Positions 1 through 64,000 of a stretch of 64,000 nt of DNA are shown here, one piece after another (the first letter of the stretch is position 1; the number at the start of each line of letters is the position of its first letter). The notes below the pieces were generated by a model. It did not search any database and was not told the DNA's origin. It saw only the letters and a program-made list of their open reading frames with translations. The stretch covers positions 753 to 64,752 of the forward strand of contig DASZMI010000023.1 of NCBI GenBank assembly GCA_035551915.1, written 5' to 3'. The position numbers and the translations under genes are program-made. The DNA is from Solirubrobacteraceae bacterium. Lineage in GTDB: Bacteria; Actinomycetota; Thermoleophilia; Solirubrobacterales; Solirubrobacteraceae.

Positions 1-1
1 C

Positions 2-1087
2 GACGAGCTGATGGACGGCACCAAGCGCGCGGCTGGGCGGCTCGCTGAGCTGCGGCTCGACACCGATCTCGACATCTCCCATGCGGTCGTCCGCTACCTC
101 GAACTGCTGAAGCTGGCGGCGCTGATCGCGCGCGATGAGGGCTCCCACGGACAGGGGCTCGCCGATGCGCTGCGCGACATCAACGCGCGCATCGAACAGG
201 CCGTCACCGCCGACCAGCGCGAGATCTTCGTCAGCTCGCCGCTCGATGAATACCTGCTCGACGCCGAGCGTGACGTGCGTCACCGGGCGCGGGTGATCGC
301 TGCGCGCGACGAGCCATCGCTCGAGCGCTTCCTGCCGATGCGCGGAGGCGGGGTGCTGCTCTCGGCCAGTGACATCGAGATCTACCGCGCCTGCCCGCTG
401 CGCTACAAGTTCGCACGCGTCTTCCGCATCCCGCAGGAGCCCACGCTGCACCAGCGTTTCGGGATCGCCGTGCATCAGGTGCTCGAGCGCTTCCACGCCC
501 AGGGCTCCGATGCCGCCGAGCCACAGCCGGCGGGCGGTTCGCTGACCGACCTGCTGACGCTGCTGGAGACCAGCTGGCGTCGCGGCGGCTTCGGCGACTC
601 CGACGAGGAGCGGCAGCTGCACCAGAAGGCCGTCTCGTCGCTCACGCGCTACCACGAGCGCGCGCAGTCAGACCAGGCGCGCCCGGTGTGGTTCGAGCGG
701 CAGTTCAGCTTCAAGCTCGGGGCGCACCTCGTGCGCGGGCGCGTGGACCGTGTCGATCGCCTGCCCTCGGGCGAGTACGAGCTGATCGATTACAAGACGG
801 GCAGGCCCAAGTCCGCCGAGCAGCTCGCCGGCGACGTGCAGCTGTCGCTCTACGCGATCGCCGCGCGCGAGGCCTGGGGTCTCGACGCCAACCGCGGCGC
901 CTACTACTACCTGCTGGATGACGAGAAGGTGGCGATTGCCGGTGACAGCGAGCGCTCGGACTGGATCCGTGGCGTGGCGCTCAATGTCGCCGAGGGCATC
1001 AGGGCGCAGGAGTTCGAGCCGACGCCCTCGGCGCGGGCGTGCAAGCTCTGCGACTACCGGCTGGTTTGCCCAGCGGCCGAGCGCTGA
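2..1087 (+). CDS. C-terminal part of a RecB/AddB-like PD-(D/E)XK nuclease, probably a UvrD/AdnAB-type helicase-nuclease; 5' truncated by the window
   Basis: LSASDIEIYRACPLRYKF, GRVDRVD...LIDYKTG, QLSLY and C-terminal CKLCDYRLVC (Fe-S staple Cys pattern); frame is open from position 2. Confidence 0.85.
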   Translation, partial: DELMDGTKRAAGRLAELRLDTDLDISHAVVRYLELLKLAALIARDEGSHGQGLADALRDINARIEQAVTADQREIFVSSPLDEYLLDAERDVRHRARVIAARDEPSLERFLPMRGGGVLLSASDIEIYRACPLRYKFARVFRIPQEPTLHQRFGIAVHQVLERFHAQGSDAAEPQPAGGSLTDLLTLLETSWRRGGFGDSDEERQLHQKAVSSLTRYHERAQSDQARPVWFERQFSFKLGAHLVRGRVDRVDRLPSGEYELIDYKTGRPKSAEQLAGDVQLSLYAIAAREAWGLDANRGAYYYLLDDEKVAIAGDSERSDWIRGVALNVAEGIRAQEFEPTPSARACKLCDYRLVCPAAER

Positions 1088-1088
1088 C

Positions 1089-1481
1089 TCAGCGCTGCTC
1101 CACGACCATGAGCGTGTGACCGGTCGGGTCGCGGAACCAGAACATCGGCGGCACCGGCTCGCCCATGCGCGAGACCTCTGCGTCGACATCGGCGCCGGCG
1201 GCCTGGAGCGCCGCATGGGTGGCGTCGATATCGTCGGTCGTCAGCGTGATGCCGGTCTGCATCGGTTGAACCGGCAGCTGGCTCTCGGGCGGCGGCGCCA
1301 GAGCGATGCCGGTCTGCCCCTCGGGGGGATAGACCTCGACCCAGCGGTAGTTGCCGCCGAACGCCATGTCGGTGCGCTTCTCGAAGCCGATCGACTCGTA
1401 GAAGGCGATCGCCCGGTCCTGCTCGATGGTCGGGACGCAGACCAGGCTGATCCCGCGGATCCCGGTTGCTGTGGTGCTCAT
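1089..1481 (-). CDS. VOC/glyoxalase family protein
   Basis: DRAIAFYESIGF, RWVEV, DDIDATHAAL, FWFRDPTGH; AGGAGG RBS upstream. Confidence 0.9.
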   Translation of the reverse strand: MSTTATGIRGISLVCVPTIEQDRAIAFYESIGFEKRTDMAFGGNYRWVEVYPPEGQTGIALAPPPESQLPVQPMQTGITLTTDDIDATHAALQAAGADVDAEVSRMGEPVPPMFWFRDPTGHTLMVVEQR

Positions 1482-1571
1482 CCTTCAGCCTCCTGTCTGG
1501 TGTTCGACACTGCTGCGACTTCTATGGAGAACAAGCTAATCGCTCGGCGCGGCACCTGCGGGAAAAGTTGG

Positions 1572-2444
1572 TCAGCTGGGCGGTTCTTCGCCGCGCTGGC
1601 GCAGGAAGCGCTGCAGGTCGCGCTCGATCGAGTCGCCCGAGGGCAGGTCGAAGGGGTCGGCCTCATCGTCGCTGGCGGCGGCCTCGAGCTTCTCGACGAA
1701 CGCCTGGATGTCAGGGTCGTGCTGGACCGCGAGGTTGACCTGGCGCTCGTATTCGCTCGCCGCGGACTCGAGCTCGCCGGCGTCGACGACGACGCCCACC
1801 AGCCCCTCGAGCTTGCGGATCAGCGCGAGTGACGCCTTCGGGTTCGGTGAGGCGGCGATGTAGTGCGGGACGGCGGCCCAGAGGCTGGCCGACGGCAGGC
1901 CGGCCGTGCGGCAGGCATCGTGGATCACGCCGACGATGCCGGTCGGACCTTCATATGAGGACTGCGAGAGGCCGAGCCGGGAGACCAGAGCGGGATCGGT
2001 GGCGAAGCCGGTTACCGAGACCGGCCGCGTGTGCGGAACGTCCGCCAGCAGCGCTCCCAGCGTCACGACCATCTGCACGCCGATCGCCTCGGCGAGCTCC
2101 ACGATCAGGCCGGTGAACGTGCGCCAGCGGAACGACGGCTCGTGCCCGGTGAGCAGGATCAGGTCGCGCGGCGCCCGCGGGACGCGCACCTCGTAGAGGT
2201 GCACTTCGGGCCATTCGATCGCGCGTGCCTGTGAATCGGTGAGCTTGATGCGCGGCCTCGTGGCCTGGAAGTCATAGAAGTCCTCGGGGTCGATCGTCGC
2301 GAACTCGCGAGCGCCGAGCGCGTCGCCCACGAAGCTGACCGCGGAGGAGGCTGCGTCACCGGCGTCGTTCCAGCCCTTGAAGCCGCAGATCAGCGCCGGA
2401 GCGCGCAGTCCGTCGGGCCGGTAGTTCCATCGCAGAGGCTGCAT
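1572..2444 (-). CDS. PAC2 family (proteasome assembly chaperone-like) protein
   Basis: GFKGWNDAGDAAS, FYDFQATRP, EPSFRWRTF, LLADVPHTRP, YEGPTGI, WAAVPHY. Confidence 0.9.
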   Translation of the reverse strand: MQPLRWNYRPDGLRAPALICGFKGWNDAGDAASSAVSFVGDALGAREFATIDPEDFYDFQATRPRIKLTDSQARAIEWPEVHLYEVRVPRAPRDLILLTGHEPSFRWRTFTGLIVELAEAIGVQMVVTLGALLADVPHTRPVSVTGFATDPALVSRLGLSQSSYEGPTGIVGVIHDACRTAGLPSASLWAAVPHYIAASPNPKASLALIRKLEGLVGVVVDAGELESAASEYERQVNLAVQHDPDIQAFVEKLEAAASDDEADPFDLPSGDSIERDLQRFLRQRGEEPPS

Positions 2445-2469
2445 CCGAATCACCGTACATCATGGCGGT

Positions 2470-3378
2470 ATGCCGTCAGATGCGACGATCAGCTCCCTGC
2501 GCGCGGGCGACGAGGTCCGCGGCGTCTACGCCTGCGTGCGCAAGGACCGGCTGATGACGCGCACCGGCAGCCCGTACCTGGCGCTCGAACTGCGCGACCG
2601 CACCGGCAGCGTGCAGGGCCGCGCCTTCCGCGACGCCGACGCGCTGGCCGGGCGCTTCGAGCGCGGCGACCTCGTGACGGTCGTCGGTCGCGTCGAGCGG
2701 TTCCGCGACGACCTCGTGATCGAGGTGAGCGACATCCGCCGGGCGCAGCAGGGCGGAGCTTCCGGCGATGAGGTCGCCGTCGAGTCATTCCTGCCGGTCG
2801 CCTATCGCGACCTGGACGAGCTCGAGGGCTTCCTGGAGCACCTGGTCTCAGAGGTCTACGACCCGGGCTACAGGGCGCTGCTCGACTTACTGCTCGCCGA
2901 CGCCGAGCTCCGTGCCGCGTTCAGGCGCACCCCCTGCACACGCAGCGGCCACCACGCCTACCTCGGCGGGCTGCTCGAGCACACCGTGGCGGTGGCCACG
3001 CTCGCCCGCGAGCTCTGCGACCTGCACCGGCGCCTCAACAGCGATCTGCTGCTCACGGCCGCGATCGTCCACGATCTCGGGCGCACGCGCGAGTTCACCT
3101 ATGGCGCCGAGATCGGGCTCACCGAGGAGGGGCGGCTGCTCGGGCACCTGACGCTCGGGCAGCAGCTGATCAGCGAGCTTGGGGCCCCGCTTGGCCCCAA
3201 GCTCGACAGTCCGCGCCGGTTGGCGCTCCTGCACTGCGTGCTCGCCCATCATGGACCCGCGGGGCTGCCCGGCGGCCGCTTCGGCTCACCGGAGGCGTTG
3301 GCGCTCTACCGCCTCAACGCTCTCGATGCCGGCGTCAAGGGTGCGCTGGAGCATGGGCTCGGGCCGGCCCAGGACTGA
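2470..3378 (+). CDS. OB-fold + HD-domain 3'-5' exoribonuclease (YhaM/Cbf1-like)
   Basis: N-terminal YLALELRDRTG; HHAYLGGLLEHT, IVHDLGR, LLGH, LAHHG. Confidence 0.88.
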   Translation: MPSDATISSLRAGDEVRGVYACVRKDRLMTRTGSPYLALELRDRTGSVQGRAFRDADALAGRFERGDLVTVVGRVERFRDDLVIEVSDIRRAQQGGASGDEVAVESFLPVAYRDLDELEGFLEHLVSEVYDPGYRALLDLLLADAELRAAFRRTPCTRSGHHAYLGGLLEHTVAVATLARELCDLHRRLNSDLLLTAAIVHDLGRTREFTYGAEIGLTEEGRLLGHLTLGQQLISELGAPLGPKLDSPRRLALLHCVLAHHGPAGLPGGRFGSPEALALYRLNALDAGVKGALEHGLGPAQD

Positions 3379-4150
3379 GCTGGGTCACGAGCCGGTCCAG
3401 CAGCGGCGTGGCTGCCAGCAGCGTGCCGAGCACGCTCGCCGAGACGAGCAGCGCGGCCATCACGGACATCTGCGGGAGCGTCGTCGCCAGGGTCGCCGAG
3501 AAGGCGACCGTGGCAGCCATCGAGACGATCGTCCCGCGCGCCATCGCGGCGGCGCCCGCCGCGCCGGTCTGCCGGTGCGTGCCGGGCAGCATGATCGAGA
3601 GCAGCACCGGCGCCGAGGAGATGATCCCGGCCGGCCGTGCGCCGAGGATCGGCACCAGCGTCGACATGGTCGCGACCACGCAGGTCGAGATCAGCGCGCG
3701 CTGGACCATCGTCGCCGGGGTCGCCGGCGCGGCCGTGTCGGTGTCGGGATTGCGGTCGTGGGCCCAGGGCCACAGCACGAGACTGGCGGCGATCATCAGC
3801 CAGACCGCGCTGGTCGCCTCCCAGATGCCGCCGACCGCACTCAGCGCGATCACGGCTGTGAGCGCGAGCAGCAACGATGTCAGCGTCGCTCCCAGCGGAC
3901 GCATGCGCCGCGCCGTCCAGGCATAGACGCTGCAGAAGATCACGACCGCCATCTGCCCGTTCGTCACCCCGGCGGCCGCGTGCGCCGCGGTCGTGCGGCT
4001 GCTCGTCATGCAGACCGTCAGCAGGAAGGGGCCGGTGGTCAGCGGCAGGCCGATCAGACGGCCGCCGATCCAATCGCCGAAGCGCGACTGGGCCCGCGAG
4101 ACGAGCGCGAACGCGATCGGCGTGAGTCCGATGCGTAGAAGAATCACCAC
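3335..4150 (-). CDS. Integral membrane protein, possible exporter, divergent from the Lrp gene
   Basis: Multiple hydrophobic segments; GGRLIGLPLTTGP motif repeated as AGIISSAP in the second half. Confidence 0.7.
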   Translation of the reverse strand: MVILLRIGLTPIAFALVSRAQSRFGDWIGGRLIGLPLTTGPFLLTVCMTSSRTTAAHAAAGVTNGQMAVVIFCSVYAWTARRMRPLGATLTSLLLALTAVIALSAVGGIWEATSAVWLMIAASLVLWPWAHDRNPDTDTAAPATPATMVQRALISTCVVATMSTLVPILGARPAGIISSAPVLLSIMLPGTHRQTGAAGAAAMARGTIVSMAATVAFSATLATTLPQMSVMAALLVSASVLGTLLAATPLLDRLVTQLSPGPARAHAPAHP

Positions 4151-4272
4151 GATTCATATGATCGGTAAATAAAGGCCTATTTTTCTGCGAAGTTCTGGCA
4201 TGTCGCCGCGGTTCTGCCGTGCGATCCTCGACGATTGCCTGTCGACGGCGAGATATGTGAGACTTCGGTCAA

Positions 4273-4719
4273 ATGGACGCGATCGATCGGGTGCTGATCC
4301 GTGAGCTGCTGCGCGATGCGCGCATGACCTACCAGGAGCTGGGGCGCACGGCACGGCTGTCCGCCAACACGGTCGCCGACCGCGTCCGCAGACTGCGAGC
4401 TTCGGGCGTGATCAGCGGCTACCACGCGGACCTCGACCTCGCCCTGCTCGGACGCGGGCTGCGGCTGATGAGCGATGTCCGCCTGCGCGAGGCCGTCGAC
4501 CGCGGTCAGTTCGAGCGCGGGCTCGCGGACGTGGAGCAGGTGATCGAGGCGGTGCGGCTGACCGGCGACTACGACTACCTGCTGCAGGTCGCGTGCGCAG
4601 ACCCGGAGGAGTTCGAGCAGGTGATCGATCGCCTCAAGCGTGACCACGGGGTACGCGAGGTCCGCAGCCGGCTCGTTCTGCACGAGGTTCCGATCGATCT
4701 CGAGAAGCTGGTCTTGTAG
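4273..4719 (+). CDS. Lrp/AsnC family transcriptional regulator
   Basis: MDAIDRVLIRELLRDAR...LSANTVADRVRRL; LTGDYDYLL. Confidence 0.95.
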   Translation: MDAIDRVLIRELLRDARMTYQELGRTARLSANTVADRVRRLRASGVISGYHADLDLALLGRGLRLMSDVRLREAVDRGQFERGLADVEQVIEAVRLTGDYDYLLQVACADPEEFEQVIDRLKRDHGVREVRSRLVLHEVPIDLEKLVL

Positions 4720-4755
4720 CGCTGGGTTCGGCGCGTCCGTGACACCGTGAGTGAC

Positions 4756-5253
4756 ATGACAACGATCGACGACCTTCTGGCCAACAACCGCGCGTACGCT
4801 GGACGCGCCGGGACCAATCACCTCGACGTCAGGCCACGCATGCAGCTCGCGGTCGTGACCTGCATGGACTCACGCATCGACACCTTCGCCGCGCTCGGGC
4901 TTGCGGGCGGCCAGGCGCACATTCTGCGCAATGCCGGCGGCGTCATCACCGACGACGTGATCCGCTCGCTGGCGATCTCACAGCGGCGGCTGGGAACCCG
5001 CCAGGTGATGCTGATCCACCACACCGACTGCGGCATGCAGACGCTGACCGACGACAGCTTCCGCGCCGAGCTGCAGGAGGCGACGGGGATGGCTCCGGCG
5101 TTCGCGATCGAGTCCTTCACCGACGCGGAGGCCGACGTGCGCCAATCGATCCTGCGCGTGCGCCGCTCCGAGTTCATCCCCCATCGCGAGGTCGTGCGCG
5201 GCTTCGTCTACGACGTCGACACGCACGCGATGCGCGAGGTCTTCGTCGACTGA
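4756..5253 (+). CDS. Beta-class carbonic anhydrase (short, Rv1284/clade D type)
   Basis: TCMDSRI, RNAGG, HHTDCGM zinc ligands, GFVYDV. Confidence 0.93.
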   Translation: MTTIDDLLANNRAYAGRAGTNHLDVRPRMQLAVVTCMDSRIDTFAALGLAGGQAHILRNAGGVITDDVIRSLAISQRRLGTRQVMLIHHTDCGMQTLTDDSFRAELQEATGMAPAFAIESFTDAEADVRQSILRVRRSEFIPHREVVRGFVYDVDTHAMREVFVD

Positions 5254-5324
5254 CCTACGAGTTAGCGGGAATTGCGTTGCCCATGCATTGCGACTCATAC
5301 ATTCGTCCAGATACGCCAATCGCG

Positions 5325-5353
5325 CTAAAGGTTCTGAGGGCCTCTGCCGATGA
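5325..5353 (+). promoter_or_regulatory. Putative sigma28 (FliA/WhiG)-type promoter
   Basis: CTAAA (5325-5329) - 16 nt - GCCGATGA (5346-5353), ATG at 5359. Confidence 0.5.
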
Positions 5354-5385
5354 CTGGGATGGCAGAGCCTGCCGGCGCTCGCGTC

Positions 5386-6027
5386 TCAGTAGAGGCCCTC
5401 GCCGCGCCGGTATCGCTCTTCCCGCTCGCTGTCGTACTGTTCGGCGTCGAACTCCGGGTTCGACAGCGATCGCAGGATCGCACCCGAGCTGGGTAGCTCA
5501 CCGCGTTCGATGTGCCGTTCGGGGTTCCACAGATCCGAGCGGATCAGCGCCTTGGAGCAATGCGTGTACGCCTCCTCGACGGAGACGAGCAGGCCGAGCT
5601 TCGGAAGCTTGCCCGCGACCGCGCAGACGGCGAGCAGCTCGGCATCGTCGGTGATCACCGCGCGGCCGTTGACGCGGAAGCTGTCGCCGACGCCCGGGAT
5701 CAGGAACAGCAGCGCGATCCGCGGGTCGCTGAGCAGGTTGCGCAGCGTGTCGGCGATCTTGTTGCCCGGCCGCTCGGGGATCAGCAGCGTGCGCTCGTCG
5801 AGCACGCGCACGAATCCGGCCGGGTCTCCACGCGGTGAGACGTCCAGGCCGCCGCCCGGATCGACCGTTGCGACGCAGACGAACGGCGAGCGCTCGATGA
5901 ACTCGCGGGTCAGCTCGTTGAGGCGGTCAGACAGCTTCAGCAGCACGGTCTCGCTCGGCCCCCCGATGATCGCGCGCAGCTCGGCCTCGTCGGTGATCAC
6001 GTGGATGCGGTCGCAGTCAAGCGCCAC
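5386..6027 (-). CDS. Pyridoxamine 5'-phosphate oxidase-like FMN-binding protein (MSMEG_1061 type)
   Basis: DVSPRGDPAGFV, IPERPGNKIADTLRN, RVNGRA, HCSKALIRSDLW; GTG start after GAAAGG. Confidence 0.9.
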   Translation of the reverse strand: MALDCDRIHVITDEAELRAIIGGPSETVLLKLSDRLNELTREFIERSPFVCVATVDPGGGLDVSPRGDPAGFVRVLDERTLLIPERPGNKIADTLRNLLSDPRIALLFLIPGVGDSFRVNGRAVITDDAELLAVCAVAGKLPKLGLLVSVEEAYTHCSKALIRSDLWNPERHIERGELPSSGAILRSLSNPEFDAEQYDSEREERYRRGEGLY

Positions 6028-6088
6028 TGTCGTACCTTTCCCGTGGACGGCAGGAACAGGTCGGGACGATAAACGAAAGGTACCGGCG

Positions 6089-8539
<2,451 letters not shown>

Positions 8540-8613
8540 CTATACCCGGGGTGGCCGGGCCTGGAACCCCGGGTGGGCGGGCTGCGCTTTCCCCGCCCAC
8601 CCGGCCACGGCCG

Positions 8614-9858
8614 CTACCGCCGGCCGCGCGCCCGGACCCAGTCGCTCCTCCAGCTCCCGGGACCCCAGGGCTGGAGATAGGCCCTGTAGGTGTTCACTCC
8701 TGTCGGGAACTCGGCGCTCCAGAGCAACTGGCCGTCTCCGCCGAACTCGGAGACGTAGGGCAGGTTGCCCCAGCCGACGAACGCGCCCCCGCCTGGCAGC
8801 GGCTGTCCGTCGCCTTGGGAGGAGGCCTCGAGGCTCTCGGGCTGGTCGAAGGCCTCGAGCAGCGTCGCGGTGTGGTCGCGCAGGTTCAGCTTGACCTTGA
8901 CCACGCGGCTGACCGGGAACTCGGATGAGACATCGATCCCGAGGTTGAACTCTCCGGCGGCCTCGTTGTCGAAGAACGAGTACACCCCACCCCCGAGCGA
9001 CTCCGGGTCGTGCTGCCAGGCGAAGATCTCGCCCGCGCCGTTCAGTGACTGTCCCGCTGCGGCCTGCAGCTGGAAGCTTGAGTCCTTGCCGCCGAGCCGC
9101 CAGTTGATCTCGCCGCTGTGCGGATCGACGTCGTAGGTGGTCCAGGTGTTGCGGGCGCTTACGAGCAGGTTGCCGGTGGAGTCGAGCTTCACGGCGTTGA
9201 TGTGAAACCAGTCCCACGGCGTGCTGGCTGAGGCCGGCAGCGGCTGCTCGCTCTGGCTGTATGGGACGTGGTCGGCGCTATTCCATTGGAAGAGCACCTT
9301 GCCGGTGCGGATATCGACCTCCTGCACGACGCCGTTGATCACGGTCTGGTCCGCCGGACCGCCGATCGAGCTGAGGTTTGCTGTGGTCTGCTGGTAAGCA
9401 AGGATCAGCGCGGTGTTCCACGGAGTGATGAGGAACTCGTGCCCGTCGGCGCTCAGCCCGTTGCCGGCCTGGACGGTTGCGATCTGCTGGTAGCTGTCGT
9501 TGTAGATGTAGTCCGTGCCGTGTGTGACGCCACCCAGGCCCGTGCCGGCCCAGAACGTCAGCACCGGCTTGCCGTCGTAACGCTGGGCGCGGAAATCCGA
9601 TGAGGACTCGCCTGCCGGCAGCGCGTCGAACCAGATCACCTTGCCGCTGGGGCTGAGGATCTCCGGACCGTTTGCGTACGCCGAGGTGTCGCCGGTGGGG
9701 GTCACGAAGATGTCGTTGCTGCCGAGGCTACCCGGCTGCTGGCTGAGCACCGCGAGCGGCGGCGGGCTCGTCGGGGTGCTCGCCAATGCCGCGGGGGCGC
9801 CCTGGCCGACGGCTGCCGCCAGCGTTGCGAGTACCGCTGTGCCCTGTCTGAGATGCAT
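8614..9858 (-). CDS. Secreted arylsulfotransferase (ASST) family protein
   Basis: Signal-like N-terminus; DGHEF, WDWFHINAV, SARNT, WQHD, SQG, YRAY. Confidence 0.88.
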   Translation of the reverse strand: MHLRQGTAVLATLAAAVGQGAPAALASTPTSPPPLAVLSQQPGSLGSNDIFVTPTGDTSAYANGPEILSPSGKVIWFDALPAGESSSDFRAQRYDGKPVLTFWAGTGLGGVTHGTDYIYNDSYQQIATVQAGNGLSADGHEFLITPWNTALILAYQQTTANLSSIGGPADQTVINGVVQEVDIRTGKVLFQWNSADHVPYSQSEQPLPASASTPWDWFHINAVKLDSTGNLLVSARNTWTTYDVDPHSGEINWRLGGKDSSFQLQAAAGQSLNGAGEIFAWQHDPESLGGGVYSFFDNEAAGEFNLGIDVSSEFPVSRVVKVKLNLRDHTATLLEAFDQPESLEASSQGDGQPLPGGGAFVGWGNLPYVSEFGGDGQLLWSAEFPTGVNTYRAYLQPWGPGSWRSDWVRARGRR

Positions 9859-10025
9859 GCTGCGTCCCTTCGGTCGAAGTGGCCGCTGGGTGACAACGGC
9901 CGTGGTTGCGAGCATACTACACAAATAACATCGACTTACATGAGATTGCCAACCGGGCATGCCGAGTGCGCGGCACCCAATGGGTCTGCGTGCGACCTGA
10001 ATCGGACGCGCCATACTTGGTAACC

Positions 10026-10835
10026 GTGACGTCAGCGCTGTTCAGCGAGTCGCTTGCGCCGATGCGAGCGAACCCGTCCACGTCTGCGGTGCTGCTCGAC
10101 ATCGACGGCACCCTCGCCCCGATCGTCGAGCACGCGGCCGACGCCAGTGTCCCGGAGACCACGCGGCAGCTGATCATCGCGGTCTCGCGCCGCTACGCAC
10201 AGGTCGCCTGTATCAGCGGCCGCCGTGCTTCGGAGGCGCGAGCGATGGTCTCGGTTGGGACGATCGCCTATCTCGGCTCCCATGGAGCCGAGCTCCTGCG
10301 GTCCGGGTGGACCGAGGCGCAGATCGACCCGGCGCTCGCCCAGTGGACACCGCGGCTCGACGAGTTCCGTCGTGAGTCCGACACACCCGAGCTGCGTCGC
10401 CGCCGCGTGCGCATCGAGGACAAGGGGCCGATCATCGCCTACCACTGGCGTGGCGCGGTCGACGAGCAGGACGCGCGCGAGGCGGTCGACGCCGTCGCCT
10501 CGCACGCCCAGGAGTCCGGGCTCGAGGTGCACTGGGGGCGCAAGGTCATGGAGGTCCGTCCGCCGGTGCGGATCGACAAGGGGCTCGGCGTGCGCACGCT
10601 GCTCGGCGACGGGAGCCGCAGCTTCTCGGCCGCGCTCTACGTCGGCGACGACACGACCGACCTGGACGCCTTCCGGGCGCTCCACGATCTGGTCAGGGAG
10701 GGGGTCGTCGAACGCGCCGTGTGCGTGGGCGTGCACTCCGATGACGGACCCCCGGCGATCGAGGAGGAAGCCGACGTGGTCGTTGCCGGGACGGAGGGAG
10801 TGCGGGAGCTGCTGGCCGCCCTGGTGGCCGAGTAG
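10026..10835 (+). CDS. otsB: Trehalose-6-phosphate phosphatase (HAD family)
   Basis: LLDIDGTLAPI, ISGR, GSHGAE, GRKVMEVRP, DKG, YVGDDTTDLDAF. Confidence 0.92.
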   Translation: MTSALFSESLAPMRANPSTSAVLLDIDGTLAPIVEHAADASVPETTRQLIIAVSRRYAQVACISGRRASEARAMVSVGTIAYLGSHGAELLRSGWTEAQIDPALAQWTPRLDEFRRESDTPELRRRRVRIEDKGPIIAYHWRGAVDEQDAREAVDAVASHAQESGLEVHWGRKVMEVRPPVRIDKGLGVRTLLGDGSRSFSAALYVGDDTTDLDAFRALHDLVREGVVERAVCVGVHSDDGPPAIEEEADVVVAGTEGVRELLAALVAE

Positions 10836-10849
10836 CTGCCGCAACCGGC

Positions 10850-11404
10850 ATGCGCTTCACCGACCTCCTGCGGACCACCGTGATGCTCTGCGCCGCTGCC
10901 GCGACCCTGCTCGCCGTCGTCACCGTCGCCGGCGCCAATGAGAACGGCAACGCGCTGCTCGTGCCGATCTCCGCGGGCTGGTGGGTGATCGCGGCGATCA
11001 CCGGTGCCAGCATCGGCCGTCGCAACACGACCTCTCGTGAGATCGCGGTGCTGCTCGCGAGCGCCCGAACGCAGACGATGCTGCCCGAGATCAACCCGGC
11101 TCGCATCGTGCTCAACCGCCTCTGGCCGATCATCGTCTGCACGATCGGGGCGGGTGGCGTCGCCTTCGCCCTGCCACAGGTGCCGGCGATCGCGACCGGC
11201 TTCGCGATCATCTGGGCACTCGCCTGGCGCCGGCAGTCGGCTGCCGTGATCGCGATCGAGGAGCGCGACGGCGCGCGTTTCTTCGTCGAGCACACCTCGC
11301 CGCTGCGACCCATCAGACTCGTGCGCACTCCTGGCTTTCGCTCGAACCTGACCGAGATCACGCAGGCCAAACGCACCACCACGGTGGCCGGGCGCCACGC
11401 CTGA
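10850..11404 (+). CDS. Hypothetical membrane protein
   Basis: GC-rich third positions, about four hydrophobic segments, operonic between otsB and lgt. Confidence 0.7.
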   Translation: MRFTDLLRTTVMLCAAAATLLAVVTVAGANENGNALLVPISAGWWVIAAITGASIGRRNTTSREIAVLLASARTQTMLPEINPARIVLNRLWPIIVCTIGAGGVAFALPQVPAIATGFAIIWALAWRRQSAAVIAIEERDGARFFVEHTSPLRPIRLVRTPGFRSNLTEITQAKRTTTVAGRHA

Positions 11405-11417
11405 GCCCGAGCACCTG

Positions 11418-12278
11418 ATGCCGGCCTTCGCATACATCCCGAGTCCCTCGAGCAGCGGCTTCTCAATCGGCCCGCTGTACTTCCACGCCTACGGCATCTG
11501 TTACGTGTTCGCCGTTGCCGCGGCGATCTACATCGCACGCCGGCGCTGGGCCAGGCGCGGTGGCGATCCCGACATCGTCTACAGCGTCGCCTGGTGGGGA
11601 TTCCCCGCCGGCCTGGTCGGCGGCCGCATCTACTTCGACATCACGACCCCCAGCCAGATGCCGCATCAGTGGTGGGGCCCGTTTGCGATCTGGGATGGTG
11701 GCCTCGGGATCTGGGGGGGGATCGCGCTCGGCGTCGCGGTGGGCATCTGGTACCTGCGCCGGCATCTCAGCTGGCCCGATGTCTACCGCTTCATCAACGC
11801 CGCGACCCCCGGGCTGCTGGTCGCGCAGGCGATCGGACGTGTCGGCAACTACTTCAACCAGGAGCTGTTCGGCAAGCCTTCGACGCTGCCCTGGGCGCTC
11901 AAGGTCTCCGCGGCACACCGGCCTCCGGGCTATGCCCACTACGCGACCTACCAGCCCACGTTCCTCTACGAGATCATCTGGAATCTGCTGCTGGCAGCTG
12001 CCCTGGTGTGGTTCGACAACCGCCGCAAGGTCAGGGCTCCGGGTCTCTTCCCGCTTTACGTCGCGGGCTACTCGGCCTTCCGCATCTTCGAGGAGACGCT
12101 GCGGATCGACTACTCCCAGTACATCCTCGGCATGCGCCTGAACTTCTGGGTGGCGCTGATCGGCACACTCGGCGGTTTGATCTGGTTCGCCCGGATTCAG
12201 TTCAGGCGGATTTCCGGCGACCACGCAGGTCCGACAGATCCGTCCACGCCCGCGTATTCGCGATCTGGGACGGCGTGA
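11418..12278 (+). CDS. lgt: Prolipoprotein diacylglyceryl transferase
   Basis: HAYG, GGRIY, IWDGGLGIWGG, QAIGRVGNYFNQELFG, PTFLYE. Confidence 0.95.
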   Translation: MPAFAYIPSPSSSGFSIGPLYFHAYGICYVFAVAAAIYIARRRWARRGGDPDIVYSVAWWGFPAGLVGGRIYFDITTPSQMPHQWWGPFAIWDGGLGIWGGIALGVAVGIWYLRRHLSWPDVYRFINAATPGLLVAQAIGRVGNYFNQELFGKPSTLPWALKVSAAHRPPGYAHYATYQPTFLYEIIWNLLLAAALVWFDNRRKVRAPGLFPLYVAGYSAFRIFEETLRIDYSQYILGMRLNFWVALIGTLGGLIWFARIQFRRISGDHAGPTDPSTPAYSRSGTA

Positions 12279-13959
12279 GCCAGGCGCGGCGCGCTGTCGC
12301 GATCCCGTAGCGCACAACCTCGAAGCCGCCGGTGCGGTGGGCATCGCAGTTGATCACGATCGGGATGCCGGCGGCAGCGGCGTCGCGCGCATGGAGCTCG
12401 CCAAGGTCACGGCGATCGGGATTGGCGTTGATCTCCAGCATCGTGCCGGTGCGAGCGGCGGCATCGAGCACTGCCTCGAACTCGAACTCGTAGGGCGCGC
12501 GCCGGAGGATCTTGCGCCCGCTGAGGTGCCCGATGCAGTCGACGTACGGGTGCTCGATCGCGCGCACGATGCGGGCGGTCATCTGCGCCTGCGGCATGCG
12601 GAAGGACGTGTGCACGCTGGCGACGATCCAGTCGAGTTCGGCGAGCACATCGTCGGGGTAGTCGAGGGAGCCGTCGGGCAGGATGTTGACCTCGGAGCCG
12701 ACGAGCAGCGTGAAGTCCGCGAGCGTTGCGTCGAGCTCACGCACGCGCGCGATCTGAGCCTTGAGCTGATCTGCGGAGACGTCGGCGCCAAACCCCATCG
12801 AGGCGGAGTGGTCGGTGATCACCAGGTACTCATAGCCGGCGTCGATCGCCGCCTGCGCCATCTCCTCGATTGAGGCGGTTCCATCTGATGCGGTCGTGTG
12901 GCAGTGCAGGTCGCCCTTCAGATCGGCGGCGGACACGAGCGCGGGAAGCTCGTGCCTGAGCGCCGCCTCGAGCTCTCCGCGGTCCTCGCGCAGCTCGGGC
13001 TCGATGTAGTCCATCCCGAGCAGCGCGTAGATCTCGGCCTCGGTTGCGCAGCGGTGAGTGGTCTCGGTCTTGTCGTCGAGCACCCCGTATTCGGAGATGT
13101 GCATTCCGCGGCGCACGGCGAAGTCGCGCAGGGCGACGTTGTGCTGCTTGGAGCCCGTCAGATGCTGCAGCACGTTGCCGAACTGATCGGGCTCGACGAT
13201 CCGCACGTCGATGCTGATGCCGCTGTGGGTACGGATCCGCACGGCGTTCGACCCCGGGGTGGACGCGGCCTCCACCTGCGGCAGCCCGGCCACAGCCGCC
13301 GCCAGCGCGCCCGGATCCGTCGCGGTCGCGACGATGTCCAGGTCCTTGACCGTCTCACCCATGCGCCGTGCCGAGCCGGCCAGCTCGGCGCGATCGGTCA
13401 CCGCGAGCGCGCGGATCTCGGCCAGCAGCTCCTCGCCGACGGCCAGCGCGCGGCTCAGCACGACGCGCTGCGCCGGGCCGGCCTGCGCGTATGCGGCGAC
13501 CGCCTCGAGCAGCGCCTGCTCGGCCTTGGGGCCGAAGCCCTTGAGCTCGCTGATGCGGCCCGCAGATGCCGCCTCCTGCAATGCATCCAGCGAGTCGAGC
13601 CCGAGCTCCTCATACAGCCGTCGCGCGCGCTTGGGTCCGAGCCCCGGCAGCCTGGTCATCTCGACCAGGCCCGGAGGGAACTTGCCACGGAGCTTCACCA
13701 GCGCCGGGATCTCACCGGTGCTTGCCAGCGCGACGATCTTCTCCTGAAGCGTCGCGCCGATCCCCGGGAGCGTGGTCGCCTGGCCGTCGAGCGCAAGCTG
13801 GGCGACCTGTTTCGAGGCTTCTCGCACCGCCTTCGCGCCGTTGCGGTAGGCGACGATGCGGTGGATCGACGCCCCGTCGAGCTCGTACAGATCGCCGAGC
13901 TCGTCGAACGCGGCTGCGATCTCGCTGTTGGTCGGTGCGGCGCTGCTCGTCTCAGTCAC
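12202..13959 (-). CDS. polX: DNA polymerase X / PHP 3'-5' exonuclease
   Basis: HhH LPGIG and LPGLGPK, GSARR...KDLD, TGSKQHN, PHP motifs DLHCHT, TDHS, DAH. Confidence 0.95.
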   Translation of the reverse strand: MTETSSAAPTNSEIAAAFDELGDLYELDGASIHRIVAYRNGAKAVREASKQVAQLALDGQATTLPGIGATLQEKIVALASTGEIPALVKLRGKFPPGLVEMTRLPGLGPKRARRLYEELGLDSLDALQEAASAGRISELKGFGPKAEQALLEAVAAYAQAGPAQRVVLSRALAVGEELLAEIRALAVTDRAELAGSARRMGETVKDLDIVATATDPGALAAAVAGLPQVEAASTPGSNAVRIRTHSGISIDVRIVEPDQFGNVLQHLTGSKQHNVALRDFAVRRGMHISEYGVLDDKTETTHRCATEAEIYALLGMDYIEPELREDRGELEAALRHELPALVSAADLKGDLHCHTTASDGTASIEEMAQAAIDAGYEYLVITDHSASMGFGADVSADQLKAQIARVRELDATLADFTLLVGSEVNILPDGSLDYPDDVLAELDWIVASVHTSFRMPQAQMTARIVRAIEHPYVDCIGHLSGRKILRRAPYEFEFEAVLDAAARTGTMLEINANPDRRDLGELHARDAAAAGIPIVINCDAHRTGGFEVVRYGIATARRAWLTPSQIANTRAWTDLSDLRGRRKSA

Positions 13960-14171
13960 TGCTGTGAGTGTGACGCGCTAGGCGGCGCGCCTCGCCCCTT
14001 TGTACTCGTACCTCCGCACCTGGCGCCCGGAGAGTGCGACGATCCCTGATGCTGGAGCGCGCGCGCCGGTCACCGTGACAGGATGACCTGTGCGCGCCCC
14101 GAATGCGGCGAAACCGCCGATCGGCTGGCGCTATACTTTTTGAAGTACCCAACAGTCTTAGAGGAGCCGTG

Positions 14172-14501
14172 ATGGCGGGCAACGTTTCCGAGGTAACCGA
14201 CAACAACTTCCAGGCAGAGGTGCTCGAGTCCGACGTGCCGGTTCTGGTCGACTTCTGGGCTCCCTGGTGCGGTCCCTGCCGGATGGTCGCGCCCGTGGTT
14301 GAGGAGATCGCGAGTGAGAAGGCAGGTCAGCTGAAGGTCTCGAAGATCAACACCGACGAGAACCAGCAGACCGCGATCCAGTACAACGTGCTTTCGATCC
14401 CGACCCTGATCGTCTTCAAGAACGGCCAGGAGGTCAAGCGTGTCACCGGCGCCTACCCGAAGAAGAAGCTCGAGGCTGAGATCGAGCCGGCGCTCGCGTA
14501 G
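14172..14501 (+). CDS. trxA: Thioredoxin
   Basis: [13 protein letters not shown]; RBS GAGGAG. Confidence 0.97.
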
Positions 14502-14563
14502 CACCTGAGTTTGCCCTCGCGGGCGCTTCCGTTCCCGAACGGTCTCAGCAGTCGTCGCAGCGA

Positions 14564-14590
14564 TGTCACATGCCGTGGCGCCGTCTCGTC
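14564..14590 (+). promoter_or_regulatory. ECF41 (SigJ-type) promoter
   Basis: TGTCACA-N16-CGTC exact match upstream of a CMD-family gene. Confidence 0.75.
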
Positions 14591-14630
14591 AAAGCGTCAG
14601 ATCCCAAACGCGACGCGACAGGAGACGACG

Positions 14631-15251
14631 ATGGCGAGGATTCAAGGCGTGGCGAGGAGTGAGGCGGGGCCGGTCGTGCGGCTCGCCTACAGGTTTGGCC
14701 CGCGCATGATGCGCAAGCTCACAGGCCGTGACCCGCACACGGGCAGCGGCCTCGAGCCGATGGAGATCTGGGCGCACGAGCCGAAGCTGATGATGGCGAT
14801 GGGCAGGTTCAACCAGGCTGTCCGCAAGGCGGACGGCGTGGATGAGCGCGTGCGGCATCTGGTGGAGCTCAAGGGGGCGCAGATGATCGGCTGCGAGTAC
14901 TGCGTCGATCTCGGCTCGCAGATCGCGCGCAACTCGGGTCTCTCCGATGAGGAACTGCTGGCGCTTCCGCGCTACCGCGGCAGTGAGCTCTTCACCGAGC
15001 GCGAGAAGGCCGCGCTCGACTTCACCGTCGCCGTCATGCGGACCCCGGTCGAGGTGAGCGATGAGCTGTTCGCGCGGATGCAGCAGTTCTTGAGCGACAG
15101 GCAGCTGGTCGAATTGACCGCGCTGCTGACGCTCGTCAACCTCGACCGCTTCAACGCCGCCTTCGGAATCGGCGCGGCGGGCTTCTCCGAGGGGATGGTG
15201 TGCGTACCGCCCGACAGGCCGTTCGCGGGTACCGCGCTGAGGGAGTTCTAG
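14631..15251 (+). CDS. Carboxymuconolactone decarboxylase / AhpD-like protein
   Basis: IGCEYCVDLG (CxxC), FTEREKAAL, QLVELT, RFNAAFGI. Confidence 0.9.
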   Translation: MARIQGVARSEAGPVVRLAYRFGPRMMRKLTGRDPHTGSGLEPMEIWAHEPKLMMAMGRFNQAVRKADGVDERVRHLVELKGAQMIGCEYCVDLGSQIARNSGLSDEELLALPRYRGSELFTEREKAALDFTVAVMRTPVEVSDELFARMQQFLSDRQLVELTALLTLVNLDRFNAAFGIGAAGFSEGMVCVPPDRPFAGTALREF

Positions 15252-15289
15252 CCCGCGGACCGGATCGAGCTCGCGGGTCGCGCCCGCGC

Positions 15290-16168
15290 TCAGCTGACCT
15301 CAGCGACCCTGAAGCGGACCTCCTGGCCGGGCCTGAGTTGCGCGGCGAGTCCCAGATCGTTGCTGCTGACAACGGCCGCGACCGGGTACCCGCCGGTGGT
15401 CGGATGGTCGGCCAGCAGGAGGATCGGCCGCCCGTCGGGTGGGACCTGAAGCGCGCCGCTGACGAGCCCCTCTGAGCGCAGCTCGCCCGGTCTGGCGCGC
15501 TCGAGTACGGGTCCGTCAAGCCGGATTCCGATGCGATTGGACGCCTGGCTGATTGTGAACGGCTCGCTGAGTAGCCGTTTGATTGATGCATCGGTGAACC
15601 AGTCGCTACGCGGACCGACGATGACACCCAATACGACGGATTCGGGTAGTTCCCACGGTGGGGGCGGGTCAGGGGCGGGCGAACGGGCTGTTCGCCCGCC
15701 CCCAGCAATCGCTCCGAGGGCCAGCACCACGCCAGGCGCGAGCGCTGCGGGACCAAGCCCGGTGAGCACGTCGGTGGCAGCGCTTCCGAGCACCAGCGGC
15801 GCATCGATCCCGCCCGCGAACGCGATGTAGGAGCGCAGTCCGGCGCTGGCGTTGCCGAGCTTCAGCTCATCGCCGGGCCCAACCTCCAAGGCCTCGTTCA
15901 TGCCCAGCGCCCGACCGTCAAGGCGAGCTCGCACCGGCGCTCCGCTCAGCGCCACCGTGGCGGCCCCGTCGAACCGCAGCCGTGGCCCGGCGAGCGTGGT
16001 CTCGAGCGCCGCCGCCCCGTCCGCGTTGCCAACCAGCCGATTGGCCAGCACCAGCGCCCGCCTGTCCGCGGCGCCGGAGCGTGGCACGCCGATGTGACCC
16101 CATCCGGGGCGACCGAGGTCCTGGATCGTGGTCAGCGCACCCGGCGTCAGCACCTCAACCCTGGTCAT
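15290..16168 (-). CDS. pxpC: 5-oxoprolinase subunit C (KipA, carboxyltransferase-like)
   Basis: TTIQDLGRPG, GAAD, ANRLVGN, SNRIGIRL, ADHPTTGGYP. Confidence 0.92.
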   Translation of the reverse strand: MTRVEVLTPGALTTIQDLGRPGWGHIGVPRSGAADRRALVLANRLVGNADGAAALETTLAGPRLRFDGAATVALSGAPVRARLDGRALGMNEALEVGPGDELKLGNASAGLRSYIAFAGGIDAPLVLGSAATDVLTGLGPAALAPGVVLALGAIAGGGRTARSPAPDPPPPWELPESVVLGVIVGPRSDWFTDASIKRLLSEPFTISQASNRIGIRLDGPVLERARPGELRSEGLVSGALQVPPDGRPILLLADHPTTGGYPVAAVVSSNDLGLAAQLRPGQEVRFRVAEVS

Positions 16169-16169
16169 C

Positions 16170-16784
16170 TCAGATCGGCTCGAATCGCACTCGCACCCCG
16201 GGCTCCAGCAGCGCCGGCCGCTCTCGGCCGGGGTCGAACAGCGCCACGTCGGTGCGCCCGAGCAGGTTCCAGCCCCCCGGCGAGCTGCGCGGATAGATCC
16301 CGCAATACCCCGCCGCCACCGCCACCGATCCGGCGGGCACCTCTGTCCTCGGCGTCTGCAACCTCGGCTGCCCCAGCAGCTGCGAGGGCCCATCGGCTAT
16401 GAGGTATGGAAAGCCGGGCGAGAACCCCATGAACGCCACGACATAACTCGCCTCGCTATGCAGCTTCACAACGGCTTCGGTGCTCAAGCTGAGCCCCGCC
16501 GCGACCGCGTCCAGATCAGCCCCGTCGTATCGAATCGGGATGGCGATCGGTTCGAGCTGGTCAGCGTCATCAATCGAAATCTCGGAACTCGCACGCTCGA
16601 GCGCGAGTTCCGAAATATCGGAGATGACGCTTGCATCAGGCCAGACGAGAAGCAGCGTTCGATGCCCGGGGACGATCTCGACGAGCTGCTCGCCGTAGCG
16701 TTCCCGCGCGAAGCGGGCGGTGGCGTGGACGGAGGCGTTGTCGGGCAACTCCAAGAGCACCGCATGATCTCCGACCGGTCTCAT
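16170..16784 (-). CDS. pxpB: 5-oxoprolinase subunit B (KipI)
   Basis: GDHAVLLE, YDGADL, GFSPGFPYL, PRTEVPAGSVA, YPRSSPGGWNLLG. Confidence 0.92.
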   Translation of the reverse strand: MRPVGDHAVLLELPDNASVHATARFARERYGEQLVEIVPGHRTLLLVWPDASVISDISELALERASSEISIDDADQLEPIAIPIRYDGADLDAVAAGLSLSTEAVVKLHSEASYVVAFMGFSPGFPYLIADGPSQLLGQPRLQTPRTEVPAGSVAVAAGYCGIYPRSSPGGWNLLGRTDVALFDPGRERPALLEPGVRVRFEPI

Positions 16785-17506
16785 GCGAACGGACGGATCT
16801 CGAAGCCGGCGCCGATCAGCCGGTTGCGGATGGTGATGGCAAGCTGCGGCGCGCCGGGTGTATCGCCGTGGATGCACAGCGAGCGGAAGCGACCTTCAGT
16901 CGCCAGCCGCAGGGCTTGCGCGAGAGCGCCGTCGTGGTCGAGCACGGCGCCCTGCTCGCCGCGCGGAGCCAGCGTGCCATCGGAGTGGTAGGCGCGGTCG
17001 GGAAAGCCCTCGGCCACGCCATCCAGCCCGCAAGCCTGGGCGGCACGGAGAAGCTCCGAGTCGGGCGGGCCCAGCAGCTTCAGCGATGCATCGACGGCGA
17101 CGACCGCCCTCACCACGGCTTCGGCGACCTCAGCGCCGATCGCGGCGCGGTTGTAGACGGTTCCATGGGGTTTGACATAGACGACGTCTCCGCCGGCGAG
17201 ACGCGCGATCACCCGCAGTGCTCTGATCTGCTGAACGATCTGATCGCGCAGGGTGTCCAGCGGGAGCTCCAGCGGCCCGCGGCCGAAGTGCTCGTGATCG
17301 AGGTGCGAGACGTGCGCGCCGATGCGCTTGCGCTTGCCCACCGCGGTCTCACAGGCGGCGCGCATCGTCTCCGCGTCACCGGCATGGAAGCCGCAGGCGA
17401 TGTTGGCGCTGGACACCGCCGCGATGATTGCCGCGTCGGCCACGATTCCGTCCGGGCTGGTGCGCTCACCGACGTCCGCGTTGAGGTCGATCGTCGCTGC
17501 GCTCAC
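16781..17506 (-). CDS. pxpA: 5-oxoprolinase subunit A (LamB/YcsF)
   Basis: IDLNADVGE, SANIACGFHAGD, YVKPHG, EGFPDRAY, LCIHGD. Confidence 0.93.
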   Translation of the reverse strand: MSAATIDLNADVGERTSPDGIVADAAIIAAVSSANIACGFHAGDAETMRAACETAVGKRKRIGAHVSHLDHEHFGRGPLELPLDTLRDQIVQQIRALRVIARLAGGDVVYVKPHGTVYNRAAIGAEVAEAVVRAVVAVDASLKLLGPPDSELLRAAQACGLDGVAEGFPDRAYHSDGTLAPRGEQGAVLDHDGALAQALRLATEGRFRSLCIHGDTPGAPQLAITIRNRLIGAGFEIRPFA

Positions 17507-17748
17507 CGGTGCACGCTCTGCCCGGCGACGGTTGCCAGCGCCGGACCCAGGTCGCCTCGCGAGCTGACGCCGAGCTTCTGGAAGGCGTGCTTCAGGTGGT
17601 ACTCGACCGTCTTGGAGGTCACGAACAGGCTCTGCGCGATCTGGCGGTTGGTGGCACCTCCTGCCGTGGACAACGTCCGATCGATCGCATCGAGGGCCTG
17701 TTCGCGCTCGAAGATCGGCTGCTGCTTCGCCCTCTGCCGGGAAATCAT
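17503..17748 (-). pseudogene. Probable internally deleted LAL (ATP-binding LuxR) regulator; retains the LuxR HTH
   Basis: N-terminal PIFEREQALDAIDRTL joined directly to GATNRQIAQSLFVTSKTVEYHL...KLGVSSR. Confidence 0.65.
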
Positions 17749-17770
17749 GGCTGCCTGGGGGTCGGTTCAC

Positions 17771-20700
17771 CTACACCGTGCTGACGCTGATCCGCAGCTC
17801 GAGTCCGTCGAGCACCACGGGAACGCTGCCCCCGAGTGAGGCGTACTCGACAGCGGTCGCCAGTACCTCGCCGGCGATGTATCGCTGATGCGCGCGGGCC
17901 GCGGCCAGCAGCTGCTCGGCGCCGTCGAGCGTCAGGCGGATCCGGTCCGAGATGTCCAGGCCCGCCGCCTTGCGCGCCGCCTGGATCGCATGCACGATCT
18001 CCCGCGCCCAGCCCTCGACCCGCAGCGACTCGTCGATCTCGAGCTCGAGCGCCACAGCATGCGAGCCCTCGCGTTCCACCTGGTAGCCCTCGAGCGGCTT
18101 CATCGAGACGAGCAGGTCCTCCGCGGCCAGCGCGTGCTCGGTGCCGTTGATCCCGATCGCGACCTTGCCGCCGTCGCGGAGCGTGGCGGCTGCGCGCACA
18201 GCGTCGAGCCCGACGACAGCGGCGGCGACCAGCGGCATGTCCTTGCCGAAGCGGGGCCCGAGCGTGCGGTAGTTGGGCTTGATCTCGACCTCGCCGAGCT
18301 CGTCGGCCTCGGAGACGAAGCGCAGCTCGCGCACGTTGAGCTCGTCGCGCACGATCTCCGCCAGGCGCTCGATCGCGTCGCGCTCGGCGCCGGCGGCGAC
18401 GACGACCGCAGCGTGCAGCGGCTGGCGCAGCTTGACCTTCGCCTGGCTGCGGGCGGCGAGCCCGAGGCGCACGGTCTCACGCGCGACGGCCATCGCCCCG
18501 TCGAGCCCGGGGTCGCCTGACTCGGCCTCGGGAAAGTCACACAGGTGCACGCTGACCTCGGAGCCGTCGAGGTTGCCGTAGATCTCGTCGGCGACGAAGG
18601 GCGTGAACGGCGCCAGCAGCTTCGCGACCGTGACGAGCGCGTGATGCAGGGTGGCCATCGCCGCGGGCTCGCCCTCCCAGAAGCGCCGGCGGGAGCGGCG
18701 CACGTACCAGTTGGAGAGCTCGTCGATGAACTCGGCGATCGCGCGCCCGGAGGCGGTCGCGTCGAAGCCGTCGAGACCGCTGCGGACCGTCGCGACTGTG
18801 GCGTTCAGGCGTGACAGCGCCCAGCGGTCGAGGTCGGTGAGTTCGACCGAATCGACAGACAGCGAGGCGCTGTCGACGTCGTTGGCGTTGGCATACAGGA
18901 CATAGAACCCGTACGTGTTCCACAGCTGCAGCATGAACTGGCGCACCGCCTCGCCGAGCGACTCGAGCGAGAAGCGGTACCCGTCCCACGGGTACTTCGA
19001 GGTGAAGAAGTACCAGCGGAACGCGTCGGCGCCGTAGACATTGAGCACATCCCAGGGCTCGACGATGTTCCCGCGCGACTTGCTCATCTTCTGGCCGGTC
19101 TCGTCGAGGATCAGGCCGAGGCAGACGACGTTGCGGTAGGAGCTCTCGCCGAACAGCAGCGTCGAGACCGCGAGCATCGAGTAGAACCAGCCGCGGGTCT
19201 GGTCGAGCGCCTCGCAGATGTAGTCGGCGGGGAAGTGCGCCTCGAACTCATCGGTGCCGGCGTGCGGCGAGCCGAACGACGCGAACGGCATCGAGCCCGA
19301 GTCGAACCACACGTCGATCACGTCCGGCACGCGCTTCATCAGCTCCGAGCAGCCCGACTCACGGCACTCGAAACTCACGTCGTCGACGAACGGCCGGTGC
19401 GGATCGTCAAGCGCGACGCCGGAGACGCTCTCGAGCTCGCCCAGTGAGCCAACCACATGGAGGTGTCCAGCGGGACACCTCCATACAGGCAACGGCGTAC
19501 CCCAGTAGCGCTCGCGCGAGAGCGCCCAGTCGACATTGCCCTCGAGCCAGTTGCCGAAGCGCCCGTGCTTGACGTGCGGCGGCTGCCAGTTGATCGCCTC
19601 GTTGGCCGCCAGCAGCTGGTCCTTGATCTGGCTGGTGGCGATGTACCAGGAGGGCTTGGCGTAGTAGAGCAGCGGCGTGTCGCAGCGCCAGCAGTGCGGA
19701 TAGGAGTGTTCGTAGGGCTCGGCCCTCAGCAGCTTGCCGCGGTTGCGGAGATCCTCGACGATGTCCGCGTCGCAGTCCTTGACCTTGCGGCCGGCGTAGC
19801 GCGCGATGCGCTCGTCGTAGGTGCCGTCGGGCAGCACCGGATTGATCGGCGCCAGACCGTTGGCCTCGCCCAGGCGGAAGTCATCCTCGCCGAAGGCGAT
19901 CGCGGTGTGGACCAGGCCGGTGCCGTCCTGTGCGGTGACGAAGTCGGCGGGCAGCACCGTGTGGCCCTGCTCTCCGTACTCCGAGCCGGCGATGAAGTCG
20001 AACGGCGGCTCGTAGGAGAGGCCGACCAGATCGGCGCCGGGGAAACGCTCGGCGATCTCGACGCCCTCGCCGAAGATCCGCTTCGCGAGCGCCTCGGCGA
20101 CGATGTAATCCTCGGCGGTGCGCACGTAGATCAGCTCGGGATCGACCGCCACCGCGGCGTTGGAGACGAGCGTCCAGGGTGTGGTCGTCCAGACGATGAG
20201 CTTGCCCCGCGCGCTCGGCAGGATCACGTAGGCCGCGAGGTCGGTGTCGTCCTGGTAGGCGCCGGGCTGGCCGAGCTCGTGGCTCGACAGCGCCGTGCCG
20301 CAGCGCGGGCAGTAGGGCACGACCTTCAGCCGCTCGAACAGCAGGCCCTTCTCGTAGATCGTCTTCAGCGCCCACCAGACCGACTCGACGTAGCTTGTGT
20401 CGAGCGTCCTGTAGGCGTGCTCGGTATCGACCCAGAAGCCGATGCGCTCGGTCAGCCGCGTCCAGTCATCGATGTGGCTGAGTACGACCTCGCGGCAGCG
20501 AGCGTTGAAGCGGTCGATCCCGTACTGCTCTATGTCGGCCTTCTGCTTCATGCCGAGCTCCTTCTCGACGGCGAGCTCGACCGGCAGTCCGTGGCAGTCC
20601 CAGCCGCCCTTGCGCTCGACGTGGTAGCCGCACATCGTCCGGTAGCGCGTGAAGATGTCCTTGAAGACGCGGGCCAGAACGTGGTGCGAGCCGGGGGCGC

Positions 20701-20857
20701 CATTGGCGGTCGGCGGGCCCTCGAAGAAGCCCCAGCGCGGGCCGCCGCGGCGGTGTTGCACCGACTGCTTGAACACGTCGTGCTCACGCCAGCGCTCGAG
20801 GATTCCCTCCTCGAGTGTGGGGAAAGATGCGCGCGGATCTACTGGTCGGTGGGCCAT
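17771..20857 (-). CDS. ileS: Isoleucine--tRNA ligase (type 2)
   Basis: EGPPTANG.PGSHH, GWDCHGLP, WTTTPWTL, DWALSRERYWGTP, DQTRGWF, KMSKS. Confidence 0.98.
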   Translation of the reverse strand: MAHRPVDPRASFPTLEEGILERWREHDVFKQSVQHRRGGPRWGFFEGPPTANGAPGSHHVLARVFKDIFTRYRTMCGYHVERKGGWDCHGLPVELAVEKELGMKQKADIEQYGIDRFNARCREVVLSHIDDWTRLTERIGFWVDTEHAYRTLDTSYVESVWWALKTIYEKGLLFERLKVVPYCPRCGTALSSHELGQPGAYQDDTDLAAYVILPSARGKLIVWTTTPWTLVSNAAVAVDPELIYVRTAEDYIVAEALAKRIFGEGVEIAERFPGADLVGLSYEPPFDFIAGSEYGEQGHTVLPADFVTAQDGTGLVHTAIAFGEDDFRLGEANGLAPINPVLPDGTYDERIARYAGRKVKDCDADIVEDLRNRGKLLRAEPYEHSYPHCWRCDTPLLYYAKPSWYIATSQIKDQLLAANEAINWQPPHVKHGRFGNWLEGNVDWALSRERYWGTPLPVWRCPAGHLHVVGSLGELESVSGVALDDPHRPFVDDVSFECRESGCSELMKRVPDVIDVWFDSGSMPFASFGSPHAGTDEFEAHFPADYICEALDQTRGWFYSMLAVSTLLFGESSYRNVVCLGLILDETGQKMSKSRGNIVEPWDVLNVYGADAFRWYFFTSKYPWDGYRFSLESLGEAVRQFMLQLWNTYGFYVLYANANDVDSASLSVDSVELTDLDRWALSRLNATVATVRSGLDGFDATASGRAIAEFIDELSNWYVRRSRRRFWEGEPAAMATLHHALVTVAKLLAPFTPFVADEIYGNLDGSEVSVHLCDFPEAESGDPGLDGAMAVARETVRLGLAARSQAKVKLRQPLHAAVVVAAGAERDAIERLAEIVRDELNVRELRFVSEADELGEVEIKPNYRTLGPRFGKDMPLVAAAVVGLDAVRAAATLRDGGKVAIGINGTEHALAAEDLLVSMKPLEGYQVEREGSHAVALELEIDESLRVEGWAREIVHAIQAARKAAGLDISDRIRLTLDGAEQLLAAARAHQRYIAGEVLATAVEYASLGGSVPVVLDGLELRISVSTV

Positions 20858-20910
20858 GCCGGACAGCGGAGTCTAGGTGGAGCGATTCCGACCGGCGGTG
20901 CGGTGGGCGC

Positions 20911-21189
20911 TCAGTCCCCGAGCGAGGCGATGTAGGAGGCGGCGAGCCGCTTTGGCGCGCGCAGCAGCCACGACTCGATCAGCAGCTCCTCGACGCGCAC
21001 GCCGAGAATCTCGCCGGCGTACGGTTCAACGCCGAGCTCCGCGAGGTCGCGAAGATCATGCTGGCGCAGCGGCCGCTCCCAGGCGAACAGCTTGTCCTTC
21101 ACCCGCCAGCTCATCTGCCCGTGCATCGGCTGCTCGCTGGTCTCAGGCAGCGAGAGCGAGACGCGTCGAACGTCATCCCACGTTGAGAT
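20911..21189 (-). pseudogene. MmcQ/YjbR-family pseudogene (ATC at the start position; central segment missing)
   Basis: (I)STWDDVRRVSLSLPE...WRVKDKLFAWERPL...GVRV|EELLIESWLLRAPKRLA; lacks the usual central FTTPHF.GY-type block. Confidence 0.7.
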
Positions 21190-21209
21190 CGACCGAGGAT
21201 ACTCCCGGT

Positions 21210-22049
21210 ATGCGCCTGCGCCTCTACCACCACCGCGACGGCGCTCGCGTCGCTTACTGGGAGACCGGAACCGGTCAGGCGATCGTGCTGCTGCATTCGC
21301 TCGGGCTCTCCCACCGCGAGTGGGCGCCGATTGTCGGTGCGCTCTCCTCACGCTTCCGTGTGGTGCTGCCCGACCTGCCATTGCACGGAGACTCGGAGGA
21401 CCGGCCGCGGCACCCGTACACGCCCGAATGGCTGACCGAGGTGATCGCCGGATTCTGCGCCGAGGTCGGCGGTCCACGGGCCTCGGTCGTGGGCCATGAC
21501 TTGGGCGCGGAGCTGGCGCTGCGCACGATCGTCGCTGGTGACTACTCGCCGGCGCGGCTGGTGCTGATGGGCAACCGCCTGCACCGGCCCGCGCCGTTCG
21601 GCGGGCGGCGAGCGCTGTGGCGCGTGGTCACCGGGATGGGCACGCTACCCGTGTTCGACGTCGCGCTCTCGCATGCCGCGCCGGTCGTGTTCCGGCCGCG
21701 CTTCGGCGAACGGCTCAGCGCTCAGCGCAACCCCGAGAGCCGTGATGTCGTGCGCCACGCGTTCGCCGACGTCGGTGGCAACACCAACCGCGCCCGCGCC
21801 TGGGCCAAGTTCTCGCGACGCTGGCCGTTTGAGGCACAACGCAACCTGCTCGATGCGTACCCGTCGCTGGATCTGCCGGTTCTGTTGCTGTGGGCCGATG
21901 AGGACCCGGCGGCGCCGCTCGCGTGGGCGCAGGAGGCGCTCGACCTGATCCCGGGCTCGCAGCTGCGCACGATCCCCGGCGCGGGCTTCCTGGTCGCCTA
22001 CGACGACCCGGTGGCGCTGGCGCGCGAGCTGATCAGCTTCTGCGGCTGA
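21210..22049 (+). CDS. Alpha/beta hydrolase fold protein with atypical catalytic residues
   Basis: LLHSLG, DLPLHGDS, VGHDLG, LLLWADED, PGAGF at the expected His position. Confidence 0.85.
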   Translation: MRLRLYHHRDGARVAYWETGTGQAIVLLHSLGLSHREWAPIVGALSSRFRVVLPDLPLHGDSEDRPRHPYTPEWLTEVIAGFCAEVGGPRASVVGHDLGAELALRTIVAGDYSPARLVLMGNRLHRPAPFGGRRALWRVVTGMGTLPVFDVALSHAAPVVFRPRFGERLSAQRNPESRDVVRHAFADVGGNTNRARAWAKFSRRWPFEAQRNLLDAYPSLDLPVLLLWADEDPAAPLAWAQEALDLIPGSQLRTIPGAGFLVAYDDPVALARELISFCG

Positions 22050-22638
22050 GCGCGGCTGCTGCGGGGGCTGGTCCCGCTGGACCGCCCCCGCCCTCAGCCC
22101 TCAGCCCTCGGTCGAGCAGGTCGAGCAGCCACTCGAACGAGTCGTCGGTGCCGAGCGGGATCCCGAAGCCGCCGCCAATCTCGAGCATGACGAACCCGAA
22201 GATCGCTGCGCGCATCCCTCGAACCGCGTGGATCGCTGCGTCGCCCTCGAGCGCGTAGCCGCGCATCACTGAGATCAGCAGCTCCACCGCGCGCTGAGCG
22301 GCGGGATCCTCGCGGATCTGCACGAACTGCAGGGCCGTGTGGCGCCCCGGGTGCGCGAGTGCCCAGCGGCGGTAGGCGCGGCTCGCCTCGCGCAGCGCGT
22401 CGCCGGCCGCGCGGCCGGCGACGGCGGGCGTGAGCGCGTCGGCGAGCTCGTTGGCGGCCAGGATCGCCAGCCGCTCGCGCAGGTCGGCGAGCCCTCCGAC
22501 GTGCGAGTACAGCGAAGGTGGCTTGACGCCGAGTCTGGCCGCAACCGTGCTGAGCGTGACCGCCTCGAGCCCGTCGCTGTCGGCGATCTCAGCTGCTGCC
22601 TCGACGACCGTGCCGGTGCTGAGTCCAGCTCGCGGCAT
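22033..22638 (-). CDS. TetR/AcrR regulator with WHG-type C-terminal domain
   Basis: VAARLGVKPPSLYSHV HTH; AIHAVRGMRAAIFGF. Confidence 0.92.
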   Translation of the reverse strand: MPRAGLSTGTVVEAAAEIADSDGLEAVTLSTVAARLGVKPPSLYSHVGGLADLRERLAILAANELADALTPAVAGRAAGDALREASRAYRRWALAHPGRHTALQFVQIREDPAAQRAVELLISVMRGYALEGDAAIHAVRGMRAAIFGFVMLEIGGGFGIPLGTDDSFEWLLDLLDRGLRAEGGGGPAGPAPAAAALSRRS

Positions 22639-23321
22639 CAGGCTGCCCGCTGCGCGCGCGCGATCGCCGCGTCCATCTCGGCCTGAGCTGAGGTGACGGC
22701 GCCACCGTGGCCGAGAACCAGCAACTCGGGGTTGAGCGCCCGCAGCTTGGCGGCCGATTCGAGCGCCAGTCCACGGTCACAGGTTCCCATCCAGACGAAC
22801 GGAAATGGGAACGTCGGGCGGTTCGGCACCTGCAGGCCACCGAGTGAGAAGAACGCGTCACCCGCGATCAGGCTCCCATCGCGCGTGTCCAGGAATGCGA
22901 CGTGTCCAGGCGTGTGGCCCGGGCACGCGACGACCTCGAGGCTGCCGACGCGGTCACCGTGATCGAGCAGCACGTCCGGCGTGGTGGTCACCTTCTTCCA
23001 GCTGCCGCGCTTCTTGTCGGAGAACTCCACCGCTTCGCCGGCGAGGATCTTCGCGTCGAGTTCGGGCATCAGCACCGTGACCTCGGCGCCCAGTCGCGCA
23101 CGCAGCGCGTCCAGCGAACCGACGTGATCTCCGTGGCCGTGTGTGAGCGCAATCCGCCGAATCGGAGCGTCGAGCTGGCGGGCGGCGCTGATCAGGTCAT
23201 CGGCGGCGCCCATGGTCGTGTCAACCAGGGTCAGGCCGTCGTCCTCGCATACGAGGTACGCGTTCATCCAGCCCTGCTTCGTCAGCTGAATGAGATTTGC
23301 GGTGAGTCGCATCTGCTTCAT
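22638..23321 (-). CDS. MBL-fold metallo-hydrolase
   Basis: THGHGDH, PGHTPGH, AGDA, GHG; RBS GAGGA. Confidence 0.92.
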   Translation of the reverse strand: MKQMRLTANLIQLTKQGWMNAYLVCEDDGLTLVDTTMGAADDLISAARQLDAPIRRIALTHGHGDHVGSLDALRARLGAEVTVLMPELDAKILAGEAVEFSDKKRGSWKKVTTTPDVLLDHGDRVGSLEVVACPGHTPGHVAFLDTRDGSLIAGDAFFSLGGLQVPNRPTFPFPFVWMGTCDRGLALESAAKLRALNPELLVLGHGGAVTSAQAEMDAAIARAQRAA

Positions 23322-23361
23322 CTGGTCCTCGATTCGGTTGCGCTTACGTGATGTAGGCAAA

Positions 23362-23390
23362 AACCTAATGTTATTAGGCAAGCCGGTCAA
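23362..23390 (-). promoter_or_regulatory. Sigma-A promoter with overlapping palindromic TetR-type operator
   Basis: Minus strand TTGACC-17-TAGGTT; palindrome CCTAAT-GTT-ATTAGG at 23364-23378. Confidence 0.75.
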
Positions 23391-23467
23391 GCCCGATTTG
23401 AGAAGTCCTCGAGAAACCACGCGCGGTACCGTCATCTCTCAAGCGTTGATGCGGTGAAAGGACGAGC

Positions 23468-24814
23468 GTGAGCACGACTCAAGATCAGCAACTTTGGGGC
23501 GGCGAGACCACGAAGGCGGTGGCCAACTTCCCGATCTCAGGCGAGCCGATCCCGGTTCCTGTGATCCGCTGGCTCGGCCGCATCAAGGGTGCGGCGGCGC
23601 GGGTCAACGCCGAGCTCGGACTGCTCGACGCCGGGCACGCCGAGCGGATCGCGGCCGCGGCCGACCGCGTGGCGGCCGGCGAGTTCGATGACCAGTTCCC
23701 GATCGACGTCTTCCAGACCGGCTCCGGCACGTCCTCGAACATGAACGCCAACGAGGTGATCGCCAAGCTCGCAGATCTGATCCCGCCCGCCACCCCGCCG
23801 ACGCATCCCAACGACCATGTGAACATGGGCCAGTCCTCGAACGACGTCTTCCCGTCGGCGGTGCACCTCGCCGCGCTCGGCGAGGCGACCGCTGACCTGT
23901 TGCCGGCGCTCGATGCGCTCGAGGGCGCGCTTGCCGCCAAGGCGACGGAGTTCCACGACATCGTCAAGTCCGGGCGCACCCACCTGATGGACGCCGTGCC
24001 GGTCACGCTCGGCCAGGAGTTCGGCGGTTACGCTGCGCAGGTTCGGCTGGGGGCGCGGCGCGTGCGCAACGCGCTGCCGCAGGTAGCGCAGATCCCGCTG
24101 GGCGGCACCGCCACCGGCACCGGCCTGAACACCCACCCCGAGTTCGCGGCGCGCATGCGCGCCAAGCTCATGGACGCAACCGGGCTCGAGATCTCCGCGC
24201 CCGAGGACCCGTTCGAGGCACAGGGCAACCGTGACGCGCTGGTCGAGCTGTCGGGCGCACTCAAGGTGATCGCCGTCTCCTTCACCAAGATCGCGGGCGA
24301 CCTTGCGCTGATGGGCTCCGGGCCGCGCGCGGGCATCGGCGAGATCTACCTGCCGGAGCTGCAGAAGGGTTCCTCGATCATGCCCGGCAAGGTCAACCCC
24401 GTGATTCCGGAGGTCACGTTGCAGGTGGCGGCGCAGGTGATCGGCAACGACGCGGCGGTCACGCTCGCGGGCAGCCAGGGCAACTTCGAGCTCAATGTGC
24501 GCGTGCCGCTGATCGCCCGCAACCTGCTGGAATCGATCAGCCTGCTCGCCGCAACGGCGCGCGTGCTCAATGACAAGTGCGTCGCCGGGATCGAGGCCAA
24601 CCTCCCCGGCTGCGAGCGCTCGGCCGAGTCGACGCTGGCGGCCGCGACGGCGCTGAACCCCTACATCGGTTACGACAAGGCGGCTGAGATCGTCAAGGAG
24701 GCCGCCAGTTCCGGACGCATGCTGCGCGAGGTCGCCTACGAAAAGGGCGTCGACGAGGACACATACAATCGCGCGATGGACCTGCGCAAGATGGCGCGGG
24801 GGAATCTGGGCTGA
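23468..24814 (+). CDS. fumC: Class II fumarate hydratase
   Basis: FQTGSGTSSNMNANE, GRTHLMDA, GSSIMPGKVNP. Confidence 0.95.
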   Translation: MSTTQDQQLWGGETTKAVANFPISGEPIPVPVIRWLGRIKGAAARVNAELGLLDAGHAERIAAAADRVAAGEFDDQFPIDVFQTGSGTSSNMNANEVIAKLADLIPPATPPTHPNDHVNMGQSSNDVFPSAVHLAALGEATADLLPALDALEGALAAKATEFHDIVKSGRTHLMDAVPVTLGQEFGGYAAQVRLGARRVRNALPQVAQIPLGGTATGTGLNTHPEFAARMRAKLMDATGLEISAPEDPFEAQGNRDALVELSGALKVIAVSFTKIAGDLALMGSGPRAGIGEIYLPELQKGSSIMPGKVNPVIPEVTLQVAAQVIGNDAAVTLAGSQGNFELNVRVPLIARNLLESISLLAATARVLNDKCVAGIEANLPGCERSAESTLAAATALNPYIGYDKAAEIVKEAASSGRMLREVAYEKGVDEDTYNRAMDLRKMARGNLG

Positions 24815-24831
24815 CAGTAGGCCGGTCAGCC

Positions 24832-24851
24832 CCGGCGGAACTATCCGCCGG
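24832..24851 (+). terminator. Possible terminator hairpin after fumC
   Basis: CCGGCGGA-ACTA-TCCGCCGG. Confidence 0.5.
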
Positions 24852-24891
24852 CGGATGCGTTAAGACTGACGATCAGGTGCGAATCATCGCG

Positions 24892-26475
24892 GTGACAAAC
24901 AGATGCTGTGTTCTGGCCGCGGTGGCAGCACTGTTCAGCGCTGTGGTTTTTGCCGCGCCCGCTGGCGCGGCCACCAGCGGCGCTGGTCTCTACCTGCACG
25001 GCGCCGGAGACGGACACGGCGTCGGCATGAGCCAGTACGGAGCCGCCGGCTACGCGCTGCGTGGCGCCGGCTACCAGGAGATCCTGCACGATTACTACAC
25101 CGGCACGACACTCGGCCACGTCGATCCGGACAAGGTCGTGACCGTGCTGCTGCGCTCCGCCGGCTCCGCCCTCTTCAGCGGGGCGACCACGCTCAGGGAC
25201 GTCAAGCTCAAGCTCAATCCCGTGTGGAACTACAGCGTCGTTCCGGCTGCCGGCGGACGGTTGCGGATCAAGCTCGGCAGGAAGTCATTGGGCGTCTTCG
25301 CACCGCCGCTGCAGGTCTCCGGGCCGGGGCCCCTGAAGCTGCTCGGCCTCGGTGACTTCCGCGGCGATCTCATCTTCCGCCCGAGCACCGGGGGCGCCGG
25401 CGTGATGACGGTGGACGCGGTCGGCCTCGATGACTACGTCCGCGGCGTGGTCTCAGCCGAGATGCCGTCGAGCTGGCCCCAGCAGGCGCTCGACGCGCAG
25501 GCAGTCGCCGCGCGCACGTACGCGATCACCTCGCACCCGATCGGCGCCGACTTCGACGTCTACGACACGACCCGTTCGCAGGTGTACGAGGGTGTCAAGG
25601 CCGAGACCGCCAGTGCCGATGCCGCTGTGGCGGCGACCAGGGGCCAGGTGGTGGAGCACGCGGGCGTGCCGGTCGAGACCCTGTTCTTCGCGAGCTCGGG
25701 CGGCGAGACCGAGAGCGTCCAGAACGTGTTCCCGCTCTCGCCGGCAGCCTGGCTCGTCGGCCGGCCCGACCCCTACGACGATGCCCTGAATGACCCCTAT
25801 CACCGCTGGAAGCTGAGCTTCTCGCTGCAGGGCGCTCAGCGGCGCCTCGGCCGGCTCGTCGACGGCGCGCTTGTCGGCATCAAGGTGCTTGCGCGCGGCG
25901 TCTCCCCGCGCATCGTCAAGGCCAAGGTCGTGGGTACCAAGGGCTCCGTGATGGTCACCGGGCTGCAGCTGCGCAACGCCTTCGGCACGCCCAGCACATG
26001 GATGTCGTTCACCACGGTCAGCAGCCACGGCGTGCAGACGAGCACGACCCGGTCGGTGACGACCACGCTGCCGACGCCGCCGAGCACGACCACCACGACA
26101 CCGGACACCGGGACCGGTACGGGCACCACCACCAACGGTGGTGGTGGGCTGATCCGCAGGGTTGACCAGACGCGGCTCGTGCGTGCCGCTCCTGAGGGCG
26201 GCCTGTTGGCCGAGTTCGAACGGGCCTCGAGCTTCATCCAGCGGATCTTCGACGCGCTGCGGATCCCGACCACCAGCTACCTCGTCCGCGGCCGCGTCTA
26301 CCCCACACGTCCCGGCACTCGCCTGACCGTGCAGCTCCATGCCGGCGACCACTGGCGGACGGTCGCGAGCGGGCGGATCGCGGCCGGGGGCGACTACTCG
26401 ATTCATGTCGACGGCCGCGGTCAGTACCGGGTGCGCTTCGACGGGACGACCGGTCCCGTGATCAGCGTCCGTTAG
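24892..26475 (+). CDS. Secreted SpoIID/LytB domain protein (peptidoglycan lytic transglycosylase-like)
   Basis: GHGVGMSQYGA, YVRGVVSAEM, QAVAARTYA, SQVY; Thr-rich linker; start uncertain (24877 or 24892). Confidence 0.9.
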   Translation: MTNRCCVLAAVAALFSAVVFAAPAGAATSGAGLYLHGAGDGHGVGMSQYGAAGYALRGAGYQEILHDYYTGTTLGHVDPDKVVTVLLRSAGSALFSGATTLRDVKLKLNPVWNYSVVPAAGGRLRIKLGRKSLGVFAPPLQVSGPGPLKLLGLGDFRGDLIFRPSTGGAGVMTVDAVGLDDYVRGVVSAEMPSSWPQQALDAQAVAARTYAITSHPIGADFDVYDTTRSQVYEGVKAETASADAAVAATRGQVVEHAGVPVETLFFASSGGETESVQNVFPLSPAAWLVGRPDPYDDALNDPYHRWKLSFSLQGAQRRLGRLVDGALVGIKVLARGVSPRIVKAKVVGTKGSVMVTGLQLRNAFGTPSTWMSFTTVSSHGVQTSTTRSVTTTLPTPPSTTTTTPDTGTGTGTTTNGGGGLIRRVDQTRLVRAAPEGGLLAEFERASSFIQRIFDALRIPTTSYLVRGRVYPTRPGTRLTVQLHAGDHWRTVASGRIAAGGDYSIHVDGRGQYRVRFDGTTGPVISVR

Positions 26476-26484
26476 GGTTCCGGC

Positions 26485-27366
26485 ATGCCCGGACCTCTGC
26501 TGCTGGTCGACGCGCCGTTCGTGCTCTACCGCTCGTTCTTCGCGCTGCCCGACTCGATTCGCGGTGCCGCCGGCAGGCCCGTCAACGCGATGCTCGGTGC
26601 CACCAACCTGCTGCTGAGAATCGCCGCCGAGGTCACCCCGCGCGCGATCGTGATCTGCTTCGGGGCCGAGCAGGCCGCCTACCGCGTGGAGCTCTACGCC
26701 GGCTATCACGCACAGCGCCCGCCGATGCCCGAGGACCTCGCCTGGCAGTTCGCCAACGCGCCCGGCCTGTTCAAGGCTCTGGACTGGTATGTGGACGACT
26801 CGGCCGAGCTGGAGGCCGACGATCTCCTCGGTGCCCACTCGGAACTCGAGGCGGCCGCCGGTGGTCAGAGCCTGTTGCTGACCGGCGACCGCGACATGTA
26901 CCAATGCGTGGACGAGCACACGAGCGTGCTCTATCTCAAGCAGGGATCCAGTGGCTTTGAGACCGTCGACCCGACGGAGGTACGGCGCCGCTACGGGATC
27001 GCACCCGCGGCCGTGCCGGAGTTCATCGCTCTGCGCGGTGACCCCTCAGATGGTCTCCCTGGCGCCCCCGGGATCGGTGAGAAGACCGCCGCCGCGCTGC
27101 TCCAGCGCCACGGCAGCCTCGACGCGCTGATCGCGGCGGTCGCCGACGGCGACGCCGGCGAGCGGCCCCGCACCGCGGCATCGGTGCGTGACAATGCCGC
27201 TGCGCTGCGTGCCTACCGGGAGATCGCCCGCCTGCGTCCGGTCGAGGTCTCCCGACCCGCCGATGCCGCCACGAATCTGCCCGGCGGTGCCAGGGCGGCA
27301 TCGGAGCTGGGGATGGGGGGGCTGGCCGGCCGTCTCGAGGCTGCAGTCTCGCTCGCCGACCTTTAG
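26485..27366 (+). CDS. 5'-3' exonuclease (stand-alone FEN / PolI N-terminal-like)
   Basis: LLVD...YRSFFALP, EADD, TGDRD, LRGDPSDGLPGAPGIGEKTA. Confidence 0.92.
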   Translation: MPGPLLLVDAPFVLYRSFFALPDSIRGAAGRPVNAMLGATNLLLRIAAEVTPRAIVICFGAEQAAYRVELYAGYHAQRPPMPEDLAWQFANAPGLFKALDWYVDDSAELEADDLLGAHSELEAAAGGQSLLLTGDRDMYQCVDEHTSVLYLKQGSSGFETVDPTEVRRRYGIAPAAVPEFIALRGDPSDGLPGAPGIGEKTAAALLQRHGSLDALIAAVADGDAGERPRTAASVRDNAAALRAYREIARLRPVEVSRPADAATNLPGGARAASELGMGGLAGRLEAAVSLADL

Positions 27367-27369
27367 GGT

Positions 27370-27544
27370 TCACGACGAAATTGGTTGTTCCGCGCGCCGG
27401 CGGTGCGCCGCACGAGGGAGGGGTTTTGTCGCCCTAGCAGACAAAACCCCTCCCTCGCAGGGTTAGCCCGCGATTGCCCCGCTCGCGTGCGTCGCCTGCC
27501 ATGCGCCGGTCGACCACCCGAGTCCGCCACCAATTTCCTCGTGA
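27370..27544. repeat. Nested inverted-repeat element (MITE/REP-like)
   Basis: Terminal IR TCACGACGAAATTGGT / ACCAATTTCCTCGTGA (15/16 match) and an internal perfect 18-bp hairpin at 27413-27457. Confidence 0.7.
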
Positions 27545-27564
27545 GCGCTTAGTAGTGTTGCGTC

Positions 27565-28353
27565 GTGCCGGTGACATCACACACGATCGCGGTCGGCGGA
27601 GTGAAACGCCGGGTGCTCGTGGCCGAGCCGACCGGAGCCGCGCGCGCGATCGTGCTCTCCCTGCACGGCAGCGGCTCGACGCCGGAGCGGCAGCTGCGCC
27701 TGAGCCGGATGATCGCGTTCGTCCAGCGCGACGTGGTCGTCGCCTTTCCACAGGGCTCGATTTCCTCGCGGCGCGGGTCGGAGTGGGATCTGGTTGCTGA
27801 CGTCGACTATCTGGATGCCGTGGTCGACCACCTCCGCACAGCCTTCGCGGCTCCCTCCGCTGCCCTGTGCGTCAGTGGCATGTCAGGTGGGGCGCGAATG
27901 GCAAGCCGCTTCAGCTCGACGGGCCGCAACCCGGTTGCCGTGCTGGGCGCGGTGGCGGGGCTGCGCAACCCCGCGCTCGAGCGGCTCGAGCGTCCCGTCC
28001 GCGTGCTCGCCTTCCACGGAACCGGCGACCGCATCAACCCCTACGCCGGCGGGAAAACCGATCGCTGGAGTGAGAGCGTGTTGGAGGCCGCTTCGGCCTG
28101 GGCCCGCGCCAACGGCCACTCGCCCGATCCCGCGCACACCGATTCCACGCCAGCTCTGACACGACTCGATTACGGTCCGCCAGACGATCCCGGTGCTGTG
28201 ACCCTGTGGGTGTGTGACCGTGCCGGGCATACATGGCCGGGTACGCGCCTGCCGCTCCTGCTGCGTCTGTTCGTGGGCAGGGTGTCCTACGACGTCGACG
28301 CCACCAGGGAGATCTGGCGTGCGCTCTCAAGCGCCCGGCGACCCGACCCTTAG
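27565..28353 (+). CDS. PHB depolymerase/LpqC-like esterase
   Basis: LHGSG, SGMSGG nucleophile, FHGTGD, AGHTWPG. Confidence 0.85.
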   Translation: MPVTSHTIAVGGVKRRVLVAEPTGAARAIVLSLHGSGSTPERQLRLSRMIAFVQRDVVVAFPQGSISSRRGSEWDLVADVDYLDAVVDHLRTAFAAPSAALCVSGMSGGARMASRFSSTGRNPVAVLGAVAGLRNPALERLERPVRVLAFHGTGDRINPYAGGKTDRWSESVLEAASAWARANGHSPDPAHTDSTPALTRLDYGPPDDPGAVTLWVCDRAGHTWPGTRLPLLLRLFVGRVSYDVDATREIWRALSSARRPDP

Positions 28354-29429
28354 GGTGTGAACTTGACGGTGATCACGTCGCCGTCGTTCATCACATAGTC
28401 GCGGCCCTCGAGCCGCAGCGCCGCGTTCTCACGAGCGCCTCCGTAACCGCCGTACTGCACGAGCGCGCTCCAGGAGACCACCTCGGCACGGACGAAGCCC
28501 TTCTGGATGTCAGAGTGGATCTGGCCGGCGGCGTGCCAGGCACTGAGGCCGCGTCGTAGATGCCAGCTCTGCGCGGGCTTGTCCTCTCCGGCGGTGAAGA
28601 AGGCGATCAGATCGAGCAGTTCAAAGGCGCCGCGGACCACGGTCTGCAGGCCCGACTCGGCCAGGCCGAGGTCGTCTCGCATCTCGGCTGCCTCGTCGGG
28701 CGTGAGCGCTCCGAGCTCGGCTTCGAGTCGTGCCGAGACCGCAACCGCACGCGCTCCGTGGGCGGCGGCATATTCGGCGATCGCCGGTGGCACCTCGGTG
28801 TCGCCCTCATTGACGTTGGCCACGAACAGCACCGGCTTGACCGTCAGCGAGCCCAGCAACGCAGCCGCGTCCGGGGCATCGTCGGGCACCGGCACCGTGC
28901 GCACGGGCTTGCCCTCCCGCAGCACGGCGATCACCAGCTCGAGCCATTTCTGCTCGGCGATCGCGTGCTTGTCCCCGCCGCGAGCCTGGCGCACCACGCG
29001 CTCGATGCGGCGCTCGGCCTGCTCGAGGTCCGCGTACATCAGCTCGGTCTCGACAGTGGCGATGTCGCGCAGAGGGTCAACGCTGCCCTCGGAGTGGACG
29101 ATGCCGCCGTCGGTATGCGCCCGCACGACATGAATGAGCGCGTCGGTCTCGCGGATATTGGCCAGGAACTGGTTGCCCAGGCCCTCACCCTTGTGCGCGC
29201 CCGCGACCAGACCGGCGATGTCGTGGAAGGCGATCGTGTCCCACACGATCTTCGAGGCCTTGACCGTGCCCGCGACCTGTTGCATGCGCTCGTCCTGCAC
29301 CGGGACGACGGCGACGTTCGGCTCAATCGTCGTGAACGGATAGTTCGCGGCCTCGGCGGCGACGCCGGTAAGTGCACTGAACAGCGAGGACTTGCCAGCG
29401 TTGGGCATGCCTACGATGCCGACCTTCAT
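28350..29429 (-). CDS. ychF: Redox-regulated ATPase YchF (Obg family)
   Basis: GMPNAGKS, NYPFTTIEPN, DIAGL, GLGNQFL, IHSDIQKGFVRAE. Confidence 0.97.
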   Translation of the reverse strand: MKVGIVGMPNAGKSSLFSALTGVAAEAANYPFTTIEPNVAVVPVQDERMQQVAGTVKASKIVWDTIAFHDIAGLVAGAHKGEGLGNQFLANIRETDALIHVVRAHTDGGIVHSEGSVDPLRDIATVETELMYADLEQAERRIERVVRQARGGDKHAIAEQKWLELVIAVLREGKPVRTVPVPDDAPDAAALLGSLTVKPVLFVANVNEGDTEVPPAIAEYAAAHGARAVAVSARLEAELGALTPDEAAEMRDDLGLAESGLQTVVRGAFELLDLIAFFTAGEDKPAQSWHLRRGLSAWHAAGQIHSDIQKGFVRAEVVSWSALVQYGGYGGARENAALRLEGRDYVMNDGDVITVKFTP

Positions 29430-29911
29430 CGGCATCGCAGCAACCTCCCGGTCAGCGTGCCCAGCGCTGCGCCGGCGAGCACGTCACTGGGGTAGTGAAC
29501 GCCGAGATATGGGCGGCTGAGCGCGAACATCGTTGCAGCACCGTAGAACAGTGGCGAGGCAAACGGCAGCGCGCGACCGTAGGCGGCGGCCGCCGCGAAC
29601 GAGGTGGTGGCGTGGGCGCTCGGGAAGGAGAGCCCGGTGACCACCGGCGTCAGCGGCGGTAGCCCCTCGAGCTCGGGACGCGGACGCTTGACGCTGAACT
29701 TCACCGCGGTGTTGAGGCCATATGCGACCCCGGTCGCGGCGGCTCCGCGGGTGAACGCCCTGCGACGGCGGGAGCCACGCCGGCTCGTGGCGATCCCCAG
29801 CGCGCCCAGCGCGAACCAGCACGCGGCGTGCTCGCCGGCGCGTGAGAAGCCGGCGATCGCGCGCACCACTCCGGGATCGTCGTGGCCGCGCTCGCGCATC
29901 AGCCGCAGCAA
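29426..29911 (-). CDS. PAP2 family phosphatase
   Basis: K...RPRP, SFPSAH, SRPYLGVHYPSD; start uncertain. Confidence 0.9.
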   Translation of the reverse strand: MLRLMRERGHDDPGVVRAIAGFSRAGEHAACWFALGALGIATSRRGSRRRRAFTRGAAATGVAYGLNTAVKFSVKRPRPELEGLPPLTPVVTGLSFPSAHATTSFAAAAAYGRALPFASPLFYGAATMFALSRPYLGVHYPSDVLAGAALGTLTGRLLRCR

Positions 29912-29958
29912 CCCGAGGTCCAGCGCCTGCGCTGAACCCGGCGTGGAGCTGAGCAGGC

Positions 29959-30180
29959 TCAGAACCCGACCCGGTGATCTTCGCTGTCGACGAGCACGTA
30001 GTCGACGCGCGTAAGGTCGAACGTCACGATGCCGTCCTCAGCGCCGAGCTCGTGCCAGCCACCGCTCTTGCCGAGCACGTCGCGCAGCTTCGCCAGCTCG
30101 GCCGCACGCACGCGTGCGACCAGCGTCTGGCCACCGTGGAAGCCGATGCTGATCTTCTGGGGCTTGTCGTCACTGCTCAT
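29959..30180 (-). CDS. Small hypothetical protein
   Basis: GAGGAG RBS, operonic position, coding-like codon use. Confidence 0.7.
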   Translation of the reverse strand: MSSDDKPQKISIGFHGGQTLVARVRAAELAKLRDVLGKSGGWHELGAEDGIVTFDLTRVDYVLVDSEDHRVGF

Positions 30181-30199
30181 AGCGAAGCTCCTCGGATGG

Positions 30200-30610
30200 T
30201 CACTGATGGTTGGCCGGTTCGACGATCTCGGTGAGCACCCCGCCCGTGGCTGCCGGATGCAGGAAAGCCACGCGCGAGGCGCGGATGCCGGTGCGCGGCC
30301 GCTCGTCTATCAACCGCACACCCGCCGCCGACAGACTAGCCAGCGCTGCGTCGATGTCGTCGACTCGGTAGGCGACGTGGTGCAGGCCCGGGCCGTGCCG
30401 CTCGAGGAACCGCGCCACGGGGGTGTCCGGATCGAGCGGTGCGATCAGCTCGACGTGGCTGTCACCAACGTCCAACAGGGCGGCCTCGACCATCTGTTCG
30501 GGGAGCGTCTCGCGGTGCACGAGCGAGAGCCCAAGGACCTCGCGATAGAGCGCGAGTGACTGGTCGAGATCCGCCACGGCGACCCCGGTGTGGTCGATCG
30601 CGGTGAACAT
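30200..30610 (-). CDS. mce: Methylmalonyl-CoA epimerase
   Basis: IDHTGVAV, VELIAP, GPGLHHVAY, VAFLHP..TGGVLTE. Confidence 0.92.
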   Translation of the reverse strand: MFTAIDHTGVAVADLDQSLALYREVLGLSLVHRETLPEQMVEAALLDVGDSHVELIAPLDPDTPVARFLERHGPGLHHVAYRVDDIDAALASLSAAGVRLIDERPRTGIRASRVAFLHPAATGGVLTEIVEPANHQ

Positions 30611-31704
30611 CAGCTGACCCGCTCCAGCCGCGGATTGGGCCGATATTCGCGGCCGGCCTTCGCGCACGGCTCGCCGTCGGTCATGACCACGTCAGCGGTG
30701 TAATCGTTCTGCCCGCGGATCAGCGATGAGCCGACCCCGTAGGCGTCGACGGCGACGCCCAGGGCCTCGAACTGTGCGATCTTCTCGGCGTTGAACCCTC
30801 CACTGGCAACGATCCTCACGTCCGGATGGCCGGCCTGGTCCAGCGCGGCGCGGACGTTGTCAACGAGCTGTGGGTTGACGCCACGCGGATCGAATCCGCC
30901 CATCGAGTCCAGCAGCGACCGGTCGACCATCAGCTCAGACGTGTCGAGTCGTACGCCCCAGAGTCTGGGTCCGAGCGCCTCCGCGACCTCCACCGCCGTA
31001 CGCACCGAGTCGTTCTCGAAGTCGACGAGAACGGTGATGTTCATCTCGTCGTGGAAGCGCTCGGCGAAGGCCTGCGCCGCCCTGACGGTGTCGCCTCCGT
31101 AGGCGGCGATCAGCCCGTGCGGCACGGTGCCGACGCCACGTCCGCCCCACCAGGACGCCTGGGCGTCGGTGGAGACGCCGATCGCGCCGGCCACGTGCGC
31201 CGCCCAGCCGTCACCGGTCTGCACGTGCCAGTGGTCGTGGCGCGCGGGGAAGTAGAGGATCTGCTTGCCGCGCGCCGCTTGCACCACCGCGGCGACGTTG
31301 CGCATGATCAGTGAGCGGCGCGCGAGCGAACCGAGATAAACGGTCTCGAGGTGGGCGAACAGGCTGTAGTCGCCCTCGATCGTCATCACCGTCTCCCACG
31401 GTGCGACCGCCTCACCCTCGTAGAGCGCGTGCACCTCGAGCTGGTGCCAGCCTGGCATCCATTCGCGATCGGCAGCAAAGCGCCCGGCGCCGAGCTTCAG
31501 CATCGCGATCGATTCGTCGATCCCGCCGAGCAGTGACTGCTGCTTCTGGAAGATCTGCATCAGCACCCGCGGGTGGTGGCCGACGTCCTCGAGCAGCTGC
31601 TTGGTGTAGACGAAGTAGGCGTCCGCGTAGTAGCCCTCGCGCAGCCGCTGCACCGGCAGCCTGAAGACATCGGGCTCGAGGCGCGCCCTCGACGGCAAGG
31701 ACAT
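30610..31704 (-). CDS. Nicotinate/quinolinate phosphoribosyltransferase-family protein
   Basis: GTVPHGL, LVDFEND, GVRLDTS, IVASGGF, YGVGS. Confidence 0.85.
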   Translation of the reverse strand: MSLPSRARLEPDVFRLPVQRLREGYYADAYFVYTKQLLEDVGHHPRVLMQIFQKQQSLLGGIDESIAMLKLGAGRFAADREWMPGWHQLEVHALYEGEAVAPWETVMTIEGDYSLFAHLETVYLGSLARRSLIMRNVAAVVQAARGKQILYFPARHDHWHVQTGDGWAAHVAGAIGVSTDAQASWWGGRGVGTVPHGLIAAYGGDTVRAAQAFAERFHDEMNITVLVDFENDSVRTAVEVAEALGPRLWGVRLDTSELMVDRSLLDSMGGFDPRGVNPQLVDNVRAALDQAGHPDVRIVASGGFNAEKIAQFEALGVAVDAYGVGSSLIRGQNDYTADVVMTDGEPCAKAGREYRPNPRLERVS

Positions 31705-31757
31705 GAGCGCGAGTCTATGGACTCCGACGATCGGGCGCGGATGCAGCCCCCGAGAGG

Positions 31758-31802
31758 TAGTTCGTGGCACGTACCTTGTAAAATAATACGTAACACAAAC
31801 TA
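31758..31802. promoter_or_regulatory. Pair of inverted related boxes, putative MarR operators
   Basis: TAGTTCGTGGCACGTACCT (31758-31776) and minus-strand TAGTTTGTGTTACGTATTA (31784-31802) in an AT-rich patch. Confidence 0.55.
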
Positions 31803-31822
31803 ATGTCGCTAAGCTTGCGGTC

Positions 31823-32272
31823 ATGACGAATGAAGCAGATGCGGCGGCGCTGGTGGAGGTGCTCACGCGCGCCTCCGCCCGGATCCAGCGTGCGCTCGAT
31901 CGGTCAGCGGCCGAGCACGGCGTGTCGCCGACCCAGGCGCGCATGTTGAGCGCGCTGAGGGACGGCGCCCCGACAATGAACGAGCTCGCGGGGCAGTTGG
32001 GGCTCGACAAGTCGAGTGCATCGGGCTTAATCGACCGCGCTCAGGTTCGGGGCCTCGTGCGGCGCGTGCCCTCCCAGCGCGACCGGCGATCGGTTCGGGT
32101 CCGGCTCACTGGTCCCGGACGCGAACTCGCAGCGGAGATCGATTCGCTCGTCGCCAGCGAGCTGGCAACGATGCTCGAGCCGCTCGCGACCGGCCAGCGC
32201 TCCGCCCTCGCAAGCGCCCTCGGACAGCTGTCGGCACCGGACCAGAGCGCCTGTGCTCGACCAGGGAGCTGA
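31823..32272 (+). CDS. MarR family regulator
   Basis: VSPTQARML, LGLDKSSASGLIDR, DRRSVRVRLT..G. Confidence 0.93.
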   Translation: MTNEADAAALVEVLTRASARIQRALDRSAAEHGVSPTQARMLSALRDGAPTMNELAGQLGLDKSSASGLIDRAQVRGLVRRVPSQRDRRSVRVRLTGPGRELAAEIDSLVASELATMLEPLATGQRSALASALGQLSAPDQSACARPGS

Positions 32273-32292
32273 GCGCCGGGCCGGCGGTGATC

Positions 32293-33621
32293 TCAGCCGA
32301 GTAGCTCGCGCGCGAGGTTCGCGTAGAAGTTCGCGGCGTAGCCGAGGTCGCGCACATCGATGCGCTCGTCGGCGTTGTGCATCAGCGGCTCGCTCTCGGC
32401 CACGGTCTGGTGACGGTGGGGGAAAAAGCCGTAGGCGATCAGGTCGGGGAAGGCCGCCCGGAAATGGCTCGAGTCCGAGTAACCGGGCAGCAGTACGGGA
32501 ATCGCCGTGGCGCCGGGAGCGGCGTCACCGAGCCAGCGCTCGATCGCGTCCATCAGAACGCTGCGAGCCGGCGATTGGTAACCGAGGACCTTCTCCGTGA
32601 ACTCGATGTCCAGGCCGGTGCTCGCTTCGCCCAGCAGTTCGTGCAGGCGCGCCAGCGCGACTTCCTCGCCGAGCCCGGGCGGGACGCGGCAGTCGACCTT
32701 CAGCGAGGCGCGAGCCGGGATCACGTTCATCTTCTCGGAGGCGGAGATCATGGTCGGGGTCAGCGTCACGCTCAGCATCGGCTCGATGACCACTGGCAGC
32801 AGTGGGTCCGACGCGCCGAGCCGTGCGATCGCGGCCGGGATGTCGTCAGGGTCGAGCCCCATCGCCCTGAGCATCAGCAGCGGCGCCTCGGTGGTGTCGT
32901 AACCGGAGAACCCGGGGCGCAGCGCCGCGATCACCGGCGCGAGCTTCAGCAGCGCGTTGTCCCCGAGCCGGGGCATCGAAGCATGCCCTGCCATGCCGTT
33001 TGCGGTCAGCCGGAAGCGGAAGATGCCCTTCTCGCCACAGCAGACCCCGTGATAGCGCTTGCCCTCGAACTCGAAAGGTGCACCGGCGCCCTCGTTGATC
33101 AGGAAGTCGCATCGCACCTTGTCGGGGTGCTGGGTTGTCAGCCAATGCGCGCCGACCTCGCCACCGGTCTCCTCGTCGGCGACGAACACGAGCTTGAGCG
33201 TGCCGCGTTCGGGCCGCCAGCCGCTGCGCGCGAGCGCCACCGCCGCGACTGCCTCGGCCGCCACCTGGTTCTTCATGTCGAGCGCGCCACGGCCCCAGAG
33301 AAAGCCGTCGACCACCTCGCCACCCCAGGGGTCGTGCTGCCAGTCCCCGGCAGCTGCCAGCACCGTGTCGACGTGCCCGAGGTAGACCAGCGTGGGGCCG
33401 TCCTGGGAACGGCCGCGCAGCGTCGCGATCAGATTCGGGCGTTCCGGGACGGCCGCCAGCAGCTCGGTCTCGAACCCGGCCCCGCGCACGTAGGCCTCGA
33501 GATATTCGATCGCGGCGCGCTCGTTGCCCGGCGGGTTGACGGTGTTGAGGCGGATCAGCCGCTGCAGCACCTCTACGGTTTCTGCCTGGAGGTCGCCGGC
33601 CACGACGCGAGCATCAGCCAT
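32293..33621 (-). CDS. M20/M25/M40 family metallopeptidase/deacylase
   Basis: GHVDTV, GRGALDMK, ADEE, NEG, HNADE. Confidence 0.92.
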   Translation of the reverse strand: MADARVVAGDLQAETVEVLQRLIRLNTVNPPGNERAAIEYLEAYVRGAGFETELLAAVPERPNLIATLRGRSQDGPTLVYLGHVDTVLAAAGDWQHDPWGGEVVDGFLWGRGALDMKNQVAAEAVAAVALARSGWRPERGTLKLVFVADEETGGEVGAHWLTTQHPDKVRCDFLINEGAGAPFEFEGKRYHGVCCGEKGIFRFRLTANGMAGHASMPRLGDNALLKLAPVIAALRPGFSGYDTTEAPLLMLRAMGLDPDDIPAAIARLGASDPLLPVVIEPMLSVTLTPTMISASEKMNVIPARASLKVDCRVPPGLGEEVALARLHELLGEASTGLDIEFTEKVLGYQSPARSVLMDAIERWLGDAAPGATAIPVLLPGYSDSSHFRAAFPDLIAYGFFPHRHQTVAESEPLMHNADERIDVRDLGYAANFYANLARELLG

Positions 33622-33655
33622 CGGCCGCAGCGTACTCCAAGTAGGATGCCGGACC

Positions 33656-34435
33656 GTGACCACCCAATACGATGACGACCTCAAGCTTGCCTTTGAGCTC
33701 GCCGACATCGCTGACGGCATCACGATGATGCGGTACCGCTCACCGGATCTCGAGGTCGTGACCAAGCCGGATCAGACTCCGGTCTCCGAATCGGACAAGC
33801 GCGCCGAACTGGCGCTCCGCGATCGGCTCGGCGATGTCAGGCCCGACGATCGGATCATCGGCGAGGAGTTCGGAGGCGGCGAGCTGGCGAGCGCCCCCGG
33901 GCGGGCGTGGGTGATCGACCCGATCGACGGCACCAAGAGCTACGTGCGTGGCATGGATACGTGGACCACACTGATCGCCCTGCTCGAGGATGGCGAGGTC
34001 AAGCTCGGTGTCGTCTCGATGCCGGCGCTCAAGCGCCGCTGGTGGGCGGTGCGCGGGCAGGGCGCCTACGCCGACGGCCGCCGGATCCATGTCTCCAGGA
34101 TCGCGGAGCTGCGCGACGCCCAGTTCGTCTGGAGCGGGATCGAGGAATGGGACGCGATCGGAGAGTTCCAGAAGGTGGTCGACTTCGGCCGCCGCTGCTG
34201 GCGCACCCGCGGCGTCGGCGACTCATGGCAGTACATGCTCGTCGCCGAGGGCGCCGCCGAGGTCGCGACCGATCCCGAGGCCACGCTCTGGGACCTTGCC
34301 GCGATCTCGATCGTCGTCGAGGAAGCGGGCGGCCGCTTCACGGGGCTCGACGGCACCGACGGGGCCGCGGCCGGCAGCGGGCTCGCGAGCAACGGGCTGC
34401 TGCACGCCGAGGCGCTCGCCGCGCTCGGCCGCTGA
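33656..34435 (+). CDS. hisN: Histidinol-phosphatase (inositol monophosphatase family)
   Basis: KPDQTPVSESD, GEE, DPIDGTK, WDLAA, EEAGG. Confidence 0.8.
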   Translation: MTTQYDDDLKLAFELADIADGITMMRYRSPDLEVVTKPDQTPVSESDKRAELALRDRLGDVRPDDRIIGEEFGGGELASAPGRAWVIDPIDGTKSYVRGMDTWTTLIALLEDGEVKLGVVSMPALKRRWWAVRGQGAYADGRRIHVSRIAELRDAQFVWSGIEEWDAIGEFQKVVDFGRRCWRTRGVGDSWQYMLVAEGAAEVATDPEATLWDLAAISIVVEEAGGRFTGLDGTDGAAAGSGLASNGLLHAEALAALGR

Positions 34436-34570
34436 TCCTTCACTGCAGCTCGGCGCTGAGATCCACGATCGTCCCTCGCGGCCCGCAGCGCGCGCCCAGA
34501 GGCCGGCGCCAGGGGCTCCGCTATCCTCGCCTAGCGTGTCTGGAACCGAGGCCTGGCCGGCGAGCGTCCC

Positions 34571-34903
34571 GTGCGCGTGATCCCCCATCCGGACCTCGAG
34601 CAGTTGCGCCTCACCGACGTGCTCCATGCCCTGAGCGATCCGGTTCGGCTCGAGATCGTGCGGCTGCTGGGCATCCACGGCGAGCTCTCGTGCGGACGGC
34701 TCGAGGTCTCGGTCTCGAAGTCGACGCTCACCCATCACCTGCGGGTTCTGCGCGACGCCGGTCTGACCTACACCCGCAGCGAGGGCGTCCAGCGCCTGGT
34801 GTCGCTGCGCCGTGACGAGGTCGAGACGCGCTTTCCCGGCCTGCTCGCCTGCATTCTCCAGCCGACCAAGCCGCAGATCACGTACACTGGGATCAGCGCG
34901 TAA
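34571..34903 (+). CDS. ArsR/SmtB family regulator
   Basis: ALSDPVRLEIV, KSTLTHHLRVLRDAGL, RFPGLL. Confidence 0.9.
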   Translation: MRVIPHPDLEQLRLTDVLHALSDPVRLEIVRLLGIHGELSCGRLEVSVSKSTLTHHLRVLRDAGLTYTRSEGVQRLVSLRRDEVETRFPGLLACILQPTKPQITYTGISA

Positions 34904-35178
34904 CCGCAGCCCGGCTTCCGGGTACATGTCTGCGGGTACGTTACGAACCCCGCGCGCGCGACCGGCGGCGCCTAAGGTTTTCGCGACGGTGACCGATCCT
35001 TGCGATTGGCCTGGCCCGGCCCATCTTCGCCAAGTCTTAAGAAGCACTTACGCATCCCTGCGGGGCGTCGAGTGTTCTCAAATGGCGTACGGGGAATTCA
35101 TAACCCATACGCCCCCAAATCCCAGTACGGCCTATGTGTGCGGTCGCGCACACGGCGTCCGAGAGGAGCCTGGGGACC

Positions 35179-35206
35179 TTGACAGAACTTTACGTAGACG
35201 TATAAT
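35179..35206 (+). promoter_or_regulatory. Consensus sigma70 promoter of the sigma-factor gene
   Basis: TTGACA (35179-35184) - 16 nt - TATAAT (35201-35206). Confidence 0.8.
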
Positions 35207-35245
35207 TCGATCATCTTCAAATTAGCGAACGAAAAGACGCTTCTC

Positions 35246-36229
35246 ATGACACCAAAGACCCGCACCCGGGGTGAACACACCGAGAAGAACTCGGCCCGCC
35301 CGCCGAGCACCACGCGCCGCACCACTGCGACCACGCAGCGCGAGCGCCGGGGAGCCGCGCTGCCCACGCGGACACCTCGCCGCCGCGCGGCCACGCCGGT
35401 GCTCGACGGCTCGATGGAAGCCCTCGAGCTCTTCTTCCGTGAGGCACGCACCCATGAACTACTGACGGCCGCCGAGGAGATCGAGCTGGCCAAGCGCATC
35501 GAGCGCGGTGACCTCGACGCCAAGACCCGCATGATCAACGCGAACCTGCGCCTGGTCGTGGCGCAGGCGCGCCGCTATCAGGGCCACGGCCTTCCGCTGG
35601 AGGACCTGGTGCAGGAGGGCATGCTCGGCCTGATCCGCGCAGTCGAGAAGTTCGACTGGCGCAAGGGCTTCAAGTTCTCCACATACGGCACGCTGTGGAT
35701 CCGGCAGGCGATCCAGCGCGGACTGCAGAACTCCGGCCGCACGATCCGTGTGCCGGTGCATGTCGCGCAGCGTCAGGTCAAGGTCCGCAAGGTCGAGAGC
35801 GAGCTCGCGCTCAAGCTCGGCCGCGAGCCCACCGACGAGGAGATCGCAGCCGTGGCCGAGCTGCCGATCGAGCAGGTCACCGAGGTCCGCGAGCTCTCCG
35901 CCGCGATCACCAGCCTCGATCAGCCCGTTGGCGACGACGGTGAGACGGCGCTCGGCGATCTGCTCCGCAGCGACGAGCGTGGCCCCGAGGAGCATGCCGC
36001 CGACAACTGGCGCGACGCTCAGGTTGCCGAGGTTCTGGCGAGGCTGCCGGAGCTCGAGCGCAACGTGATCGAGCTGCGCTTCGGTCTCGCTGGCGACGAG
36101 CCCCGCACGGTCCGTCAGACCGGCGCCGAGCTCGGCATCACCACCTCACAGGCCGGTGAGCTCGAGCGGCGCGCGCTGACGACGCTCTCGCGCAACTCGG
36201 ATCTAGCGGCGCTGCGCCAGGCCGCGTAA
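35246..36229 (+). CDS. RpoD/SigA-family sigma factor (short, group 2-like)
   Basis: ANLRLVV, DLVQEG, AVEKFDWRKGFKFSTY, WIRQAI, RTIRVPVH, region 4 LRFGL. Confidence 0.95.
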   Translation: MTPKTRTRGEHTEKNSARPPSTTRRTTATTQRERRGAALPTRTPRRRAATPVLDGSMEALELFFREARTHELLTAAEEIELAKRIERGDLDAKTRMINANLRLVVAQARRYQGHGLPLEDLVQEGMLGLIRAVEKFDWRKGFKFSTYGTLWIRQAIQRGLQNSGRTIRVPVHVAQRQVKVRKVESELALKLGREPTDEEIAAVAELPIEQVTEVRELSAAITSLDQPVGDDGETALGDLLRSDERGPEEHAADNWRDAQVAEVLARLPELERNVIELRFGLAGDEPRTVRQTGAELGITTSQAGELERRALTTLSRNSDLAALRQAA

Positions 36230-36242
36230 GCACCCAAGTTCC

Positions 36243-36274
36243 ACTACGGCCCGCTGGCAACAGCGGGCCGTAGT
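36243..36274 (+). terminator. Intrinsic terminator hairpin
   Basis: ACTACGGCCCGCTG-GCAA-CAGCGGGCCGTAGT, 14-bp perfect stem. Confidence 0.85.
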
Positions 36275-36289
36275 CGTTTAATGCTTCAT

Positions 36290-37624
36290 ATGGACAGTCT
36301 CTTCGACGATTCCGGTGCTGATCCCGCGGTTGCGGGTGGGCGGGATCAGATCCGCAACTACGAAAGCCCGGCCGGCGCGTCGGGCCCACACGTTCCGCTG
36401 TCCACGCGCATGCGTCCGGGCACGCTCGCCGAGTTCGTCGGCCAGCGCAACCTGCTCGGCGAGCATTCGGCGCTGCGCCGCGCGATCGAGACCGGCCAGC
36501 CGCATTCGATGATCCTGCATGGTCCGCCGGGCACCGGCAAGACGACCCTCGCCCGCATCGTCGCGACCGCTTCGGACGCGGCCTTCGAGGAGGAGAGCGC
36601 CGTACAGGCCGGGCGGGCCGAGGTGCGGGCCGTGATGGAGCGCGCGAACGAGCGCCGCAAGCTCGGGAAGGCGACGGTCTTCTTCCTCGACGAGATCCAC
36701 CGCTTCAACAAGGCTCAGCAGGACGCGCTGCTGCCGGCGGTCGAGGAGGGGCTGGTGACGCTGATCGGCGCCACCACTGAGAACCCCTACTTCGAGGTCA
36801 ACTCGGCGCTGCTGTCGCGCACCCGCGTCTATGAGCTCGAGCCGCTGTCGCTGCAGGATGTGCGCGCGCTGCTCGACCGTGCCGTTGAGGGGGGTGAGGT
36901 CGGAGACCCGGCGCGGATCGATCCCGAGGCGCTCGCCTATGCCGCCGAATGGACGCAGGGCGACGCGCGTGCGGCGCTCAACGGCCTTGAGCTCGCCGCC
37001 GACGCGGCCGGCCCCGAGGGCCGCGTCACGGTCGAGGCGATCGCCGACGCGCTCCAGGGCCGGTTGATCTCCTACGACCGCGCCGCCGACAACCACTACG
37101 ACACGATCTCGGCCTGGATCAAGGCCACGCGCGGCTCGGACCCGGATGCCTCGCTGTACTACCTGGCGGTGATGCTCGAGGGCGGTGAGGACCCGCGCTT
37201 CATCGTCCGGCGGATGGTGATCCTCGCCTCTGAGGACATCGGCAACGCCGACCCGCAGGCGCTGACGGTCGCCACCGCCGCGGCCGCCGCGGTCGAGCAC
37301 GTCGGCCTGCCGGAGGCTGAGTTCGCCCTGACCCAGTGTGCGATCTACCTGTCACTCGCGCCCAAGTCCGACGCCGCCAAGCGCGCGATCAGGGCGGCGC
37401 GCGGCTACATCAAGAACCACGGCGCGCAGGCGCCGCCAGGCTACCTGCGCTCGTCCAACCGCGTCGAGGGCAACTACGACTACCCGCACGAGCGTCCCGG
37501 GCACGTCTCCCCGCAGGAGCTGCTGCCGCCCGCGGTCGCCGGGGCGTCCTTCTACCAGCCCGACGACGCCGAGGCGGTCCAGCGGGACCGCCTCGAAGCG
37601 ATTCGCAAGGCCCGCGGACGCTAA
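36290..37624 (+). CDS. rarA: Replication-associated recombination protein A (MgsA)
   Basis: [42 protein letters not shown]. Confidence 0.95.
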
Positions 37625-37635
37625 CGTTCAGCGCG

Positions 37636-38373
37636 ATGCCCGCCCAGGCTTACAACGGCAAGGAATGCGTCTGCCAGTTCCGCAAGGGAACCTGCGATCA
37701 GTCGTGTGTGCGCGACATGCTCGCGACGCCGTTCTACATAGCCTGCCTGCGCCTCAGCGGTCGCCGGGCGCTGGTCGTCGGCGGCGGTGACATCGGTCTC
37801 GACAAGGTCGAGGGGCTGCTCGCCTGCGGCGCCGACGTCGTGCTGGTCGCGCCGCATGCGATCCCGGCGCTCGAGGAGCTCGCCGCCGAAGGCTCGATCA
37901 CCTGGCACCGGCGCGAGTACCAGCCCGCCGACATCGAGGCCTGCCTGATCGCGATCGCCGCGACCAACGACACCGACGTCAACATCGCGGTGTTCAACGA
38001 CGCCGAGGCGCGGGCGATGCTCGTCAATGTCGTCGATGTGCCGCCGCTGTGCAACTTCATCCTGCCGGCGATCGTCCGCACCGGACCGCTGGCGGTTGCG
38101 ATCTCCACGGCCGGCGCCTCGCCGGCGCTGGCCAAGCGCATGAAGCGCGAGATCGGCGAGCTGTTCGGCGAGCCCTACGCGACGCTGGCGATCCTGCTCA
38201 ACGACGTGCGTGGCTGGGCCAAGGGCACGCTGCCCACCTACCAGGACCGCAAGGAGTTCTTCGAGGGCATCGTCAACGGCGATCCCGATCCGGTCGCGCT
38301 GCTGCGCGACGGCAACGTGGCTGCGGTCAAGGATCTGATCGCCGCCGCACAGAGCTCCTTCCAGCCGGCTTGA
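37636..38373 (+). CDS. Precorrin-2 dehydrogenase / sirohydrochlorin ferrochelatase (SirC, CysG N-domain) with Cys-rich N-terminal extension
   Basis: [41 protein letters not shown]. Confidence 0.9.
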
Positions 38374-38852
38374 GCGACCTGACCCACCTCGGCCCGGAAG
38401 GGCGTGCGGAGATGGTGGATGTCTCCGACAAGGACGTGAGCCAGCGCCGGGCGATCGCGCGGGCGCTGGTGCGGGTCTCACCGCAGACCGCCAAGCTCGT
38501 CGCGGCCGGCAACGCGCCCAAGGGGGACGTGATCGGCGTCGCGCGCATCGCCGCGATCCTTGCGGCCAAGCGCACGCACGAGCTGATCCCGCTCTGCCAT
38601 CAGCTGCCGCTGTCCTTTGTCGGCGTCGAGGCCACGATCGATGAGCGCAGCGGCGTGATCGAGCTGCGCGCCGAGGCGCGGACCACAGCGCGTACGGGCG
38701 TCGAGATGGAGGCGCTGACCGCCGCTTCGGTGGCGGCGCTGACGATCTACGACATGGTCAAGGGCGTCGAGCGCGGCGCCACGATCGAGCGGGTCGAACT
38801 GATCGAGAAATCGGGCGGCCGCAGCGGCCACTGGCAGCGCGCCGCAGACTGA
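38370..38852 (+). CDS. moaC: Cyclic pyranopterin monophosphate synthase
   Basis: LTHL...[31 protein letters not shown]. Confidence 0.96.
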
Positions 38853-38860
38853 CTGAAGCG

Positions 38861-41332
38861 ATGGGCGTGCACGGTTCCGATCCCCTGGGGGTGCTCGCCG
38901 ACGCGCAGGCACGTGCGGCTGAGACGCTCCAATTGGCGTCGCGCTACCTCGATCCGTCGCTGGTCGAGGTGCTGCGGATCCTCGGCTTCGACAAGGCCTA
39001 CCGCTCGGCGAGCGGGTCCTATCTCTACGACGATGCCGGTCGCGCCTACCTGGACATGCACAGCGGCGAGGGTTTCGCCAGCCTCGGCCATTGCAATCCG
39101 GAGATCCGCGCGAGCCTGCAGGCGGTGCTCGACTCCGATCTGATCGACGGCGTGCAGCTGCACTACTCGGTGCTGGCTGGGATGCTCGCCGAGGCGCTCA
39201 CGGCGCACCTGCCAGCGGGGCTGGAGGCGACCTTCTTCACCTCGACCGGGGCCGAGGCCGTGGACAGCGCGATCAAGTTCGCGCGGGCGGCGACCGGTCG
39301 CACCCGCCTGCTCTCGTGCGACTCCAGCTTCCACGGCGTCACGCTCGGGCCTTTGTCGATCGTCGGCGACGACTTCTTCAAGGAGGGCTTCGGTCCGCTG
39401 CTGCCTGGCTGCGTGCGCGTGCCCTACGGCGACCTGGCGCGGCTCGAGGCCGAGCTACGTGCCAAGGACGTGGCCGCCTTCATCGTCGAGCCGATCCAGG
39501 GACGGCTGGTGACGCTGCCGCCCGACGGTTACCTGCAGGCCGCGCAGGAGCTCTGCCGCCGCTGCGGCACGCTGTTCGTGATCGATGAGATCCAGACCGG
39601 CCTCGGCCGCACCGGGCGCTGGTTCGCGCTCGACAACTGGAGCCTCGAGCCTGACATCGTGACCGTCGGCAAGGCGCTCAGCGGCGGCTACATGCCGGTC
39701 GCGGCCATGGTCACCCGACGCGAGATCTTCCAGCGTGCGGTCGGGAAGCTGGAGCGCAGCTACGTGCACCAGTCGACCTACGGGCGCAATCGCCTGTCGA
39801 TGGCGGCCGGGCTGGCGTCGATCCGGCTGATCGAGCGCGATGGCCTCGTCGAGCGCTCCGCGTCGGTGGGTGCGCGGCTGATGGATGGCCTGCGCGAGCT
39901 GCAGGCACGGCACGAGCTGATCAGGGAGATCCGCGGTGCCGGGATGATGATCGGGATCGAACTGCAGGCGCCGCGCTCGCGCAAAGGCCAGCTCGGCGTG
40001 CGCCTGATGCGGCTCGCCAGCGAGGGCCTCTTCCCGCAGCTGATCGTGATCCCGCTGCACCGCGACCACGGGGTGATCACGATGGCTGCCGGCAAGAACG
40101 ACGTCGTCAAGCTGCTGCCGCCGCTGACGCTCTCCGATGAGGAGGCGTCGCAGTTCCTCGGGGCGCTCGACCACGTGCTCGGCGACTGCGAGGGCGGCAG
40201 CGGCAAGAACTGGTCGGTCGTGCGCGACATCGCCGTCTCGACATTGCGCCGCCGCGAGCAGCAGCCGCGGCAGGCCGGTGCTTCGCTCGGCGCCGCCCCG
40301 GAGCTCCGCGGCAGGCCGGCGGACCTCTCCCAGGACAACGTCTGCCTGGTCACCGGCGCGACCGGCTTCATTGGTGGCCGGCTGGTGCGGGGACTGCTGC
40401 GCGAGGGCTTCCAGGTGCGCTGTCTGGTGCGCCCGACGAGCGACACCGCCGGCCTGCAGCAGCTCCAGGTCGAGCTCGCCACCGGCGACCTGACGGCGCC
40501 GCAGACACTCTCCGGGCTGGCCGGCGGTTGCCGCTACGTCTTCCACTGCGGCGCGCTGGTGTCCGACTGGGCCACGCCGGCCGAGGCGGCTGCCGTCAAC
40601 GTGGCCGGCACCCGCAACCTGCTGGACGCCTGCATCCACGCCTCGGTCGAGCGCATCGTGCATATCTCCAGCACCGATGTCTACGGCTATCCCGGCGGGG
40701 CCGAGGTCGACGAGACATACGCCGGCACGCGGTTTCGCAACTGGTACGCGCAGACCAAGCAGGATGCGGAGCATGAGGTCCGGCGCGCCGCCGAGAACGG
40801 TCTCGCGGCGGTGATCCTGCGCCCCGCGACGGTCTACGGACCCGGCTCGCGTGAGGTCATGCTCGAGATCGCCCGCGCCCTCCGCGGGCGGCGGATGCTG
40901 ATGATCGATGGCGGCCGCGCCCTGGCGGGACTCTGCTTCGTCGAGAACCTGGTCGACGCGGCGCTGCTGGCGCTGCGGCACGAGCACGCCCCCGGGCACG
41001 CGTTCAACGTCACCGACGGGCTGGACGTGACGTGGCGCCGGCTCGCCGACGACCTCGCCGACGGCCTCGGCTATCCGCGGCCGCGGCTGAGCATGCCCTA
41101 CAGGCTCGCCGCGGGCATCGGCTTCTCACTTGAGCAGGGCTACCGCGCCCTGCACCGGGCCAGCGGCCTCAGCACCCGCCCGCTGCTCTCTCGCCAGGCG
41201 GTGCACGTGATGGGCATCGATCAGAGCTTCAGCAACCGCCGAGCGCGTGAGGTCCTGGGTTGGGAGCCACAGGTCGGCTACGAGGCCGGGCTGCAGGCGA
41301 CGCTCGATTGGCTGCGTTTAGAGCAGGCCTAA
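38861..41332 (+). CDS. Fusion of class III PLP aminotransferase (HpnO-like) and extended SDR (NAD-dependent epimerase/3-beta-HSD-like)
   Basis: FHG, EPIQG, DEIQTGLGRTG, VGKALSGG; then TGATGFIG, HISS, YAQTK, RPATVYGP. Confidence 0.9.
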   Translation: MGVHGSDPLGVLADAQARAAETLQLASRYLDPSLVEVLRILGFDKAYRSASGSYLYDDAGRAYLDMHSGEGFASLGHCNPEIRASLQAVLDSDLIDGVQLHYSVLAGMLAEALTAHLPAGLEATFFTSTGAEAVDSAIKFARAATGRTRLLSCDSSFHGVTLGPLSIVGDDFFKEGFGPLLPGCVRVPYGDLARLEAELRAKDVAAFIVEPIQGRLVTLPPDGYLQAAQELCRRCGTLFVIDEIQTGLGRTGRWFALDNWSLEPDIVTVGKALSGGYMPVAAMVTRREIFQRAVGKLERSYVHQSTYGRNRLSMAAGLASIRLIERDGLVERSASVGARLMDGLRELQARHELIREIRGAGMMIGIELQAPRSRKGQLGVRLMRLASEGLFPQLIVIPLHRDHGVITMAAGKNDVVKLLPPLTLSDEEASQFLGALDHVLGDCEGGSGKNWSVVRDIAVSTLRRREQQPRQAGASLGAAPELRGRPADLSQDNVCLVTGATGFIGGRLVRGLLREGFQVRCLVRPTSDTAGLQQLQVELATGDLTAPQTLSGLAGGCRYVFHCGALVSDWATPAEAAAVNVAGTRNLLDACIHASVERIVHISSTDVYGYPGGAEVDETYAGTRFRNWYAQTKQDAEHEVRRAAENGLAAVILRPATVYGPGSREVMLEIARALRGRRMLMIDGGRALAGLCFVENLVDAALLALRHEHAPGHAFNVTDGLDVTWRRLADDLADGLGYPRPRLSMPYRLAAGIGFSLEQGYRALHRASGLSTRPLLSRQAVHVMGIDQSFSNRRAREVLGWEPQVGYEAGLQATLDWLRLEQA

Positions 41333-41373
41333 AGTTCCCTCACGCCGCTCGGCCACAAGCGAACCCCAGGTTC

Positions 41374-41616
41374 TCAAGAGAAAAACGAGTTGGTCCCTGA
41401 ATCGACCTGGCCGCCGGCATCCTCGGGAAGCTCGGTCAGATCGCCGGGGATCCCGTAGGCGACCCAGTGCGGGACGACATCCGTGCTGGGCGGCATTAGC
41501 GTTGCGCCTGCCAACCACTGAACCAATGGTGCAGACGGTCGCCCGAGCCGTTCGTTGGGAGTGCCGTTCCCGCTCGCCGCGGCCGGCGGGGACGTCGATG
41601 TTCTCGACGTTGCCAC
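41374..41616 (-). pseudogene. YbhB/YbcL (PEBP) family relic
   Basis: HWVAYGIPGDLTELPE...GTNSF; DPDAP and GPCPP motifs absent. Confidence 0.55.
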
Positions 41617-41624
41617 CCCGGCCG

Positions 41625-41770
41625 CAGGCTGCTGTAGTCGAGAGCGTGCTCGTCAAGTGTTGCCAGCTTGGTGGAGAGCACATCTTCAAGTGCCATCACA
41701 CGCATATTCACTGCTAGTACCGACATGGTGTCGGCGCGATCGAAAACCTCGTCGGTCAGCTCCAGGCCGG
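41625..41770 (-). pseudogene. Fragment of a nucleotidyltransferase-like gene
   Basis: GLELTDEVFDRADTMSVLAVNMRVMALEDVLSTKLATLDEHALDY; no credible start or C-terminus. Confidence 0.5.
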
Positions 41771-41839
41771 CGCATCTACGGGTGAGCACAGCGCAACACC
41801 ATTACGGGCGTGGAGTTCGATGGCGATACCTTGCGGTTC

Positions 41840-42766
41840 TCAGCCGTTCTGGGCGAGGAGGTTCTGCAGTTCGTCGATATTGTCGAAGTCGGGGCGTCCT
41901 CCGAGGTGGGTCACGGTGTGGGCGGACGCCGCGGAAGCAAGCCGGCCCGCTTGATGCAGCCCGGTGCCGCTGGCCAGCAGTACCGACAGGGTGGCGATGA
42001 GTGCGTCGCCACCGCCGGTGGGGTCGATGACTTGTACCGGGAGGCGCGGCAGGCGCAATTCGCCGTTGGCGTCCATCAGCAGGTCGCCGTCGCCCGCGGC
42101 TTGGACGACCGCCATTTCCGGCCCGTGCTCCAGCAGACGTTCGGCGGCAGCAGCCGCCGAGCTGAAGTTCGTGATCGCGCAGCCGGTCAGGTGGCTGATC
42201 TCCTCGGCATCTCCTCGCACGATGTTCGCGCTGTCGAGCGCAGCCATAGACGCTTCGCGCGTTCCGGCCAGATCGGCGACGATCCGCGCGCCCGCGACGC
42301 GTGCTCCGGACACGGCGGCAGTGACGGCAGCGACCGGCAGGGCGGTGGAGATCAGCATGACGGTCTCGGGATCGCACATCGCGGTGATCGCCTGCGCGTC
42401 GATCCGCGTATGCGCGTTGGCGCCACGACTCTCGATGTAGCGACGTCGACCGCCGGGTTGCACGAGGTGGACGATCACGCCCGTCGCCAACCCGGGCTTG
42501 CGGCAGACACCGCGCGTATCGATCCCGTCCGCCGACAGCTGTGCCAGCACCATCTCAGCGACATGGTCATCTCCGACCGATCCGACGAGACGGACCTCTG
42601 CACCCAGGCGCGCCGCACAAACTGCTGGATTGACTCCCTTCCCCCCGGCCGCGAATCGACTGCTCCACGCCACGGCCGAATCGGCATCGGCAGGAAGCTC
42701 GGCCAGGGCGAGCGAGACATCCCACGTGATAGGACCAACAACGACAAGCCGTACTGGTAGCGACAT
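41840..42766 (-). CDS. PfkB family carbohydrate kinase (ribokinase-like)
   Basis: GGKGVNPAVCAARLG, GSVGDD, DPTGGGD. Confidence 0.9.
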   Translation of the reverse strand: MSLPVRLVVVGPITWDVSLALAELPADADSAVAWSSRFAAGGKGVNPAVCAARLGAEVRLVGSVGDDHVAEMVLAQLSADGIDTRGVCRKPGLATGVIVHLVQPGGRRRYIESRGANAHTRIDAQAITAMCDPETVMLISTALPVAAVTAAVSGARVAGARIVADLAGTREASMAALDSANIVRGDAEEISHLTGCAITNFSSAAAAAERLLEHGPEMAVVQAAGDGDLLMDANGELRLPRLPVQVIDPTGGGDALIATLSVLLASGTGLHQAGRLASAASAHTVTHLGGRPDFDNIDELQNLLAQNG

Positions 42767-42972
42767 CAGCTCCCGAGAAGTGTCCCCGATCCATGCCGCC
42801 GTGCCTCCTGCACCTGTGTCGGATCGTCCTCCTTGCAGCGGCCGGGACTCCGGCCTGTTCAGGAGCGGTCTGCCTGCGGCAGCGCGGCCCCCTTTGGCGG
42901 GGGGGCTGCACACCGCAGCAACACGCGATCGAGACACACAAGCGCGTGGCGGGTAGGCCCGTCGATACGCGT

Positions 42973-43245
42973 CTACTTTCGCCTCGTCGCGTGTTGGGTG
43001 GCCTGGATGGTCTTTGGTTCGACGTTCTGGCCGTAGCGCGTCAGCAGCAGTGCCGTGAGCAGCAGCAGGACAAGGACGGTGGCGCTGAGGATGCTGAGCA
43101 CCGTGGCGCCGAAGATGAGGATCCGGACGCCGAGAGCGAGCAGTGCCGTGGCGAGCAGCCGGCCGCTCAGGCGCGCACGTCTCATCTCCCGCTCCCACGC
43201 CTGGTGTTGGGCTTCGTTCCTGGTGATGGCGCGGACGGTTGGCAT
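42973..43245 (-). CDS. Small hypothetical membrane protein
   Basis: Two hydrophobic helices; start uncertain. Confidence 0.45.
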   Translation of the reverse strand: MPTVRAITRNEAQHQAWEREMRRARLSGRLLATALLALGVRILIFGATVLSILSATVLVLLLLTALLLTRYGQNVEPKTIQATQHATRRK

Positions 43246-43294
43246 CGTGACATAGCTGGAGCGTCCGCGGACATGGGTCATGGGTCTAGCAACG

Positions 43295-43717
43295 TCAGCT
43301 GGGGAAGGAGCGCTCGGCCGGTCTCTTGGGGAGACACGGAGAGGCAGCCGCCTGGCCTCGAGACCAACCTTCGCGCAGGAACGGAAGGATCTCGGCCAAT
43401 CCGACGAGCTCAAAGCTGCGTTGCACCTGCGGGCCGCCGGGGACTATCACCAGGCGGGCTTGCTGTTGTCCTGAGCGCTTATGCAGCTCGAGCACTCCGT
43501 GTATCCCGGCGGAGTCGATGAAATCCAGGCCGCTGAGGTCGAGTACCACACATTCAGGAAGGCGCGCGAGCACGTTCACGATCGTCCTGCGCATCGCCGG
43601 CTGTTGCGCGAGATCCCACTCGCCCACCAGCGAGATCGTCGTTGTGGTCCCCTGCTCAGAGACGCCGACGCGCAGACGCAAACGGTCCGTCGGAGGGGAA
43701 ATCCTTGATGCGGCCAC
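43295..43717 (-). CDS. STAS-domain anti-anti-sigma factor
   Basis: SLVGEWDLA, VVLDLSGLDFIDSAG (phosphorylatable Ser), VQRSFELVGL; GGAGG RBS before GTG. Confidence 0.85.
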   Translation of the reverse strand: MAASRISPPTDRLRLRVGVSEQGTTTTISLVGEWDLAQQPAMRRTIVNVLARLPECVVLDLSGLDFIDSAGIHGVLELHKRSGQQQARLVIVPGGPQVQRSFELVGLAEILPFLREGWSRGQAAASPCLPKRPAERSFPS

Positions 43718-44005
43718 GAAAAACCTCCACAAATGCTTTGTTGTGGAGGAGCCGATCAACCAAAAAGGAAGACCCGACCGCCTGCCCTGCACTTCGCCAA
43801 GCCGAGGAGCTCCGCCCCCATGACCCTATAGTGAGCCTACCAGCGATAGCCCGCCGCGAGACGGCTTTGTCAACGACTCGACGCTGCCATATGCTGCCAC
43901 TACCGGCGTAGGACACGTCGGTCATCTTGCGCTCCGGCGGCTTGCCGTCTTTCCCTCTTCCCAGCGTGGGACCAAGTACTCAGGGAAAGGCGAGATGGGT
44001 GCGCG

Positions 44006-44431
44006 ATGAGCGCCGACACCGACACAGGCTCGAACGGTAACTCGCTGTATTCAGCGATCTCCAACACAACCGTCCGGCTGCTGCGCGAATACACCGGACG
44101 GGGACCAACCAAGGCCAGAACCACGATCCGCGACAACGTCGTGCTGGTAATGCTCGAACAGACCTTGACCAAAGGCGAGCAGGTCCTCGTCAACAAGGGC
44201 CGCACCGATAACGTGCTCGCGCTCCGCCGCGAATGGCAGGAAGCGATGCGCGACGAGATCAGTCACGACGTCGCCAAATTCACCGGCCGAACCGTCTTGG
44301 CGATGATGAGCGCCAACCACATCAACCCCGACCTCGCCGCCGAGATCTTCGTTCTCGATGGCCCACCCAACCATAAGCTGGACAGCGCTGGACCCGCAGC
44401 CAACTCTCAGCCGCCTACCGAGCGCGACTAG
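44006..44431 (+). CDS. DUF2294 / MpsC-family protein
   Basis: AISN...EYTGRGPTKART, LTKGEQ.L, R..Q.AM, TGRTVLAMMSANHINPD.AAEIF. Confidence 0.85.
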   Translation: MSADTDTGSNGNSLYSAISNTTVRLLREYTGRGPTKARTTIRDNVVLVMLEQTLTKGEQVLVNKGRTDNVLALRREWQEAMRDEISHDVAKFTGRTVLAMMSANHINPDLAAEIFVLDGPPNHKLDSAGPAANSQPPTERD

Positions 44432-44457
44432 ATCGCCGCGGATAAGCTCGGCGCGAG

Positions 44458-44946
44458 ATGCGCTGCGCGATTCTGACCGTCTCGACCTCGACCGCAGCCG
44501 GCCAGGCTGAGGATCTCTCAGGGCCGGCGCTGGCCGACGCCGCGGCCGGGATCGATGCCGAGGTCGTCGCGCAGGATGTCGTCGCCGATGATGCGGCCGC
44601 GATCGAGGACTGGCTGCGCGCGCAGGTACGGGCAGGCGTGGAGCTGATCCTCACCAGCGGCGGCACCGGCCTGACGCCCGACGACGTCACGCCGGAGGCG
44701 ACGCTGGCCGTGATCGAGCGCAACATCCCCGGGCTGGCCGAGGCGATGCGCGCCGAGTCACTCAGGTACACGCCGATGTCGATGCTCTCGCGCGCCGTGG
44801 CGGGCACCGTCAAGGGCTCGCTGATCATCAACTTCCCCGGTAGCCCGAAGGCGATCGGACAGCTGTTTCCGTTGGTTGCACCGGTGCTGAAGCACGCAGT
44901 TGCGACACTGCACCGGGAAAATGGACGACGCGACGAAGAGCATTGA
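44458..44946 (+). CDS. moaB: MogA/MoaB molybdenum cofactor biosynthesis protein
   Basis: ILTVS, TSGGTG..PDDVTPEAT, LSRAVAG, INFPGSP. Confidence 0.9.
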   Translation: MRCAILTVSTSTAAGQAEDLSGPALADAAAGIDAEVVAQDVVADDAAAIEDWLRAQVRAGVELILTSGGTGLTPDDVTPEATLAVIERNIPGLAEAMRAESLRYTPMSMLSRAVAGTVKGSLIINFPGSPKAIGQLFPLVAPVLKHAVATLHRENGRRDEEH

Positions 44947-45661
44947 CGCCGCCGCCTCCGGCCCCGCTGGGCCAGAGGCGGGCCCGCCGGTCATCGAGCT
45001 CGACGGTCTGACGCGCCACTTCGGTGAGCGCACGGTGCTGCGCGACGTCTCGCTGACGCTCGCCGCCGGGCAGACGCTCGCGGTGCTCGGCCGCAACGGC
45101 GCCGGCAAGTCGACGCTGCTGCGGATTCTCGCGACGCTGCTGCGACCGCACGCCGGCAGCGCCAGGCTCTTCGGCGAGCCGATCCCGCGGCAGGGCTGGA
45201 AGGTGCGAGGGCGGCTGGGGCTGCTCGGGCACGAGCCGCTGCTCTACCGCGACCTCACCGGCCGCGAGAACCTGGTCTACCACGCACGACTGCACCGGGT
45301 GACAGGCGACCGCGTCGAGGAAACCCTCGCGGCCGTCGGCATGCGCGACCGTGCCGATGACCCGGTCAGATCGCTCAGCCGCGGCATGGTCCAGCGGCTG
45401 ACGGTCGCCCGGGCGGTCCTGCACCGGCCCGAGCTGCTGCTGCTGGACGAGCCGCGCTCGAACCTCGACCCCGCCGCCGGTGAGCTGGTCGAGCCACTGA
45501 TCGGCCGCTCCTCCGGCGTCACGCGCGTGCTCACCAGCCACGACCCGCAGGCCGCACTGGCCGAGGCCGACCTCGTGCTGGCGCTCTCCGCTGGTCGCGC
45601 CGCGTACCTGGGACCCCCGGAAGGTCTCGATCCCGACACGCTCAGGAGCCTCTACGCATGA
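44921..45661 (+). CDS. ccmA: Heme exporter ATP-binding subunit
   Basis: GRNGAGKS, LSRGM, LLLDEP; upstream of ccmBC. Confidence 0.88.
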   Translation: MDDATKSIDAAASGPAGPEAGPPVIELDGLTRHFGERTVLRDVSLTLAAGQTLAVLGRNGAGKSTLLRILATLLRPHAGSARLFGEPIPRQGWKVRGRLGLLGHEPLLYRDLTGRENLVYHARLHRVTGDRVEETLAAVGMRDRADDPVRSLSRGMVQRLTVARAVLHRPELLLLDEPRSNLDPAAGELVEPLIGRSSGVTRVLTSHDPQAALAEADLVLALSAGRAAYLGPPEGLDPDTLRSLYA

Positions 45662-46329
45662 GTACGGCGGGCGCGGTCCTGCGCAAGGACCTGCTGGTGG
45701 AGCTGCGTACGCTCGAGACGGTTCCGGCGATGTGGCTGCTCTCCGTAATCACCTACGTGATCTTCCACTTCGGGCTGGGCAAGGACACGCTGCACGGCCA
45801 GCTCGCCGCCGGGGTGCTGACCGTGACGCTGCTGTTCGCGGCGATGCTCGCCGTCAACCGGCTGTTCGTCGCCGAGCGCGAGCAGGGCGGCTTCGACGCC
45901 TTCCTGCTGGCGCCGGTCGACCGCACAGCGATGCTGCTGGCCAAGGCGGCTGCGCTGTTCATCTTCCTGGCCGCGCTCGAGCTGGTCGCGATCCCCGCCT
46001 TCGCGCTGCTGCTGGCGCCGCCGTCGCTCGGTGGCTCGCTGCCGGCGCTGCTGCTCTTCCTGCTGCTGGCGAACCTGGCCTTTGCCGTGATCGGCACATT
46101 CGTCTCGGCGATCGCCGTGCACACCCGCGCCCGCGACCTGATCGGGCCGATCATCGGCCTGCCGCTGCTGCTGCCGGCGCTGATCGCTACCGCGCGCGGG
46201 ATCGGACCGCTGCTGGTTCACAACGCCAGCGGCTCGCCGTCGGCAAAGTGGCTGGCGGTGCTGGCGCTCTATGATCTGGTGAACGCGCTCCTCGCCGTTG
46301 GCCTGTTCGACTTCCTGCTCGAGGAGTGA
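45658..46329 (+). CDS. ccmB: Heme exporter membrane subunit
   Basis: LRKDLLVELR, F..EREQG, LLAK, LPLLLP. Confidence 0.9.
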   Translation: MSTAGAVLRKDLLVELRTLETVPAMWLLSVITYVIFHFGLGKDTLHGQLAAGVLTVTLLFAAMLAVNRLFVAEREQGGFDAFLLAPVDRTAMLLAKAAALFIFLAALELVAIPAFALLLAPPSLGGSLPALLLFLLLANLAFAVIGTFVSAIAVHTRARDLIGPIIGLPLLLPALIATARGIGPLLVHNASGSPSAKWLAVLALYDLVNALLAVGLFDFLLEE

Positions 46330-46344
46330 CTGACGTTTTTTCGT

Positions 46345-47073
46345 ATGACGACCCACGTTCGGCACCTGCGCGGGCTCACGATCGCCACCGCCGTGACGGT
46401 GACGGCGGCGCTGATCCTCGTCTTCTTCTACGCCCCGCTCGACGCGGAGCAGGGCTTCGTGCAGAAGATCTTCTACCTCCACGTTCCCCTGGCGATCGTC
46501 TCGCTGATCGGTTACTGCCTCGGCGGCGTCTTCGCGATCGGGTACCTGCGCACCGGTGAGCGTGTCTGGGACATGCGCTCCTACTGCGCGATCCACATCT
46601 CGCTGATCTTCTCGGTCGCCGGGATCATCGCCGGCTCGATCTGGGCCAAGGCCTCCTGGGGACACTGGTGGCTGTGGTCGGAGCCGACGCTCGTCTCCTA
46701 CCTGATCGTGATCCTGCTGTTCTGCACCTATCAGCCGCTGCGGTTCTCCATCGAGGACCCGGAGCGCCAGGCACGCTACGCGGCCGTCTTCTCGGTCGTG
46801 GCCGGCGCGTTCGTGCCGATCAACTTCATCGTCGTGCGGCTCTCGGTGGCGTATGTGCATCCGCGCATCCTCAACCTCGAGGGCGGCGCGCTGCCCGGGT
46901 CGATGAAGCTCACCTTCTACATCTCGCTACTCGGGATCGCGCTGCTGTTCGCGACGCTGATGAAGTATGAGATGGCCGCCAAGGAGATGCGCATCGAGAC
47001 CCGCCGGCTGCGCCGCGCCCTGCTGGGTGACGACGCCATTCGCCCACTCGGAAGGACCGCCTCACCGTCATGA
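46345..47073 (+). CDS. ccmC: Heme exporter CcmC (WWD domain)
   Basis: IFYLHVP, GSIWAKASWGHWWLWSEP, YVHP. Confidence 0.9.
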   Translation: MTTHVRHLRGLTIATAVTVTAALILVFFYAPLDAEQGFVQKIFYLHVPLAIVSLIGYCLGGVFAIGYLRTGERVWDMRSYCAIHISLIFSVAGIIAGSIWAKASWGHWWLWSEPTLVSYLIVILLFCTYQPLRFSIEDPERQARYAAVFSVVAGAFVPINFIVVRLSVAYVHPRILNLEGGALPGSMKLTFYISLLGIALLFATLMKYEMAAKEMRIETRRLRRALLGDDAIRPLGRTASPS

Positions 47074-47330
47074 TCGCCCTGTTCGCCGAGGCGCCCGCGC
47101 TGCCGCTGCACACGGCCGGCCCCTATGTGGCCGCCGCCTACATCGTGTTCCTGCTGATCGTGCTGATCTACGTCTGGATCATGGCCCGCAAGCTGACCCG
47201 CAACAGCCGCGAGCTGCGCGAGCTGCGGGCGCAGGTCGAGCAGCGTCTGCACACGGGGGCCGGCCCCGCTGGGCCAGCCCCCGTACAGGAGCGCGCCGAG
47301 GAGCCGCTGGAGCCGGCCGCGCATGAGTGA
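47070..47330 (+). CDS. CcmD-like small membrane protein
   Basis: YVAAAY plus a single TM helix and a coiled tail, directly after ccmC. Confidence 0.7.
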   Translation: MIALFAEAPALPLHTAGPYVAAAYIVFLLIVLIYVWIMARKLTRNSRELRELRAQVEQRLHTGAGPAGPAPVQERAEEPLEPAAHE

Positions 47331-48669
47331 GCTGCTGGCCATCGGCATCTCGCACAAGACCGCGCCCGTCGAGGTGCGCGAGCGCCTGGCGCTGACCGAC
47401 GCCCGCGCCATCGAGTTTGTGCGTGACCTGCACGGCGTTCCCGAGATCCAGGAGGTCGTGGCGCTCTCGACCTGCAACCGCACGGAGCTGTATCTCGTCG
47501 TCGATGACCCCGTCGAGGCCGAGAGCACGGTGCTGGGGATGCTGGCCAAGCAGGCAAGCATCCAGCCGACGGCGCTGGTGCCCTCGATCTACTCGCACCG
47601 CAACTGCGATGCCGCGCGTCACCTGTACCGGGTGAGCGCCGGGCTCGAGTCGATGATCATCGGCGAGGACCAGATCCAGGGCCAGGTGCGCCGCGCCTAC
47701 GACGCCGGGCTCGAGCGCGAGACCACGGGTCCGTTCACCAACCACCTGTTCAAGGCGGCGCTGTCGACCGGCAAGCGGGTCCGTACGGAGACCGCGATCG
47801 GGGAGGGTCACATGAGCCTGCCCGCCGTCTCGGCGATGCTCGCCAGGGAGGTCTTCGGCGAGCTCGACGGGCGCCGCGTGGTGATCATCGGCACAGGCGA
47901 GACCAGCGAGCTCGCCGCCCGTGCGCTCGCCGATGCCGGCGCCGAGCTCGTCTTCGTGGCCACACGCCGGCGCGACCGGGCGGTCAGCCTGGCCAGTCGC
48001 TTCGATGCCCGCAGCGTCCCCTTCGACGAGCTTCCCGAGGCGCTGATCGGCGCCGACATGGTGGTCTCGGCGACCTCTTCACCGCACCTGCTGATCGAGG
48101 TCGAGGAGCTCCATCAGGTGCAGGCGCAGCGTGAGTCGCGCCCGCTGCTGATCATCGACCTGGCCGTGCCGCGCGACGTCGAGGCGAGCTGCGCCGGAGT
48201 CGAGGGTGTCTCGCTCTACGATGTCGACGACCTCGAGGCCGTCGTCGCCCGCAACCGCCGCGTGCGTCAGAGCGAGGCGCGCAAGGCCGACGGCATCGTC
48301 GAGGAGGAGATCCAGAACTTCGCGACCTGGCTCGGCTCGCTCGAGGTGCGCCCGACGCTCGCCGCGCTGCGCAGCCACGCGACCGCGATCGTCACGCAGG
48401 TGCTCGCCGAGAACGACGGCAGATGGGACACGGCCTCCGAGCAGGACATCGAGCGCGTGCAGGCGATCGCGCGCGCGATCGTCAACCGCCTGCTGCACCA
48501 TCCGACGCTGCGCATCAAGGAGCTCCGCGATGAGCGGGTCCATGCGCGCATGGCCCTTGTGCAGGACCTGTTCGGCCTCAGCGTCGACGACGGCGATGCG
48601 CTGCGCGACGCGCCGGTCGAGGCGCAGGACCTGGCGGAGATCCGGAAGCTCCCCGAGCACAAGCGGTGA
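47323..48669 (+). CDS. hemA: Glutamyl-tRNA reductase
   Basis: SHKTAPVEVRE, STCNRTE, GLESMIIGEDQI, DLAVPRD. Confidence 0.97.
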   Translation: MSELLAIGISHKTAPVEVRERLALTDARAIEFVRDLHGVPEIQEVVALSTCNRTELYLVVDDPVEAESTVLGMLAKQASIQPTALVPSIYSHRNCDAARHLYRVSAGLESMIIGEDQIQGQVRRAYDAGLERETTGPFTNHLFKAALSTGKRVRTETAIGEGHMSLPAVSAMLAREVFGELDGRRVVIIGTGETSELAARALADAGAELVFVATRRRDRAVSLASRFDARSVPFDELPEALIGADMVVSATSSPHLLIEVEELHQVQAQRESRPLLIIDLAVPRDVEASCAGVEGVSLYDVDDLEAVVARNRRVRQSEARKADGIVEEEIQNFATWLGSLEVRPTLAALRSHATAIVTQVLAENDGRWDTASEQDIERVQAIARAIVNRLLHHPTLRIKELRDERVHARMALVQDLFGLSVDDGDALRDAPVEAQDLAEIRKLPEHKR

Positions 48670-49529
48670 TCAGGATCGGGACGCGCGGCAGCGCGCTCGC
48701 GCTCGCCCAGGCCAAGCTCGTCGCCGGCGCGCTCGGCGACGAGGTCGAGCTGGTCACGATCACCACCTCCGGCGATCGCGGCGAGGCGCTGGGCGACAAG
48801 TCACGCTGGACCTCCGCGCTCGAGCGGGCCCTGCTCGCCTGCGAGATCGACGTCGCCGTGCACTCGGCCAAGGACGTGCCGGGGGAGCTGGCCGAGGGCA
48901 CATGCATCGCTTGCCTACCCGAGCGCCAGGATCCGCGCGACGCTCTATGTGGCTTCGCCGATTTCGCGTCGCTCGGATCTGGCGCTCGTGTAGGGACGAG
49001 CAGCATTCGGCGAGCAGCTCAGCTCCGCGCGCTGCGCGACGACATCGAGGTCGTCGAGCTGCGCGGCAACGTCGACACGCGCCTGCGCAAGCTCAAGGAG
49101 GGTGCAGTCGACGCACTCGTACTTGCTGCCGCAGGGCTCGAGCGCCTCGGCCGCGAGAGTGAGATCGGCGGCGTGCTCGATCTGGTTCCGGCGCCCGGCC
49201 AGGGAGCGCTGCTGGTGCAGGCGAGGGCGGGCGACGCGCGAGCCCGTCACATCAACGATCCCCTGACTGAGCGTTGCGTCATGTCCGAAAGGGCGCTCGC
49301 GAGCCAGCTGAACGCCACATGCAACACCCCGCTCGGGGCGAGCGCAGTGCCCGCTTCCGGGCATGACGTGACGCTCAGAGCCTGGATCGGCCTGCCCGAC
49401 GGCTCCCACTGGATCACCGACGAGCTCACGGGCAGAAGCGAAGAGGTGGCTGCGCTGGTGGCAGAGCGGATGATCGCCGCCGGGGCGAGCGAACTGCTGG
49501 AGCGGGCCGCGGAGATGGCGGCCGCATGA
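48666..49529 (+). CDS. hemC: Hydroxymethylbilane synthase
   Basis: GTRGSALA, VHSAKD, GTSSIRR, RGNVDTRL, ATCNTP. Confidence 0.96.
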   Translation: MIRIGTRGSALALAQAKLVAGALGDEVELVTITTSGDRGEALGDKSRWTSALERALLACEIDVAVHSAKDVPGELAEGTCIACLPERQDPRDALCGFADFASLGSGARVGTSSIRRAAQLRALRDDIEVVELRGNVDTRLRKLKEGAVDALVLAAAGLERLGRESEIGGVLDLVPAPGQGALLVQARAGDARARHINDPLTERCVMSERALASQLNATCNTPLGASAVPASGHDVTLRAWIGLPDGSHWITDELTGRSEEVAALVAERMIAAGASELLERAAEMAAA

Positions 49530-51010
49530 CCGTCTACCTGGTCGGCGCCGGGCCGGGCGATCCGGGACTGATGACGGCTCGCTCGCTCGAGTTGATCGCC
49601 CGTGCCGACGTGATCATCCACGACCGGCTCATCCCCGCCTCCGCGCTGGATGGCGCGCGCCTGGGCGCGCAGCTGATCTACGCGGGCAAGGAGGGCAGCG
49701 GTGAGCAGGTCCCGCAGAGCGAGATCACCGCGATGCTGGTCGAGCACGGCCGCAGTGCCGACGTCGTGGTGCGGCTCAAGGGCGGTGATCCGTTCGTCTT
49801 CGGCCGCGGGGGGGAGGAGGCGGAGGCGCTGATCGAGGCCGGCATCGCCTTCGAGGTGGTGCCGGGCGTGACCGCGGGCATCGCGGCCCCCGCCTACGCC
49901 GGCATTCCCGTCACCCATCGCGACGCCGCCAGCTCGGTCGCGTTCCTCACCGGCCACGAGGATCCCCGCAAGCCCGACTCGGCGCTCGATTGGCGCGCGC
50001 TCGCCGCCTTCCCAGGGACGCTGATCGTCTACATGGGCGTGCGCCAGCTGGAAGGGATCACCCGCCGCCTGATCGACGGCGGCCGCGCGCCGGAGGAGCC
50101 TGCCGCGCTGGTGCAGCGCGGCACCTTCCCCGGACAGCGCTCGGTCCAGGGCACGCTTGCGACGATCGCCCAGGTGGCCGCCGACAATCAGATCAAGGCG
50201 CCGGCGATCGCCGTCTTCGGGCCGGTCGCCGCGCTGCACGATCGGCTCGGCTGGCTCGAGCGCAGGCCGCTTCACGGCGTCACGGTCGCCGTCACCCGCG
50301 CCCGCGAGCAGGCCTCGCGGCTGGCGGAGCGCCTGCGCGGCCTCGGTGCCGAGGTGATCGTCGCACCCGTGATCAGCACCAGAGCGCTTCCCGGTCCGGC
50401 GCCCGAGCTCGGCGGCTACGACCTGATCTGCTTCACCAGCCCCAACGGGGTCGATGCGCTGTTCGAGCGGCTCGAGAGCGACGGGCTCGACGCACGTGCT
50501 TTCCCGGCGCGCGACAGGGCGCGGGTTGCGGCGATCGGACCGGCAACTGCGCGCGCGCTCAGGCAGCGCGGCATCGCCACCGACGTGATGCCGACCAAGG
50601 CCGTCGGGGAGGCGCTCGCGGAGGCGCTCGGCGATGTGCCAGTCACTCGCGCACTGGTTGCGCGGGCGCGTGAGGCGCGCGATGTTGTGCCGGAGGCGCT
50701 GCGCGAACGCGGCGCCGAGGTCGATGTGGTCGCCGTCTATGAGACGCTCGTCGAGGAGCTCAGCGCCGAGCGGGCCGCGGCCGTGACAGCTGCCGACTTC
50801 ATCACCTTCACCTCCGCCTCGACCGTGCGCAACTTCCTGGCCGCGGTCGGCGGCGCCGAGGCATGGCTGGCGCGCGGCCAGTCACGGCCCCGCGCGGTCA
50901 GCATCGGGCCTGTGACCAGCGAGGAGCTGCGCCGGCACGGCCTCGGGCCCGACGTCGAAGCGGCGGAGCACGACATCGACGGCCTGATCGCTGCGATCAT
51001 CGGCGCGTGA
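49526..51010 (+). CDS. cobA: Uroporphyrinogen-III C-methyltransferase / uroporphyrinogen-III synthase fusion (CobA-HemD)
   Basis: [26 protein letters not shown]; HemD half VAVTRA, FTSPNGV, FTSASTV, SIGPVT. Confidence 0.95.
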
Positions 51011-51840
51011 CGCAGAGCAGCATGCCGCCGGTCATCACGCTTCTGACCGATTACGGCGTCGCTGACGAGTTCGTCGGGGTGCTGCACGGCGTGATTGCCC
51101 AGATCTGTCCCAACGCGCGGGTGATCGACCTGGCGCACGGGGTGCCGCGGCAGGACATCAGGACTGGCGCTGGGATCCTGTTGCACGCGCTCCGCTACAT
51201 GCCGGTCGGGATCCACGTTGCCGTGATCGACCCGACCGTGGGCAGCGAGCGCCGCGCGGTCGCGCTGCGCCTGGCCGACGATCGCATCCTGGTCGGCCCC
51301 GACAACGGCCTGCTGTGGCCGGCGGCGGTGGCCGGTGGCGGGGTGGCGCAGGCGATCGAGATCTCGGCGTCACGATGGCGCCTGGAGCCTGTCTCGGCGA
51401 CCTTCCATGGGCGCGACATCTTCGTTCCAGTTGCCGCGCGCCTGGCGGCCGGGGAGCAGCTGGACGCGGCCGGGCGGGCGCTCGACCCCGCGCAGCTGGT
51501 GCAGATCGAGACCCCGCGCGCGAGCGCCCAGAGCGGCGTCGTGCTGGCGGCGGCGGTCGGTGCCGACGGCTTCGGCAACGTGCAGCTGGGCGCGGTGCAC
51601 GAGGACCTCGAGACCGCCGGTCTGGGGCTGGGCGACCGTGTGCGGCTCACGCTCGATTCGGGAGCGGTGCACATGGGGACATACGCGCTCACCTTCAGCG
51701 ACGTCGCCGATGGCGACCTGCTCCTGTTCGAGGACTCGACGATGCAGCTCGCCCTCGCTGTCAACCGCGGCAGCGCGGCAGATCTGCTCGGCGTGCGCGC
51801 CGGGCAGCAGCTGCGAATCAGCTCCGCTCGCGAGTCGTGA
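51007..51840 (+). CDS. DUF62 SAM hydroxide adenosyltransferase (SAM hydrolase) family
   Basis: ITLLTDYG, VIDPTVGSERR, GPDNG, SATFHGRDIF, DGFGN. Confidence 0.9.
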   Translation: MTQSSMPPVITLLTDYGVADEFVGVLHGVIAQICPNARVIDLAHGVPRQDIRTGAGILLHALRYMPVGIHVAVIDPTVGSERRAVALRLADDRILVGPDNGLLWPAAVAGGGVAQAIEISASRWRLEPVSATFHGRDIFVPVAARLAAGEQLDAAGRALDPAQLVQIETPRASAQSGVVLAAAVGADGFGNVQLGAVHEDLETAGLGLGDRVRLTLDSGAVHMGTYALTFSDVADGDLLLFEDSTMQLALAVNRGSAADLLGVRAGQQLRISSARES

Positions 51841-52541
51841 CAGGTCCGGGCCGGCGCTGCCGCCTTGGCCGCCCACGCGTGCACCTGCGCGAGGCCGCGT
51901 CCACCAACGTCGTCGCGCGCGACCTCGCCGCCCGCGGCGCCCCCCACGGGACGCTCGTCACCGCTGATCGGCAGACCGCCGGCCGCGGGCGTCAGGGCCG
52001 CGCCTGGCTCGCACCGCCGGGAGCGTCGCTGCTGTGCTCGTGGGTGATCCGCGACCACGGCTCGTTGCTGTCACTGGCCGCCGGAGTCGCGGTCGCCGAG
52101 CTCGCGGGCCCGCGAGCGCTCGTCAAGTGGCCCAACGACGTGCTGATCGACGGCCGCAAGCTCTCGGGCGTCCTCGTCGAGGGAAGGCCGCAGGAGAACT
52201 GGGCGGTGCTGGGGATCGGCATCAACGTCGCCCTGCGCGTCGAGCAGCTGCCCGTGGGGCTGCGCGATCGTGCCGCGACCCTGGGGCTCGCCAAGGATGA
52301 TCTCGAGCCGACGCTCGCGCGCCTGCGCGACGGTCTGGAGCACTGGCTCGCCGCCACCGAGGCCGACGTGCTGGAGGCTGTGCGGGCCCGCGACGCGCTG
52401 CGCGGACGGCCGCTGCGCTGGGACGGTGGCAGCGGCACCGGCGCCGGGATCGATGGCGCCGGGCGCCTGCTGGTCGACCTCGCCGACGGCTCGAGCGTGG
52501 CGCTCGACGCCGGCGAGGTCCACCTCGGCCTCGGCAGCTGA
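51837..52541 (+). CDS. birA: Biotin--protein ligase (no HTH)
   Basis: STN, QTAGRGRQGRAW, KWPND, KLSGVL, GIGINV. Confidence 0.95.
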   Translation: MTGPGRRCRLGRPRVHLREAASTNVVARDLAARGAPHGTLVTADRQTAGRGRQGRAWLAPPGASLLCSWVIRDHGSLLSLAAGVAVAELAGPRALVKWPNDVLIDGRKLSGVLVEGRPQENWAVLGIGINVALRVEQLPVGLRDRAATLGLAKDDLEPTLARLRDGLEHWLAATEADVLEAVRARDALRGRPLRWDGGSGTGAGIDGAGRLLVDLADGSSVALDAGEVHLGLGS

Positions 52542-52620
52542 ACGCGTCGCAGGCCGGGTCGGCCGGCGGCCGACAAACTGCCTACTCCCTGGCCAGCATG
52601 GGCGTACAGGCGGCCGGGTG

Positions 52621-52635
52621 CAAAGCAATGCTTTG
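52621..52635. promoter_or_regulatory. Palindrome upstream of the permease-relic/nitrilase unit
   Basis: CAAAGCA-A-TGCTTTG. Confidence 0.45.
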
Positions 52636-52693
52636 AACTGCTCAAGCTGATCAAGCTCTGGCAATGATGCCGGGACCGGGATAGCGTCAGCCC

Positions 52694-52894
52694 ATGGAAA
52701 GCATCACGTCAGGCTCGGAGGGGCCGCGTCCCGAGCTGAGCCTCGTCGACGCAGCAGCCCTCTCGATCTGGCTGGTGCTCGGCATCGCGGTCGTGGGCTT
52801 CGCCCCGAGACTGGCTGGGTGCGTCAGGGCCGGACTCGCCGGGGGCACGCTCGAAGCCACCACGCCGAGCCCGGCGACGGAGCCGCTGGCGTGA
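52694..52894 (+). pseudogene. Probable internally deleted APC amino-acid permease relic
   Basis: RPELSLVDAAALSI joined to WLVLGIAVVGFAPRLA..VRAGL; stop overlaps the nitrilase GTG. Confidence 0.5.
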
Positions 52895-53727
52895 CCCTGA
52901 TCGCCTGCTGTCAGCTCGCGCCGGTGCTGGGCGACCTCGCCGGCAACGCACAGCGCGCCCAGGCGGCGATCGATCAGGTGATCGCTGCGGGTGCAGAGGT
53001 TGTCGTGCTGCCCGAGCTGTGCACCTCGGGCTACGTGTTCGAGAGCCAGCACGAGGCGGCGTCGGTGGCGATCGGCCGCGACGACCCGGTCCTAGCGGGG
53101 TGGGCGAGAGCGGCTACCGACAGCGGCGCCGTGATCGCGGGGGGCTTCTGCGAGCACGGGCAGGACGGTCTGATCTACAACAGCGCCGCCGTGTTCCCCG
53201 GCTCGGGACCGCCGGCCTTCTACCGCAAGCTGCACCTCTGGGACCGCGAGAAGCTGTGGTTCGCGCCCGGCAGCGAGCTCCCGCCGGTGATCGACTCGCC
53301 GGTCGGCAAGGTCGCGGTGATCGTCTGTTATGACCTCGAGTTCCCCGAGCTGACGCGCGCGCTGGCGCTGGCCGGCACGCAGCTGCTGCTGGTTCCGACC
53401 AACTGGCCGGTCGTTGCCAGGCCCGCCGGCGAGCGTCCGGCCGAGGTCGTGACCGCGATGGCCGCCGCCGGCGCCAACCGCATGGCGATCGCTTGCGCCG
53501 ACCGCTGCGGCACGGAGCGCGGCCAGGACTGGGAACAGGGCACGACGATCGTCGGCCCCGACGGCTGGGTGCGCGCGGAGAGCCGCGAGCCCGGGCCGCT
53601 CACCGCCGAGGTCGACCTCATGGCGGCGCTGCGGAAGCGCCACACCGATCTCGCCGACGCGTTCGGCGACCGCCGCCCCGACTTCTACGGGTCGGTTGCG
53701 GGTGCGCCCGCTGGCGCACCCCACTGA
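52891..53727 (+). CDS. Nitrilase-superfamily carbon-nitrogen hydrolase (amidase)
   Basis: VLPEL, YNSA, YRKLHLW, VCYDLEFPE (E-K-C triad). Confidence 0.93.
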   Translation: MTLIACCQLAPVLGDLAGNAQRAQAAIDQVIAAGAEVVVLPELCTSGYVFESQHEAASVAIGRDDPVLAGWARAATDSGAVIAGGFCEHGQDGLIYNSAAVFPGSGPPAFYRKLHLWDREKLWFAPGSELPPVIDSPVGKVAVIVCYDLEFPELTRALALAGTQLLLVPTNWPVVARPAGERPAEVVTAMAAAGANRMAIACADRCGTERGQDWEQGTTIVGPDGWVRAESREPGPLTAEVDLMAALRKRHTDLADAFGDRRPDFYGSVAGAPAGAPH

Positions 53728-54629
53728 AGCCGCGACGCCACCACCCGCGACCACTCGTCGATCAGCTCGACGATCTCATTGACGCCGCGGCTGAGCTGCA
53801 CGCCACGGCGCGTGACGAGCGCGAAGAAGTCGAAAAACTGCTCGGCGAAGCTCACCGCCGTGAGCGCCTCGAGCATCGGCGAGCCGCCCAGCACCGCGCG
53901 CGCGACCATCGTGTTGCCGAGCCCGCGCGCACACAGCTGCAGCGCTGTCTCGACATGCTCGACCTCCATCCGCGGGTCGATCGTGATCCCAGCCTCCTGC
54001 GCCCGTGCGGCCAGCTGGCGGCGCGTCGGGTCGTTGAAGCCGTAGCTGACGTCGTAGAGGATCAGCGGTGTGGCGGCGACCTTGGCGATCGTCGCTGGAT
54101 GCCGTGTCAGCTCGTGGTCGGCGCTGACGAACAGAACCTCGTCGCGGAACAGCGCGCGCACATCGAGCAGCGAGTCGTCGACCGGGAGCACGACCAGACC
54201 GGCCTCGAGCTCGCCCTCCTGGACGGCCCGCGCGACGTCGTAGGAGTTCTGGCCGCGCATGCGCAGGATCCCGTCGGGGTGCTGCTCGACGAAGCGCGCG
54301 GCCAGATCGGCGATGTCGTAATACGGGGCGTTGCGAAAGGTCCCGAGGGTGACCAGCCGCCGGCCCTGCTCGCTGCGGCGCCCGACTGAGGCCTGGGCGT
54401 CGTCGGCGGCGTCGGTCACGCGCCGGGCGTGGCCGAGGAAGGTTCTGCCCGCCGCTGTCAGCGTCAGCCCGCGGCCGGTGCGCGCAAACAGTGAGACGCC
54501 CAGCTCCTGCTCGAGCCGGCGCACCTGATCAGAGACCGCCGGCTGAGTGCAATGCAACGTCCGCGCCGCCGCGTTGAACGAGCCGAGCTCAGCGGCGATG
54601 CGGAAGTAGAGCAGTTGCTGGAGGGTCAA
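53685..54629 (-). CDS. LysR family regulator
   Basis: GSFNAAARTLHCTQPAVSDQVRRLEQELG..LF.R. Confidence 0.95.
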   Translation of the reverse strand: MTLQQLLYFRIAAELGSFNAAARTLHCTQPAVSDQVRRLEQELGVSLFARTGRGLTLTAAGRTFLGHARRVTDAADDAQASVGRRSEQGRRLVTLGTFRNAPYYDIADLAARFVEQHPDGILRMRGQNSYDVARAVQEGELEAGLVVLPVDDSLLDVRALFRDEVLFVSADHELTRHPATIAKVAATPLILYDVSYGFNDPTRRQLAARAQEAGITIDPRMEVEHVETALQLCARGLGNTMVARAVLGGSPMLEALTAVSFAEQFFDFFALVTRRGVQLSRGVNEIVELIDEWSRVVASRLQWGAPAGAPATDP

Positions 54630-54699
54630 GGCTTTCCTTTGAACTGGCGAAGGAAGTCTAACCGTGGTTTTTCAGCGGATGCTGATTTAGGCTCGCGCG

Positions 54700-55995
54700 A
54701 TGGACGAACCCGTTTACCTCAAATCACCCGCGGTCACCGCCACGGCTGCCCGCGATCGCTCGGTCAGTGAGCGCGTTTCCGAAATGCTGTCGACGATCGA
54801 GGCAGGCGGAATCGACGCTGTCCGCAACTACTCGCGCGAGCTCGACCGCTGGGCCCCCGACGACTTCGAGGTCGGCCCGGAGGCGGTCGCCGCCGCGGAG
54901 GCGTCGCTGAGTGACGAGCTGAAGGCGAGCATTGCCTTCGCGCAGACCCAGATCCGCAGCTTCGCCCAGGCGCAGCGCAACACGCTCACCGACTTCGAGA
55001 AGGAGACGCTGCCCGGCGTCTTCCTCGGCCAGAAGCAGATCCCGATCGCCAAGGTCGGCGCCTACTGCCCGAGTGGGCGGGTGCCGATGCTGGCCTGCGC
55101 GTTCATGACGGTGCTCGTGCCGAAGGTGGCCGGCGTCCACACCGTGATCGCCTGCACGCCACCGCGCGGCGGTGACTTCCACGCGCCGACGCTGCACGCG
55201 ATCGCGACCTCCGGTGCGGACCGCATCTTTGCGCTCGGCGGCGTCCAGGCGCTGGCGGCGATGGCCTTCGGACTGCTCGGCTACGACCTCGGGGGAGTCG
55301 ACATGCTCGTCGGCCCCGGCAACGCATTCGTCGCCGAGGCCAAGCGCCAGCTGTTCGGGCGCGTCGGCATCGATCTGCTCGCCGGCCCCTCCGAGGTGGC
55401 GGTGATCGCCGATCACAGCGCCGACCCCGAACTGGTCGCCGCCGACCTGCTCGCCCAGGCCGAGCACGGACCGACCTCCCCCGCCGTGCTGATCACGACC
55501 TCCGAGGAGCTCGGCCGCGCGGTGATCGATCAGATCGCCCGTCAGCTCGACGCCCTGGACGCACTCGGCGGTGGCGTCGGCGAGACGCCGCGCACCGCCT
55601 GGAACGACTACGGCGCCGTGATGCTCGCAAGCGACCGTGAGCACGCCGCCCAGCTCTCGGACATCGTCGCCACCGAGCACCTCGAGGTCCACACGACCGA
55701 GGACGAGTGGTACCACCGGCGCCTGCGCAACTACGGCTCGCTCTTCCTCGGGCAGCGCGCGACCGTCGCGTTCTCCGATAAGGCGATCGGCACCAACCAC
55801 ACGCTTCCGACTGGGCACGCCGCGCGCTACACGGGCGGCCTCTCGGTGGCGAAGTTCCTCAAGACGCTCACCTACCAGCGGATCGACAGCGACGCGGGCG
55901 TCCGCGCGATCGCCCCGCACGTCGTCGAGATCTCGCGGTCGGACCTGATGCCCGCCCACGAGGCGAGCGCGGCCAAGCGGCTCGAGCGCGTGTGA
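54700..55995 (+). CDS. Histidinol-dehydrogenase-family enzyme (HisD paralog, HpsN-like)
   Basis: GPGNAFV.EAK, AGPSE, QAEHG, EHL, GTNHTLPT; FSDK in place of HisD GDY. Confidence 0.88.
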   Translation: MDEPVYLKSPAVTATAARDRSVSERVSEMLSTIEAGGIDAVRNYSRELDRWAPDDFEVGPEAVAAAEASLSDELKASIAFAQTQIRSFAQAQRNTLTDFEKETLPGVFLGQKQIPIAKVGAYCPSGRVPMLACAFMTVLVPKVAGVHTVIACTPPRGGDFHAPTLHAIATSGADRIFALGGVQALAAMAFGLLGYDLGGVDMLVGPGNAFVAEAKRQLFGRVGIDLLAGPSEVAVIADHSADPELVAADLLAQAEHGPTSPAVLITTSEELGRAVIDQIARQLDALDALGGGVGETPRTAWNDYGAVMLASDREHAAQLSDIVATEHLEVHTTEDEWYHRRLRNYGSLFLGQRATVAFSDKAIGTNHTLPTGHAARYTGGLSVAKFLKTLTYQRIDSDAGVRAIAPHVVEISRSDLMPAHEASAAKRLERV

Positions 55996-56013
55996 CGCCG
56001 GAGCCCGGCAACG

Positions 56014-56037
56014 GGGGCGGGCCAGCGGGCCCGCCCC
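56014..56037. terminator. Hairpin between the convergent hisD-like and lacI genes
   Basis: GGGGCGGGCC-AGCG-GGCCCGCCCC. Confidence 0.55.
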
Positions 56038-56049
56038 GCCTTCGGGCGG

Positions 56050-57150
56050 CTAACGACCGGGCGGCGGACCGAGCGTACGGCGGATCACCAGCCGGGGCTC
56101 GAACACCATCCGCCGGATCGCATCGCTCTCGACTCGGCCCTCGATGCGCTCGATCAGCAGCCGCACGGCGGCACGGGCCATCTCCTCCATCGGCTGGCGC
56201 ACCGTGGTCAGCCCGAACAGGTCCCACGCGGCCATCGGCAGATCGTCGAAGCCGACCAGCGACACGTCGCCGGGCACCGGCAGGCCAAGCGTGTAGGCGG
56301 CGTTGAGTGCGCCGATCGCGACTATGTCGTTGGCGCAGATGACGACCGTCGGTCGCGGCACCTGTCGCATCAGGTCGGTCATCGCCTGGTAGCCGGCGCC
56401 GTCGGTGAACGGAGCGTGGCGCACGGCGCTGTCGGGCAGTTCGATTCCGGCCGAGGTCAGCGCGGCTCGGACCCCGCGCTCGCGATCGCGGCCGGTGCTG
56501 GTGTCGCTGGGGCCGAAGATCGCGGCGACGTTCGTGTGGCCCAGGCGAAGCGCCTCGGCCGTCGCCAGCGAGCCGCCGAGTGAGTTGTCCACGACGGCGC
56601 TGTCGGCGGCGACGCCGTCGACGTAGCGGGTGAGGAACACGAACGGAAGCGCGCGCCGGGCGAGTTCCCGCGGAACGACGCCATCGAGGCGGCTGGTGGT
56701 CAGAACGACGCCGTCGGTCGAGCGGTCGAGCAGGCGGTCGAGCAGCGGCGTCAGCTCCTCCTCGTTGGGGGAGCTACCGGCGCCGGCCAGCGGCTCAACC
56801 TCCTCTGTGAGCAGGACCATGCGGTAGCTATGCGCCCACGCCTCGTCGTGCAGCGGCGCCACGAGGTGGGGATAGAAGACGTTGGCGAGGTCGGTGATGA
56901 CGATCGCGATGCTGCGTGTCGAGCGCGTGACGAGGCTGCGACCGACGTCACTGGGAACGTAGCCGAGCTCGGCCGCGGCGGCCAGCACGCGGTCACGCGT
57001 CGCGCTGGCCACGCGCTCGTCGTTGCGCAGTACGCGTGAGACCGTCGACTGCGAGACCCCGGCGGCGCGGGCCACGTCGTGGCTGGTCATGCTGCGTCCC
57101 GCGCCCTCGGTGCGCGGCCGCGTGAGGTCTTGGTTGACGGGTGAGGACAT
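56050..57150 (-). CDS. LacI family regulator
   Basis: TSHDVARAAGVSQSTVSRVL, AAELGYVP, ANDIVAIG, VSLVGFDD, LTTVRQP. Confidence 0.95.
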   Translation of the reverse strand: MSSPVNQDLTRPRTEGAGRSMTSHDVARAAGVSQSTVSRVLRNDERVASATRDRVLAAAAELGYVPSDVGRSLVTRSTRSIAIVITDLANVFYPHLVAPLHDEAWAHSYRMVLLTEEVEPLAGAGSSPNEEELTPLLDRLLDRSTDGVVLTTSRLDGVVPRELARRALPFVFLTRYVDGVAADSAVVDNSLGGSLATAEALRLGHTNVAAIFGPSDTSTGRDRERGVRAALTSAGIELPDSAVRHAPFTDGAGYQAMTDLMRQVPRPTVVICANDIVAIGALNAAYTLGLPVPGDVSLVGFDDLPMAAWDLFGLTTVRQPMEEMARAAVRLLIERIEGRVESDAIRRMVFEPRLVIRRTLGPPPGR

Positions 57151-57218
57151 TGGTGCGGAAGGTATAACAATGCCAACGCCCCGGCCAGCGGGGCGAGGCT
57201 GACGAAAGTGGAGCGACG

Positions 57219-58364
57219 TTGAGTGCACGGATCCTGACAACACACGTGGGCAGCCTGCCCCGCTCAAAGCGGGTGGTCGAGCTGGTGTCGGCCCAGGATC
57301 GCGACGAGCCGGTCGACCGGGTCGAACTCGAGCGCGTGATCGGCGCGGCCGTCTCCGACGCCGTCGCCCGCCAGGTGCAGAGCGGCATCGATGTCGTCTC
57401 GGACGGCGAGATGAGCAAGATCAGCTACGCCACCTACATCCGCCACCGGCTTTCGGGATTCGAGATCGACGAGGTTCCGCGTGCAACTCCGGCCGACCTC
57501 GACGCCTTCCCCTCGTTCAAGGCGCGACTGGCCGAACAGGGTGGAACGCCGCGCTACCTGAGGCCGGTCTGCCGCGGCCCGATCCGCTACGTCCATCCCG
57601 AGCCGCTCGCCGCCGACATCGCGCACCTTCTGGCCGCCCGCGAGGGTCAGCCGGTCACCCAGGCCTTTATGAACGCGCCGTCTCCCGGCGTGATCGCGCT
57701 CTTCCAGCCCAACGAGTTCTACGCATCCGGCGACGAGTACCTCGATGCGCTGGCCGAGGCGATGGCGACCGAGTACCGGGCGATCGTCGAGGCCGGGCTG
57801 ATGCTGCAGATAGACGCGCCCGACCTCGGCATGGGGCGCCACATCATGTACCGCGACCGCACGGAGCGGGAGTTCCTCATGGCCGCGCACAAGCACGTCG
57901 AGGCGCTCAACGCGGCGCTCGAGGGCATTCCCGCCGAGCGCGTGCGCATGCACATCTGCTGGGGCAATTACGAGGGCCCTCACCACTGCGACATCGGCGT
58001 CGAGCGGATCCTCGATCTCATCTTTGCGGCCAAGCCGCACTACCTGCTGTTCGAGGGCGCCAACCCGCGCCACGAGCACGAGTGGGAGGTGTGGGCGGCA
58101 GCGAGGATCCCCGACGACAAGGTGCTGGTGCCCGGCGTGATCGACTCGACCACCAACTACATCGAGCATCCGTGCCTCGTCGCCCAGCGGCTGCGACGCT
58201 TCGTCGAGATCGTCGGCGCCGAGCGTGTGCTGGCGGGCACCGATTGCGGCTTCGGCACCTTCGCCGGCTTCGGCGCCGTCGACCCGGAGATCTGCTGGGC
58301 CAAGCTGCGCTCGCTGGCCGACGGGGCCGAGCTGGCGCTGGCGGGCACCCCCGCAGCGCTCTGA
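57219..58364 (+). CDS. Cobalamin-independent methionine synthase II family (MetE C-domain, Zn thiol-alkyltransferase)
   Basis: TTHVGSLPR, HICWGNYEGPH, EGANPRH, TDCGF. Confidence 0.9.
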   Translation: MSARILTTHVGSLPRSKRVVELVSAQDRDEPVDRVELERVIGAAVSDAVARQVQSGIDVVSDGEMSKISYATYIRHRLSGFEIDEVPRATPADLDAFPSFKARLAEQGGTPRYLRPVCRGPIRYVHPEPLAADIAHLLAAREGQPVTQAFMNAPSPGVIALFQPNEFYASGDEYLDALAEAMATEYRAIVEAGLMLQIDAPDLGMGRHIMYRDRTEREFLMAAHKHVEALNAALEGIPAERVRMHICWGNYEGPHHCDIGVERILDLIFAAKPHYLLFEGANPRHEHEWEVWAAARIPDDKVLVPGVIDSTTNYIEHPCLVAQRLRRFVEIVGAERVLAGTDCGFGTFAGFGAVDPEICWAKLRSLADGAELALAGTPAAL

Positions 58365-58381
58365 TCATCGCGCTGCCTGGT

Positions 58382-58426
58382 CCCGACTCCCGCCTCGCTG
58401 GGCCTCCTGCCCGACTCCCGCCTCGC
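58382..58426 (+). repeat. 17-bp direct repeat, two copies
   Basis: CCCGACTCCCGCCTCGC at 58382 and 58410. Confidence 0.8.
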
Positions 58427-58468
58427 GGACCCTTGGTGCCCCTGCCAAGGTACTCGCGGTACGTCTGA

Positions 58469-58571
58469 CAAATACGTAGTCACGTTTCTTTCGTCGGAAT
58501 TCGCCTGTAGTTACGGGCAATTGCCCGGCATAAAATTCTGACTTGACTACGTATGCATAACTGTTCATACT
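58469..58571 (+). promoter_or_regulatory. Promoter with two LacI-type operators
   Basis: TTGACT (58543)-17-CATACT (58566); CG-centred boxes CAAATACGTAGTCA (58469) and TGACTACGTATGCA (58544). Confidence 0.7.
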
Positions 58572-58614
58572 CATCCCCGGAGCGTGGAGCCGTCGGTGGC
58601 ATTCCACGGATGGA

Positions 58615-59250
58615 ATGGGAAAGAGGGAGCAGAGGACGATGGGCGATGTGCCGAACGATGACCTCATGGCGGGTAGGGTCAGCCGCTTTGCAGAGATGAA
58701 GCAGAACGGGACCGCGGTGATGTTCATCGACAGCATCCTGCCCGGCCACCACCGGATGAACTACGCCGTGATCGGCGACACCGCATCGGAGAACACCGAG
58801 TTCAAGCCGATGATCACGGCGCCGCACAAGTTCCAGATCGGCATGTTCGAGGCGCCTCCTGGCAATGGCCCCGGCTGGCACACGCATGATTACGTCGAGA
58901 TGTTCGTGCCGCTCACCGGGCGCTGGCGCTTCTGTTACGGGCTCAACGCGGAAGATCCCGATGATCTGCTCGGCGACTACATCCTCGAGCAGTGGGATGC
59001 GATCTCGTTCCCGCCCGGCCTGTGGCGCCGATTCGAGAACGCCTCGGAGGAGAACGCCTGGGGCTTCGCGGTGCTCGACCCGCACGAGCACTTCCAGAGC
59101 CCCGACCCGCAGTGGCCCGAGTTCATGATTCGCCAGGCCGAGGAGCATGGACTGCGCACCGACGAACGCGGGCAGATGGTCCAGCCAGAGAACTTCGCGG
59201 ATCTCGAGCGCGAGATCACCGAGAAGATCTACCCGACGGCGAAGCTCTGA
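58615..59250 (+). CDS. Cupin-domain protein
   Basis: PPGNGPGWHTHDYVEMF, ISFPPGLWRRFEN; start 58615 or 58639. Confidence 0.85.
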   Translation: MGKREQRTMGDVPNDDLMAGRVSRFAEMKQNGTAVMFIDSILPGHHRMNYAVIGDTASENTEFKPMITAPHKFQIGMFEAPPGNGPGWHTHDYVEMFVPLTGRWRFCYGLNAEDPDDLLGDYILEQWDAISFPPGLWRRFENASEENAWGFAVLDPHEHFQSPDPQWPEFMIRQAEEHGLRTDERGQMVQPENFADLEREITEKIYPTAKL

Positions 59251-59365
59251 GCGAGCTGAACCCGGGGAACGTGACGGTAACTCGGAGAGGGTGGAGCCGA
59301 ATGGATATGGGACAGATGACGATCGCCGCTCTGTGGAGCGTCGGTCGCACGGGGGAGCCGGCGCG

Positions 59366-60133
59366 ATGACGGTCGTGCTCGAGGCGCGTGACGTGGTCAA
59401 GCGCTATGGACACGTGACCGCGCTCAACGGCGCCTGCTTCCAGGCGCACGAGGGCGAGGTCACGGCGCTGATCGGGGACAACGGCGCCGGCAAATCGACC
59501 TTCGTCAAGGTGCTGTCAGGAGTGATCGCCGCCGACAGCGGCGAGATCGCGCTGTCCGGTGCCAAGACCGACCTCGGCTCGCCGCAGCACGCCAAGCGGC
59601 TCGGGATCGAGACTGTCTTCCAGGACCTTGCGCTTGCGCCGGACCTGGGGCCCGCGGACAACGTCTTCGTCGGACGCGAGTTGTTCAAGCCCGGGTGGCG
59701 CGGGCGGCTGCGGATTCTCGACAAGGCCGAGATGCGGCGTCGGGCGCTCGATGCGTTCGTCTCGATGGGCACCGACGTCAAGGACATGCATGCGCCTGTC
59801 GCTGCCCTGTCCGGCGGCCAGAAGCAGAGCGTCGCGATCTGCCGCTCGGTGATGTGGGCCAACAAGGTGCTGTTCCTCGACGAGCCGACTGCAGCGCTTG
59901 GCGTGCGCCAGACCCGCAACGTACTGCGGCTGGTCAAGCATGTGGCCGAGCGCGGGGTCGCGGTGATCCTGATCAGCCACAACATGACCGAGGTGCTAGA
60001 GGCCGCGGACCGCATCGAGGTGCTGCGCCTCGGGCAGCGGGTCGCCCAGTACAAGGCCGACCAGACCAACGTCGAGGAGCTGGTCGGCGCGATGACCGGC
60101 GCGCTCGACCTGCATGAGGAGACGCAACCGTGA
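59366..60133 (+). CDS. Sugar ABC transporter ATP-binding protein (single NBD)
   Basis: GDNGAGKS, GIETVFQDLAL, LSGGQKQ, LDEPTAALG. Confidence 0.95.
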   Translation: MTVVLEARDVVKRYGHVTALNGACFQAHEGEVTALIGDNGAGKSTFVKVLSGVIAADSGEIALSGAKTDLGSPQHAKRLGIETVFQDLALAPDLGPADNVFVGRELFKPGWRGRLRILDKAEMRRRALDAFVSMGTDVKDMHAPVAALSGGQKQSVAICRSVMWANKVLFLDEPTAALGVRQTRNVLRLVKHVAERGVAVILISHNMTEVLEAADRIEVLRLGQRVAQYKADQTNVEELVGAMTGALDLHEETQP

Positions 60134-61194
60134 ACGTTCCCGGCGGCACCACCTCGGCCGCGGACCGGCCGGAGCCCGCTTCATCGGCGGCGCAGGCAAC
60201 GTCTGACCTCCTCACCGAGGATTGGCGCCGGACGCTGACGCGCACGCTGAACGTCTCACCGACGTACATGTTCGGCGTGCTGCTGAGCGTCTTCATCGCC
60301 TTCACGATCATCAACCCGAGCGCCTTCACCTCGACCGGGAACCTGCAGAACATCACCGAGACCGCGGCGCCATACCTGGTGATGGCCGTCGCCGTCACTT
60401 ACCTGATGATCGCCGGCGGCCTCGACCTCTCGGTCGGCTCGGTGCTCGTCTTCGCCAATGTGATCGCGGCCAAGGTCATGGGCGCCATCGGCGGCAACGG
60501 GACCTTCCCCGTGCTCGTCGGTCTGCTGGCCGGTCTCGGCGTGGGCGCGGGCTGGGGCCTGTTCAACGGCTTCTGCGTGACGAAGCTGCGAGTGCCGGCG
60601 CTGATCACGACGCTCGGCACGCTCGGTGCCGTGCTTGGTGCAGCCGACCTGCTGACCGCCGGCAATGACATCCGCTCGGTGCCGCTGTCGCTGATCAACT
60701 TCGGCACGGGCACGTTCCTGGGCCTGAACTACATCGTCTGGATCGCGATCGGTGTCACGCTCGTGTTCGGGCTGATGCTGCACCTCACCCAGTTCGGCCG
60801 CCACACCTACATCGTCGGCTCGAACATCGAGGCGGCTCGCCGCGCCGGCGTCAACGTCGATCGGCATCTCTTCAAGCTCTACGCACTGTCCGGCGCAGCG
60901 GCCGGACTCGCCGGGTTCCTCGCGCTGGGGCAGTTCGCGTCGACAACGATTTCCGGCCACAGCACCGACGTGATCATCGTGATCACCGGCGTGGTGCTGG
61001 GCGGAACCAGCCTCTTCGGGGGCTACGGATGGATGATCGGGACGGTGATCGGGATCCTGATCCCGACGACCCTCAACATCGGGTTGGTCATCGCCAACGT
61101 CCAGCCGTTCTGGCAGCAGGTCGCCACCGGATTGATTCTGATCGCGGCCGTCTACCTTGACCAACTCAAGCGCCGTTCACGGGAGCGGACTTGA
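60130..61194 (+). CDS. Sugar ABC transporter permease (RbsC-like)
   Basis: GGLDLSVG, ITTLG, GSNIEAARRAGV, VLGGTSLFGG. Confidence 0.95.
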   Translation: MNVPGGTTSAADRPEPASSAAQATSDLLTEDWRRTLTRTLNVSPTYMFGVLLSVFIAFTIINPSAFTSTGNLQNITETAAPYLVMAVAVTYLMIAGGLDLSVGSVLVFANVIAAKVMGAIGGNGTFPVLVGLLAGLGVGAGWGLFNGFCVTKLRVPALITTLGTLGAVLGAADLLTAGNDIRSVPLSLINFGTGTFLGLNYIVWIAIGVTLVFGLMLHLTQFGRHTYIVGSNIEAARRAGVNVDRHLFKLYALSGAAAGLAGFLALGQFASTTISGHSTDVIIVITGVVLGGTSLFGGYGWMIGTVIGILIPTTLNIGLVIANVQPFWQQVATGLILIAAVYLDQLKRRSRERT

Positions 61195-61196
61195 AC

Positions 61197-62213
61197 ATGA
61201 AGGAGGAGAGCAGGGTGCCTTACCTACGTCGCCCAGGATTGGGTGCAGTCGCTTTGGCGGCCATCGCTGCGGGCGGAATTGCCGCCTCGTCGGCGTCCGC
61301 TTCGACCCACGCGCGTGCCGCCGGCAAGTACAGCGTGGTCTACATCCCGGGCCTGACCGGGAATCCGTTCTACTCAACCGTCGCCTGTGGCGCCGCGGTA
61401 GAGGCCAAGAAGCTCGGTGTGAGCTTCTCGATGCAGGGCGCCCCGACCTTCGCGGTCAACGCCCAGACGCCTGTCGTCAACGCCGTGGCTGCGCGCCATC
61501 CCACGGCGATCATGATCTCCAACGACGATCCGAAGGCGATGATCCCGCCGCTGCTCAAGGCGCAGGAGGCCGGCATCAAGATCATCAACATCGATGGTGA
61601 CCTCGCCGAGAAGAGCATCGGCATCACCAACATCCAGTCCAACGACACCCTCGGTGGCCAGGAGGCCGGTCAGGAGATGGCCAAGCTCACCGGTGGCAGG
61701 TCCGGCACAGTCCTGATCGAGGACAACTCGCCCGGCTACCTGGTCAGCGAGCAGCGCCGCGACGGGCTGATCGGCTACCTCAAGAAGCACGACCCCAAGG
61801 TCAAGATCCTGCCGATCACCTACACGAACAACGAGGTGTCAACGGCCGCCTCCGACGTGCGCGCAGCTGCAACGGCGCACTCGGATTTGATCGGCGTCTA
61901 CACCGTCGAGACCAACAACACGCAGGGCGCCCTGACGGGCCTCCAGGCAGCTCACCTGACCGGCAAGGTCAAGCTGATCGGCTTCGACACATCGTCGCCG
62001 ATCGTCGCCGGAATCAGGTCTGGCCAGGTCAGTGCCGACATCGTGCAGTACCCCTACGGCGAGGGCATGATCGGCCTCCAGGACGCCGTCATGGCGGCCC
62101 AGGGCAAGAAGGTTCCGCGTGAGCAGAGCCAGCCGTTCGTGGTGGCCACCAAGGCCAACATAAACACCCCGAAGGTCCAGCGGTTCATCTACAAGACCAG
62201 CTGCTCGGCGTGA
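61197..62213 (+). CDS. Sugar ABC transporter substrate-binding protein (RbsB-like)
   Basis: Signal peptide, NPFY, ID, RRDG, IGFD, VQYPY; alternative GTG start at 61215. Confidence 0.92.
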   Translation: MKEESRVPYLRRPGLGAVALAAIAAGGIAASSASASTHARAAGKYSVVYIPGLTGNPFYSTVACGAAVEAKKLGVSFSMQGAPTFAVNAQTPVVNAVAARHPTAIMISNDDPKAMIPPLLKAQEAGIKIINIDGDLAEKSIGITNIQSNDTLGGQEAGQEMAKLTGGRSGTVLIEDNSPGYLVSEQRRDGLIGYLKKHDPKVKILPITYTNNEVSTAASDVRAAATAHSDLIGVYTVETNNTQGALTGLQAAHLTGKVKLIGFDTSSPIVAGIRSGQVSADIVQYPYGEGMIGLQDAVMAAQGKKVPREQSQPFVVATKANINTPKVQRFIYKTSCSA

Positions 62214-63391
62214 GTCCCTCACGCTCTGAGCACGGAGCGAACGGAAAGGGGAGCGCGGAAACGCGCTCCCCCGACCACTCCGGGCAGGCCTTGCGCTTCA
62301 CTCCCGCGCCCGATTATTCGATCTCCGTCCGCGCTCGCCGCTCGCGCGATCTGCGCTCCGCCGACCAGGGTGAGCGCGTCCAGCCGATGCGCGGCTTCGA
62401 GGACGGCTACGTCGACATCGTCGACTGGATCATCCGGATCACCGACAGGATCTGGGAAGACCAGGACGTCGGCTACATCTACGACACCTACCGCACGGGC
62501 TGCCGCGTCTTCACCGACTCCGGCCCGATGTACCACGTCGAGCCGGTCGTCGAGGCCACGGTACAGTCGATCAACGCCTTTCCCGACGCTCGCCACATCG
62601 CCGACGATGTGGTCTGGGCCGGCAACGAGGACGAGGGTTTCGCCACCTCCCACCGTGCCATCAACGTCGGTCATCACCTGGGACCGTGGCGCTGGGGCGC
62701 GGCGACCGGTCGCAAGATCCAGATGTGGGTGATCGCCAACTGTGTCTCGGAGGAGAACCAGATCTTCGAGGAGTGGGTGCTCTACAACCAGGTCGCCCGC
62801 CTGCGGCAGTGCGGCATCGACGTCGTCGCCGCGGCGCGTCGCTGGGGTAACGAGGGGTTGAGCATGCCGATCTCGGAGCGCGAGGTCACCGAGGTCGAGC
62901 GCCTGATCGGCGGCCGTATTCCGGTTCCGGCGGCTGAGCCCTCGGCCACCACCGATGACATCGACGGGCTCATGCGGGCGCTGTTCCACAACGTCTACAA
63001 CCGCCGTGACCTGAGCGCGATCGAGCGGCTCTATGCGACCAACGTGCGCTGGCACGGCGGCAGCGATCGCGAGGGCTACGGACGCGCCGACGTACGCGCG
63101 ATGGCACGCAACCTGCTCGCGACCTTCCCGGACCTGGGAGTCAACGTCGACGAGGTCTACTGGATGGGCAATGCGGCCGAGGGCTATGCCATCTCGGTGC
63201 GCTGGACCGGGATCGGAACCCACCGTGGCTACGGTCTCTACGGCGATCCGACAGGGCGCCGGGTGCACATCTGGGGGCTGTCGCAGCTGTACATCCGGGA
63301 GGGACGCATCGTCGAGGAGTGGGCGCTTTTCAACGAGTTCGACGTGCTCGCCCAGCTGCTCGCCGACACACCCGCACCGGTCCTGCCCTGA
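62210..63391 (+). CDS. Tandem SnoaL/NTF2-like (ester cyclase) domain protein
   Basis: Two repeats of AFPD/TFPD...G.H.G....TGR...I.EEW.L. Confidence 0.88.
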   Translation: MSPSRSEHGANGKGSAETRSPDHSGQALRFTPAPDYSISVRARRSRDLRSADQGERVQPMRGFEDGYVDIVDWIIRITDRIWEDQDVGYIYDTYRTGCRVFTDSGPMYHVEPVVEATVQSINAFPDARHIADDVVWAGNEDEGFATSHRAINVGHHLGPWRWGAATGRKIQMWVIANCVSEENQIFEEWVLYNQVARLRQCGIDVVAAARRWGNEGLSMPISEREVTEVERLIGGRIPVPAAEPSATTDDIDGLMRALFHNVYNRRDLSAIERLYATNVRWHGGSDREGYGRADVRAMARNLLATFPDLGVNVDEVYWMGNAAEGYAISVRWTGIGTHRGYGLYGDPTGRRVHIWGLSQLYIREGRIVEEWALFNEFDVLAQLLADTPAPVLP

Positions 63392-63398
63392 GCAGCCA

Positions 63399-64000
63399 GT
63401 GAGCTCGATCGCGCCAGGGTTCGCCGGTCGCCTGCAGAGACGCGAGCGGCTGCGGCTGCTGTTCGTCAAGCTGCCGTGCCCGGCTGAGGTCGAGCTCGCG
63501 GGCCGCACCGGGTTCGGCGCCGTGATCCTCGACACAGAGCATGGGACCGCTGACGGTCTCGAGCATCATCTGCGGGCGGCCGACGCCGCCGGCATCCCGG
63601 CGCTGGTGCGTGTGCCCAACACCGATCCGGTGCCGATCCTGCGGGCGCTCGACGCCGGTGCGGTCGGGGTCGTGGTCGCTCACGTGACCGGGCCGGAGGT
63701 TGCCGCTGCGGCGGTGGCCGCCGCCCATTACCGGCCGCGTGGTGAGCGCGGGCTTGCGCTGACCACGCGGGCCGGGCTCTACGGGACGGCCACGCTGGAC
63801 GCTCACCTCGCCCGCGCGCTCGAGCAGACCGTCGTGATCGTCCAGATCGAGGACGCCGAGGCGGTCGATCGCGCGGAGGCGATCCTCTCCGTGGATGGGG
63901 TCGACGGGGTCCTGATCGGCGCGACCGACCTATCGGTCTCGCTCGGTCATCCGGGAGCCACACAGCATCCTGCGGTGGTGGCGGCCACCGAGGCGATCAC
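63399..64000 (+). CDS. HpcH/HpaI class II aldolase, 3' truncated by the window
   Basis: Not in the ORF track; manual translation gives VILDTEHG, LVRVP, RALDAGAVG, YRPRGERG, VQIED, IGATDLS. Confidence 0.9.
   Translation, partial: MSSIAPGFAGRLQRRERLRLLFVKLPCPAEVELAGRTGFGAVILDTEHGTADGLEHHLRAADAAGIPALVRVPNTDPVPILRALDAGAVGVVVAHVTGPEVAAAAVAAAHYRPRGERGLALTTRAGLYGTATLDAHLARALEQTVVIVQIEDAEAVDRAEAILSVDGVDGVLIGATDLSVSLGHPGATQHPAVVAATEAI

Follow-up and report, generated by a model that had tools for sequence, protein, structure and literature searches.

HisD-fold dehydrogenases include HisD proper, a PF00815 protein with GDY and G-S-A-P-L, and HpsN, the (R)-DHPS 3-dehydrogenase of Cupriavidus pinatubonensis (PDB 8v35 and 8wwe). 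In HpsN, the motif G-R-Y-A/S-H contains His126, a Zn-capping residue that also binds the sulfonate (PMC11382572). Core methionine synthase and epoxyalkane:CoM transferase, both Zn enzymes that consist of a stand-alone MetE C-domain, have an HxC...E...C pattern. For SnoaL/NTF2 proteins, the nearest known systems are the tandem or paired NTF2-type polyether epoxide-opening cyclases Lsd19 and MonBI/MonBII, grouped with the SnoaL-type cyclases SnoaL2, AclR, IdmH, and ChaU, all of which belong to polyketide biosynthesis. A locus of a Solirubrobacteraceae bacterium combines relatives of these proteins with a sugar-type importer. No described pathway with this gene set was found in the family libraries or in the literature searched, in agreement with the earlier note.

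The DNA examined (hereafter the window) is 64,000 nt long (GCA_035551915.1, contig DASZMI010000023.1, forward strand, positions 753–64,752) and comes from an assembly that is 75% complete. Its source habitat is soil. Searches with Pfam and NCBIfam profiles recovered, all intact, the eight enzyme and transport genes and the LysR and LacI regulators that the earlier note had listed. These genes lie at 53685–64000 as that note proposed, but the unit is larger on both sides. Three additions are a CN-hydrolase, an alpha/beta-hydrolase fused to the aldolase, and a second HisD-family gene, the last of which was retrieved past the window end and is cut by the contig break. Three transcription units and two regulators are present in the window cluster.

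Loci related to the tandem SnoaL gene were surveyed by tblastn and ORF clustering, with neighbors considered within 10 kb. Relatives with 42–85% identity define 64 loci, which belong to Actinomycetota, Dormibacterota, Chloroflexia, and Gammaproteobacteria. Cultured carriers include Amycolatopsis marina and Gordonia polyisoprenivorans. Genes for HisD-like proteins (55 loci), transporters (54), LacI (51), cupins or bicupins (51), alpha/beta-hydrolases (47), CN-hydrolases (45), SDR (34), LysR (33), and HpcH (30) recur together in these neighborhoods; since the LysR, LacI, and SDR families are large, some of these counts may include unrelated members. Of the 64 loci, 25 have at least two HisD-like genes, and the gammaproteobacterial versions are without a CN-hydrolase. 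A Chloroflexia locus carries a DUF1537 acid-sugar kinase. Given that the set reappears at 64 loci spread over four phyla and that a cis-element occurs 82 times there compared with none in shuffled sequence, the association is far beyond chance. The unit is a real, conserved gene set for uptake and breakdown, as had been suggested for a cluster with dedicated regulators.

The gene for the LacI-family repressor (56050–57090, reverse strand; PF00356 and PF13377; ATG start assigned at 57090 from the sequence) has homologs with 44–77% identity in 51 of the 64 loci. The protein combines an HTH with a periplasmic-binding-protein fold, and a CG-centered palindrome, TGCATACGTATGCA, is found at promoters of the related loci. 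This putative palindromic operator has 82 sites in 52 of the 64 loci, none in shuffled sequence, and one inside a labeled gene. The sites are upstream of genes for bicupin (44), LacI (26), HisD-like proteins (15), HpcH (15), MFS (10), ABC ATPase (7), and cupin (5). In the window, a LacI-type operator with this family consensus, TGACTACGTATGCA (58544–58557), overlaps the -35 box of a sigma-70-like promoter upstream of the cupin gene (TTGACT-17-CATACT; 58543–58571, forward strand), the only such promoter found within 52.5–59.4 kb. The identical 14-mer is upstream of the cupin gene in L002–L006, L014, and L065, and a weaker operator-like site, CAAATACGTAGTCA, is at 58469–58482 of the window. Since the palindrome precedes cluster genes across loci and overlaps this sole promoter, the pattern argues for one regulon with a putative operator shared in front of its genes. 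No LacI operator was seen in the window ahead of the type-A dehydrogenase, MetE-like, or CN-hydrolase genes, so the membership of these genes rests on synteny elsewhere. The second regulator, of the LysR family (53685–54629, reverse strand; PF00126 and PF03466), is divergent from the HisD-family gene, and homologs with 45–49% identity are divergent from HisD-like genes in 33 of the 64 loci. A general repeat search returned no inverted repeats in the spacers of the cluster; a custom scan found TTCCTT-N10-AAGGAA (54634–54655), a candidate LysR site, between the LysR and HisD-like genes. In type-B loci, another conserved box, ATAGGxAAACCCTAT, occupies the same place.

The HpsN-like gene (54700–55995, forward strand) encodes a HisD-family NAD/Zn dehydrogenase of subclade A (GRVPMLA / FSDKAIGTNH). 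It matches PF00815 over its full length (409 bits, profile positions 6–411) and scores above the NCBIfam cut-off of TIGR00069. The closest solved relatives are the DHPS dehydrogenases HpsN, with about 50% identity and 372 bits against CpHpsN (8v35), compared with 236 bits against HisD. Aligned to CpHpsN, the catalytic and Zn residues QAEH, EH, D-K, and the C-terminal H are kept. The Zn ligands Gln, His, Asp, and His of PF00815 align with QAEH, the D of SDK, and the C-terminal H, and SDK and EHLEV correspond to GDK (Asp352-Lys353) and EHLEV (Glu318/His319) of 8v35. Lys353, the sulfonate partner in HpsN, is retained. The Zn/NAD four-electron alcohol-to-acid chemistry of HisD is to be expected. 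However, the window protein has G-R-V-P-M in place of G-R-Y-A/S-H, cluster-linked HisD-like proteins have G-R-[VFY]-P-[ML], and the His of the HpsN motif is absent in 75 of 75 such proteins. Assignment as a DHPS dehydrogenase was rejected given this missing motif and the lack of a linked desulfonating gene. Assignment as canonical HisD was rejected as well, since SDK and G-R-V-P-M replace the HisD motifs, there is no his-operon context, and contig C107 of the same genome encodes a separate canonical HisD with GDY. As in the hpsNOP/suyAB pathway for DHPS, an SDR adjoins the second HisD-like copy in related loci. Unlike in hpsNOP, the actinomycete loci have no conserved HpsP-type partner, and the neighbors are SnoaL, cupin, CN-hydrolase, aldolase, and hydrolase genes, with no desulfonating enzyme. 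The gammaproteobacterial locus L062 contains an MDR alcohol dehydrogenase. In the host genome, the second HisD-family gene begins 43 bp after the aldolase/hydrolase ORF and is split across the contig break, from the end of C23 to the end of C60. No SDR follows this fragment on C60, and no ortholog of the cluster SDR was found in the 75%-complete genome (best match 40%).

The tandem SnoaL/NTF2 protein (62210–63391, forward strand) matches PF07366 in two stretches. Because an N-terminal extension of about 60 aa is conserved in homologs, GTG at 62210 is the likely start. The protein has 1329 relatives, and in an alignment of homologs TSHR and RW..GxH are invariant. The NTF2 alpha+beta cone fold is present twice according to Pfam, the AF2 model (pLDDT 89), and Foldseek, in which Lsd19 and MonBI/BII are the top matches; a search of the ESM Atlas returned generic SnoaL clusters only. 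Two domains per chain are shared with Lsd19 and MonBI/MonBII, but identity to these and to the SnoaL-type cyclases is just 10–28%, the invariant residues differ, and a catabolic context with importers stands in place of polyketide biosynthesis. A role in polyketide ring closure was rejected, since no PKS genes are found at the cluster and the neighbors are importers and catabolic enzymes.

Upstream of the SnoaL gene, three genes encode the importer. The ABC ATPase (59366–60133, forward strand; PF00005) has 255 aa and a single nucleotide-binding domain, and matches the first half alone of the NCBIfam CUT2 ATPase models. The CUT2-type permease (60130–61194, forward strand; PF02653) is AraH-like with 187 bits, below the NCBIfam cut-off. 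The periplasmic sugar-type substrate-binding protein (61191–62213, forward strand; PF13407, 152 bits) has 5dkv as its best PDB match (147 bits). Transporter kinds vary among the loci and include CUT2 ABC, CUT1 ABC, and MFS, with a TonB receptor and SSF in Gammaproteobacteria. A changing transporter with constant enzymes fits the uptake of one solute.

The CN-hydrolase, a nitrilase-superfamily amidase-like protein (52819–53727, forward strand, possibly with a later start; PF00795, 133 bits), scores below every NCBIfam equivalog cut-off, so that its substrate could be a nitrile, an amide, or a carbamoyl compound. Although it lies left of the start given in the earlier note, it is, judged by gene order, part of the conserved set. 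Homologs are within 10 kb of the tandem SnoaL gene in 45 of the 64 loci and directly downstream of it in 38. When the CN-hydrolase of an Amycolatopsis cluster was compared with the host genome, the best match was the window copy (52%), followed by a paralog on C8 (48%). At the other end, an HpcH aldolase had been reported; the aldolase is present (PF03328 TIM barrel, 106 bits), but not alone. Its ORF (63399–64000, forward strand, continuing to L001:3372, equivalent to window position 64871) runs for about 490 aa into a PcaD-like alpha/beta-hydrolase domain. The best NCBIfam matches of the two halves are the class II pyruvate aldolases GarL, HpaI, and YfaU and the enol-lactonase PcaD, at about 116 and 104 bits where the cut-offs are 370–400 and 255–390, and the aldolase is nearest to 2-dehydro-3-deoxyglucarate aldolase. 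The fusion, which is also found in loci L004 and L005 and has no described counterpart as far as the searches reach, suggests consecutive steps.

The monocupin (58639–59250, forward strand; PF07883) aligns with the N-terminal half of the bicupin present in most related loci, and its H81-x-H83-x3-E87 is invariant. Foldseek with the AF2 model (pLDDT 79) found generic cupin neighbors only, and PDB sequence searches with the monocupin and the bicupin gave no matches. The MetE-like protein (57219–58364, forward strand; PF01717) has a putative Zn site, for which HICW, FEG, and DCG (HxC...E...DCG) were read off the translation. This pattern would resemble that of core methionine synthase and epoxyalkane:CoM transferase, but the protein is far below every NCBIfam methionine-synthase cut-off, and PDB 1ypx matches with 41 bits. 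A full MetE was excluded: the protein has 381 aa and a single C-terminal barrel that matches the C-terminal half only of 750-aa models, compared with the two-barrel MetE of about 750 aa with its N-terminal folate-binding domain. With homologs in five of the 64 related loci plus the window, it is an optional accessory.

From the families, their co-occurrence, the operator, the dehydrogenase residues, the fusion, and the separate canonical HisD, we infer with a probability of about 0.72 that the region forms the core of a single catabolic regulon. This regulon would span approximately 14 genes, beginning with the CN-hydrolase gene at 52819 and ending with the second HisD-family gene, and would serve to import and oxidatively degrade a small polar sugar- or cyclitol-like substrate that bears hydroxymethyl groups and probably nitrogen in an amide or amine. 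The close CN-hydrolase paralog (48% vs. 52%) counts against this reading. Each catalytic step is drawn from family chemistry, built upon the observed families and regulon, and the structure models of the tandem SnoaL and the cupin have generic neighbors only. The compound would be taken up by the binding-protein-dependent ABC importer. LacI, acting at the TGCATACGTATGCA-type operator within the promoter, would repress the operon of cupin, ABC, SnoaL, aldolase/hydrolase, and second HisD-family genes, whereas the type-A dehydrogenase would be under LysR control. Both HpsN-like Zn/NAD enzymes may convert a -CH2OH beside C-OH or C-N to -COOH in the four-electron manner of HisD and HpsN, presumably recognizing neither sulfonate nor imidazole. 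The tandem SnoaL may perform cofactor-free enol, enamine, or ring chemistry, and the cupin a metal-dependent cleavage or isomerization. The fused hydrolase and aldolase would act on a lactone or beta-dicarbonyl, opening it and yielding pyruvate; the CN-hydrolase would free ammonia from an amide, and the accessory MetE-like Zn enzyme could transfer an alkyl group to a thiol.

A more specific and decidedly doubtful idea is that the soil/actinomycete regulon degrades fungal or lichen mycosporine-type cyclohexenones, such as mycosporine-glutaminol; literature searches on gene clusters for mycosporine catabolism or degradation found nothing relevant. The tandem SnoaL would hydrolyze the enaminone to an amino alcohol, which a LysR-linked type A/B HisD-like enzyme would oxidize to the amino acid, and the CN-hydrolase would remove the side-chain amide. 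The (bi)cupin would then cleave the reductone ring, a type-C HisD-like enzyme would oxidize the CH2OH of the tertiary carbinol, and the hydrolase and aldolase would release pyruvate. Where present, the MetE-like enzyme might take off the O-methyl group. For marine versions that lack the CN-hydrolase, mycosporine-like amino acids would be the substrates.

Other explanations differ in the substrate. An N-free sugar or polyol route, in which oxidation of one or both termini turns a ketose, branched-chain sugar, or alditol into an aldonic or aldaric acid that is dehydrated and split by the GarL-like aldolase, would agree with the sugar-type binding proteins, permeases, and LacI, with the nearest relatives of the aldolase (2-dehydro-3-deoxyglucarate aldolase), hydrolase (PcaD), and SDR (the polyol dehydrogenases GolD/DthD), and with the DUF1537 kinase of the Chloroflexia locus. 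The CN-hydrolase would then be a metabolite-repair enzyme or an unrelated neighbor, which is hard to square with its place directly downstream of SnoaL in 38 of the 64 loci. Moreover, neither an enolase- or IlvD-type sugar-acid dehydratase nor a kinase is conserved, and all equivalog scores are far below cut-off, which makes this route unlikely. A sugar-amino-acid conjugate, i.e., an Amadori compound or opine such as deoxyfructosyl-glutamine or mannopine, would combine sugar-type uptake, oxidation of the polyol end by the HisD-like enzymes, and deamidation by the CN-hydrolase. This would account for the joint presence of sugar-type transport, LacI, an amidase, and alcohol-to-acid oxidases in DNA of soil origin. 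However, the amadoriase, deglycase, or kinase of known fructosamine and opine routes is missing, the gammaproteobacterial versions have no CN-hydrolase, and we consider this explanation improbable.

The S-containing substrate considered in the earlier note fares worse. Catabolism of an organosulfonate (DHPS, cysteinolate, or a sulfosugar), with the HpsN-like enzyme producing sulfolactate or cysteate, is suggested by the similarity to HpsN (about 50%, 372 bits), the retained Lys353, and an HpsO-resembling SDR with the second HisD-like gene in 34 loci. Yet the motif with His126 is missing in all 75 cluster-linked proteins, and the conserved neighbors include no SuyAB, Xsc, CuyA, or sulfite-exporter family. 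In the 75%-complete host genome, no Xsc match exceeds the cut-off, and the one GD_AH protein is encoded away from the cluster, on C16. The substrate is probably not a sulfonate, and this route is very improbable. Finally, the three transcription units, the two regulators, and the restriction of window operators to the cupin promoter could reflect a chance juxtaposition of a LysR-dehydrogenase pair, a LacI-MetE-like pair, and an unrelated sugar ABC operon. Given the recurrence of the set in 64 loci from four phyla and an operator common to HisD-like, bicupin, aldolase, and transporter genes in other genomes, this is contradicted by the synteny and operator data and hardly credible.

Dehydrogenases of the cluster type routinely receive the annotation histidinol dehydrogenase or enter counts of the DHPS marker hpsN; surveys of sulfonate cycling may therefore be inflated by this HpsN-like subfamily. 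For identification of the substrate, the binding protein and the shared operator offer direct experimental handles. Taken together, the wide conservation across four phyla implies that bacteria break down a common environmental compound by a route not yet described.

The window covers positions 753-64752 of contig C23 in a 2.4-Mb MAG (75% complete, approximately 70% G+C), and the public runs that hold the window stretch are soil metagenomes. Pfam and NCBIfam scans found all genes named in the earlier note. These encode a LysR regulator (53685-54629, minus strand), a HisD-family dehydrogenase (54700-55995), a LacI regulator (56050-57090, minus strand), a stand-alone MetE C-domain-like protein of 381 aa (57219-58364), a cupin of 203 aa (58639-59250), an ABC ATPase (59366-60133), an ABC permease (60130-61194), a sugar-type binding protein (61191-62213), a tandem-SnoaL protein (62210-63391), and an HpcH aldolase that starts at 63399 and runs past the window end. 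Between the MetE-like and cupin genes lies a 270-bp spacer of lower G+C content. The earlier delimitation of these genes as one unit (53685-64000) stands in that they co-occur, but its limits were too narrow and further families extend its gene list. The CN-hydrolase gene just to the left (52819-53727) is the best match in this genome to the cluster-linked copy (52%, with a close paralogue on contig C8 at 48%), and the unit is therefore larger.

Retrieval of the downstream genes, proposed in the earlier note, was achieved by reading the locus beyond the window (L001). The aldolase ORF extends into a PcaD-like alpha/beta-hydrolase domain, such that a single aldolase-hydrolase fusion protein of approximately 490 aa is encoded. 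A second HisD-family gene (HisD2) starts 43 bases after the fusion gene and is split, with its N-terminus at the end of the window's contig C23 (L001:3415-3561) and its C-terminus at the end of contig C60 (L071:14448-14642). These positions imply an assembly break inside the gene, so that C23 and C60 are neighbors with C60 reversed. On C60, no SDR gene follows HisD2; its neighbor is a convergently oriented ORF of 743 aa, unlike in close relatives, which have the SDR there.

More than 1300 relatives of the tandem-SnoaL protein were found, with 65–94% identity in actinomycete and Solirubrobacterales-type genomes. The 64 loci compared (42–85% identity, one genome per species scanned) are from Actinomycetota, Dormibacterota, Chloroflexia, and Gammaproteobacteria. 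Neighbors within 10 kb of the SnoaL gene were counted using tblastn with the window proteins and clustering of all ORFs; the counts are lower bounds because several loci are cut by contig ends. HisD-like genes are present in at least 55 loci (directly upstream of SnoaL in 30, and in two or more copies in at least 25), transporters in at least 54, and LacI as well as cupin or bicupin genes in at least 51 each. Genes for alpha/beta-hydrolases (at least 47), CN-hydrolases (at least 45; directly downstream in 38), SDRs (at least 34), LysR (at least 33), HpcH aldolases (at least 30), and MetE-like proteins (at least 5) complete the neighborhood. The co-occurrence search suggested earlier thus revealed a set that recurs around the tandem-SnoaL gene. 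The transporter type varies by locus (CUT2 ABC, CUT1 ABC, MFS, or TonB receptor with SSF), and the enzymes are constant.

Sampling of the phylum to which the window belongs detected the SnoaL protein in only three of 401 genomes, and it was detected in none of eight genomes sampled from the same family, two of which share the genus as well. The G+C content of the operon (58000-63000) is 0.64–0.67, compared to 0.70–0.735 upstream (49000-57000). The cluster resembles an accessory island of patchy distribution, and the low operon G+C together with the lack of a SnoaL match in the eight same-family genomes suggests horizontal acquisition. Among the individual loci, L061 from Chloroflexia carries five tandem-SnoaL paralogues, a DUF1537 acid-sugar kinase, and a DAO-type oxidase. 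One HisD-family gene of this locus (L061:11001-12346) is broken into two ORFs that overlap (Pfam positions 5-174 and 171-411), owing to a frameshift or sequencing error. Cultured carriers of the cluster include Amycolatopsis marina CGMCC 4.3568, Gordonia polyisoprenivorans NBRC 16320, and Actinomadura and Saccharopolyspora spp. Downstream of the cluster in A. marina (L007:12595-15888) are genes for a DUF6314 protein, a BCCT-type betaine/choline/carnitine transporter, and a reductase (FAD/NAD/2Fe-2S) of the type that partners Rieske oxygenases.

The window dehydrogenase scores 372 bits (approximately 50% identity) against the DHPS 3-dehydrogenase HpsN (8v35, 8wwe) and 236 bits against HisD. HpsN is defined by the motif G-R-Y-A/S-H, whose last residue, His126, initially caps the zinc and subsequently binds the sulfonate, and HisD has G-S-A-P-L at this position (PMC11382572). 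The window enzyme has G-R-V-P-M instead, and keeps QAEH, EH, the C-terminal His, and the Asp-Lys pair (SDK, in contrast to GDY in HisD). Three subclades are present across the 64 loci. Type A (GRVPMLA / FSDKAIGTNH) is the window's type and is LysR-linked; type B (GRFPL[LT]A / YSDKGAGTNH) immediately precedes the SnoaL gene in most actinomycetes; type C (GGRYPxxA / YGDKVIGTNH) is found beside the SDR and is the sole type in gammaproteobacterial loci. The HpsN-type His is present in none of the 75 cluster-linked proteins. Since this His is missing throughout and a canonical HisD with GDY is encoded separately on contig C107, the cluster dehydrogenases are, by these definitions, neither HisD nor HpsN but a third group of predicted four-electron alcohol-to-acid oxidases. 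The axial zinc ligand of their substrate may be a carboxylate held by the retained Lys. Canonical HisD and DHPS dehydrogenase were both rejected as identities of the window enzyme, given the differing motifs and the genome's own HisD.

The AlphaFold model of the tandem-SnoaL protein is confident (pLDDT 89), and its best full-length structural matches are Lsd19 and MonBI/BII, which are tandem NTF2 epoxide-opening cyclases. Individually, the domains match SnoaL2, AclR, IdmH, ChaU, and limonene epoxide hydrolase, and both contain invariant polar residues (T87-S88-H89-R90; R272-W273...H279). The Arg/Ser-rich N-terminal extension of approximately 60 aa (62210-62386) has the motif RFTPAPDYSISVRARRS, and distant homologs share the extension together with a RFTPAPDFSISVR-like motif; no hydrophobic signal-like stretch was found in it by reading. 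The bicupin of most loci has an N-terminal half to which the monocupin aligns, with H-x-H-x3-E kept; the monocupin model has only generic structural neighbors. In the fusion protein, the hydrolase half is nearest to 3-oxoadipate enol-lactonase and the aldolase half to 2-dehydro-3-deoxyglucarate aldolase and HpaI, and for the SDR of related loci the GolD/DthD polyol dehydrogenases come closest; all of these scores are far below equivalog cut-offs. For the CN-hydrolase, the closest matches are archaeal nitrilases and short-chain amidases, also below cut-off. The nearest solved relative of the binding protein is 5dkv (147 bits). CUT2 sugar ATPases normally have two fused nucleotide-binding domains (approximately 500 aa); the ABC ATPase here (255 aa) has a single one and matches NCBIfam CUT2 models over their first half only.

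The cupin promoter region contains two sites related to a CG-centered palindrome. The 14-mer TGACTACGTATGCA recurs unchanged ahead of the cupin gene of seven related loci and ahead of LacI/bicupin in Saccharopolyspora; the consensus across the family forms a perfect palindrome, TGCATACGTATGCA. With up to two mismatches, 82 sites were found in 52 of the 64 loci, compared to none in shuffled sequence, and only one lies inside a labelled gene. The sites are upstream of genes for bicupin (44), LacI (26), HisD-like proteins (15), HpcH (15), MFS (10), ABC ATPase (7), cupin (5), LysR (5), and SnoaL (4). The stronger of the two window sites (58544-58557) overlaps the -35 box of TTGACT-17-CATACT, the only sigma-70-like promoter found in 52.5-59.4 kb. 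This recurrence upstream of cluster genes and the overlap with the cupin promoter provide strong sequence-level evidence that the LacI protein controls one functional gene set. Between the two LacI-type sites of the window, a near-perfect palindrome (ACGGGCAATTGCCCGG, 58513-58528) with a perfect 14-bp core (CGGGCAATTGCCCG) may be a second regulator's site. The LysR/dehydrogenase spacer holds its own inverted repeat (TTCCTT-N10-AAGGAA), and in type-B loci its place is taken by a conserved box, ATAGGxAAACCCTAT. The ATG of the type-A dehydrogenase is preceded at 6 nt by TAGGCT (54686-54699), with TAGCGT at equal distance in type-B loci; this proximity suggests leaderless or very short-leader transcripts.

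These comparisons reveal a conserved catabolic regulon, predicted to be under LacI (and LysR) control, that combines an importer with an unvarying group of enzymes. The uptake-and-breakdown role proposed earlier is supported, and chance adjacency of the genes is hardly credible. The enzyme set points to a polar sugar- or cyclitol-like substrate, with one or two hydroxymethyl groups next to C-OH or C-N that would be oxidized to carboxylates. We infer all chemical steps: SnoaL would provide cofactor-free handling of a ring, enol, or enamine function, the cupin metal-dependent cleavage, and the fusion protein lactone or beta-dicarbonyl hydrolysis coupled to pyruvate-releasing aldol cleavage, while the CN-hydrolase would act on an amide of the substrate. 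The sulfur-containing substrate considered earlier was not upheld: a sulfonate is unlikely, and indeed very improbable, because the signature His is absent, no desulfonating gene is linked, and no Xsc scores above cut-off in this 75%-complete MAG.

Fungal mycosporines such as mycosporine-glutaminol contain an amino alcohol, a carboxamide, a tertiary-carbinol ring hydroxymethyl, and an O-methyl enol. By chemical reasoning, such compounds are a tentative candidate (probability about 0.12), as these groups could correspond one-to-one to the type A/B dehydrogenase, the CN-hydrolase, the type C dehydrogenase, and the optional MetE-like enzyme, respectively. Ring cleavage of the demethylated reductone would then yield a 4-hydroxy-2-oxo acid, the kind of compound on which HpcH-class aldolases act. 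A nitrogen-free ketose or alditol route is likewise doubtful, if a little less so, and sugar-amino-acid conjugates are distinctly improbable.

Consistent with the earlier impression that no characterized pathway has this gene set, the literature searched contains no description of it and no curated family model names its members. The cluster is composed of known enzyme families in a known arrangement, namely a repressor-controlled catabolic operon. New from this window are the actinomycete/soil form with its module of LysR, type A/B dehydrogenase, SnoaL, and CN-hydrolase, the operator consensus and regulon map, the aldolase-hydrolase fusion, and the three dehydrogenase subclades. There is a real chance that the cluster hides an undescribed pathway with wide ecological reach.
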